64,000 bases of DNA from Macrostomum lignano (GCA_002269645.1 NIVC01003714.1:1-64000), one strand, 5' to 3'; shown: positions 1 to 64,000, counted from the first letter of the stretch. Numbers and translations are program-made. The notes: a model not told the origin generated them from the letters alone.

Positions 1-741
1 AACAAATCCTCATTGCATTTGAAGTTGCAGAAGTTTGAAGTTGAATCTCATTGCACCTGTTTCATATACTTTGCATGGCTAGTCCAAGTACGTCCATATA
101 CTATAAAATGGTCTCGTAATGTGATCGTAATACCCTTTAAGTATTTTATCGTGATGAAATAACGTCATTTGAAATTAATGGACAGACTTTAATTCAATAA
201 AAAAATAACTGGACAAACATGGATTATTCTAAGAAATTCCTTTTTCTAATGTAAATTTCTGGAATAGTTTCGTACAGCAGTTGAAGAAATTTATAATTAA
301 GATAAAAATAAAAATAGGTTACCAACTTGGGCCAAATAACTTTTAGAACGAATCCGTTAGAAGAATCACGACATACGAGACTGCAAATGTTAATATTAGT
401 AGTATCATAATGGCAAGATTGTAAGATACAAAAACATAATTGAAGTCAGAAAAATCAATGACGCTATTGAAACAGACGCTGGGATAATTTGGCTAAAAAT
501 CTCATGTAGAAGAGTGTCATTTCAGTGGAGATTTGTCTGGAATATAAGCTTAGTTACTATTTGAAACAGTTCATTTTATACATGTAAAACCATTGATGCA
601 ACACTCGCAACGCTCGTCATAGATAAAGTTCGCAAGCACTCGTACCAAAGTTTGTAAGCACTCGTACCAAAGTTTGCAAGCACTCGTACTAAAGTTCATG
701 TGGACTTAAACCAAAAATTCGCACGTACTCGAAAAAAGTGA

Positions 742-3700
742 TCACGACACAACTTTAAAGCTTGTCCGCACCCTGCAGTCGGCGCAACTCTCGTCGAAAT
801 AGTCGCCAACCAGCAGCCCATAGTTGCCGGGCAGCTGGCGCATGAGGCCGGCGCTGCCGTCCCACAGCTGCATGTCCCTGGCCAGGACGCTGAGGCTCAC
901 TGTCGATGCCGAGGAGCCGCTTTGCAGCCGGAATTTGCGAAAGCTGGCCAACCAGATGGTTGGATTTCTTCCCACGCCAGTCGGCGGGGTCAGGTACGCT
1001 TTGAGCACAATCGGGCACTCGGAGATGCCGCTAGTCGAAGCGTTGGCGGCTACCCGCAGGCTGAGGTGGAGGTCTTGGCCAGCCGAGATGCTCGCGGAGC
1101 CGTCAGGTGGTCAGCGAGAAGCGGCAGTAGGACAGGCCCTGTGGGGCATCGGTTTGAGCCAAGTTGAGCACAGATGATGCAGTCCCGCTAGGACCCACCA
1201 AACGCAAGGGACATATTCGTTGAATTCCTACTGAGTTTCATCCCAATTTGAGTTTCTAATCGATTATTACCGGCGGAACTACGAGTTTCATCGCTTTCTA
1301 CGAGTACTCGTAGGAGACAGCCCGTTCCACTGACTAGGATCAGGCAGTGCAGAGCGCACACTGCGTCTTGTTGGTCCCCACGAGCGAGGATCGCGCAGTA
1401 CCCAGGGATCGCGCGCAGGAACTCTGGAGCTCTGGTTTTAATCAAGCTCTGATTTACTGAGATACAAAAGCGCTCTTAGCATTGGCAGCACTGTTTGGTT
1501 GAAGAACTTGGTAATTGAGTGTGTTATGCTAAGACTGGCATCTTCTCAGACTGTTTTCTTAAGACTTCTCAAGACAAAAATCACCCATATTATCGGTGTT
1601 TCCTGTCGAATTCTACAAGAAGTTATCATTGTAGTTGGTTTGATCTTGGGACTTGACTTTGGATCCGCTTCCGGAGATTAAAGTTGCGGCCCAAAGTTTC
1701 GAACAAAGCTTCGGCTTTCTGCTCGCAACAGATCCCAAACAACAGGGATCCCAGTCGGAGCTCACCTGGCCAAAGCGGAACAGAGAGCGGAGGCGAGCCG
1801 GACCAGGGCTCGGAGAAGCGGTAGGTCTGGTTGCGCGCAGCCAGATCGTAGTCGGTGATGCTGGGCAGCTGGGCGCGCTCCGACGGCCAGGTGAACGGCA
1901 GGGCGGCCGATGGCGAGTAGCGCCCGGTCAGCAAGTTGATGAGCGCCTGCCAGTTCAAGAGTGAATCAGTTGGTATTTGAAGCAACCTCCCCTACTGCAA
2001 GTAGGAGTGAGAGCGTTAGGTAATCAGAAATGGTAGAAGACAATCAAACGACCCGCAGCGACAAAAACGTATTCATTTTAGATATCAGGTTAAAGGCTTA
2101 ACGTTTTTTTTCAAAAACTTCTTCTTGAAATCATTTTCAACTTTTGGCTCTTAGAGGCTAAAATGGAAAATAGACACGGCACTAATAACATTATTAAATA
2201 CCACCATATGCACTGCACACCGTCAACCCCACACAATCAAAACCCCCACATTCCAAACCTGCACCCACGCACCGGTCCGAAGGTCTGCGCGGGATAGCCG
2301 CACCAGACCACCGCTCGTACGCTGTCATTGCCAATCGCCTCGTCCAGGCCGACGGGAGCTCCGGACACCACGGCCAGCACAACCGGCCTGCCGCTGGCGG
2401 TCAGCAACCGCAGCAGGGCAAGCTGCCCGTCCGGCAGGGTGAGCTGCCGCCGGTCCAGCGCCTCGGTCTCGATGTCAACGCTGGTGCCAACAACGGCTAA
2501 CAGAACGTCGCTCTGCGCGATCAGCGAAGACACCGCGGCCGGATCCTGTCGAGTGCAATAGACTCCGCCGTCTGTGCAGTAGGTCGCGTGACTGAAGGGC
2601 GAGATCAGGGCGGCTGCGCTGGGTGGCTGCGATCAGAAATGCCTCTCCATTGAACTCTCTCTGCTCTCTTTTATCCGATCTCTAATCTCTTTCATCCACT
2701 CTCTTCTCTACGCCGCTCCCTCCATTCGCTCCGTTCTCTTCACTCTGTTTCACTTTGTCCAACTTTTCCGCTCTTCACACTCTTGTCTTACGCTTTCTTC
2801 TCTCCTCTCTTCCCTGCTCTCGGCTTCAAACTCTACCATCTGCTATATTAGACATCTGCCAACTCATTTTACTACCCTTCCGTCTCCACTCCCAAGCGAT
2901 CACACCTGACTTTATCAGCACCGAATCACTCCTTGAGCGCCGGCAGCAGCGGCTGCTCAAACTGCGGCATCCGATTCGGCGAGTAGTCGCCGTAGACCAG
3001 CGACATGTCGTCGGACAGCGGGCCGACCACGCCCAGGCGGAGGCCGGGCCGCTTTATCAGGCCGTCGGGCAGAAAGCCGCCGAGGTTCTTCAGCAGCACC
3101 AGCGAGGTCTGGGCGGCCGTCAAGCTGAGCGCCCGGTGAGCGGCGGACTGGATGAACTGGTCGGGCCGAAGGCTGGAGTAGGGGTTCAGGGCCGGCGGGT
3201 CGAACTCACCCAGCCGCAGGCGGGCAAGGAACAGCGGCCAGGCGGCGGCCCGCAGCTCCGCCTCGGATATCCGGCTGGTGTTCAGTGCTACTGAGAGCTG
3301 CTCAAAGACCACGCAGGACTCGTAGGGGCAGGCGGACAGGTCAAGGTTGACGCCTGCTCTCAGGGACCCGATGGCAGAGCTCTGCGGGCGGGAAAAATTG
3401 GTTGGGAGGGTTGGGAGAAAAACGAAGAGGAGAGAGACCCGATAAAACGGCACCTAGGCCAAGAAGCGTCGCGTCAAAATAGTTTTAGAGTCGTTGCAGG
3501 TAACACAGGTAAAATACGAAGAAAGCGACTCTAGACGAGTCCTAAAAGACAATATGTTACGGTACAAGTTGCCAAAAAGTCAATTCGATGTGTTTTATTG
3601 TCTGCAACTCTAGGGAGAGACGCAAGTGACTCTGGGGCCGCAGAGTCGTATCTGAGGCGTGCTGGAGTTGCTGTAGAGAATCGCTAGAGTCACAGGTGAG

Positions 3701-5781
3701 TTGTTTGCAATGACGTTTTCTTTGGGAGACAGAGAAGGAAGAGAGGGGAGATGAGGAACCAGGGGGAGAAGAGAATGGATGACAAGGGAGATAGTGAAGT
3801 TATCCGGACGATGAATATTAGGAACTCAAGGTCTTCCAATGAGCGAGGCAGCAGTAAAAGTCACCCCAGCGCACCAGGCGGTCCGCAAAGTATTTGTGGA
3901 AGAGGATGGCGAACTCCAGCGCTCCGGCGTCGCTCACAACGTAGCCGGTGAAGTTCCAGCGCTCCCGAAGGACTCCGCGCAGCAGCTGAGCGTTGGCGCA
4001 GGCGGGCACCCCGTTGATGGCGTTGTAGCTGCACATCACGCTGACACTGCCGGCCTCAACGCAGCGCCGGAACTGCGGCAGGAAAGTCTGCTCCAGATCC
4101 TGTTGGCTGACCAGCGCGTTGAAGCCAAAGCGCGACTCCGGATAGCTGTCGGGGCCGTCGTAGGCGGCGAAGTGCTTGCAGCCGGCGCCTGTGAGCAGGT
4201 AGCGGTCAGTGGCGTTGCCCTGCGGGCAGGTGAGCAGAGGACTCGAACTATAAGGTCACTTGTGAGATGAGCTTTTCAAAAAAGTAGTCACAAAGGTTAA
4301 AAGCTTGCACAAGTCCTTTAACTGTCAGGGTTATTGAGACACAGAATTCACGGTCATTGGATCAGAGATTTCAGGGTAATTGGGTCACCGAATTCAGGGT
4401 CATTGGGTCACAGAATTCAGGGTCATTGGATGAGGGAATCCCGGGTCAATGGATCACAATGTTGCCAGAGCCAACCTGCAGTCCTCCAACGTAGGCGGCC
4501 CCCAGCACACCGCTCAGGTGAGGATCTTCCCCGTAGGTCTCCTGGTTGCGGCCCCACAGTGGGTGCCGCAGGATATTAATCACCGGAGCGAAGCACGTGA
4601 GCCCCGTGTGATCACCGTAGTCGCCCTTGGCGACGAAGTCGTTGTGCTTGGCGCGAACCTCCAGGCCGGTGGCGCGGCCAACCTGGCCGAGAATGTCCGG
4701 ATCGAAGGTGGCGGCCAAGCCGACCGCCTGGGGGAAGGAGGTGGCCTGGCCGGACTTGACGGCGCCGCGCAGGCACTCAGTGTTCCACTGGTACGGCCCG
4801 ATGCCAAGGCGGGCGATGGCGGGCGCCGGGCCACCGAACGGGCCGCCGCCGCCCTTGGCCAGCTGCTGCACAAGCTCCTGCGGGCGGTGGGGGCTTGCCG
4901 GTTTGTTTTCAAGGTTTTTTTGCGAACATTGTGGGGGCGTTCATGCAACTTTTGGGTCATTGATGCCAAAATGTGATTGATGGGCATTAGCACAAGTTAC
5001 CGGCCGATATTTTGGTTGGGTTGCATCCATATATTTTAGAGGTTTTTTATGCGGACATCTACCTGACGCTTTATGTGAACGATTTCAACGTCTTTATCCA
5101 GCCATTTTCGGGGATGTTTATGCGGATTTTTGTGAACGATTTAAGGGTGTTTATGTGACTCTTTTTTATATCCTATGAAACTATTTTCAAGAGTAATTGT
5201 GCAGAATATTTCTAGGGTGATTACAGATTGGCCGGATGTTTTTATATAATAATATTAATGACTACACCTGCCCCAATGCGCAGATGTGCAACCGACAGCT
5301 CAGCCGCAGCTATTGTGCTGCGCATCTGAAGGCTGCGTACGGCTGTTCAGTCCCAAGGACTGGAGGGTCGCCACACACACCCTCAATTACCCCAGTTAAT
5401 GCTGGCACTCATTTTACAGCAGGTTTGACTGAAGCAATGCAGAGTTAAGTGTCTTGCTCAAGGACACAAATCGTTCAGAGTGGGTCGAGAATCGAACCCC
5501 CGACCTTTCAGTCGCTTCAACTCCCTCCGAATGCTTGAACTAAAAACTGTGGATGTTGAATTCAAGAACGCAATGTTTTTACGATGCAAAAACAGGCGAA
5601 AACTGGGGCAGGCTCTCCTGGCTCGGCATTGCCCGCCTTCCCCCCTCACCTGAGCAGTCAGGCGGCCCACCAGATCGTCGGCCCGGTCCGGCCACGGGAG
5701 GCTGACATTGCGAAACGGGAAGTCTTCATCAGCCTGGCAGGCCGCCGCCAAGCTCAGTAGCAGGAGCAGCAATCGAAGCAT
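742..5781 (-). CDS. Secreted glycoside hydrolase family 3 (beta-xylosidase/alpha-L-arabinofuranosidase-like), 7 exons, about 750 aa if two apparent 1-nt frameshifts are repaired
   Basis: Exons 5781-5650, 4877-4476, 4219-3875, 3381-2930, 2618-2273, 1946-1766, 1138-742, all GT-AG. Signal peptide MLRLLLLLLSLAAACQA. GH3 motifs: YQWNTECLRG, TSFPQAVGLAATFD, HPLWGRNQETYGEDP, GCKHFAAY, VMCSYNAINGVPACAN, GYVVSD (nucleophile Asp codon 3931-3929), SLVLLKN, WCGYPAQ, TYRF, FRFGQGLSY, and an Fn3-like C-terminus. Exons 6 and 7 are each 1 nt out of frame. Confidence 0.9.
5245..5545 (-). mobile_element. tRNA-derived SINE with a CORE-like central domain, in GH3 intron 1
   Basis: The minus strand shows a B-box GGTTCGATTCTC, then TTGTGTCCTTGAGCAAGACACTTAACTCTGCATTGCTTCAG...CTGTAAAATGAG (resembles the CORE-SINE consensus), and ends in an ATT-rich tail. 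Confidence 0.65.
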
Positions 5782-6376
5782 CTCTCTCTGTCTGCTTGAC
5801 GTTGGCTCAGCGTTTATTTTACCTGGAAAACAAAATTGAAACTAAATTAGCGCAGGTGGTCTCATAGGCAGATCGTTTATCTTTTTTACACGTAGCGCGA
5901 TCGCTCGTACAGATGATACTGCAGTGCAAAGGGCGGCAAGGCGATCGACTGCACACTGTGGGGTAGAGCTGTGCTGCGCATTGCCCAGGGGCAGTGTTGA
6001 CTCGAAAGCCTGAGAGAGATACGATATTCGCTATAGCTGGGGCATGGACAGCTAACGCTGCGCTGGCAAATCGTGACAATTTTTGCTGGAGGCTGCAGGT
6101 TTTCGCTGCAAAATGCATTGGCGAGTAGGGAATTTTTGTTTTTACAAGTATAGCACTAAATTCTAAATACTGCAAAGAACTGACGAGTGAGTAGTAAAAA
6201 ATAATTATTTGGACAGCAAACTTCCTCTTCGGTTTTGGAGATTATCACCATTTTTATAGTCTATGACCGAGACGGTGACAAGGTTAATCGTGGCGTGCTC
6301 AGCCCAACCCATGGCAGTGACTTGAGGCTGCCTGAGCTGCCGCAATAATTTGCCTTCGCAAGCCGCGTTGGCCAGC
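5782..6376. promoter_or_regulatory. Candidate bidirectional promoter between divergent GH3 and J-domain gene 1
   Basis: 595 bp separate the two divergent start codons (5781 minus, 6377 plus). Positional inference only. Confidence 0.35.
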
Positions 6377-7446
6377 ATGAAGCTGGACTACTACGACATC
6401 TTGGGGCTGTCGAGAGCCGCAAAGGCCAACGAAATCACCGAGGCTTACAAACAGCTCGCTGAGCAGTGAGTAATTTGCTAGCGTTAAATAATCAGACTTA
6501 AACGCCAAATCGAAATATTGAGGCCTGAAGCAAGTCCAGAGGCTTGGGCAGGTATTAGACATGTATTCTTACTCGTACCTCTTGAGACTAGGACAGGTGT
6601 TAGAAACATACCCACTCATACCTCAATCAGCATGATTCAGCAAAGCTTCTGTGCCCGCAAACCGGTCTCCAGGTGGCACCCGGCCAACAATCCGGGCTAC
6701 GAAGCCCGGGCAGAGAAGCGCTTTCGCAGGATTAGCGAGGCCTATCAAATCCTCTCGGACCACAAGCGCAGGTATCACTACAAAAAGGCGCTGAAGAAGG
6801 CGGCCAAGCCCTTTGTGAAAAAGCCCGGTTCCTCCATGCAGTTACTCAACGAGGAATGCGCCGGCCCAGTACAAGTTGAGAAGGCCAGAAGCGAAAGTAG
6901 CAGCAGCCTGAGCAGCGTACTGTCTGAGAGCGGGTCGAAAGCGGCAGAGGAGCCGGTGGTCCTGGGTCACAAGTACGCGCACGCGCAGCCCAAGGGACTG
7001 CCGGACGAGACGGCCCTGGGCAAAAACCTCATGATTCAGCAGGTGGGGGAAACACCGTCACGTGCTTCCCCGAGACGCTGCTGTCGCTACGCAACCCGTA
7101 CCGCGTCTACAACGAGGTGGTTGGCGGCGCGAAGCCCAACAAGAGTCCGTGGACCTACTGCGAGCAGCTGGTGGAGTGGCACATTGCCTCCATGGCCAAG
7201 CTCACCGACGTCCTTGACGTATTCGGCAACAAGACGGTGATCACCACGATTGACTACACCGATGGCATGAAGAACATCAAGGTGAAGCGGAACGGCAAGC
7301 TGGTGCAGAACTTCAGCGTCAGCGTGAAGCCGGAGGACTGGCAGGAGGAGGAGCGGGAGACGAAGCGCGGGGCCGGGCACATCATCATCATTGATGAGGC
7401 GCCTGACCCGCCGCCAGGCATGCGGCGGCTGCCCAGAGACCCGTGA
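6377..7446 (+). CDS. J-domain gene 1, DNAJB6-like, HPD changed to HPA; apparent 1-nt deletion in a G-run at 7045-7049
   Basis: Exon 1 6377-6465 (MKLDYYDILGLSRAAKANEITEAYKQLAE). Exon 2 starts at 6673 (WHPANNPG...RFRRISEAYQILSDHKRRYHY). The C-terminal frame (FPETLLSLRNPYRVYNEV...DVFGNKTVITT...VKRNGKLV) ends at 7446. About 287 aa if repaired. Confidence 0.8.
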
Positions 7447-8168
7447 CGACCGAATCTCACGGCCTATACACTTCTAATCATAATTTTCTGTTATTATTTA
7501 AATGGAAGATATTACGATATTTGGATTTTGCTTTCTTGAGGCATCATTTTAAGACCGGGCATTTTATACCTTTTGGTTTTTCTGAGCTTTACTCTTTCCG
7601 AGACTGCCAGGTGTACACGGAATATCGCCGTAAAAGGGACTCAATAATATCAAGGGCACAGCTCCAAAGACAGCTCGAAATCTACGAGAATAGAAGTTGA
7701 AAGTGCATCAAATGAGATAGGAGAGTTATGATCTTTCAGTTTTATTCAATAAATTGACCACTCCACACCTGGACTTTTCGGATAAACATTTGAACCCATT
7801 ACGCTCATATAATCTGCATCAGCTAATTAAACAAATACTATAACTACATTTTATGAGTATATTGGAAGTTCAGGTGAGAAAATCATTTTCTGCGATTCTG
7901 TATTCAAGGTACTTAAAGGCCAATGGTTAGCAGAATCGGCTTTCCATTCCAGGTTTTTAATTCTAGAAGCCCGTGGATCAAGACGATTATTTTCTGTCTT
8001 GGCGAGGAAGTGAAGATGTTTGACAAATAAGACCACAGACTATTCGAGTTCGGTCACGGGTGAAGTAGCTAAGGCCATCTTTAAGTAGAGCTGATGAAGT
8101 ACTTAACAGCTCAAGACGGGTGGCCCTTGCAGCGAACTTGAGATTTGTTTCGGAAAAAGCAGGTCACA

Positions 8169-10703
8169 ATGAAGTTGGACTACTATCAAGTTCTGGAGCT
8201 GCAGCAAACTTCCGACCCGAAGATAATCAAAGATGCTTACCTGCGATTGGCCACTAAGTGAGTCGCAAGGACAAATAATTGAAATTGGAGCGTTCTTGAT
8301 CGAGATTGATAACTGACCAGAATGTCTGATGAAGATTGAGTTGAGCTGATCAGAATGTCTGATGAAGAGTGCGTTGAGCTGATCAGAATGTCCGGTGAAG
8401 AGTGCGTTGAGCTGACCAGAATGCCGGTGAAGAATGCGTTAAGCTGACCAGAATGTCTGATGAAGATTGAGTTGAGCTGATCAGAATGTCTGATGAAGAG
8501 TGAGTTGAGCTGACTAGAATGTCCGGTGATGAGTGCGTTGAGCTGACCAGAATGTCTGATGAAGAGTGAGTTGAGCTGACCAGAATGTCTGATGAAGAGT
8601 GAGTTGAGCTGACCAGAATGTCCGGTGAAGAGTGCGTTGAGCTGACCAGAATGTCCGGTGAAGAATGCGTTAAGCTGACCAGAATGTCTGATGAAGAGTG
8701 AGTTGAGCTGACCAGAATGTCTGATGAAGAGTGAGTTGAGCTGATCAGAATGTCTGATGAAGAGTGAGTTGAGCTGACCAGAATGTCTGATGAAGATTGA
8801 GTTGAGCTGACCAGAATGTCTGATGAAGAGTGCGTTGAGCTGACCAGAATGTCTGATGAAGAGTGCGTTGAGCTGACCAGAATGTCTGATGAAGAGTGCG
8901 TTGAGCTGACCAGAATGTCTGATGAAGAGTGCGTTGAGCTGACCAGAATGTCTGATGAAGAGTGCGTTGAGCTGACCAGAATGTCTGATGAAGAGTGAGT
9001 TGAGCTGACCAGAATGTCCGGTGAAGAGTGAGTTGAGCTGACCAGAATGTCCGGTGAAGAGTGCGTTGAGCTGACCAGAATGTCTGATGAAGAGTGAGTT
9101 GAGCTGACCAGAATGTCCGGTGAAGAGTGAGTTGAGCTGACCAGAATGTCTGATGAAGAGTGAGTTGAGCTGACCAGAATGTCCGGTGAAGAGTGCGTTG
9201 AGCTGACCAGAATGTCCGGTGAAGAGTGCGTTGAGCTGACCAGAATGCCTTATTACTCGTAGTTTGCAGTGGCTTTGGTACTGCAAAAATTGTGACAACA
9301 GTCTATCCACAGCCGGCGAGGATCCAAGCAGTCATGCCTGTTCCACTGATGCACTCTCGCAAACGAATACGAGGCTTATGCATGCAGGCACACGTTCACA
9401 CAGGTTGTATAGCGACTCCGGTTCTCATTGTCAGGCATGTATGCCTCAGGGGCTAGGGCTAACCGCAGAGCTATTCTGCTCTCCTCCAAAAACTGCAATG
9501 CTAGGAGTCAAATTTCACGAGTGTTTTGTAGCGACCAGATAGTCCAATTAGGGGTCTGTGACTGTGACTCACTGACTAACCAAACTAACAAATTGTGATT
9601 AATAACAAACAAACAGTCAGTTATGGAAATTTAAATATTTCATTCATGCGAAATCGCGAATACAAGTTGCAGATTCGGTGTTATTATGCTACTGTCAATA
9701 GTGTTTAACTAATGTACGCGTATTCAAGCGTCGCTTTTATTCCTCAATGCGTAAATTCTTCTATTCTATCTCGATCTCAAGCAGCACCTGTAAACCAGAA
9801 ATCAATTTGCGTTTCAACCCTGATTATCAGCTTCCCATTGCCTCACTCCGACCAAATCACTCCCTTGCCAATCTGGCACCAAGGTGGCACCCGGAGAACA
9901 ACCCGGACAACAAGGCGGAGGCTGAGCGGCACTTCTTCCGCATCAGCGAGGCCTTCCAGATTCTGTACTGCAACGAAAAACGCAAACGCTACCTGCAGTG
10001 CCTTTTGAAGTCTAACGCACAGGACCTCGAAAAGAACGACGTTAAATCCAAGGAGTCGCGAGTCAAGCAGGAATCCACCATGGAACTGGACCAGTTAACC
10101 GAGGAATTCGAGACGGCACTCAGGAAGAACTTCCTCAGCGAGAAGTCGGAGAGCGGAGAGGCGCTCTCTTTCCCGTCCAACCTAATCTCTCTGCGGGATC
10201 CGTACAAAGTGCACGTCGAGGCCGTCTGCAACTCGCCGTCTGACCTCAGCGACCGGGCCTTCTGCGAGCAGCTGGTGCAGCGGCACATCGCCAAGGGCAC
10301 CCGTCACACCAAGAATGTGGACCCGTTCGGCAACAAGATTGAAATTACCACCGTGCAGTCAACTGGCGGTGAGATGACCCTTAATGTAACCCGCAACGGC
10401 AAGGAGGTGGACATGAGAATCAAGGGGCTGACCACCAAGTTGACCAACGTCTCCAAGGCAATGACAGTCTCGGTTGGTCCCATATCGCAGCGCGGTGGTG
10501 GTCCCAGCTCACAGCATGGTGGTCCCAGCTCGCATCATGGTGGTCCCAGCTCGCACCACGGTGGTCCCAGCTCGCACCACGGTGGTCCCAGCTCGCACCA
10601 TGGTGGTCCCAGCTCGCACCACGGTGGTCCCAGCTCGCACCGCGGTGGTTCGCACAAAACAACATCCGTGTTGACAACAAAAAGTACCAAGACTAACAAG
10701 TGA
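8169..10703 (+). CDS. J-domain gene 2, DNAJB6-like, HPD changed to HPE, with a GGPSSHH repeat tail (302 aa)
   Basis: Exon 1 8169-8257 (MKLDYYQVLELQQTSDPKIIKDAYLRLAT; 89 nt, same as gene 1). Exon 2 9884-10703 (WHPENNPDNKAEAERHFFRISEAFQIL). Phase-2 intron at the same site as in the paralogs. Confidence 0.88.
8315..9248. repeat. 33-bp minisatellite (GATGAAGAGTGCGTTGAGCTGACCAGAATGTCT), about 28 copies, in the J-gene 2 intron
   Basis: Directly visible tandem units; source of ORFs 8237..9310 and 8816..8998. Confidence 0.95.
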
Positions 10704-11155
10704 ATGGTGGAGGACAGCCAAAAGTTATAAAGGATTTGGAACTGGAAGATAAGAGAGCAAAGTCTGCTTACGACGAGTGCTTTTGATCGGTGCACTCTCA
10801 TTTTCTAACTCTCACTCGACCTGCAAACCAAATTTCCGGACACCGAACCTCTGTTATTAAAAGCGTTTTAAAAAGAATAATTCATTTCAATTCACTGAGC
10901 TTCAGTAGCATTGAAGATTTTTTTTGTTTATAAGGTCAACCCAAGACATTTTAGTTCAAAAAAATATACAGATCTTGATTTTGCACTAAACCAACAATCC
11001 TTTTCAACACTCGCTACGACACCTTACGACATGTGCTAATTAAAGTATTTTAGCTCGCGCAAGCGTAGTCTATGGCACAACCGTATTTGCGTGCATATTC
11101 TGGAAAGCACACAAGTGATGCTAATTAGAATAGTAAGATTAGCAAAGACGAAACC

Positions 11156-11977
11156 ATGTCCAACCCCGAGGACTTTTACGCCATTCTGGAGGTGCCTCCA
11201 TCGGCCACGGCCCAGGAGATTAAGGAGGCGTACAAGCGACTGGCACTAAGGTGAGATTTTACTGTTCCGTACCTCATACCAAAGAGAAGTAAAGATGACA
11301 TTGTGAATGCTAGATGTCAGTAAAGTGCGTCAGAATGACAAAAGGCGAAGTACCTGTAAGAATGTCAGCAGGGTGTACGAAAGGCTCGTAATTAAGACTC
11401 GAGAAATGTATCAATTAAGTGCCAGCAAAGCACCAGAAAAAGATGAGTTCAGCAAGATGCGCTGAAAAGGCGGAAAACGGTCATTGCCAACCCCAACTCA
11501 CCCGCGCACTGCACTTCGCACCACTGCTCCAGGTGGCACCCGGACAAGAACCCGAACAACCGACCGGAGGCCGAGCTGCGATTCCGCAAGCTGTCCGAGG
11601 CCTACCAAGTGCTGTCGGACCCGAGCCGCCGGGCGGACTATGACCGCACTCGCCGCAGCTCCCACGGTCCGCGGCCGGGTGGCGGCAGCTTCAGGTGGAG
11701 CAGCACGACAGCCGAGCAGCTGCACCGGAACCTCTGGAGCGCCTTCCGCGACCCGTTCTTCGTCTATAACGAAGTGTTCAGCAGTGCCGGCGTCGGCAAC
11801 GATGGAATTGTCGGGCAGTTCAGCGCGGTCAGCGAGACGACCACGGAAGACGGGCAGGGCAACCGGACGGTCGTCAGAACGACAGTCGAGAACGGGGTAA
11901 AGGTGACGACGGTGTTCAAAAACGGCGAGCAGACGGAGCAGACCACCACGGCTCTGAACCAGCTGGCTCGGCGCTGA
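11156..11977 (+). CDS. J-domain gene 3, canonical HPD, DNAJB6/DNAJB2-like class B co-chaperone (179 aa)
   Basis: Exon 1 11156-11250 ([31 protein letters not shown]). Exon 2 11533-11977 ([37 protein letters not shown]...[13 protein letters not shown]...[22 protein letters not shown]). AATAAA at 12060-12065. Confidence 0.92.
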
Positions 11978-12206
11978 GCTGAAATCAAATCATCAAGTAT
12001 CAACTGACTACTGGAAGTAGCCTGAGCAGCGTTTCTGTTAACTTTTACCAATTTCATTTAATAAAAATAGCCTTCGTTTTGCATTCAAAACTGCCGATTT
12101 GAATGAGAAAACCAAAATGCACTCTATGGCAAGAATTCGATCCCGAGTCCGTATATAGATTTGAGACAAAATCTGGAAGCTGATCCGCACTCTGACAGCA
12201 AGATTC

Positions 12207-13975
12207 ATGGCCGAGGATTTCTACTACGAGGTGCTGGGCGTGTCGGGCTTGTCCAGCAAGCAGAGCATCGAATCTGCCTACAGACAGCTGCGTGAGCGGT
12301 GAGTTCTCGCCTGCTTTGAAAAGCTTTGACATATTAGAACTAATATTCAATTTAGATTAGCTGTCCGTGCTACACTACTAAATCTATAATTAGCTAGATA
12401 AGCATTCCACTCCGTAATTCCAGCTGGCATATTGGCTAGATTCGCAATCCACTCCGTACTTCTAGCTGGTATACTGGCTAGATTCGCAATCCACTCCGCA
12501 ATTTCAGCTAGCATGTTGGCTGGATTAGCAATCCACTCCGCAATTTCAGCTAGCATGTTGGCTGGATTAGCAATCTACTCCGCAATTTCAGCTAGCATGT
12601 TGGCTGGATTAGCAATCTACTCCGCAATTTCAGCTAGCATGTTGGCTGGATTAGCAATCTACTCCGTAATTCCAGCAGGCATATTGGCAAGATTAGCAAT
12701 CCACTCTGTAATTTCAGATGGCACCCTAGCAACAACCCTGGCAACGAGTACGAGGCGTCAAGGCGCACACAGCAGATCTACCAGGCCTACATGACCCTGG
12801 CCGAGCCCTACCGAAGACAAACCTACGACGGACTGCGAAGCAACCAATACTTCAGGCAGAGACTGCGGGACCACTGCAGCGGCTGGGCCGGCCATCTGGG
12901 CTACGACTCGACCCGGCGTGACCTGAACTACAACGACTCGACTGCGCGCCTTATCCAGGAGTTCGCGCCAACCGTGCTGCTGCTATTCTATCCAGTGGAG
13001 CCCAGCGTGTCGATGCCCGCCTACCGCGGCTCGATGCCGTTCGGTCAGACGCAGGCGCCGATGATGCACCAGCAGCGCCCAATGAGCTTCGGTGCGCCGA
13101 AAAGCTTTTCGGGCGTTCCCAAGCTTATGGGCTCGGCCATGGTCGGCGGCCTGGCTGGCGGCCTCGCCGGCGGCCTGGCCAGGAGCGGCCCCAATATTGG
13201 CATTCCGAAGTGGGGTGGCCTGTCCAGGGCTGGCCTGTCCAGGGGTGGCCTGTCCAGGGGTGGCCCGTCCAAGGATGGCCTGTCCAGAGGGCTGTTCGTG
13301 GGCGGCTTGCTCGGGGGACTGTTCAGAGGAGGCCTGTCTGGGGGCGGCCGGTCGTGGGGCGCTAAGCCTCGGCGCGCCAAGCCGTGGATTGCCAACAGAA
13401 TGATGCAGCCCAGATGCTCCCCAGACGAGGAGGACGACGATGATCAAGATGAGAGCGATCACGACATGGATCACGATCAATTCGATCACGATATGAGCCA
13501 TGACTTATTTGATCACGGTATGAGCCATGACCAGTTCGATCACGGTATGAGCAATGACCAGTTTGATCACGGCATGAGCCATGACCAGTTCGATCACGGT
13601 ATGAGCCATGACCAGTTCGATCACGGTATGAGTCATGACCAGTTTGATCACGGCATGAGCCATGACCAGTTCGATCACGGTATGAGCCATGACCAGTTCG
13701 ATCACGGTATGAGCCATGACCAGTTTGATAACGGTATGAGCCATGACCAGTTTGATCACGGTATGAGCCATGACCAGATCGATCACGGTATGAGCCATGA
13801 CCAGTTTGATCACGGTATGAGCCATGACCAGTTCGATCACGGTATGAGCCATGACCAGTTCGATCACGGTATGAGCCATGACCAGTTCGATCACGGTATG
13901 AGCCATGACCAGTTCGATCACGGTATGGACTATAATGGCGACTTTGATGGTGGCTTCGACGGAGGAGCAGACTGA
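12207..13975 (+). CDS. J-domain gene 4, HPD changed to HPS, Gly/Arg-rich middle and DHGMSHDQF repeat tail (449 aa)
   Basis: Exon 1 12207-12298 (MAEDFYYEVLGVSGLSSKQSIESAYRQLRE). Exon 2 12718-13975 (WHPSNNPGNEYEASRRTQQIYQAYMTLAEPYRRQTYD), continuing in frame as ORF 12791..13975. Confidence 0.87.
12410..12717. repeat. 42-bp minisatellite, about 7 copies, in the J-gene 4 intron; the last unit supplies the 3' splice site
   Basis: Unit CCACTCCGCAATTTCAGCTAGCATGTTGGCTGGATTAGCAAT; the acceptor ATTTCAG at 12711-12717 matches the in-unit AATTTCAG. Confidence 0.9.
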
Positions 13976-14194
13976 CAAAAATCAACGCAGTGACCAGCAG
14001 CTGACCAAACTGTGACTTTCATTTTATTATTCATTTGAGTGCCGAAAAATATAAAATCTATTCTGAGAAGTCATGTTTCAGGAACGACTGTACATTGTGG
14101 TGGGGCAGGGAAGGTCGGGAGCGAGTGTACGTTAGGGTGAGGCAGAGAACGCCGGGAGCGAGTGAAAATTGGGGTGAGAGAGGGAAAATCGGAA

Positions 14195-15600
14195 GTGTAC
14201 AATGGGGTTGGGCAGGGAGGGCCGGGAGCGAGTGTACATTAGGGTTGGGCAGGGAGGGCCGGGAGCGAGTGTACATAGGGGTTGGGCAGGGAGGGCCGGG
14301 AGCGAGTGTACATTAGGGTTGGGCAGGGAGGGCCGGGAGCGAGTGTACATTAGGGTTGGGCAGGGAGGGCCGGGAGCGAGTGTACATTGGGGTTGGGCAG
14401 GGAGGGCCGGGAGCGAGTGTACATTAGGGTTGGGCAGGGAGGGCCGGGAGCGAGTGTACATTGGGGTTGGGCAGGGAGGGCCGGGAGCGAGTGTACATTA
14501 GGGTTGGGCAGGGAGGGCCGGGAGCGAGTGTACATTGGGGTTGGGCAGGGAGGGCCGGGAGCAAGTGTACATTGGGGTTGGGCAGGGAGGGCCGGGAGCG
14601 AGTGTACATAGGGGTTGGGCAGGGAGGGCCGGGAGCGAGTGTACATTAGGGTTGGGCAGGGAGGGCCGGGAGCGAGTGTACATTAGGGTTGGGCAGGGAG
14701 GGCCGGGAGCGAGTGTACATTAGGGTTGGGCAGGGAGGGCCGGGAGCGAGTGTACATTGGGGTTGGGCAGGGAGGGCCGGGAGCGAGTGTACATTAGGGT
14801 TGGGCAGGGAGGGCCGGGAGCGAGTGTACATTGGGGTTGGGCAGGGAGGGCCGGGAGCGAGTGTACATTAGGGTTGGGCAGGGAGGGCCGGGAGCGAGTG
14901 TACATTGGGGTTGGGCAGGGAGGGCCGGGAGCAAGTGTACATTGGGGTTGGGCAGGGAGGGCCGGGAGCGAGTGTACATAGGGGTTGGGCAGGGAGGGCC
15001 GGGAGCGAGTGTACCTTGGGGTTGGGCAGGGAGGGCCGGGAGCGAGTGTACATTGGGGTTGGGCAGGGAGGGCCGGGAGCGAGTGTACATTGGGGTTGGG
15101 CAGGGAGGGCCGGGAGCGAGTGTACCTTGGGGTTGGGCAGGGAGGGCCGGGAGCGAGTGTACCTTGGGGTTGGGCAGGGAGGGCCGGGAGCGAGTGTACC
15201 TTGGGGTTGGGCAGGGAGGGCCGGGAGCGAGTGTACATAGGGGTTGGGCAGGGAGGGCCGGGAGCGAGTGTACCTTGGGGTTGGGCAGGGAGGGCCGGGA
15301 GCGAGTGTACCTTGGGGTTGGGCAGGGAGGGCCGGGAGCGAGTGTACCTTGGGGTTGGGCAGGGAGGGCCGGGAGCGAGTGTACATAGGGGTTGGGCAGG
15401 GAGGGCCGGGAGCGAGTGTACCTTGGGGTTGGGCAGGGAGGGCCGGGAGCGAGTGTACATTGGGGTTGGGCAGGGAGGGCCGGGAGCGAGTGTACATAGG
15501 GGTTGGGCAGGGAGGGCCGGGAGCGAGTGTACCTTGGGGTTGGGCAGGGAGGGCCGGGAGCAAGTGTACCTTGGGATGAGGCAGGGAAGGCCTGGAACGA
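14195..15600. repeat. 37-bp G-rich minisatellite, about 37 copies, five GGG tracts per unit
   Basis: Unit GGGTTGGGCAGGGAGGGCCGGGAGCGAGTGTACATTA and variants; lies between the convergent J-gene 4 and ARMC8. Confidence 0.95.
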
Positions 15601-16252
15601 GTGCATGCTAGCAAATGGTTACGATTAGAGCTATTCGAGTTTAATTTATTTAGCTTGCAATATGTAGTTAATGTTTACAGCTAAGATTACTGTTTAGACA
15701 TTTATGAGATAAACCGATAAGTACTTATATGAGAAAGTGGTTAAACAGTTATAAGCTCGGCAGGGCAGCTGTCCTCCAACTGTCCCAATTACTGTATTAC
15801 GGGGTCTTATGCTAGGACACCTTTTTCCTGCAGTTCTGAGATCAAATAAGCAAAGAAATGATTTAAGTTAAATTTTTCAAAAAACGATCTGATGTATTTT
15901 TGAGTATGCCAGCGCAATGACCATCATCAGTGAGAGCGGTGTGTGCTAACAGGTTCAGCAATTGTTAGAATTTCAATGAACTGATGTTCAGTTTAAAAGC
16001 ACTGCAATCGAAAACAATAAACTGGTCGTTATAAAAAGGGGAGCAGACGGGGTCGCGAGGTCAGAGGGGTAAAATAGGCGGGAAGCGCTCTGTCAGACAA
16101 GTTCCGCTGTGGCCAATAGACTGCGCCACGAGGCAGTAAAAGCAGCAACTAGAATGGGATAAAATTGGGAATAAAATGTCGCAAAGTAACACTTAGACTA
16201 AAGATTGAACAAATGGCGATTGAATAGTGTTAGGCAGTTTAGAATAAATAAA

Positions 16253-19200
16253 TTAAAACAGGTTCAGCATTCGCTCCGCTCGGTGCGTCTCTTCAGCAGT
16301 CAGGATGGGATGGCGGTGGCTGCGGTCCAGCAGCTTCGCCACCTGGTCGGGGAAGCCCAGCTTCGCCAGCACGGAGCGGCACTGCGGGTCCGGCGCTGAA
16401 AAGGGTGGGTAAGGAGAGTGTATGGGGTGGTGGGGAGTGTACATTGATGTGGTGGGGAGTGTACATTGGGGTGGTGGGAGTGCACATTGGGGTGGTGGGA
16501 GTGCACATTGGGGTGGTGGGGAGTGTACATTGGGGTGATGGGGAGTGTACATTGGGGTGGTGGGGAGTGTACATTGATGTGGTGGGGAGTGTACATTGGG
16601 GTGGTGGGGAGTGTACATTGGGGTGGTCGGGAGCGTACATTGGGGTGGTGGGAGTGCACATTGGGGTGGTGGGAGTGCACATTGGGGTGGTGGGTAGTGT
16701 ACATTGGTGGTCGGGAGCGTACATTGGGAGGGACCGTTCCAATCAACACAAACTCACAAGCGGAGTCAGCTTCCGTCTCAGAAGCTGCTTCAGCATTCGG
16801 TCGCGGCTCCATCAGATTTGTGAAAATTCTCAGGCTCAGCTGCGGCAGAGGCAGTTCCGGTTGACTCTGAAATGAATTTAACATTGGCCTTAGTGATATA
16901 CTTGCTTCTGTATCAATTCAATAAAAAATGCTTAAATAAATCTGATTTAATACTTTGTAAGGCTTTAAAATTTAGGTTCTAAATGTAAGGTGCACAACGA
17001 AGGCTCCAGGACTGGCACAAGGCTCCAAGGACTGGTACAGGGAAGGCTCCAAGGACTGGTACAGGGAAGGCTCCAAGGACTGGTACAGGGAAGGCTCCAA
17101 GGACTGGTACAGGGAAGGCTCCAAGGACTGGTACAGGGAAGGCTCCAGGACTGGCACAGGGAAGGCTCCAGGAATGGCAGTCGCTCACCAGGCAGTCGCG
17201 CACACGCAGCAGGAGGGCTTCCCGAGGCAGCAGCGCCAGTCGGGCGGCCGCCCCTCCGTCAGCGGCGTTGACCAGAGCGGCCAGGGCGGCGGGCCGCAGA
17301 ACGGACTCGGCGGGCAGGCAGGGGTCCAGCGAGGACTCCAGCAGCGGCAGCAGCTGCGGCCGCGCCAACAGCAGGCGGTCGGCTCGGTCAGCTCCGCCAG
17401 CCAGCAGGTTGCGCAGCGCCTCCAGCGCTTTGCAGCAGGCGGCGGCGTCTGCGGTGGCGTCACCAGTTGCGATGGTCGCCGAAGGCTCCAGTTGGGTGCG
17501 CGGCAGCTGCAGCTCGTCCAGCATGGCGGCCAGGAGCTGCGGCAGTCGGTCGGCCAGCAGCTGCCAAGCGGCGCTGTCGCCGCAGTCGTAGGCGGCGTTG
17601 GCCAGCGCCCAGGCCAGGCTCAGGCGGAGACTTCGCTGCCGGGTCGGCGCGGGCAGGCAGCAGTCGGCCAGGAGGTTGAGCAGCAGCGACAGGCAGGACT
17701 CGGTGAGCAGGCGGTGGCGGCAGGGCGAGTGCGGCAGCAGCAGATTGCCGGTCAGGGCCACGGCCGTCTCAGCCGATGCCGCAGCTCCGTCCTCGGCGAC
17801 GGACCCGGCGTACCGTTGAAGGCATTCAAGGGCGAAGTCGGCCAGGCCGGGGTCGGCAAACAGCTGCAGGAGGCTGTCGGCACAGCGGGACAGCGCGTGC
17901 AGCAGCAGCAGCAGCGCCGAGCGGAGACTGTCAGGCGGTGGCGGCTGCTGACTCGCCGAATTCGGTAAAGTCGCCGCCGACGCGGTGGCAGTTGAGGAGA
18001 GCGCGGAGACCAGCTGCAGCAGCTGGGAGCGGAGCGGCACGCCGGGCTGCCTGGGCCACACGGGCGACAGCAGGGCGGCCAGGCGGAGCAGGCGGGGCAG
18101 CAGCGGCCGGCAAGCGGCCTCCGCCGGCAGCCGCTCCAGAAGGCCGTCAAGCAGCAGGCAGTCGCAGTGGGCGATGGAGTCCAGCGGGACACAGCCGGTC
18201 TGCAGCAGGAGTTGCATTTTGTATGAGCAGGATGAATATGGCGAGTAGAATGAATAGCAGTATGACTATTAGTAAGAGCAGAAAGTATGACAAGCAGTGC
18301 GAGTAGCAGCACGAGCAGTAGTATGAGAAGTAGTATAAGCCGCTTATAAGAGCATTAGTATGAGAAGTAGTATAAGCCGCTTATAAGAGCATTAGTATGA
18401 GAAGTAGTATAAGCCGCTTATAAGAGCAGTAGTATGAGAAAAAAGTATGAGCATTAGAATGAGCAGTAGTACGGGTAGTAGTATGAGCAGGCAGTAGTAT
18501 GAGCAGTAGTATTATGAGCAGCATGCATGTCACGGTTAGGGGATTAGCTCATGAGAATGGGATTAGCTCATGAAAATGGGATGAGCTCATGAGAATGGGA
18601 TTAGTTAATGAGAATGGGATTAGCTCATGAGAACGGGATTAGCTCATGAGAATGGGATTATCAATAGCAGCATGCATGTCACGGTCAGGGGATTAGCTCG
18701 TGAGAATGGGATTATCAATAGCAGCATGCATGTCACGGTCAGGGGATTAGCTCATGAGAATGGGATTATCAATAGCAGCATGCGTGTTACGGTTAGGGGA
18801 TTAGCTCATGAGAATGGGATTAGCTCATGAGAATGGGATTATCAATAGCAGCATGCATGTCACGGTCAGGGGATTAGCTCATGAGAATGGGATTATCAAT
18901 AGCAGCATGCGTGTCACGGTCAGGGGATTAGCTCATGAGAATGGGATTATCAATAGCAGCATGCATGTCACGGTCAGGGGATTAGCTCATGAGAATGGGA
19001 TTATCAATAGCAGCATGCATGTCACGGTCAGGGGATTAGCTCATGAGAATGGGATTATCAATAGCAGCATGCGTGTCACGGTCAGGGGATTAGCTCATGA
19101 GAATGGGATTATCAATAGCAGCATGCATGTCACGGTCAGGGGATTAGCTCATGAGAATGGGATTATCAATGGCAGCATGTGTGTCACGGTCAGGGGATTA

Positions 19201-20419
19201 GCTCATGAGAATGGGATTATCAATAGCAGCATGCAAACCCAGCTGGCTGACTCACCCAGAAGACAATGGCCAGGGTGTCCAGGCTGAGGCAGCGCCAGGC
19301 CAGCGGCACGGCCTCCGAGCGGCTCTGCACGCGGCGCACCGCGTCCGGCAGCACGCGATGAAGCAGAGCGTCCTGCAGGCGACTTCCGGCAGCACCGACG
19401 GCGGCGCGATGTCCAGCGGCGAGGGCAAGGCACATGCCAGCGAGGCAGCGAATCCCCGTGGAGCTGCGGAAAGGAGTCGGGGACGTCATAACATTGTGAG
19501 TAGTATTGGGCAGTGACGTCACCTGGATTGGAAACAGTACTGAATGGCCTATCATCGGCAGAACGTTATGCATAATCAAGATTTCAAATAGATGACGTCA
19601 TTGCCAATAGTGATTGGATTCCACTGACAAATTTAAAGATAAAAATATTCAATAGACGGCTGCGGGCACACTGACGCAACGCATTCGGCCACAACCAGCG
19701 CTGAGCACGCACAAAGTGCGCCAATACTGTAAACAGGCACGCACACAGTGTGTACAGCAACCCTGAATTTCTTATTGCTGGGCATGTACGAATCCCCATG
19801 GCACGACCCCAGAAGTCAAACGCGTCTACCGCTGAGCTGTTCCGCTCCCAATGCAAATATGAATGAAAAGCTGGAGCAGCCAGAAGATCTCTGTGCTCAC
19901 AATCTGGGCTGCAGCAGCTGGATGACTGTGTCCAGCAGTCTGCAGTCGGCTGTCCCGCCAGTCTCTTCTTCCAGAAGCCGGCCGGCAGCGTCGGGCACCC
20001 GCCAGCACAGCATGGCCAGCAGGCGCAGGCAGCTCAGCAGGTGGCCGCCATCGTCACGCCGTCGACGGCCGAAGCTCCTCTGCGGACGCGCGGGTCCGGC
20101 CAGCAGCAGCGGCGCCAGCGAGTCCACGGCGCCGTGGGCGTACAGGTGGAAGGCGGCGGCCTTGTCGGTGGCGACTGCGGCCAGCAGGGACAGCAGGTGA
20201 TCGTGCGGGCCCGGCAAGGGCAACAGGCTGAGCAGGAAGTTCAGCGAGCTCACCTGCGGGACAGGGGGTGGCAGCAATGCAGCTGCTCGTGGGTGACGGT
20301 TGGTGTCTTAAAAGCAGACAGACAAACAGACAGACAAACATTAAGACAGAGACAGACAGACAAACAGACAGACAAACATTAAGACAGAGACAGACAGACA
20401 GACAGATCGACAGACAGAC

Positions 20420-20506
<87 letters not shown>

Positions 20507-20524
20507 GGCAGACAGACAGACAGG

Positions 20525-20555
<31 letters not shown>

Positions 20556-20556
20556 G

Positions 20557-20612
<56 letters not shown>

Positions 20613-21793
20613 AAGACAGACAGACAGACAGACAGACAGGCAGACAGACAGTACCTGAGTCAGGCACTCGGCCCCGGTGTCGGGCAGCTCAGCCAGCGCG
20701 GGCTCCCAGTAGGCCAGCTGCGGCTCAGGCGGGCCGGTCAGCAGCTGCTGGGCGCTGACCAGAGTTCGCAGGGTCCGCAGGGCCGCCTGGCACAGCCGGG
20801 GCCGCCGCAGCCTCGGCAGCTTCTGCTGCTGCTGCAGCCGCTGCTCCCACAGCTGAGTCTCGCGGGCTCCGGCCACGGCGGACTGCAGGGCGACGGCGGC
20901 AGCGCCGGCGGCCAGGGCCGCAGCCCGGGCGCGGCAGTCGGCCAGACAGAGGCTGTTCAGCAGCGCCAGCAGCTGCTCGCACAGCGCGGCAGAGAAATTT
21001 TCTGACTCCGCCTTGTTGGCCTCCGCCAGGGATGACAGCAGGCTGGGGGAGGGGAGGCGAATATCGGTCACGTGCCATTCCTGTCTGCCTGTGCCATTCC
21101 TGTGTCTCCCCGTGCCATTCCTGTGTCTCCCGTGCCATTCCTGTGTCTCCCCGTGCCATTCCTGTGTCTCCCGTGCCATTCCTGTGTCTCCCCGTGCCAT
21201 TCCTGTGTCTCCCGTGCCATTCCTGTGTCTCCCCGTGCCCGGTGTCTCCCCGTGCCATTCCTGTGTCTCCCGTGCCATTCCTGTGTCTCCCGTGCCATTC
21301 CTGTGTCTCCCGTGCCATTCCTGTGTCTCCCGTGCCATTCCTGTGTCTCCCGTGCCATTCCTGTGTCTCCCCTGCCATTTCTGTGTCTCCCCGTGCCATT
21401 CCTGTGTCTCCCGTGCCATTCCTGTGTCTCCCGTGCCATTCCTGTGTCTCCCGTGCCATTCCTGTGTCTCCCGTGCCATTCCTGTGTCTCCCCTGCCATT
21501 CCTGTCTCCCGTGCCATTCTGGGGCTCCCTGTGCCATGCTCGGGCTCCCTGTGCCATTCTGGGGCTCCCTGTGCCATGCCGGGGCTCCCTGTGACATGCT
21601 GGGGGCCCCTGTGCCATCGCGAGAATTTCAGTAAAAAGCTTCCACAGCAACAGCAGCGGCTCACTAGTCTAACAGACGAAAGTCATTTCTGGCCAGGGCC
21701 TCTCGCTTCCTGTCCTCGTAGCCGATGAGGTAGTTGGACAGCTCCCTGAAAGTGGAGAGGAAGATAGATAGATAGATAGACACTAAGACAGCC

Positions 21794-21846
<53 letters not shown>

Positions 21847-21883
21847 GGCAGACAGACAGACAGACAGACAGAGACAGGCAGAC

Positions 21884-21946
<63 letters not shown>

Positions 21947-22051
21947 CACAGACAGACAGACAGGCAGACAGCAGTCTCACCTGAGCGCCCTCAGGCGGTC
22001 CTCAGCAGACAGCTGGGGCCGCTCCAGACGAGCCACAATTGGATCCAGCAT
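16253..22051 (-). CDS. ARMC8: Armadillo repeat-containing protein 8 homolog (GID5/Vid28, CTLH/GID E3 ligase subunit), 8 exons, about 787 aa
   Basis: Exons 22051-21981, 21745-21665, 21042-20655, 20253-19901, 19463-19256, 18199-17189, 16866-16758, 16395-16253; phase-consistent GT-AG, 2364 nt. Segments match remembered human ARMC8 in order: LCQAALRTLRTL (FIEACLRCLRTI), LYAHGAVDSLAPLL (LFNHGAVQNIAHLL), LLHRVLPDAVR (IVLKTLPCLVR), AALVNAADG (CILANIADG). Confidence 0.82.
16415..16730. repeat. About 22-bp G-rich minisatellite (GGGAGTGTACATTGGGGTGGT) in the last ARMC8 intron
   Basis: Visible tandem units. Confidence 0.9.
17000..17172. repeat. 24-bp minisatellite (GGACTGGTACAGGGAAGGCTCCAA) in an ARMC8 intron
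   Basis: About 7 tandem units. Confidence 0.9.
18330..19235. repeat. Short 37-bp array followed by a 54-bp minisatellite (GCAGCATGCATGTCACGGTCAGGGGATTAGCTCATGAGAATGGGATTATCAATA) in an ARMC8 intron
   Basis: Visible tandem units; source of ORFs 18627..18830 and 18808..19287. Confidence 0.9.
19760..19848 (-). mobile_element. Degenerate tRNA-like SINE head in an ARMC8 intron
   Basis: Minus strand: A-box-like AGCTCAGCGGTAG, then a degenerate B-box-like GGGGATTCGTACATGCCC. Confidence 0.4.
20315..20650. repeat. (GACA)n microsatellite in an ARMC8 intron
   Basis: Directly visible. Confidence 0.95.
21072..21620. repeat. 20-21-bp minisatellites (GTGCCATTCCTGTGTCTCCC; GGGGCTCCCTGTGCCATTCT) in an ARMC8 intron
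   Basis: Visible tandem units. Confidence 0.9.
21765..21970. repeat. (GATA)n/(GACA)n microsatellite in ARMC8 intron 1
   Basis: Directly visible. Confidence 0.95.
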
Positions 22052-22447
22052 TTCCAACCGCTGCCGCCTCCGCTGATGCTTTGGCTACTGAGGCTGATAG
22101 CAGGAGGCATGAAGATGAATGTGAGCTTTACCTGGTATCTGACTGGAGTGGATTAAATCAGCTAGCTAAAATAAACCCTAAATCATTTTTGCTGCATTGC
22201 CTTGAACTCTAAGTTCGCAGGCCTATAAACTAAATAATGAAAGACAACAAAAGTTGCAAAAGCAGCAAAGACCAGAAGACGCGTTCATATAAAAACCGTG
22301 GGCACACAAAGCTGCCGCAGAAATTTTACTTGAGACTCGCTCAGCCAAAAAACGACTGAGATGACGCCAGTGACTGCACCTGAGATTCAGGATACTAAAA
22401 AACCTGAAGAAAAAGTTTGAATTGCTGAGCACAGAAGCAAATTGTGA

Positions 22448-24012
22448 TTAGATTTTCCTGAATATGAATCTGCAATGTCTGCAACATCTTTTCTTCCGGC
22501 CGCGCGCCAGCAGCAACAGCAGAAGAAGCAGCACGGGCGGCAGCAGCAGCGCCAAAGAAGGATGCGCGCCGGAGGCCCGAATCGATGCAGGCGACCGCTG
22601 AAGCCGCTCTGCAAGGACGCGCCGACCCTGCAGCGACATCAGCAAGTAGGAGGAGGCGGCGCTGGCGGCCACCCCGGTGAGATGCAGCTCGCAGACTCCG
22701 CCAGCCACGCTGCCGACTACCAGCGGCCTCCGGGACGGCGGCGTTGGAAGCGACTGGCGGCCGAAGCAGCCGAGGCGCGGGTGCTGAGCCGTCAGAAGGG
22801 CCGCCAGCAGACGCGAGTCCAAGACAAAATCCAGGAATCCGATTCTGCCGCAGGCGAACACTGTGAGTGGGTGAGAGGGAGAGGGTGAGAGGGAGATGGG
22901 TGAGAGGGAGAGGGTGAGAGTGGGAGAGGCGGTGAGGGAAAGCGGTGAGAGTGGGAGAGAGAGACCGGGGGTGAGAATGAGAGGGTGAGAGTAGGGGGTG
23001 AGAGGGAGAGAGGTGAGAGTGGGAGAGGGGATAAGAGGGAGATGGGTGAGAGGGAGATGGGTGAGAGGGAGAGGTGAGTGAGGAGGGGGTGAGAGGGAAA
23101 GTGAGAGGGGATGAGAGTGGGAGAGGGGGTGAGAGGGAGAGGTGAGTGGGGAGGTGGTGGGAGGGAAAGTGAGAGGGGATGAGAGTGGGAGAGGGGGTGA
23201 GAGGGAGATGTGAGTGGGGAGGTGGTGGGAGGGAAAGTGAGGGGGTGGGCGAGTGCGAGAGGGGATGAGAGTGAGAGAGGGGGTAAGAGGGAGTTGAGCA
23301 CGCCCCCTTACACAAATCCCTCAAGTTCCGCAGCAAGGCGGCAAAACTTTGGACTGGGGCAGGCGATGCTGAGCTGACAACTCATAGGGGCCGAACATGC
23401 GATTCGCGACCAAGAGGGCCTGCAGCCCCCAGGGCACGGAGAGTGCAAGGCGGGCATGCAAGCAGACGCCGGAGCAACTGCGGCAACTCACTCACCCTGC
23501 TCCAGGGCCAGGTCGAACATCAGCGGGCGGCTTCGCCGGCGAACCTTCGAACTTCGGCGACCGGTAAGTCGACTGGCTCGCCAGGGCGCCAGGAGGTCCA
23601 GCAGGAGCTGCCGGTGCTCCAGCAGGGCGCGGCCGCACAGCTGGGCCATCCGGCGACGCAGGCCGAGTGAAGGCGGAGCGCAGCCGGACTGAGGGGTGCG
23701 TGCGGTGTTGCTGTGGGATGCGCACTGAGAGCGCAGGATTCTGCGGCCCACCGCAGGGCTACTGGCTAAGTTAATTAACAAGTTCCCAGCGGATTACTCG
23801 TTATGTTTATCAGTTGGCTTAGCAGGAAAAACAAGACTGGATTAGACAGACAACACGGGATGCTTCCCAGAAAATCCGACTGCTCTTTGCTTACAGATAA
23901 TACCGCTAACGCCTTAACTGGCCTATCAACTGGGATTTCCTTAGACTAAACTACTAATAGTAGCGTAAAAGAAAATCTGCGTTACCAAAATGATGCTCCT
24001 AAATTATGCCCC

Positions 24013-24084
<72 letters not shown>

Positions 24085-24105
24085 CAGATAGATAGATAGA
24101 TAGAC

Positions 24106-24140
<35 letters not shown>

Positions 24141-24161
24141 CAGATAGATAGATAGATAGAC

Positions 24162-24216
<55 letters not shown>

Positions 24217-26738
24217 CAGATCAAGCAGTTCCCCATCAGTATGAAACAAGGTGCCATAGCAACTCTCACGGCTTCAATAAAAGTCGCATAGAGTATCTGG
24301 TGCGTGAGGTGGTAGCCCCGAGCTCCATCTCCGTGCAGCATCAGCCTGAGGCAGCTGGAGTCGAACCGGCACCGGTCTTTGTTCCTGTGCACATCGAGCA
24401 GGCACTGGTCGCTGCGGGACTCTGTGAATTCCTCTGCAAATGGCGCACAGGTGGCACAGTGTATTGGCATGAGGGATCTGCCAATACTGTACACAGACAC
24501 GCACTCAGGATGTACACTTTCTGTGCATTGAGGGGTTGGCCGTAAAAGTTTGAATTGTACAACACACATTGGAATTCCAGTAGTAACCAGTAGTAAACAA
24601 TGAAGTTTTTAAACATTTTTAAGTGTAAATAGACATTAAAAATTTACCTTTCAGTTTGGCTTCATCAACTGCTCCTTCTGAATTCCAGTTTCCAGTGTTA
24701 TGCTCAGCAGTGAGCAGTTCGTATTGAACTTTTGGCCTCCAACTGCTAGACAGAAGAAATCCCATGTTAGCAAAGTACACCTCATCCGATTGCTGCACCC
24801 TTGGCAAGGACTGATTGACAGTGCGACGTGAGACAAGCTGCAGTTGGAGTAGCACCTGCCGCATCTGGTCTGGCAAGGTGGGCTCTGTGGCTAGCAGGTG
24901 TTCCAGTGCACCTAAAAGATTGAATTTTTACAAGTAATAGTACTTTGGCAGCAAGACGTTTTGGCAAAAATTTTGGGGCAAATCAAGTTTTGGTGAAAAG
25001 CATACAATATGAATGTATGAATAAAATTGGATTTGACAAACAATTTATATTTGTATATCATTCATTACAAAAGTAAGATTAACTATAAATAGTGTCACAA
25101 AGATACTATATTAGTAAAATGAAAATAAAAGTCAGTTATGCACTTCATTAAAACATTTAAAATATCTTATTGATTTTAATTTCAAAAGAAAAAAGTCATT
25201 AAAAGAAAATAAAATAAAACAATCAGTCCATTTTAGTAAGTTATTAACTCACTATGAAATTATAGATGGACATTTCAGGACATTTAGCCAACTACAGGAG
25301 TCAAGTTAGCGGCAAAGCTAACTTGCTTCCTTGATAGTATTGCTTCCACAGCTTCCAGAATTTGCCTCATCTTTGAAGCTGGTCTTTTTGCTATTTTGTT
25401 ACTTTGTTAAATTGATGTATTTGGAGATTTACCAAAATAACCTAATATTATTGCTGAGATATCACCAAAGTGTCCATTGCCAATGTCTTGTTGGTAAAGT
25501 GACTAGTAGCCAATTTTACTTGCTTTTATCAAACAATTATAAGAATACATTAAATCAAGAATTAAAAAAGTTATTAAAAGCAAAAGTTAATTCAGATAGT
25601 TAATTATAATAAATCAAATCTAAATGATACATCTATTGCAACTTACAAAGGTTGGCAAACTCTAGCCCATATATCACATGTGGCCTACAAAGCCTCTTTT
25701 TGGCCCTGAAGTCCTTTGGAACTTTATAATAGCAATCTGGCCTACTTAGGCTTTGTCTTTTATGAGTATCTTTTCTGTTCTCTATTCTCTCTACCCTCTC
25801 ATTTATTTTCTGTCTTTTCCTTTCCTCTCCTAGCTCTCTTTTCTCTTCTTTTTTCTTTTCTAACCTTTCTCCTCTCCTTACTCTTTCCTTCTCATCTTAC
25901 TTCTCTCTCTATTCCTCTTTTTTCTTCCCACTCTTCTCCCTACTCCTTTCCCTTTTTTTCTATATTCCTCTTCCCACTATTCTCCCTATTCATTTTTTCT
26001 TTCATATTTTTTATCTTTTCCCTTTTCTTTTATATATATCATTTTTATCTCTGATCTTGTTTCTTATTTTTATCTTTATTCTCATTACTTTTATCTTTTT
26101 CTTTTGTCATTATTCCCTTTCTTTCAAGTTTTACCTAACCTATAATAATGATTGAGATTATTAATCTGGCCTAGCCGCCTATATGATAAAAAATTTGTGA
26201 ATATCTAATTTGGCAATAATATAACTATTCTAAAATTAAATTATAACTATAAAGAACTAAAAGTAAAATATTTTATTAGGCCTAATTAATTAATTTTTAA
26301 TTTTTTTTAGCTTTTATATATAATCTATAATATAAATTTGGATTTTGGATATTGATAATATTATTTTTATTTTTATAATTTATAGGCTATATCCTAAACT
26401 TATATCTAAAAATTAAATATTTTAAATCAAGTATAAAGTATCATAACAAGCATAGAGATAAATGATTTAATCCTTAGGCCTATATAAGTTTTTGCCAGTT
26501 TTAGTACTTGAGGCAACATTTTAATATTTTGATAAAAATGATAAAATAAAATTTCAATAAAGAAAATTATTAGGCCAAAGTGTAGGTGGTAAAATATAAT
26601 ATTTGGTTTTCTCTTACCTTCAATAGCACAAAGACCAAAAAGCCCATCAATGCTAAGTGGGTCTTGATTTTTTATGAAAAAATCTAATATTTTTATAATT
26701 AAAGGTAGTAAATACTCAAAAGAAAAATAAAATGCCAT
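22448..26738 (-). CDS. C16orf89: C16orf89/UPF0764 (DUF4735)-like protein with a C-terminal hydrophobic segment, about 387 aa; 5' end uncertain
   Basis: Exons 26738(?)-26618, 24884-24648, 24433-24270, 23724-23496, 22860-22448; phases fit. Motifs: ILDFF...[64 protein letters not shown]. These match remembered C16orf89 segments (FSEERSDVCL, GYCLSHQLLF, GCFG, CSSHNTATA). Confidence 0.78.
22865..23290. repeat. GA-rich degenerate satellite abutting the last acceptor of the C16orf89-like gene
   Basis: Purine-rich GAGAGGGAGATGGGT-type units on the plus strand. Confidence 0.85.
24013..24217. repeat. (GATA)n microsatellite
   Basis: Directly visible. Confidence 0.95.
25740..26110. repeat. Low-complexity polypyrimidine (CT-rich) tract
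   Basis: Almost exclusively C/T on the plus strand. Confidence 0.7.
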
Positions 26739-29589
26739 TGCTATTCAATTCAGAGTATCATTTATTGCAGACTACCAGCTGAATAGAGATAAAATAGTTT
26801 TTGAAAGTGTTAGAATTAGAGGTTTTAGTCACTGAACAACTTGATTAATGATAGTGTTAAAGTTAAATAACCTTAAAGTTCTCAGTTAAATAAACAAATT
26901 TGATATCGAATGTCAATAACAATAGTGATTATGAACACGAATATCTGCATTGTAAGAAATCACTAGCCCTAGCACCTAAGAATGAATCTAATTACTTATG
27001 ACACTAAGAACTCAATGAAATGAAATGATTGTTGTGAAAAGTATAGTTTTTGCATTTTTCGATGTAAATAATATGTATAGAGAATTCATAAACTCAATTG
27101 TCATGGTCATGAGATAAGTGTGAATTATTTTACATATTGAGTCTTGAAGCAAGTGACAGTCTGCCTGCAGCGCCTGCTCGCCTGTGTGGCCCTAGCTGCT
27201 AAGTGCTAGACCTGGATTTATACCTGCTTTTTCTTTGAATTTTATAAAAATTAAAATATTCTAGATAGGAAATATTTGTGCCAATTTAAAAAAGCTTTAA
27301 CTCAATAAAATAAACAAAAAAATTAACTTTTTTTTGGTGCCTTTTTGTTTTACATAAAATATACATAGAACGACGCATTTGTTATTATTGAAACGAAAAT
27401 GTCCGTTTATACTGACGTAGATACAGCTAGATATAACAAATCAGAAGGCTTTATAAGCTACATGCATACGCCCTCACGAGAAGACGAATATCTATTGGTA
27501 TGAATTATGCATGCTGCAGTTAAAAGAAAAAATGAGTTCAAAGAAATTTATTAGACTTTCATGTGGAACCAAACGGGAGGCCAGTGTGCACTGTCACAAT
27601 TACAATGTAATAGCGCGCCTGCGAATTTTTGACACTCTCGCACAATCGTGTGTACTTGCGGTAGCACGTAGAATCTGGAATGGTGAAAGCGCAACAAAAA
27701 TGGCAAACGTTGGCATACCCTTGAAGCACTAGCTTTGACGTCCGACAAACGTATCCGCCAACGATCGAGAACGTCGGTGTAATTAAGTGTAGGTAAAAGT
27801 AACACCCATTTCCCGCAATTTTTGAAGACGTCGGAAACATCGTCAACGTCTGAATGCTGCACAGTATAAGCGCGCATGCACCGGCTTTGTCAATTTTTGG
27901 CACAAGCGTGCAGGTAAATAATTACACCGAAGTCAAAGTTAACAGTGTTTAGTACCAAATAAAGTAATTCGACCATTCGATTCCCGGCAGGTGAAGCACC
28001 TTTTACTGCCGAAGTAGGACACGTCTCTTCGACTATAATTTTAATTCGACCATTTCCGATAGCCAACAGCTAGAGCTGACCTGCGCCTCTCACGCACTCC
28101 GAACAGCTTGCCATAAAACTTGGCAAATTTTGCGTGATTACGCGGCTTGTACTTCAGTTTTCGTCGCTTTGTACACCACTCATGGGATTTAATGGTTCAT
28201 TTGATGGCTATTTCATCAAGCCCTGAGTGGTTCTGATCTAAGGTTGACTCTGGATGCTGTGCTCGAACCAATCTTGCCCTCATTTCCGCCAATGCGCGCT
28301 TATGGCAGACTGTTAAGAGTGCGTGCGCTCTTTTGACAGCCCCTCATAACCAAGCCAGTACGTCTCCATGCGGTGCAATAGTCACTCATTCAAATTAATA
28401 AGGGCTTGACTTTCTGTTTCCCTCTTTTGAAGCACGTCTTAAAAAGCAGCGCGCTGCGAGCGTATAACTGCAGCATACAAACAGAGCTCGATCTTTTCAA
28501 CTCAATAAATCATCCGTTTTCGGGACCGAGAGAGGTCGCAGAGGAGACAAACCAGCAGCAGACTCCCCAGAGGTCTAAAACCTGTCCCTCTCCATCTCTG
28601 CGTGCATGCGGGGAGCTTTTCCATGTCCGCTCCACTGTCTGACACCGGCAGGCAGGCTGACAAACCGTCAACCATTTGAAGCAACGCCCGGCCAGAAATT
28701 GGTCGCTGCATGTCGGCTTTATTGCTGGCTGGGGGAGAGGGGAGATGGGGAAGCCTGTGCCGGGGGATCATTGTTGCCTCACTGTACAACACCGCATCCA
28801 AAAAAATTGGCTGATTGGCCATGCTGGACTGGGGGATTTTTCTTCGCGGGAGTGCATGCGGCCGGTTCAACCCTCTCCGCTTGATGGGGCTGGCTGTACG
28901 GCGACTTGGGAGGCTGTGAAGCTGGGCTTGGGGGAGAGCGGGAGACAGGGGAGAGATGGATGGAAGGGCGAGTATGCGGCGGGGCTCGCCTAGAAAGAGG
29001 CGCAGCAGTGTACGCCAGCGGCGACTGCCTCCCGCGATTCTCAAAGCTGCCCGCCAGGCCGTCTCACCGCGGCCCGTCCTTGCTCTCCAGTGCACTCTGC
29101 AGGGCCAGCAGTGCGCGCGGGCAGCAGTCTGCATGCAAGTGCCTGCTCCCCCCCCTAAAGCTCGGCTGCCACCCCAGTTTCTCTGCCCCGCCCTGCTCGA
29201 ATGCCAAAACATAGCAGTCGAGAGCGGCACCCAGTCAGACTGAAGCGGAACCAGTCGCAGGCAGCTGAACTCTGCATCGCTCGCTGATATCGGAGAGGCA
29301 ACTGGAGAAGGCCGATTTTCTAATAGCATTACAGTAGAAATAAACGGAGTCTATTAACTAGTAAGTTGATTGTTGTAATCGCTTGTTAGCGATATTTTTA
29401 TATTCGAGTTGAGGGCTCGAACACCAGTACATAGAGCACGTCAGCTAGATAGTAGGGTCCATTGCACTGTTCTGACGTGGCTCAAGACACGAGTCTCAGG
29501 ATTATAAAATCACTCAGGACAAGCTTCTCTAGGGGCCATAGTAGAGTTCTTTTAAAGGCCTAAGACACAAATCTAAGGGTGATGGCAAG

Positions 29590-29720
29590 GCTCAATTGAC
29601 AAGAATCTCAGGGTGCTGACAAGGCTCAACTGACAAGAATCTCAGGGTGCTGACAAGGCTCAATTGACCAAGAATCTCAGGGTGCTGACAAGGCTCAACT
29701 GACTAAGAATCTCAGAACTC
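29590..29720. repeat. Short tandem repeat (CAAGGCTCAACTGACAAGAATCTCAGGGTGCTGA-like), about 4 copies
   Basis: Visible tandem units upstream of the coiled-coil gene. Confidence 0.75.
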
Positions 29721-29855
29721 TCTAAAACATCTCTAAAGAGTAACCTCATGGAGTAGAGTCTCAGGGAAGTTGCTCCAAGAGTCAAAGGGCTTGCCAAGAA
29801 GCCGCAGATCTCAGGCTTCAATTCCGTCACAAAGCATCGGCTGTACAACTTGCAG

Positions 29856-41066
<11,211 letters not shown>

Positions 41067-42349
41067 CTTTCTAGGCTTCTTAATCACAACTTTCTTTCGC
41101 TTTAGACTACTGAAATTGCTGGACAGTAGCAAGTATGGAAAACTATCGTTAAATTATAGTAGACATCAGTAAAAAAAGTACATCATTGTTAGTGATAATG
41201 CCAGAGGTATTTGCGCCCCGGATGGGCCAGTTGGTAATTTGATGCTCATGCTACTTTCGATTGGGCGTCTGCTGGAATTTTTGGTCCAATTAAAATTAAA
41301 ACTAAATGTTACCATAGACTTCTCTGCTCTTTCCGACGACTTTTATTGGCTCACTTATCGATCGCTTCCCCTAGGCCTAGCCCAACCCTCCGACCGCCTC
41401 TTCCGCACCCGAAATCTCTTACCCCGAGGCCCCCCTGCCCCATTTTATTTGCCTTCCCCAGCCATGTACATTTTCAGAGGCGCCGGCTAATAATGTACAT
41501 TTCAGACTGCACTGATAGCAGGGTTCTTTTACGCTTCAGCTGTTTTCTGTACGTTTTCGTCCAAACTTAATGTCCTGACGAACAAATTAAGGAAGTCATG
41601 CGCACTCTTATGCCCAACAGAAAGTAGACTGGGTGCATTTTGTAAGAAAATTTATCGAGTGGCTTATGTAAAGGGGTTTCAATATGAAACTGGCTTACTT
41701 TTGCTACTGCCTACCCTTCAGTGGTACACAAGGTTCACATATCCTTTTAATGGCATTAGCATCATTGCAGCATAAATTAAATATTCGCTGTGATTCCATT
41801 GATGAGCCTGCTTGCCCGCTTGCCTATTGTGAAATATTCATGCTTTCCGGCAATCCATGTTTCACCAGAATTAGTCAAATTTTTAATGCCCTAATCATTG
41901 CTTGCGTCTCGCTACAGTTTTTGCTCTGTCTCTGCTTAAGTTTGCTTAATTAGAATTTAAAGTGCTTACAGAATTGTCTATCTGGCGATGCATTTGAGTG
42001 TTGAGCTGGGTTGAAAGCAAAGCTGTTAATTGTTTTTGTTAAAATTAGTAAACAATGCTTCCATGCCTAATCCAGCCTCGATAGTTGCTTTTAGCACTCG
42101 CATTTTGTTACAATGCCGCACATCTTGATTGCTTATTAATGCAGTGTAAAGCAGAAAAGAACTTTCTGTTTCTTGCTGTATTTGTCTGCTTAACGATTGA
42201 AGGCAATTTGTTTTGCAAAAAAGCTTTGGTTTATTTATTAGAGCACTGTACATTTAACTCAGTTGTTGTGTATGCCAATTGTATATCTTTATGCCTCATA
42301 AAGCACACGCCCTACTCACTGGAAGTTTACAAACGTAGAAATGCCTCCT

Positions 42350-42720
42350 AATCTGCCTTGCCCTCTTTCCTTTTTCACCCACTCCCTACGATATACACGC
42401 TCAGAAAGTCTCTTCCCCTGGCCTTGCCTTCTATTTTTCTACCCCGCGAAGCGCCCACCTCATTCCCAGGATGTACACACTCCCTTCTAATTTCCTACCC
42501 CGCGAAGCGCCCATCCCCCTCTCAAGATGTACACACTCAGTGAAAGTCTCTTCCCCTGGGTCTTGCCTTCTAATTTCCTACCCCGCGAAGCGCCCACCTC
42601 ACTCCCAGTATGTACACGCTCAGTGAAGGTCTCTTCCCCTGGCCTTGCCTTCTACGAGTACGAGCGCATTATAATTTCCTATCCCGCGAAGCACCCACCC
42701 GATTCCCTAGATGTGTAAAT
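42350..42720. repeat. Degenerate repeat of roughly 70-80 bp, about 4 copies (CTCTTCCCCTGGCCTTGCCTTCTA...CCCCGCGAAGCGCCC)
   Basis: Recurring motifs visible. Confidence 0.65.
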
Positions 42721-43109
42721 ATAAACTATATAAAAACTGTTGTTCGCTAACATTGGCTCTCGCTTCCTCTGTCAGTAGTAGTTTTATTAAAAACAAAACT
42801 ATAATAAGTATATGGCTTTCCCTTGTATTATGCTTTGTCAAAATTTTTCCAAGTTTATTCGACTAGCTCTATTATGTACTTGAGATTTCGTTCCTAAATA
42901 CAAAACACACACCGAAAATGAAGATGTAAATATTAAAACATCGCATCAAAAACGTTGTCACTATTGCCCAGTAAGATGTAATTTTCATTGTTTTTGAGTA
43001 AAAAATGATTGCGAAATTCTACGAATTGAAACTTTGATAATCAAATATACATTCCAATTGGGCGTTGAAGAGACTAAGGTTCAGTCTACGCACAGACAGA
43101 CGCACACTT

Positions 43110-44535
43110 GGCTTACATAATGGATTGGGGTGGAGCTTGGCGTACATAATGGATTGGGGTGGAGCTTGGCGTACATAATGGACTGGGGTGGAGCTTGGCG
43201 TACATAATGGATTGGGGTGGAGCTTGGCGTACATAATGGATTGGGTGGGGCTTGGCGTACATAATGGATTGGGGTGGAGCTTGGCGTACATAATGGATTG
43301 GGGTGGAGCTTGGCGTACATAATGGATTGGGGTGGAGCTTGGCGTACATAATGGATTGGGTGGGGCTTGGCGTACATAATGGATTGGGGTGGAGCTTGGC
43401 GTACATAATGGATTGGGGTGGAGCTTGGCGTACATAATGGATTGGGGTGGAGCTTGGCGTACATAATGGATTGGGTGGGGCTTGGCGTACATAATGGATT
43501 GGGGTGGAGCTTGGCGTACATAATGGATTGGGGTGGAGCTTGGCGTACATAATGGATTGGGGTGGAGCTTGGCGTACATAATGGATTGGGGTGGGCTTGG
43601 CGTACATAATGGATTGGGGTGGAGCTTGGCGTACATAATGGATTGGGGTGGAGCTTGGCGTACATAATGGATTGGGTGGGGCTTGGCGTACATAATGGAT
43701 TGGGTGGAGCTTGGCGTACATAATGGATTGGGGTGGAGCTTGGCGTACATAATGGATTGGGTGGGGCTTGGCGTACATAATGGATTGGGGTGGAGCTTGG
43801 CGTACATAATGGATTGGGTGGGGCTTGGCGTACATAATGGATTGGGGTGGAGCTTGGCGTACATAATGGATTGGGTGGGGCTTGGCGTACATAATGGATT
43901 GGGGTGGAGCTTGGCGTACATAATGGATTGGGGTGGAGCTTGGCGTACATAATGGATTGGGTGGGGCTTGGCGTACATAATGGATTGGGGTGGAGCTTGG
44001 CGTACATAATGGATTGGGGTGGAGCTTGGCGTACATAATGGATTGGGGTGGGGCTTGGCGTACATAATGGATTGGGTGGGGCTTGGCGTACATAATGGAT
44101 TGGGGTGGAGCTTGGCGTACATAATGGATTGGGGTGGAGCTTGGCGTACATAATGGATTGGGTGGAGCTTGGCGTACATAATGGATTGGGGTGGGGCTTG
44201 GTGTACATAATGGATTGGGTGGGGCTTGGCGTACATAATGGATTGGGTGGGGCTTGGCGTACATAATGGATTGGGGTGGAGCTTGGCGTACATAATGGAT
44301 TGGGTGGGGCTTGGCGTACATAATGGACTGGGGTGGAGCTTGGCGTACATAATGGATTGGGGTGGAGCTTGGCGTATATAATGGATTGGGTGGGGCTTGG
44401 CGTACATAATGGATTGGGTGGGGCTTGGCGTACATAATGGACTGGGGGTGGGGCTTGGCGTACATAATGGATTGGGGTGGGGCTTGGTGTACATAATGAA
44501 TTGGGGTGGGGCTTGGCGTACATAATGGATTAAGG
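43110..44535. repeat. 29-30-bp G-rich minisatellite (GGCGTACATAATGGATTGGGGTGGAGCTT), about 48 copies, intergenic
   Basis: Visible; source of three overlapping ORFs of about 500 aa. Confidence 0.95.
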
Positions 44536-45517
44536 TGGGGTACACCAATCAATTTTAGAATCATTAGAAGATATATACATGTACGAGCTAACAATTAAGT
44601 GACGTCGCGTGCCATTATTGTTACGTGGCTTTGAAAATCCCCAGAATAGATTTACAAAAAGGTAAAGCCTAAGTAAGGAGGCAAGGCTAGAGTAAAATCG
44701 GCGGGCATAAATGATGAGGCAGCCAAGACAATAGAATGCCGCAAGCAAGTAGGAGTTCACAGTGGAATGCAGCAGCGCATGACAAAACTATAGCAGCCAG
44801 CATCCGTTTCAGAGAGACATCAAAGGCGAGGCGGCTAACTGGCCCATGCGGTTGACAGGCGGACACGGCCCGGCGCGGAGGCCGCTTCAGGGGAGGAACA
44901 GCTGGCGCAGCCAAGACCGACCGCCAACCCCGAAGGAGCGTACAGCTTTACTTCTTTGAGTTAAAGTGAAGAAAAACGCGATGTTTTCCGTTGTAAGCTC
45001 TCAAAAATACAGCAGAATCCGCTAGACAACATAAAGGCTATACGCAGTTGATAAAGAGAGCTTTACAAGTGTAATGTTAAGAATTTCGGCGTGATCATAA
45101 TTACAATTTTAAAAACACTTGATGGTTGGGATGGCACACTGCAGTGGTACATCCTCCTTGGTGAGAAATGAAGGGGTGCAAAACAGAGGGAAAGAGAAGC
45201 CACAGGAAACAGAAGTACGGCCAGAACTGCGTCTTTCGTTAATTAGCGCGCTCTCAAGGTGCCCGTTGCTAGGAACGCCAATGCCTCTCCTCTCTGCTCC
45301 CCACCTCTCCTTCCCCCTAAGACTGAAGCGGACAATTAGCATCGGAACAAGGACCACTAGTATGGACATTTTTGCATCGGAAGCGATGCAGCGAGATGCA
45401 AAAATGACTTAAAATAGATGGGCTTTGGACTCTGGCACGGACCAACTGTTGACAGTTGCAACAGTGCATGGCAACAAGCAATTTTTAGCATCCAAGCTGC
45501 ATTCATTCCCGATAAAT

Positions 45518-48174
45518 ATGCACGAAAAAAACAGTAGGACTGCAGAGCACACTTTGTTCTTGAAAGTGCGAGCCTCAACCCTTCTGCTGGCAGTTCTGTG
45601 CTGCCTCGCCCTGCGCCACTCCATGGCTGCCGAATTCGATCCTCTGGGCTGCTTATTCGACTTCTCGGAAGATGGGAGCCGCGACCTCAATGGCCTGGCG
45701 GGCTGGTCCAACGTCGGGTCCTACCCGGTGGGCGATAAGCACGTAGTCGTCGGCGACTTGACTCTGAAACTGTGCAGCACAATCTTCGGCTACGGCAACT
45801 TCAAGTACTTCGGCGTCCAATTCCACATCGAATGCTATTGCGGCAACTCGTACGGCAGTTTTGGCGCGGCACCCGACGCCGACTGCTACGCCAAATGCGC
45901 TGGCAACCCCGCCCAGATGTGCGGAGGAGCAATGCGGATCTCCGTGTACCGCCAGATCTACCTGCGCTCCGGTGAGGCAACAGCTTGATTCCAGAATTTG
46001 GTGCAGTGCAGCGTTTAGGCCTACCTTGACCGACTATTCAAAAGCATTCGATATTAGTTAATAGAATATTAGAAAATATCTCAGCAAGTTTGATGAAAAT
46101 CGACTTTAGCTGTTTGTCCCTTCAACCAGCAATAAACTTGTGAAACCCTCAGACCAAGACACCCTTCAACCAGCAATAAACTTGTGAAACCCTCAGACCA
46201 AGACACCCTTCAACCAGCAATAAACTTGTGAAACCCTCAGACCAAGACACCCTTCAACCAGCAATAAACTTGTGAAACCCTCAGACCAAGACACCCTTCA
46301 ACCAGCAATAAACTTGTGAAACCCTCAGACCAAGACACCCTTCAACCAGCAATAAACTTGTGAAACCCTCAGACCAAGACACCCTTCAACCAGCAATAAA
46401 CTTGTGAAACCCTCAGACCAAGACACCCTTCAACCAGCAATAAACTTGTGAAACCCTCAGACCAAGACACCCTTCAACCAGCAATAAACTTGTGAAACCC
46501 TCAGACCAAGACACCCTTCAACCAGCAATAAACTTGTGAAACCCTCAGACCAAGACACCCTTCAACCAGCAATATACTTGTGAAACCCTCAGACCAAGAC
46601 ACCCTTCAACCAGCAATAAACTTGTGAAACCCTCAGACCAAGACACCCTTCAACCAGCAATATACTTGTGAAACCCTCAGACCAAGACACCCTTCAACCA
46701 GCAATATACTTGTGAAACCCTCAGACCAAGACACCCTTCAACCAGCAATAAACTTGTGAAACCCTCAGACCAAGACACCCTTCAATCAGCAATAAACTTG
46801 TGAAACCCTCAGACCAAGACACCCTTCAATCAGCAATAAACTTGTGAAACCCTCAGACCAAGACACCCTTCAATCAGCAATAAACTTGTGAAACCCTCAG
46901 ACCAAGACACCCTTCAACCAGCAATAAACTTGTGAAACCCTCAGACCAAGACACCCTTCAACCAGCAATAAACTTGTGAAACCCTCAGACCAAGACACCC
47001 TTCAACCAGCAATAAACTTGTGAAACCCTCAGACCAAGACACCCTTCAATCAGCAATAAACTTGTGAAGCCCTCAGACCAAGACACCCTTCAACCAGCAA
47101 TAAACTTGTGAAACCACCTCAGACCAAGACACCCTTCAACCAGCAATAAACTTGTGAAACCCTCAGACCAAGACACCCTTCAACCAGCAATAAACTTGTG
47201 AAACCCTCAGACCAAGACACCCTTCAACCAGCAATAAACTTGTGAAACCACCTCAGACCAAGACACCCTTCAACCAGCAATAAACTTGTGAAACCCTCAG
47301 ACCAAGACACCCTTCAACCAGCAATAAACTTGTGAAACCCTCAGACCAAGACACCCTTCAATCAGCAATAAACTTGTGAAACCACCTCAGACCAAGGCAC
47401 CCTTCAACCAGCAATAAACTTGTGAAACCCTCAGACCAAGACACCCTTCAACCAGCAATAAACTTGTGAAACCCTCAGACCAAGACACCCTTCAACCAGC
47501 AATAAACTTGTGAAACCCTCAGACCAAGACACCCTTCAACCAGCAATAAACTTGTGAAACCCTCAGACCAAGACACCCTTCAACCAGCAATAAACTTGTG
47601 AAACCCTCAGACCAAGACACCCTTCAATCAGCAATAAACTTGTGAAACCCTCAGACCAAGACACCCTTCAACCAGCAATAAACTTGTGAAACCACCTCAG
47701 ACCAAGACACCCTTCAACCAGCAATAAACTTGTGAAACCCCCAGACCAAGACACCCTTCAACCAGCAATAAACTTGTGAAACCCTCAGACCAAGACACAC
47801 GCTCGCTGCGAATAAACCGCTCCATACTTACACCAGATCAATAACACTGTATGCTTTCTCAGCGACATTGGGCCTGCAATTAGTTTTTATCGTTACTATC
47901 AGCGGAACTTCCAAGATCTCAACCGTGCAAATTTCCCTTGTTCCCGTGCAATGTGTTCACTCGGTCCGAAAAAGTCTACCTGAACGTAACATCCTCTAGT
48001 GGGCCCCTCTACCGGACCGTGCAGCCCGTGACGGACCTGACCGACTGCATACTCAGCTGCGGTGCCGACTGCCAGGCCGTGCTGTTCCACCTGGACGCCT
48101 GCTACCTGCTGAGACTGCCCGTTCTGCCGCACGAGCTACAGGACGTACCTGGGGAATTATTCCTTCGCGTGTGA
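45518..48174 (+). CDS. Secreted WSC-domain protein with a C-terminal PAN/Apple-like module, 2 exons, about 241 aa; start uncertain
   Basis: Exon 1 45518(?)-45971: hydrophobic LLLAVLCCLAL, then WSC motifs LGC..D..RDL, YFGVQF, ECYCGN, DCYAKCAGNPAQMCGGAMRISVY. Exon 2 47903-48174 joins in phase 1: DCILSCGADCQAVLFHLDACYLL. Confidence 0.78.
46122..47798. repeat. 44-bp minisatellite (TGAAACCCTCAGACCAAGACACCCTTCAACCAGCAATAAACTTG), about 38 copies, in the WSC-gene intron
   Basis: Directly visible, highly homogeneous. Confidence 0.96.
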
Positions 48175-48334
48175 GAGACTGCGGCTGCCCACTGGCTGCG
48201 ACAACAGCTGAGTGATTAAAACAAACTCTTGAACGCTTCGCCCCCAATGTCACACCGAGTCTGCGGTTGAGTCTGGCTTCTGCATTATGAACGGCTGATT
48301 TGTAGTAAACTATCCCTAACAAAATAGATCGAAG

Positions 48335-48660
48335 TTTTTAACCAATGTAAGCTCTGACTCAGCAAGCTCTGTCATTGCTAACTGAGCAAGCCTTTAACCC
48401 AATGTAAGCTGTCTCATTGGTGACTCAGCAAGCCTTTAACCCAATGTAAGCTCTGTCCCATTGCTGACTCAACAAGCCTTTAACCCAATGTAAGCTCTGT
48501 CTCATTGGTGACTCAACAAGCCTTTAACCCAATGTAAGCTCTGTCTCATTGGTGACTCAACAAGCCTTTAACCCAATGTAAGCTCTGTCTCATTGCTGGC
48601 TCAGCAAGCCTTTAACCCAATGTAAGCTCTGTCTCATTGCTGGCTCAGCAAGCCTTAATT
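48335..48660. repeat. About 43-bp minisatellite (AGCCTTTAACCCAATGTAAGCTCTGTCTCATTGGTGACTCAAC)
   Basis: About 7 visible units. Confidence 0.88.
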
Positions 48661-49184
48661 GCTGGTCTTGATTCCTGGATCAATTTTAGGATGCAAAGTG
48701 ATTGCACTGCTGCATCGTCCATGCATCCGCACTGCACAAAGTTATGCACTGCAAAAATCAATAACGAAGCAAAAAATCCCGACAATTACAACGCAAAAGT
48801 TTATCGAGATTTTTCTTATCACGCGACACAAATCAAAGCTTGAAAAAATCGTTGCTTATATAAGCGTTGACAAGAGTAGTATATTTTGAATTTTGTTGCG
48901 GAAGTCCCCGCCAGTAAAAAAATTTATAAAAGCGGTGCAAGACAATTACAATGAGACCACATCTGAGCTTCGTAGAGCCTGCAGGTGACAACTTAGAATG
49001 CTGAAGCAGACAAAAAATTGTTTAGACATAATATGAAATATTGCAATCAACAACATAGAATGGATGCAGAGCCTTAATAAACAGTGCAGGCGGACAGGAC
49101 TCTGCGGACATCAATACTGCAGCTACACGACCAGCACTGCTACCATGAAAAAGCTGCCCGAAAACTGCTCGAGTAGTTAAGAAT

Positions 49185-50075
49185 CCCTTCATACTACTTA
49201 CAGTCGGGTAGAATACAATCCCAACATAATACTTACAGTCGAGTAGAATACAATCCCATCATACTACTTACAGTCAGATAGAATACAATCCCATCACACT
49301 ACTTACACTTGAGTAGTATAAAATCCCATCATACTACTTACAGTCAAGTAGAATACAATCCCATCATACTACTTACAGTCAGATAGAATACAATCCCATC
49401 ATACTACTTACAGTCGGGTAACAATCCCATTATACTACTTACAGTTAGGTAGAATACAATCCCAACATAATGCTTACAGTCGAGTAGAATACAATCACAT
49501 CATACTACTTAACATTTAGGTAGAATACAATCCCATCATACTACTTACAGTCGAGTAGAATACAATCACATCATACTACTTACAGTCGAGTAGAATACAA
49601 TCACATCATACTACTTAACATTTAGGTAGAATACAATCCCATCATACTACTTACAGTCGAGTAGAATACAATCCCATCATACTACTTACAGTCGAGTAGA
49701 ATACAATCACATCATACTACTTACAGTCGAGTAGAATACAATCCCATCATACTACTTACAGTCGAGTAGAATACAATCACATCATACTACTTAACATTTA
49801 GGTAGAATACAATCCCATCATACTACTTACAGTCGAGTAGAATACAATCCCATCATACTACTTACAGTCGAGTAGAATACAATCCCATCATACTACTTAC
49901 AGTCGAGTAGAATACAATCCCATCATACTACTTACAGTCGAGTAGAATACAATCACATCATACTACTTAACATTTAGGTAGAATACAATCCCATCATACT
50001 ACTTACAGTCGAGTAGAATACAATCCCATCATACTACTTACAGTCGAGTAGAATACAATCCCATCATACTACTTA
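49185..50075. repeat. 35-bp minisatellite (ATCATACTACTTACAGTCGAGTAGAATACAATCCC), about 25 copies
   Basis: Visible tandem units without unique spacers. Confidence 0.93.
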
Positions 50076-50709
50076 CCGCAGCTGTCAGTAGCATAAAGGG
50101 CGAGCGGCATCGCAATTAAGGGCGCACAAAGCAAACGCAGAGCGAGAATTGCAGGATTCGGGAAACGTGGATAAAATATTCGGCAAGCAGCGAGACTGAC
50201 ATAAACAGAAAAAATGGTTTAAATAATTGCGGGACAGAATATCAGCGGGCAGTGCTACAGATTCTATTCTAAAGCAAAAAATAAAGATGAAAAATCGAAC
50301 AGAATGTCAAAGCTTTCCGGTGCCGAACCTCGTGGACCGGCGTGCGTCCAGATCGATCGGCTGATTGGATAAAGATCAAACAGGTGGCATCAGTCTGACA
50401 GGCTATGATAAAATATCAGCTTCGTATTAATAAGCGCAAGTATAGAATAGACAGCAGGCTGACAAATGCGAGACCAACAACACATTTCTACTGCGGCTTC
50501 GATGCTGAATACAAAAAATACACATTAGCCGGCTGTACAAAATCACAACAGTTACAGAATTAATATGGCATAAAACTAAAATTCCTTAAGCCAAAATTGT
50601 GTGATGAATTATTTGTTACTCCACATTTCATAAAATCTAGAGTGTTAAATTTCGGTTTCAAAATTTTTTTTCTGCTGTCCGCAGTAAAACAGACAGAGTT
50701 TAGTAGACT

Positions 50710-51170
50710 GGCGTGGTCTGGGGTGCGTGTTGAGGTTAGAGTTGGAGGGCTTGGTCTGGGGTGCGTGTTAAGGTTAGAGTTGGAGGGCTTGGTCTGGGGT
50801 GCGTGTTAAGGTTAGAGTTGGAGGGCTTGGTCTGGGGTGCGTGTTAAGGTTAGAGTTGGAGGGCTGGGTCTGGGGTGCGTGTACATTGGGGTTAGAGTTG
50901 GAGGGCTGGGTCTGGGGTGCGTGTACATTGGGGTTAGAGTTGGAGGGCTGGGTCTGGGGTGCGTGTACATTGGGGTTAGAGTTGGAGGGCTGGGTCTGGG
51001 GTGCGTGTACATTGGGGTTAGAGTTGGAGGGCTTGGTCTGGGGTGCGTGTACATTGGGGTTAGAGTTGGAGGGCTTGGTCTGAGGCGTGTGTTCATTGAG
51101 GTTAGAGTTGGAGGGCTTGGGTGCGTGTACATTGGGGTTAGAGTTGGAGGGCTTGGTCTGGGGTTGGAGC
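50710..51170. repeat. 42-bp G-rich minisatellite (GGGGTGCGTGTACATTGGGGTTAGAGTTGGAGGGCTGGGTCT)
   Basis: Visible tandem units downstream of the M13 peptidase stop. Confidence 0.92.
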
Positions 51171-51330
51171 GCTGTTAAGGAGGGTTTCTAGTTTATGTAG
51201 TTCAAATGGTCGATTTTTAAAAAAGTGATTTTTTTGAGAATACTTGTTTTCGGAAAATTGTTTGTTGCAAACAATGGGACAAATATTTGGGTTTCGAGTT
51301 TTAAAATTTGGAACTGGGCAGGTTCAGCCC

Positions 51331-54300
51331 TCACCAGACGGTGCATTTTTTCACCGGGTTCATCCGAGCCCCGGCCGGGCATTTAAAGACGCCACCAAAG
51401 TCGTGGTTGTTGCTGATAGGCCCCCACACCCGCATCTTGCCGGGCGGGTGCGGGTCCACCTTCGCCGACTGGCGCACCGACTCCTTGGTCTCCAGCTCGC
51501 ACCAGGTCTGCGCGGCGATACAAAGGAGAAGTGAGAGATCGATTTAAACTACTGAGAAAAGTAGACAAATAAAGATTTGAAACGTAAAATCTTTCACAAA
51601 GCCCGATTATTCATCGCCATAAAAGAAACACCTGTGCACACTGAGAGAGGACGGCGTGTGGCAATGGCTGGCTGATAAAGACTGCTGAGCAAAGTTCGAC
51701 CCTACTTTGAGTTTGTCACACGAAAAGGCCGCTTTGGGGCTAAGGGATTTTAGAAGTTAGGACAATTCACTACAGGAAGTGAGAATCTTTGGGAAGCGGA
51801 GATCACGGGAATTCTGGGGAATTCGGAAATTCGGAAAGATTCGGAAATTAGGGACTATACTATTTTGGGGATTCGGGAATTGGGGGTTCGGGAATTGGGG
51901 GTTCGGGAATTAGGGATTTGGAAATTGGGGATTCAGGAATTGGGGATTCGGGAATTAAAGATTCGGGAATTGGAGATTAGGGAATTGGGGATTCGGGAAT
52001 TGGAGATTAGGGAATTGGGGATTCGGGAATTGGAGATTAGGGAATTGGGGATTCGGGAATTGGAGATTAGGGAATTGGGGATTCGGGAATTGGAGATTAG
52101 GGAATTGGGGATTCGGGAATTGGAGATTAGGGAATTGGGGATTCGGGAATTGGAGATTAGGGAATTGGGGATTCGGGAATTGGAGATTAGGGAATTGGGG
52201 ATTCGGGAATTGGAGATTAGGGAATTGGGGATTCGGGAATTGGAGATTAGGGAATTGGGGATTCGGGAATTGGAGATTAGGGAATCAGGGATTCGGAAAT
52301 TGGGGAATCGGGAATTGGAGATTAGGGAATTGGGAATTCGGGAATTGGAGATTAGGGAATTGGGGATTCGGGAATTGGAGATTAGGGAATCAGGGATTCG
52401 GAAATTGGGGAATCGGGAATTGGAGATTAGGGAATTGGGGAGCAGGGAGAAACTGAAAAGCACGGCAGCTAAGAGATGTGAAATCTTGGGTGGGATAAAA
52501 TCAAAGCTGGAGGCGGGACCAGCACAGTTGAACAAGGCAGCCTCATTAGGCTTAGAGCAGCGGGCCAGGATTCTCACCTGTGAGTAGGCGATGAATAGCA
52601 GCTGCTCTTTGGTGAATCGCTCGTTGAGGTTGGGCAGCAGGGGCTCCGGCAGCAGGTTTGCCCTGTCCTTGTAGGCCTGCGGAGTATCGAGGATGGGCGG
52701 AAAACTACTTGGGGATTTCGTTAAATTTCGCAAATTTTTTTTCCTTTCGATTACAAAAGCTGAAGGTAACCTCCTAAGGAACCGGCGCCAACACCAAAGT
52801 GCCCTCAGCAACCAATGCGAAACCGCTCACGCCACTCAGGATGCATATTTGCATAGCAACAGTCTCCAACCTGCACTTAATATTCTCTAACTTGCCCTAG
52901 TAACCGTCTCCGACATCTCCTAGAGCCGTCTCTAACATCCCCCCTAGCAACCGTCTCTAACATTGCCATAATCCTAGCAACCGAATTCTCCATGCCCTAG
53001 CAACCAGATCATCCATACCCTAGCAACCGTATCTTCCATACCCTAGCAACCGTATCCTCCATACCCAAGCAACCGTATCCGTAATCCCCCAACAACCGTA
53101 TCCGCAATCGTATAGCAACTTTATTCACAATTCCCTAGCAAACGTATCCACAATTCCCTAGCAACCGTCTCCAATATCCTCCTAGCAACCGTCTCTAACA
53201 TTGCCATAACAACCGTTTTTAATAACTCTAGCAACCGTTATCCACTATGCCCTAGCAACCATATCCTAGCAACCATCATCCGCGCGCAGCTCACCCTGTA
53301 GGCGCTCTTCAGCCCGCCGTTGTCGGCGATGCTCTCGCCCAGCACGAGCTGCCCGGGCACCCGCACGTCGCCGTCAACCACGAAGTCCTCGTACTGCTTG
53401 GCGATGCAGGCGGCCGCTTCCTTGAAGGACTGGGCGGTGCGGTTGCTCCACCACTGCCGCTGGTTGCCGTTTCTGTCGAAGTTCTTGCCGTCGTCGTCGA
53501 AGCCGTGGGTGACCTCGTGGCCGATGACGGCCCCGATGGCGCCGTAGCTGATGTACGGCGGGAACTGCGCCTGGTAGAACGGGCGCTGCAGGATGCCGGC
53601 GGGGAAGGCGATCACGTTTGAGGAGGGCGAGTAGTAGGCGTTGATGGACTGCGGCGTCATTTCGAACTCGACCTTCACGGGTTCGGCCAGTTTGGCGATA
53701 GACTTCACGTGGCCGAGCCGCTGGATCTTCAGCAGGTTGTTGAAATATTCGCCGGATGCGAACCGGAAGCTGCCGAATTCCTCGCGCATTGCCGTCTCGT
53801 TGCCGAAGTAGTCCGGGTAGCCGACCAGGTTGCGGATGCCCACCAGCTTCGCCATCGCCAGCCGCCTGGTGGTCGCGTCCATCCACGCCGCCTCCTGCAG
53901 GCTGCGGTTGAAGGCCGCCTTCACGTCGTTGATCATGGAGTTCACCGCCAGCTTCGACTCGTCGTCGAAGTGCTGATCGACGTACAGCTTGCCGAGCCCG
54001 AAGCCGAACATGCCGCTGACGGAGCGGACGCACAGAGCCCACGGGTTAGGCGAGCCGTGCACGCCATCCGTGATGTGGTGCAGCTTGCGGGGAATGGCAG
54101 CGGCTTCCTTGTTGAGCACAGACAGGAAGATCCACACAGACCGGATGAGCAGGTAGTTGTTCACGGTGCTGAGGTGGCGGTGCATGGGGGTTGCTCAGGT
54201 GTCGCTCAGACCCTGTGGGAGCTGCTCAGACCCAGTGGGAGCTGCTCAGACCCAGTGGGAGCTGCTCAGACCCTGTGGCAGCTGCTCAGACCCTCTGGCA

Positions 54301-57300
54301 GCTGCTTAGACCGTGTGGGAGCTGCTCAGACCCTGTGGCAGCTGCTCAGACCCAGTGGCAGCTGCTCAGACCCTCTGGTAGCTGCTTAGACCGTGTGGGA
54401 GCTGCTCAGACCCAGTGGCAGCTGCTCAGACCCTCTGGCAGCTGCTTAGACCGTGTGGGAGCTGCTCAGACCCAGTGGCAGCTGCTCAGACCGTGTGGAA
54501 GCTGCTCAGCTTCTTTGAAAGCTGCTCAGACCCAGTGGCAGCTGCTCAGACCCAGTGGGAGCTGCTCAGACCCTGTGGGAGCTGCTCAGACCCTGTGGGA
54601 GCTGCTCAGACCCTGTGGGAGCTGCTCAGACCCTGTGGGAGCTGCTCAGACCCTGTGGAAGCTGCTCAGACCCTGTGGCAGCTGCTCAGACCCAGTGGCA
54701 GCTGCTCAGACTCAGTGGGGATCAGAGTCCCAGTCTCAAGACTCACAGCTTCTTTTGCGGATCGGCCGCCAAACGCTGCAGCAGTGGGCAGAGCTGCCGC
54801 AGGTAGTTCTCATCCCGGATGTTTACAGGCGTGTCGGGGGTGATGTGGTAGCTCACGTTGCTGGCATACCTAGCCAGGAAGTCCAACCAATTCACCTAAG
54901 TTAAATTAGAATAAGTTAAATCAAACAGCGGCTGCAGAGACGACTTCAGTAGGATGACGGGAAAATTCATTTCTAAGAAACTACGGAGATTGGAAATTTT
55001 GATTGTTTCTGCTAAGCTGGTTGGAAACTCACGCAGCCCACGTTGTCCATGAGGTAGCGAACTGTGCTCGTGATGATCTTAGTGGAATCTCGGCGCTCCG
55101 ACTCGGGCAGCGAAATCTGCAAAGCGGAGTCGCGGGCGCGGTGTCGAATTTCTAAGAAATGCAGGCCCCAAGGCGAAGTGGCAAAAATTTAGTTTCAAAT
55201 TTCAATCGCCGTTGGCTTGAGGCGGCATCAGCAGATTCTCGGGGACTGTTTGTTTATCGATTCCCGAATGAAACCCGAATCCAGCAGCACTGAGCTGCTG
55301 CAAGGCTCTGCTTTCTAAGACTAAAAGCGAACTGCTGTTGCTAGCATGGTATATAGTATGTAGCATGGTTGCTATGGTATACATGTGGTTGCTATAGTAT
55401 CTATTATGGTTGCTATGGCATGTAGTATGGTTGCTATGGTATGTAGTATGTCATGACGGTTGCTATGACATGTAGTATGTGCTATAGTATGTATTGTGGT
55501 TGCTATGGTAATCTATTATCGTTGCTATGCTATACAGTACGGTTGCTATGGTATATGTTATTGTTGCTATGGTATGTACTATTGTTGCTATGGTGTAAAG
55601 TATGGTTGCTATGGTATACATTAAGGGGGCCGTAGCCCAGCGGTAGCGCAGCTGCTCTGGTGTGCCAGCGACCCAGGCTCGATTCCAAGTGCAGTCACAT
55701 TAATTTGGGGCTGAATTGGAAACTCGGCTTGGCTCTGCTCGTGCAATTAACGGCCTTGAGAGCCAACCCCCCAAGGCGCAGTGAAGTGTACATGCCTAAC
55801 GATAAAATAAAGTTAGAGCCGCTGTACAATCCTGTGTGAGTGTGTGCCTGCGTACGTATCCGCGCGCTTGTATGCCTGCTCAGGGGAGTCGGCGGAATGG
55901 GCAGTAATGCCTCTCGCCGGTTGTGTGACAATGTCGCTTAAAGTGCGCCAGGGTGCACACAACCCCCCTGCCTCTAATAAAAAATAAAAAAATGGTATAC
56001 ATTATGGTTGCTATGGTATATATTATGGTTGCTATGGTATGCATTGTGGTTGCTATGGTGTAAAGTATGGTTGCTATGGTATACAGTACGGTTGCTATGG
56101 TATACAGTACGGTTGCTATGGTATACAGTACGGTTGCTATGGTATATATTATGGTTGCTATGGTATACAGTACGGTTGCTATGGTATACAGTACGGTTGC
56201 TATGGTATATATTATGGTTGCTATGGTATGTATCATGGTTGCCATGGTAACTATTATTTAATTGTCTGTTAAATACACCATTGCTATGGTCATCAAGATC
56301 GTCGTCAATAGGGCACCCGAAAGCACCGCACAAACGAGCAGCACTGTGAGAACAGACACGCGTAGCCTCAGTCTCACCTGGGCAATCTGCTTCTCCAAGT
56401 CGATCAGGTCCGTGACGTTCGACTGCGTCAGGTTGAAGTTGAACAGCTGCGCCACGCTCAGCAGCGCCTCGGACAGAGCGGCCAGATTGGTGGCCGAGCC
56501 GTTGCCAACGTAATTCTCCCGCACGCCCAGGATGGTCCTGGCCTGGCCGAAGCAGAGCACGTGCCGGCTGGAGTTCGAGTTGTCCGGCTCCACGTCCACG
56601 GTGAAGAACGGCAGGCTCTCGGTGTGCGCGAGCAGGAACTGCACCACCTCCGCGATGCCCTTCGTCAGGTTCCAGGCGCTGGCATTGAAGGCCGGTCCGC
56701 CGGCCGGACGGTGGGCAGCCCAGGGACCCAGCGGGGCGATCATGTTGGTCACGGGCTCGACTCCGGAGGCCTCCCGGGCCGAGACGTTCATGCAGGAGGC
56801 GTACAGGCGGCCCGCGTTGGCGTAGAGCTCCGCCGAGAAGGCCGAACGCAGCGATGGTGAGGCGTGCGCAGCCGGGGGAGCCGGCGATTCTGGGAGGGGC
56901 AGTGAGGGAAAAGCTGGAGGTGATCACAAATCCCATGATCACAAATCCCATGATCCTGAATCTCATAGTCCCAAATCTCATGATCCCAAATCCCATGATC
57001 CCAAATCCCATGATCCCAAATCCCATGATCCCAAATCACACCATCACAAATCCTATGATCACAAATCTCATGATCCCAAATCCCATGATCCCAAATCCCA
57101 TGATCCCAAATCACACCATCACAAATCCTATGATCACAAATCTCATGATCACAAATTAGATGATCACAAATTACATGATCCTGAATCTCATGATCCCAAA
57201 TCCCATAATCCCAAATCACATGATCGCGAATCCAAAGATCCCGAATCCCATGATCTGGAATCTCATGATCCCGACCGAATCCAAAGAGTCCGAATCCAAA

Positions 57301-59863
57301 GATATCGAATACCAAGATCCCGAATCACATGATCCCGAATCCCATGATCCCGAATCCCATGATCCCGAATCCCATGACCCAGAATCCCATGATCCCGAAT
57401 CCAAAGATTCCGAATCCCATGATCCCGAATTACATGATTCCGAATCCCATGATCCCGAATTACATGATCCCGAATCCCATGATCCCAAATCCCAAGATCC
57501 GAATCCCATGGTCTCAAATCTGCAACAAGCTGAAGAAGACGGGGTCAATCGCAATCCCATGACTAAGTCCCATTGACCGAGGTCTGACTGGATCGATGTC
57601 AGCCAGAAATTCAGTTGTTAATCCATAAATGATTCACAACTGTCTGACAGGGTTCGGGCTCCGGCATTGGGGGATTAGCTGTCCTTGGGGAAATTGCCTC
57701 GATCTGCCTGCTAATCCTGAATTGATGAAGAGGGCCCGCAGAGCCTCCCATCCAGCAACCAGGTTTTGCCGCTGTCTGCTTTCCTTCCTCTTGTGCGAGA
57801 AGGAATTTCTCTCCGGGTTTTCGGTGCAATGCTTTGCATGCCGGTGTGCAGCGAGAGCACTGCGGCAGCCCTGTCCATTGAGCTGATTGCTCATCAGAAA
57901 ACTGTTGAAAGCTTCACTAAGACTTCAAAGCTTCCGATACTGAATCCCCAAATCACACGATTAAGATGTAAAATCTATGATCTCGAACTATATTTTATAG
58001 TCCAAAACCCCATGATCCTAAATGCCTAGATCCCAAATCTTTCGATCCCGAATCCAATGATCCCGAATCCCATAGTCCCGAAATCAATAATCCCGAATCC
58101 AATGATCCCGAATCCCATAGTCCCGAAATCAATAATCCCGAATCCAATGATCCCAAATCCCAAAATCCCGAATCCAATGATCCCGAATCCCATAGTCCCG
58201 AAATCAATAATCCCGAATCCAATGATCCCGAATCCCAAAATCTCGAATCCAATGATCCCGAATCCCATAATCCCGAAATCAATAATTCCGAATCTAATAA
58301 TCCCGAATCCAATGATCCCAAATCCCAAAAACACGAATCCAATGATATCGAATCCCATGATCCCGAATCCAATGATATCGAATCCCATGATCCCGAATTT
58401 CATGATCCCGAGTCCAATGATCCCGAATCCAATGATCCTGAATCCAATGATCTCAAATCCAATGATCCCGAATCCAATGATCCCGAATCCAATGATCCCG
58501 AATCCAATAATCCCGAATCCCATTATTCCAAATCCAATGATCCCGAATCCGCCTTGCTGTGCGACGTCATGACTGTCATGGGCTATCTGATGGCCATCCG
58601 AACGTCACAGTAAAAATGGGATTTATTCAAAGCCAGCGGCCACCCAACCACCCGCCTACCCAGGATGCTGCGCAGGAGGATCTCATTGGCCTCGGCCTGC
58701 AGGCTGAATGACGTCACCCGCTGCGTGCCCGGCGGAATCGCCACCCGCTTGCGAAACGAGCCGCAGGCGAATTCGTAGAAATCTTCGCACGGATTGGCGG
58801 CCTCGTTCATGTAGGACAGAATCCTGGCGCTCAGGCTGATGCACTCCGGGTCCAGGCACACCACTGCGGGACCGGCGGCGTTGCTGACCATCTCACATCC
58901 ACTCTCACCCCATCCACTCTCACTCCATCATCTACTCTCACATCATCATATACTCTCACCCATCCACTCTCACTCCATCATCTACTCTCACCCATCCACT
59001 CTCACTTCATCTACTCTCATTCAATCCACTCTCACTCCATCATCTACTCTCACCCATCCACTCTCACTTCATATACTCTCATTCAATCCACTCTCACTCC
59101 ATCATCTACTCTCACCCATCCACTCTAACCCTACCCACTCACCCCATTCACTCTCACCCCATCCACTCTCACCCCATCCACTCTCACCCAATCCACTCTC
59201 ACCCTATCCACTTTCACCCCATCCACTCTCACCCCATCCATTCTCACCCTATCCACTCTCACTCTATCACTTTCACCCCATCCTCTCTCACTTCATCCAC
59301 TATCACTCATCCACTCTAACCCCTGGGCCCCCTCAAAGCCCCCTTCAATCTACTCTCACCCCCATTCACTCACCCATACCTATGCACAATATCCACACGT
59401 ACATCTATGCATTTCTCGGTCAATCGAACCAAAGTACACAATGCACTTCTCTACTCCCAGTCGCGCAGGCCTCCCCACGCATTCCCAAAGAGTTCTGGAA
59501 CTCACTGGACAAGTTTTCGCCCTTCGCTGGTGGCCCGGGCACCACCTCCTTGCGGTACTGCACCTCGAAGCTGTGCTGGGGCGCCGGGCAGGTGACGCGA
59601 TAGAGGAAGGCCGCCAGCAGCAGCACTAAAATGGTCAGGACGCACACAGCAATGAACAAAAACTTTTCCAGATAGTTCCGCTGACGAAAATAGTTGCGAA
59701 GTCGCTGCAGCCGGCTGGCCCGGGGCCGGGGCACCGTCACTGTTGGGACATTCTGGAACGCCTCGCCGGCTGTGCCGATGGCGCCAGCTCCGCTGCCAGC
59801 AATGCCGCTGCTGCTGCCGCCGATCTCGCTGTCCTCGTCAAGGTTGGAGCGGACGTACTTCAT
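51331..59863 (-). CDS. Neprilysin/endothelin-converting-enzyme-like M13 zinc metallopeptidase, type II membrane protein, 8 exons, about 818 aa
   Basis: Exons 59863-59506, 58863-58660, 56889-56378, 55116-55033, 54895-54747, 54168-53295, 52676-52578, 51507-51331; 2457 nt, phase-consistent. N-terminal TM FLFIAVCVLTILVLLLAAFLY. Motifs: NPCEDFYEFACG, LYASCMN, INAYY, FPAGILQ, GAVIGHEVTHGFDD (HExxH at 53519-53505), GESIADNGG, DPHPPGKMRV, FKCPAGARMNPVKKCTVW. Confidence 0.95.
51865..52440. repeat. 15/30-bp G-rich satellite (GGGGATTCGGGAATTGGAGATTAGGGAATT) in the last M13 intron
   Basis: Visible; source of ORF 51865..52587. Confidence 0.95.
52895..53285. repeat. Degenerate CCTAGCAACCGT satellite in an M13 intron
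   Basis: Recurrent motif. Confidence 0.8.
54190..54715. repeat. 20-bp minisatellite (GCTGCTCAGACCCTGTGGGA) in an M13 intron
   Basis: Visible tandem units. Confidence 0.93.
55335..56250. repeat. About 21-bp GGTTGCTATGGTAT satellite, interrupted by a SINE
   Basis: Units on both sides of 55624-55991. Confidence 0.88.
55624..55991 (+). mobile_element. Apparently full-length tRNA-derived SINE (about 368 bp) with an A-rich tail and 13-bp flanking duplication
   Basis: Head GGGGCCGTAGCCCAGCGGTAG (A box) and GGCTCGATTCC (B box); tail AATAAAAAATAAAAA; ATGGTATACATTA at 55611-55623 and 55992-56004. Confidence 0.75.
56920..57510. repeat. 15-bp satellite (ATCCCAAATCCCATG / ATCCCGAATCCCATG) in M13 intron 2
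   Basis: Visible; source of several low-complexity ORFs. Confidence 0.92.
58025..58550. repeat. 15-bp satellite (ATCCCGAATCCAATG) in M13 intron 2
   Basis: Visible; same family as 56920-57510. Confidence 0.92.
58890..59390. repeat. C-rich satellite (TCACCCCATCCACTC) in M13 intron 1
   Basis: Visible degenerate 15-bp units. Confidence 0.88.
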
Positions 59864-62045
59864 GACTAGTCCGCTGCAACAATTGCAAAGATTTTTTATT
59901 TTATCTTGTTTTTCTCGTAATATAAAATTTACAAGATGCACAAACTTGAAAAACAGCAATAACCTTAAAACATCAATCAAATGAATTAAAAATAAAATTT
60001 TACTAACATAAAAACATGACATACAGCTCAATCAAACTAAATAGGCGGAAATTCGGTGATAAAAATTACTAGAAACGAGACTCAATAAGTTTTTAATATT
60101 ACGCATTGTGCAGCAAAAAAGTTTTCTGTGGAAAGGTTAAAAGTTCTATCAAAAAGAAGAAAGATTTAACCATTGATATAACCAATTATAACCATTGTCA
60201 TTGATATAAAATATTACGAATATTTAACTATTGATCTGTTAAAATTTCTCTAGATGGCCTCTACCTTCACTTATATTGTATACTTTAATAAGGCTAGAAA
60301 ATTCCTGATTTGAAAATTAAGTCAAAACAAAAGCGAAAGTGGATTTAATCACTTTGCTTTATGAACTAAGAATAAGAACTACAAACTTTAAAACAAGCAT
60401 TGTAAAATTTGATTTAGAAGCCAAGAAAAAGCTAGACCTCCCATTTTCTGCAAAGTTTACGGTAGCCAAACCAGCAAGATTTTAAAACGGTACAATTTCA
60501 GTAAATTTTGAGGCTTCAGAGCCAACCTCGCTGTTAAAAGAACGTATTTTCCACTGTCGAATTTCGGACATACTCAAGTAAAACTTAAACAAATATATAT
60601 ATATATATAGAAAGACAGTAGCTAAAGTAAGAAATTAAGCTATTTTTATTACAAGGTAATTTTCTAAGCTTGTAAATTCAAGGGATTTTCTGTTTAAAAC
60701 TAGTTTAGAAAAGCATCGTATCGAATTTAAAGTAAAACATATGACAAGCATATATGATCAAAATGATGTCAATGCACCTTACAGTAGTGCACCCTTGAAA
60801 AATTTGCGCTTCTAAAGGTTATCTTATCTGATCCATGCAGTAATCAGTGCGGAAGCCGAGAAATTCCCAAGAAATTTATGTTGTCGAGTTTCCCAACTCA
60901 GCTTAATCCATGTTTTTATAATTTTATTTTAGCACAAATCACAATCAAGTCACAATCACTAATCACTAATGCAGGAAGAATCAGAATGACTTATTTCGAT
61001 TTTATTGTTACTTACTGCTCCTGAGTTTATCTTAATCACGTTTAATTACTTTTAATTTAGGTAATTTTTAAATCATATCAACTTAAACCTATTTTATAGC
61101 TTAGTTAGGCCTATCTAATCTTTTTAGAATAGCAAGGCTACTTAAGTTTAGTAACACTTTTTTTAATTAACAATATTTGGCACCATAAGTGTCAAAATGG
61201 GGGTAGGACCAGGGGGCCATCAATGGTTCCTGCCCCTCCCCTATTTTTAGCAACTTTTAATATATACTTTTTAAAATAGAATAGGCCTACTAAAATTATT
61301 ATAAATTTTTAATCCATATAAGTATTTGCTACTTTTATTTCTTTTTTTAAAAGACAGAGACTAAAATACATTTTAGATTGTTTCAGATTTAGGATCCAAT
61401 ATCTATTAGATCAGTAATTAGTTGATTATCACAAATGAGTAATAATCAATGATCAAGTACATATATTATCTATACTTTGAATCATGTTAAATATATGTCA
61501 GAATTCATATTAGAACCAAATGCACATTAGAATATTCTAGTATTAATAATATCTTCTGTAGTGTATGTAATATATAATATGCTATTTCTTATACTTAAAG
61601 TTAAGGTAGCTAGGTTTAATGCATATATCTTCCTAGACAGCTGGCAACTTGAATTTAGGACTTCTATATATCAATACAGAATTTTCCTAATGAAACAGAT
61701 AGGCTATTTTATTGTTGAAAATTTGAAAATTACATTTGTTAAAAAACAGAAAACACATCTATTAAAACTTTTTAGCTACCTTTTCTACAACTATTTTAAA
61801 TTGAAAATTTGCACCAATTTTGAGTGACAGTGCCAGTGCAACATTTTCCTATCTTGGCAGTGCATTCTGTCTATGGAGGGATGATGGCATGCTTTGAAAA
61901 AAGTACAGAAAGGAAATAGCTATCAATTTCTAGTTGCCACTGTGTATTGAAGGCGAATGAAGGGGTACCATAGGTGACCCGTGTCATCTGACTAAGCACT
62001 GGTAGTCATGGTTGCAGTTACTGCAAGCTACAGCACTATAAGAAT

Positions 62046-62678
62046 ATGCATTGGAAACCATCATTTGCTGGCATGAAGCGCGCATCAGCAGCCGCTGCCA
62101 CAGCTGCCAGGTCATGGCGGGACTCCGCCTCGCTGATCCTCGTCACCGAGGGTCTCCGCGTGCTGCTGCTCAAGCGCGCCGCCAAGAGCTCCTTCTTCGC
62201 TAACGCGCGCGTTTTTCCCGGCGGCGCGTTTGACCCCGGCGTAGACGCGAGCGCCGATTGGCTGCCGCTGTTCCGCGCCAACGGCGGGCGCAGCTTCGCC
62301 GCCTGGCACCCCGGCGCCGACGGCTTGGCGGCTCAGGCGGCGCAGTTTGCCTCGGCGCGGAGGGCGCCAATTTTCGAGTCAGGCGCCGCCGCGTCCGTGG
62401 CGCCGCTGGCACTGCTGCCCGAGGTGGCGCTGAGGATCTGCGCCCTGCGCGAGACTTTCGAAGAGTGCGGCCTCCTGCTGGCTGCGGACGGCGACGGCAA
62501 CCGGGTGCCGCACGACACGTGGGCGAGCGGGCCGGAGCTGCGGCTGGCCGAGTGGCAGGTGAGGGCGGCAGCCAGCGAGCCTCCGGGCTTCTGCTGCAAC
62601 TGATCTCTGGGAGACTTTTCATTCGCATTGGGGACCCTTAGAGACACACAGACAGACAGCACACACACACAGGCACCA

Positions 62679-62719
<41 letters not shown>

Positions 62720-62769
62720 GCACACACACAGGCACCAAGACAGAGAGGCAGACAGACAGACACTAAGAC

Positions 62770-62842
<73 letters not shown>

Positions 62843-63859
62843 CTAAGACAGATAGACAGACACTAAGACAGACAGACAGACACTAAGACACTAAGACAGA
62901 CAGATACTCAGACACTAAGACACTAAGACAGACAGACAAACACTAAGACAGACAGACAAACACTAAGACAGACACTAAGACACTAAGACAGACAGACAGA
63001 CACTCAGACACTAAGACAGACAGACAGATACTCAGACACTAAGACAGACAGACAGATACTCAGACACTAAGACAGACAGACAGATACTCAGACACTAAGA
63101 CAGACAGACAGATACTCAGACACTAAGACAGACAGACACTCAGACACTAAGACAGACAGACAGATACTCAGACACTAAGACAGACAGACAGATACTCAGA
63201 CACTAAGACAGACAGACAGATACTCAGACACTAAGACAGACAGACACATACTCAGACACTAAGACAGACAGACAGATACTCAGACACTAAGACAGACAGA
63301 CACTCAGACACTAAGACAGACAGACACTCAGACACTAAGACAGACAGACACTCAGACACTAAGACAGACAGACACTAAGATACTAAGACACTAAGACAGA
63401 CAGACACTCAGACACTAAGACAGACAGACACTCAGACACTAAGACAGACAGACACTCAGACACTAAGACAGACAGACACTCAGACACTAAGACAGACAGA
63501 CACTCAGACACTAAGACAGACAGACACTCAGACACTAAGACAGACAGACACTAAGACGCTAAGACAGACAGACACTAAGACGCTAAGACAGACAGACAGA
63601 GACAGGCTCTCCCGCAGTCCGCAGTGAAGCAAGACGGTCGCGAGTTCCTCCGCCTGTTTAGCAGCCTGGGCCTGTGCCCGGACCTGCACAGCCTGTACGA
63701 GTGGTCGAACTGGCTGACGCCCTCCACCCTGTCCTCGCCCCGCCGGTTCGACACGGCCTTCTTCCTCTGCTGCCTGCCGGCCGCCTTCCAAGTGCGGCTG
63801 GACCTGGCGGAGATGTCCGGCGAGCACGACTGGCTGCCGCCCGTGGAGGCCATCGACAG
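62046..63859 (+). CDS. NUDT19: NUDT19-like Nudix acyl-CoA diphosphatase, first two exons; continues beyond the window
   Basis: Exon 1 62046-62558: WRDSASLIL, VLLLKR...FFANARVFPGG, long insert, LRICALRETFEECGLLL (split Nudix box typical of NUDT19). Exon 2 63618-63859: LYEWSNWLTP...RRFDTAFF. GT donor at 63860. Confidence 0.85.
62645..63605. repeat. Compound GACA/CACTAAGACA satellite filling NUDT19 intron 1
   Basis: Directly visible. Confidence 0.93.
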
Positions 63860-63899
63860 GTGCGCGCTGTGAAGGTCTGCGTTTCCGGCGGTATCTGGG

Positions 63900-64000
63900 A
63901 TCAAGTGGGTCAGGATCATGTATCTAATGGGTCAGGATCATGTATCTAATGTGTCAGATAATGTATCTAATGGTTCAGGATCATGTACCTAATGGTTCAG
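63900..64000. repeat. 22-bp repeat (GGATCATGTATCTAATGGGTCA) starting NUDT19 intron 2
   Basis: About 4 units up to the window edge. Confidence 0.75.

What the first reader, a model, noticed from the sequence alone, without database searches (positions are those of the whole stretch)
6377..13975. Tandem cluster of four DNAJB6-type genes: one canonical HPD copy and three HPD-substituted copies (HPA, HPE, HPS)
Seen: four same-strand genes share a phase-2 intron just before W-H-P. The motifs are HPA (6677-6685), HPE (9888-9896), HPD (11537-11545) and HPS (12722-12730), so three different substitutions hit the same Asp while the J-domain helices remain. Genes 1-3 also keep the helix-5-like segment (SLRNPYRVYNEV / SLRDPYKVHVEA / [13 protein letters not shown]; human DNAJB6 FRNPDDVFREFF) and the beta-rich C-terminal domain. 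Known: HPD is required to stimulate Hsp70 ATPase; DNAJB6/B8 oligomerise via the C-terminal region and suppress aggregation partly without Hsp70. Inference: a co-located module of one active co-chaperone plus J-like partners. These could act as Hsp70-uncoupled holdases, dominant-negative tuners or hetero-oligomer subunits with new low-complexity tails.
Basis: partly seen in the sequence, partly recalled or inferred. Interest (0 to 1): 0.8.

Follow-up and report, generated by a model that had tools for sequence, protein, structure and literature searches.

The report
Flatworm DnaJ cluster with HPD-less copies
A flatworm (Macrostomum lignano) locus carries four neighbouring co-chaperone (J-domain) genes, one normal and three that have lost the key aspartate needed to switch on Hsp70; they appear to be real, long-maintained genes and add a new example to a known but poorly understood class of "pseudo" J-proteins.

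Summary
Four same-strand, two-exon genes lie at 6377-13975. Each has a phase-2 intron directly before W-H-P, and the motifs are HPA, HPE, HPD and HPS at the stated coordinates. All four pass Pfam's DnaJ threshold.

The window is Macrostomum lignano. A GenBank contig (NIVC01004548.1) is collinear with it at about 99% identity and carries the same four motifs, so a sequencing error in the motifs is unlikely.

- **Gene 3 (HPD)** aligns over its full length with human DNAJB6b lacking the S/T region.
- **Genes 1 and 2** keep a helix-5-like motif and a beta-rich C-terminal domain. None of genes 1-3 has a DNAJB6-like S/T-rich region, and genes 1-2 also lack a G/F-rich linker.
- **Gene 4** is a J domain followed by low-complexity tails only.

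- Gene 1 has a frame break here, in a run of five G; the GenBank copy has six G and an intact 287-aa protein.
- The HPx copies also lost the Lys after HPD and part of the basic face of helix II.
- HPE is described in the literature as the only tolerated replacement.
- The three HPx copies group together in the J-domain tree, which may mean one ancestral loss.

The paralogues are ancient (synonymous sites saturated, pN below pS), and the ORFs are intact in both copies. Genes 1 and 4 are in an RNA-seq-derived annotation. I read genes 1 and 4 as lineage-specific type IV "pseudo-JDPs" of the DNAJB6-like class. Their function is untested.

The parts
6377..6465 (+). g1 exon 1 (J-domain helices I-II, 89 nt, ends in phase 2)
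   Evidence: Identical to the L001 copy, which GenBank annotates as PAA47171.1.
6466..6672 (+). g1 intron (207 nt, GTGAGT..CAG)
   Evidence: The same junction is used by the RNA-seq-derived GenBank model.
6673..7446 (+). g1 exon 2: WHPANNP, linker, helix-5-like SLRNPYRVYNEV, beta-rich C-terminal domain, acidic/Pro tail. Frame broken in this window.
6677..6685 (+). g1 HPA (CAC CCG GCC)
   Evidence: The same codons occur in L001.
7045..7049 (+). Run of five G where g1 loses its frame. The GenBank copy has six G and reads VGGNTVTCFPE.
8169..8257 (+). g2 exon 1 (89 nt)
8258..9883 (+). g2 intron (1626 nt), holding a 33-bp minisatellite of 28 copies at 8313-9247
9884..10703 (+). g2 exon 2: WHPENNP, linker, SLRDPYKVHVEA helix, beta domain, and a (GGPSSHH)x7 tail from a 21-nt repeat at 10497-10649
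9888..9896 (+). g2 HPE (CAC CCG GAG)
11156..11250 (+). g3 exon 1 (95 nt)
11251..11532 (+). g3 intron (282 nt)
11533..11977 (+). g3 exon 2: WHPDKNP, short Gly-rich linker, [13 protein letters not shown] helix 5, DNAJB6-type beta C-terminal domain
   Evidence: One search gives a full-length alignment to 6u3r (E = 1.1e-24).
11537..11545 (+). g3 canonical HPD (CAC CCG GAC)
12207..12298 (+). g4 exon 1 (92 nt)
12299..12717 (+). g4 intron (419 nt), holding a 42-bp minisatellite at 12393-12717
12718..13975 (+). g4 exon 2: WHPSNNP, the rest of the J domain, a Gly/Leu/Ser/Arg-rich region, then an Asp/His-rich tail with (SHDQFDHGM)x16 from a 27-nt repeat at 13481-13927
   Evidence: There is no similarity to the DNAJB6 C-terminal domain.
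12722..12730 (+). g4 HPS (CAC CCT AGC)
   Evidence: The L001 copy keeps HPS but lacks the next 12 nt, encoding NNPG.

Best explanation
This is a Macrostomum lignano locus holding four old tandem duplicates of a short gene of the DNAJB6-like class (non-canonical class B, without the S/T region).

**Canonical copy.** g3 has stayed a canonical J-domain co-chaperone. It has HPD, a basic helix II, helix 5 and the beta C-terminal domain.

**Divergent copies.** g1, g2 and g4 form a faster-evolving group. The Hsp70-activating surface has been given up or relaxed in this group:
- The Asp of HPD is Ala, Glu or Ser.
- The following Lys is Asn in all three.
- The basic residues of helix II are partly lost (g1 and g4) or reduced (g2).
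- The hydrophobic core of the J fold is still kept.

**Proposed function (inferred, not shown).** g1 and g4 most likely act as type IV "pseudo-JDPs". These would be folded J-like modules that no longer trigger Hsp70 ATP hydrolysis. They would work through their other parts: the C-terminal beta domain in g1, and the Gly-rich and Asp/His-rich repeat tails in g4. g2 (HPE, with more of helix II retained) may still couple to an Hsp70.

**Shown here:** gene structures, motifs, homology, ancient age, maintained ORFs, a second genomic copy with the same motifs, and transcript-derived annotation for g1 and g4.

**Inferred:** loss of ATPase stimulation, from the general rule for HPD mutants, and any cellular role.
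For: - **Organism and second copy.** The exhaustive protein search returned PAA47171.1 (BOX15_Mlig000041g5, M. lignano), which equals g1 with one extra G. Contig NIVC01004548.1 (L001) is collinear with window 1-17.7 kb. All four genes and all four motifs are present there.
- **Family.** All four pass Pfam DnaJ. The best PDB J-domain matches are DNAJB6, B8 and B7. g3 aligns with 6u3r over residues 6-178, E = 1.1e-24. The g1/g2 C-terminal region against the g3/DNAJB6/tick C-terminal profile gives hhalign probability 86%, E = 4.8e-6. The AF2 model of g2 has a J domain, a helix at 136-146 and three to four strands, and its best Foldseek PDB hit is 6u3r, E = 5.7e-7 over 232 columns.
- **Shared origin.** Intron position and phase are identical in all four genes.
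- **Long maintenance.** Between paralogues pS is 0.55-0.73 (dS at or above 1) and pN is 0.33-0.50, with pN below pS in every pair. J-core residues are invariant. The chance of such open frames in random sequence is 1e-3 to 7e-10.
- **Comparison of the two copies.** Non-repeat CDS differs at 4/3134 sites, against 28/3351 in the cluster's introns and spacers (p = 2.5e-5). The three CDS indels other than the G run are 12, 21 and 27 nt, all in frame. In non-coding DNA 28 of 31 indels are not multiples of 3.
- **Transcription.** The GenBank annotation of this assembly was built only from RNA-seq and de novo transcripts (PMC5730564). It contains g1, whose protein sequence is my model with the sixth G, and g4, with the span and 436-aa length of my model; the g4 sequence could not be retrieved.
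- **HPD rule and known class.** Replacements in HPD abolish ATPase stimulation. HPE is the only tolerated variant reported. Type IV or pseudo-JDPs include DnaJB13, Pam16 and 13 P. falciparum proteins (PMC13254874).
- **Erosion of the interface.** See the alignment. At the DnaJ R22/K26/R27/R36 equivalents, g3 has K/K/R/K, g1 has T/K/Q/N, g2 has K/L/R/N and g4 has E/R/Q/N. The assignment of these positions as Hsp70 contacts comes from my own knowledge of the DnaK-J-domain structure 5NRO.
Against: - No biochemical or expression data were available for these genes, and tissue and timing of expression are unknown.
- g2 and g3 are not in the GenBank annotation, so their transcription is unconfirmed.
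- g1 is frame-broken in this window.
- All four substitutions between the two copies are nonsynonymous and none is synonymous. The low coding divergence therefore cannot be read as simple protein-level purifying selection; gene conversion or assembly noise in non-coding DNA may contribute.
- dN/dS between paralogues rests on saturated synonymous sites.
- The g4 copy in L001 has lost four residues next to HPS, which looks like a decaying J domain rather than a conserved one.
- No orthologues were found outside M. lignano, so conservation of the HPx states across species is untested.
- A de novo designed J-domain analogue without HPD can stimulate Hsc70 (PMC13254874), so the HPD rule is not absolute.
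Confidence: 0.55

Rival explanations
1. The HPx copies are decaying or neutral duplicates (pseudogenes, or transcribed relics) with no function of their own.
For: - g1 has a frame break in this window.
- The L001 copy of g4 lacks NNPG beside the motif.
- All four substitutions between the copies are nonsynonymous.
- The Asp position shows three different residues, which fits an unconstrained site.
- M. lignano has a redundant, partly duplicated genome and 123 HSP40 genes (PMC5730564; PMC9559072).
- g2 is not annotated.
Against: - Paralogues are separated by one or more substitutions per synonymous site, yet all keep open frames of 148-419 codons in two genomic copies.
- pN is below pS in every pair.
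- J-fold core residues are invariant.
- Three of the four CDS indels between the copies are in frame; the fourth is the single G in g1.
- The g1 break lies in a homopolymer. 13 of the 25 one- to two-nt indels between the two assemblies lie in runs of 4 or more, and the GenBank copy of g1 is intact.
- g1 and g4 are in a transcript-derived annotation.
Confidence: 0.12
2. The HPx copies, at least g2 (HPE), are still working Hsp70 co-chaperones, perhaps matched to a divergent Hsp70 paralogue. The cluster would then be an ordinary expansion of functional J-proteins.
For: - HPE is the one replacement known to be tolerated, in E. coli DjlB and DjlC acting with HscC (PMC13254874).
- g2 keeps 2 of the 4 basic contact positions of helix II and the motif flank, and 3 of the 5 basic helix II positions of DNAJB6.
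- Flatworm Hsp70 and Hsp40 families are expanded (PMC9559072).
- The J fold is conserved in all copies.
Against: - HPA and HPS are non-conservative, and even D-to-N abolishes stimulation in studied systems.
- g1 and g4 have also lost most helix II basic residues and the Lys/Arg after the motif.
Confidence: 0.18
3. The HPx copies co-assemble with the canonical g3 through the shared C-terminal domain, or dock J to J as Pam16 does with Pam18. In this way they tune or block its recruitment of Hsp70.
For: - g1, g2 and g3 share a homologous helix 5 and beta domain.
- DNAJB6 oligomerises through its C-terminal region (established knowledge).
- Pam16-Pam18 is a precedent for a J-like and J pair.
- The genes are adjacent and on the same strand, with short spacers of 229-722 nt. 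This would allow co-expression.
Against: - There is no evidence of co-expression or interaction.
- g4 has no C-terminal domain.
- The C-terminal domains of g1/g2 and g3 are only about 27% identical, and g1/g2 carry an extra helix.
- The paralogues are ancient and highly diverged.
Confidence: 0.12
4. The HPx motifs are sequencing or assembly errors.
For: The two assemblies differ by many 1-nt indels, so the error rate is not negligible.
Against: - The motif codons are identical in an independent GenBank contig.
- The changes are substitutions, with two needed for Ser, and are accompanied by many other changes in the J domain.
Confidence: 0.02

Closest known systems
Human DNAJB6b / DNAJB8 (non-canonical class B, B') and the DNAJB6b deltaST structure 6U3R
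   Same: - N-terminal J domain of the DNAJB6/B8/B7 type in all four genes.
- g3 aligns end to end with 6u3r.
- g1-g3 have the FRxPxxV(F/Y)xE helix-5 motif and a short beta-strand C-terminal domain.
   Different: - There is no S/T-rich region, which is the part required for suppression of polyQ and amyloid aggregation.
- g1 and g2 have a charged, partly helical linker instead of a G/F region, and an extra helix (FCEQLVxxHIA).
- g4 has no C-terminal domain.
- Three copies lack the Asp of HPD.
Type IV J-proteins / pseudo-JDPs (for example human DNAJB13 with HPL, and the 13 P. falciparum type IV JDPs)
   Same: A clearly recognisable J domain with the HPD Asp replaced (HPA, HPS, and conservatively HPE). 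Domain make-up would otherwise place them in class B.
   Different: - DNAJB13 is a canonical class B protein (beta-sandwich domains) of the axonemal radial spoke. The Plasmodium proteins are exported.
- Here the background is DNAJB6-like, and the HPD-less copies sit next to a canonical paralogue in one tandem array.
Pam16 (J-like) with Pam18 (J) of the mitochondrial import motor
   Same: It is a precedent for a J-like protein working together with, and restraining, an active J-protein.
   Different: - Pam16 is a class C type mitochondrial protein with DKE/DKS in place of HPD and is unrelated outside the J fold.
- No interaction is shown for the flatworm proteins.
E. coli DjlB / DjlC (HPE) with HscC
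   Same: The HPE variant, as in g2, is reported as the only tolerated replacement.
   Different: These are bacterial, membrane-anchored class C proteins with a specialised Hsp70. No matching divergent Hsp70 has been identified here.

Membership tests
J-domain protein (Pfam PF00226) | Sequence matches the J-domain model above the curated threshold | tested here: met
   Scores are 72.3, 63.1, 92.6 and 55.4 bits against a cut-off of 27.8 for g1-g4. The AF2 J domain of g2 has pLDDT 77-90.
J-domain protein (functional co-chaperone) | His-Pro-Asp motif in the loop between helices II and III | tested here: not met
   Met only by g3 (HPD). g1 has HPA, g2 has HPE and g4 has HPS. The same holds in L001.
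J-domain protein (functional co-chaperone) | Stimulates Hsp70 ATPase | not testable with these tools
   This needs recombinant protein assays.
Non-canonical class B (DNAJB6/DNAJB8-like) | N-terminal J domain closest to DNAJB6/B7/B8 | tested here: met
   The top PDB hits for all four are 6u3r, 2dmx and 2ej7.
Non-canonical class B (DNAJB6/DNAJB8-like) | G/F-rich linker containing the autoinhibitory helix 5 | tested here: inconclusive
   The helix-5 motif is present in g1-g3 and is predicted helical in g2. However, g1 and g2 have no G/F-rich linker, g3 has only a short Gly-rich stretch, and g4 shows no significant match.
Non-canonical class B (DNAJB6/DNAJB8-like) | Ser/Thr-rich region (client binding, anti-amyloid activity) | tested here: not met
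   g3 aligns with the deltaST construct without an insert. g1 has only a short Ser-rich patch, and g2 and g4 have none in the homologous position.
Non-canonical class B (DNAJB6/DNAJB8-like) | C-terminal beta-sheet domain | tested here: met
   This is met for g1-g3 only.
- g3: phmmer alignment through the C-terminal domain of 6u3r.
- g1/g2: hhalign probability 86%, E = 4.8e-6; strands in the AF2 model at moderate confidence; Foldseek top hit 6u3r.
- g4: not met.
Type IV / pseudo-JDP | Recognisable J domain with non-conservative replacement in HPD | tested here: met
   g1 (Asp to Ala) and g4 (Asp to Ser) meet it. g2 (Asp to Glu) is conservative, so its membership is doubtful.
Pam16/Pam18-type J-like:J pair | Stable complex between the J-like and the active J protein | not testable with these tools
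   No interaction data are available, and no multimer prediction tool was on hand.

The most novel reading that the evidence does not exclude
The cluster is a self-contained regulatory module. HPD-dead DNAJB6-like paralogues would co-assemble with the canonical paralogue g3 through the shared C-terminal beta domain and set how much Hsp70 is recruited to particular clients. The His/Asp-rich and Gly-rich tails would add new client or metal binding. This would be a cytosolic, class B' counterpart of Pam16-Pam18, in an animal where transgenesis and RNAi are available.
Probability: 0.1. Interest if true: 0.7.

Novelty: new member of a known kind. Interest (0 to 1): 0.42.

Why it matters
J-proteins with a damaged HPD motif are known, for example DNAJB13, Pam16 and the Plasmodium type IV proteins. 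A 2026 review states that it is still unclear whether such deviations are accidents of evolution or selected (PMC13254874).

This locus offers a natural series, HPD, HPE, HPA and HPS, on one shared DNAJB6-like background and at one genomic address. The host is a flatworm with a published transgenesis method and a transcript-based genome annotation (PMC5730564). That makes the question testable by swapping the residue, measuring Hsp70 ATPase stimulation, and looking for phenotypes and partners.

It also shows that the large HSP40 count reported for M. lignano (123 genes, PMC9559072) includes diverged copies lacking the HPD Asp (HPA, HPS), not only polyploid duplicates. The finding does not reveal a new kind of system.

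Tried and rejected
- **Mini-intron in g1.** I considered reading g1 with a 32-nt GT..AG mini-intron (7044-7075) to restore the frame. I rejected this because it would delete CFPE, which aligns with SFPS in g2. The spacing to g2 is exactly one base short of 8 codons, and the GenBank protein reads straight through with six G.
- **Word-indexed homology searches.** Searches with g3, with a four-gene profile and with g1 gave only generic J-domain hits, and no orthologue or further paralogue. The profile search was swamped by bacterial DnaJ.
- **Exhaustive search with g2 exon 2.** The only hit outside the J domain, other than g1 itself, was an RHS-repeat protein matching the beta-hairpins. I treated this as repeat-like resemblance, not homology.
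- **Heat-shock elements.** No perfect nGAAnnTTCnnGAAn element occurs anywhere in the window.
- **Expression data.** Supplementary tables of four M. lignano papers were tried for this gene; three held searchable files with no entry for Mlig000041, and the fourth had none held as text.
- **g4 and the DNAJB6 C-terminal domain.** I tested whether g4 keeps a DNAJB6-type C-terminal domain or helix 5. hhalign probability was at or below 0.14%.
- **Non-coding RNA.** Rfam and tRNA scans of the window found nothing.
- **dN/dS between the two genomic copies.** There are too few differences (4, all nonsynonymous) to be informative.
Full report
**What is in the sequence**

The region 6377-13975 holds four genes on the + strand, each with two exons:
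- g1: 6377-6465 + 6673-7446
- g2: 8169-8257 + 9884-10703 (302 aa)
- g3: 11156-11250 + 11533-11977 (179 aa)
- g4: 12207-12298 + 12718-13975 (449 aa)

All introns are GTGAG..AG. First exons are 89, 89, 95 and 92 nt, so each intron is phase 2 and splits the codon just before Trp of W-H-P.

All four proteins pass Pfam's DnaJ model (72, 63, 93 and 55 bits; cut-off 27.8). tblastn finds no fifth J domain in the window.

The J-domain frame ends at TGA 7238-7240. The helix-5-like motif and the C-terminal domain lie in another frame, with a stop at 7444-7446. The switch must fall between ...LMIQQ and FPETLL.

In g2 these two landmarks are 8 codons apart. In g1 they are 23 nt apart, one base short, and the stretch contains a run of five G at 7045-7049. 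A 32-nt GT..AG "intron" would also restore the frame but would remove residues that align with g2, so I rejected it.

**Where the window comes from, and a second copy**

An exhaustive HMMER search with g2 exon 2 against 1.84 billion representative proteins gave one hit beyond the J domain, other than the RHS-repeat protein described under Limits: a 287-aa protein identical to g1 read with six G (VGGNTVTCFPE). It is PAA47171.1, [quoted passage not shown], on contig NIVC01004548.1 of assembly GCA_002269645.1. I fetched that contig as L001.

L001 is collinear with window 1-17,700, so the window is M. lignano. It is a second copy of this locus: a haplotype, one of the duplicated blocks known in this genome, or another assembly (PMC5730564).

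All four genes are present in L001 with the same splice sites and the same HPA, HPE, HPD and HPS. That makes a sequencing error in the motifs very unlikely.

The g1 frame break is one of 25 one- to two-nt indels between the two sequences, 13 of them in homopolymers of 4 or more. It may therefore be an assembly error or a recent null allele, and I cannot tell which.

**What kind of J-proteins these are**

- **J domains.** For all four, the best solved-structure matches are the J domains of DNAJB6, DNAJB8 and DNAJB7.
- **g3.** It aligns over residues 6-178 with the DNAJB6b deltaST construct 6u3r (E = 1.1e-24). It is a short DNAJB6-like protein with helix 5 and the beta C-terminal domain but no S/T-rich region.
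- **g1 and g2.** They are 40% identical to each other over a 92-residue C-terminal block. That block matches a profile of the C-terminal regions of g3, human DNAJB6 and a tick homologue with hhalign probability 86%, E = 4.8e-6. An AlphaFold2 model of g2 has mean pLDDT 61, with the J domain at 77-90 and the C-terminal domain at 65-76. It shows the J domain, a helix over SLRDPYKVHVEA, a further helix and three to four strands. Its best Foldseek hit in the PDB is 6u3r (E = 5.7e-7, 232 columns), ahead of J-domain-only hits. However, g1 and g2 have a charged linker instead of a G/F region, and no copy has the S/T-rich region that DNAJB6 needs to suppress polyQ aggregation (PMC13254874).
- **g4.** Its post-J sequence has no detectable similarity to either C-terminal profile. 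It consists of a Gly/Leu/Ser/Arg-rich stretch and an Asp/His-rich tail with 16 copies of SHDQFDHGM. g2 ends in seven copies of GGPSSHH.

**The Hsp70-facing surface**

All three HPx copies have changed the following Lys to Asn as well as the Asp (HPxNNP against HPDKNP). The table shows the positions equivalent to DnaJ R22, K26, R27 and R36. Their role as Hsp70 contacts is from my own knowledge of structure 5NRO, not from a tool. The residues are read from the alignment.

| Copy | R22 | K26 | R27 | R36 |
|---|---|---|---|---|
| g3 | K | K | R | K |
| g1 | T | K | Q | N |
| g2 | K | L | R | N |
| g4 | E | R | Q | N |

The hydrophobic core residues of the J fold are invariant in all four. So the fold is kept while the interface is eroded, most in g1 and g4 and least in g2.

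The 2026 review notes that even D-to-N abolishes ATPase stimulation. It also notes that HPE is the only replacement known to be tolerated, in DjlB and DjlC with HscC. g2 should therefore not be assumed to be dead.

**One loss or three?**

In a neighbour-joining tree of J domains, g1, g2 and g4 group together (bootstrap 75%) on long branches. g3 sits with canonical DNAJB6-like proteins. Long-branch attraction is possible, but the shared Lys-to-Asn change points the same way.

Codon parsimony does not separate one early loss from three separate changes (GAC to GCC, GAG and AGC need 1, 1 and 2 steps). "Three substitutions hit the same Asp" is therefore no better supported than "the site became free once and then drifted".

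**Are they real, maintained genes?**

1. **The duplications are old.** Between paralogues pS is 0.55-0.73 (dS at or above 1) and pN is 0.33-0.50, with pN below pS in every pair. Even so, open frames of 148-419 codons persist. The chance of that in random sequence is 6e-4 to 7e-10.
2. **Coding sequence is less diverged between the two genomic copies.** Non-repeat coding sequence differs at 4 of 3134 sites, against 28 of 3351 in the cluster's unique introns and spacers (Fisher p = 2.5e-5). Coding indels are 12, 21 and 27 nt, all in frame, plus the single G in g1. In non-coding DNA 28 of 31 indels are not multiples of three.
3. **There is indirect transcript evidence for g1 and g4.** The GenBank annotation of this assembly was derived solely from RNA-seq and de novo transcripts (PMC5730564). 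It contains g1 with exactly my splice model and g4 with my span and length of 436 aa. g2 and g3 are not annotated. The pipeline dropped repeat-overlapping transcripts and may keep one ORF per transcript, so this absence is not evidence against their transcription.

Caveats:
- All four differences between the copies are nonsynonymous and none is synonymous. About six synonymous differences would be expected if only protein-level selection acted, so gene conversion or noisier non-coding assembly probably contributes.
- The L001 copy of g4 has lost NNPG right beside HPS, which suggests little constraint on that loop.

**Interpretation**

The best reading is an old tandem family of DNAJB6-like genes. 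One member (g3) is a conventional co-chaperone. Three members have relaxed or abandoned Hsp70 activation while keeping the J fold. These are lineage-specific type IV "pseudo-JDPs", certain in that sense for g1 and g4 and doubtful for g2. That they no longer stimulate Hsp70 is inferred from the general behaviour of HPD mutants and is not shown.

They have no direct support here, and the absence of an S/T-rich region weakens the DNAJB6-style holdase analogy.

**Comparison with what is known**

HPD-less J-proteins are an established category: DNAJB13 (HPL), Pam16, and 13 P. falciparum type IV proteins. The review names DnaJB13 as the only class B example it lists ("at least one").

What is new here is the DNAJB6-like background, the side-by-side arrangement with a canonical paralogue, and three different residues at the Asp position. 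I found no orthologues outside M. lignano in the collections available and no paper describing these genes. I rate it a new member of a known kind, of moderate interest.

**Limits**

- No reads, no expression atlas and no eukaryotic genome collection were searchable.
- Tissue of expression, transcription of g2 and g3, conservation in other Macrostomum species and all biochemistry remain open.
- No perfect heat-shock element is present in the window.
- The RHS-repeat protein hit to the g2 beta-hairpins was not followed up.

Noticed in passing
window 7045-7049 (g1): Run of five G that breaks the g1 reading frame. The GenBank M. lignano copy has six G and an intact 287-aa protein. It is either an assembly homopolymer error or a recent null allele.
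   Followed up: yes
L001 16866-16890 vs window 12729-12740: The second genomic copy of g4 has a 12-nt in-frame deletion removing NNPG directly after HPS, which shortens the helix II-III loop. It also has one fewer 27-nt repeat. The second copy of g2 has one fewer 21-nt repeat.
   Followed up: yes
window 6377-13975 vs L001: Between the two copies, coding DNA shows 4 differences, all nonsynonymous and none synonymous. Flanking non-coding DNA differs at 0.84%. This is too few synonymous changes for simple purifying selection; gene conversion or assembly noise is possible.
   Followed up: partly
window about 1-5800, minus strand (for example ORF 2926-3453): Upstream neighbour is a glycoside hydrolase family 3 gene, annotated in L001 as a 474-aa product with PF00933. 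Several 1-nt indels between the two copies fall in this region.
   Followed up: partly
window 8313-9247, 12393-12717, 14081-15603, 31238-32562, 43107-44538, 46118-47798 and many more: The window is packed with mini- and microsatellites (57 TRF rows). Examples are a 33-bp x28 array inside the g2 intron, a 42-bp array inside the g4 intron, a 37-bp x41 array just downstream of g4, and (AGAC)x331. This fits the tandem-repeat-rich M. lignano genome.
   Followed up: partly
window 53238-54185 and 56258-56791, minus strand: Exons of a peptidase family M13 (neprilysin-like) gene, matching PF01431 and PF05649.
   Followed up: partly
window 45425-45988 (+) and 62046-62603 (+): ORFs with a WSC domain (PF01822) and a weak NUDIX match (PF00293).
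   Followed up: no
window 24001-28000 and 60001-62000: AT-rich blocks (GC 0.30-0.36) in an otherwise roughly 50% GC window. No long ORFs or recognisable domains were seen in the ORFs of the first block; its longer ORFs were inspected by eye but not scanned against Pfam.
   Followed up: partly
P0009 (JGI metagenome, 6414 aa, 'RHS repeat-associated protein') vs g2 residues about 171-201: Eleven stretches of an RHS/YD-repeat protein match the FGNKIEITT...RNGKEV beta-hairpins of the g2 C-terminal domain (E = 6.7e-18). The DNAJB6-type beta domain looks YD-repeat-like. This is probably convergence in a hairpin motif.
   Followed up: no
P0010 = CAN7993254.1, Ixodes hexagonus, 497 aa: One tick gene model contains two complete DNAJB6-like units (J domain, helix 5 and beta domain), both with HPD. 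It probably merges two tandem genes. Tandem duplication of DNAJB6-like genes therefore also occurs elsewhere.
   Followed up: no
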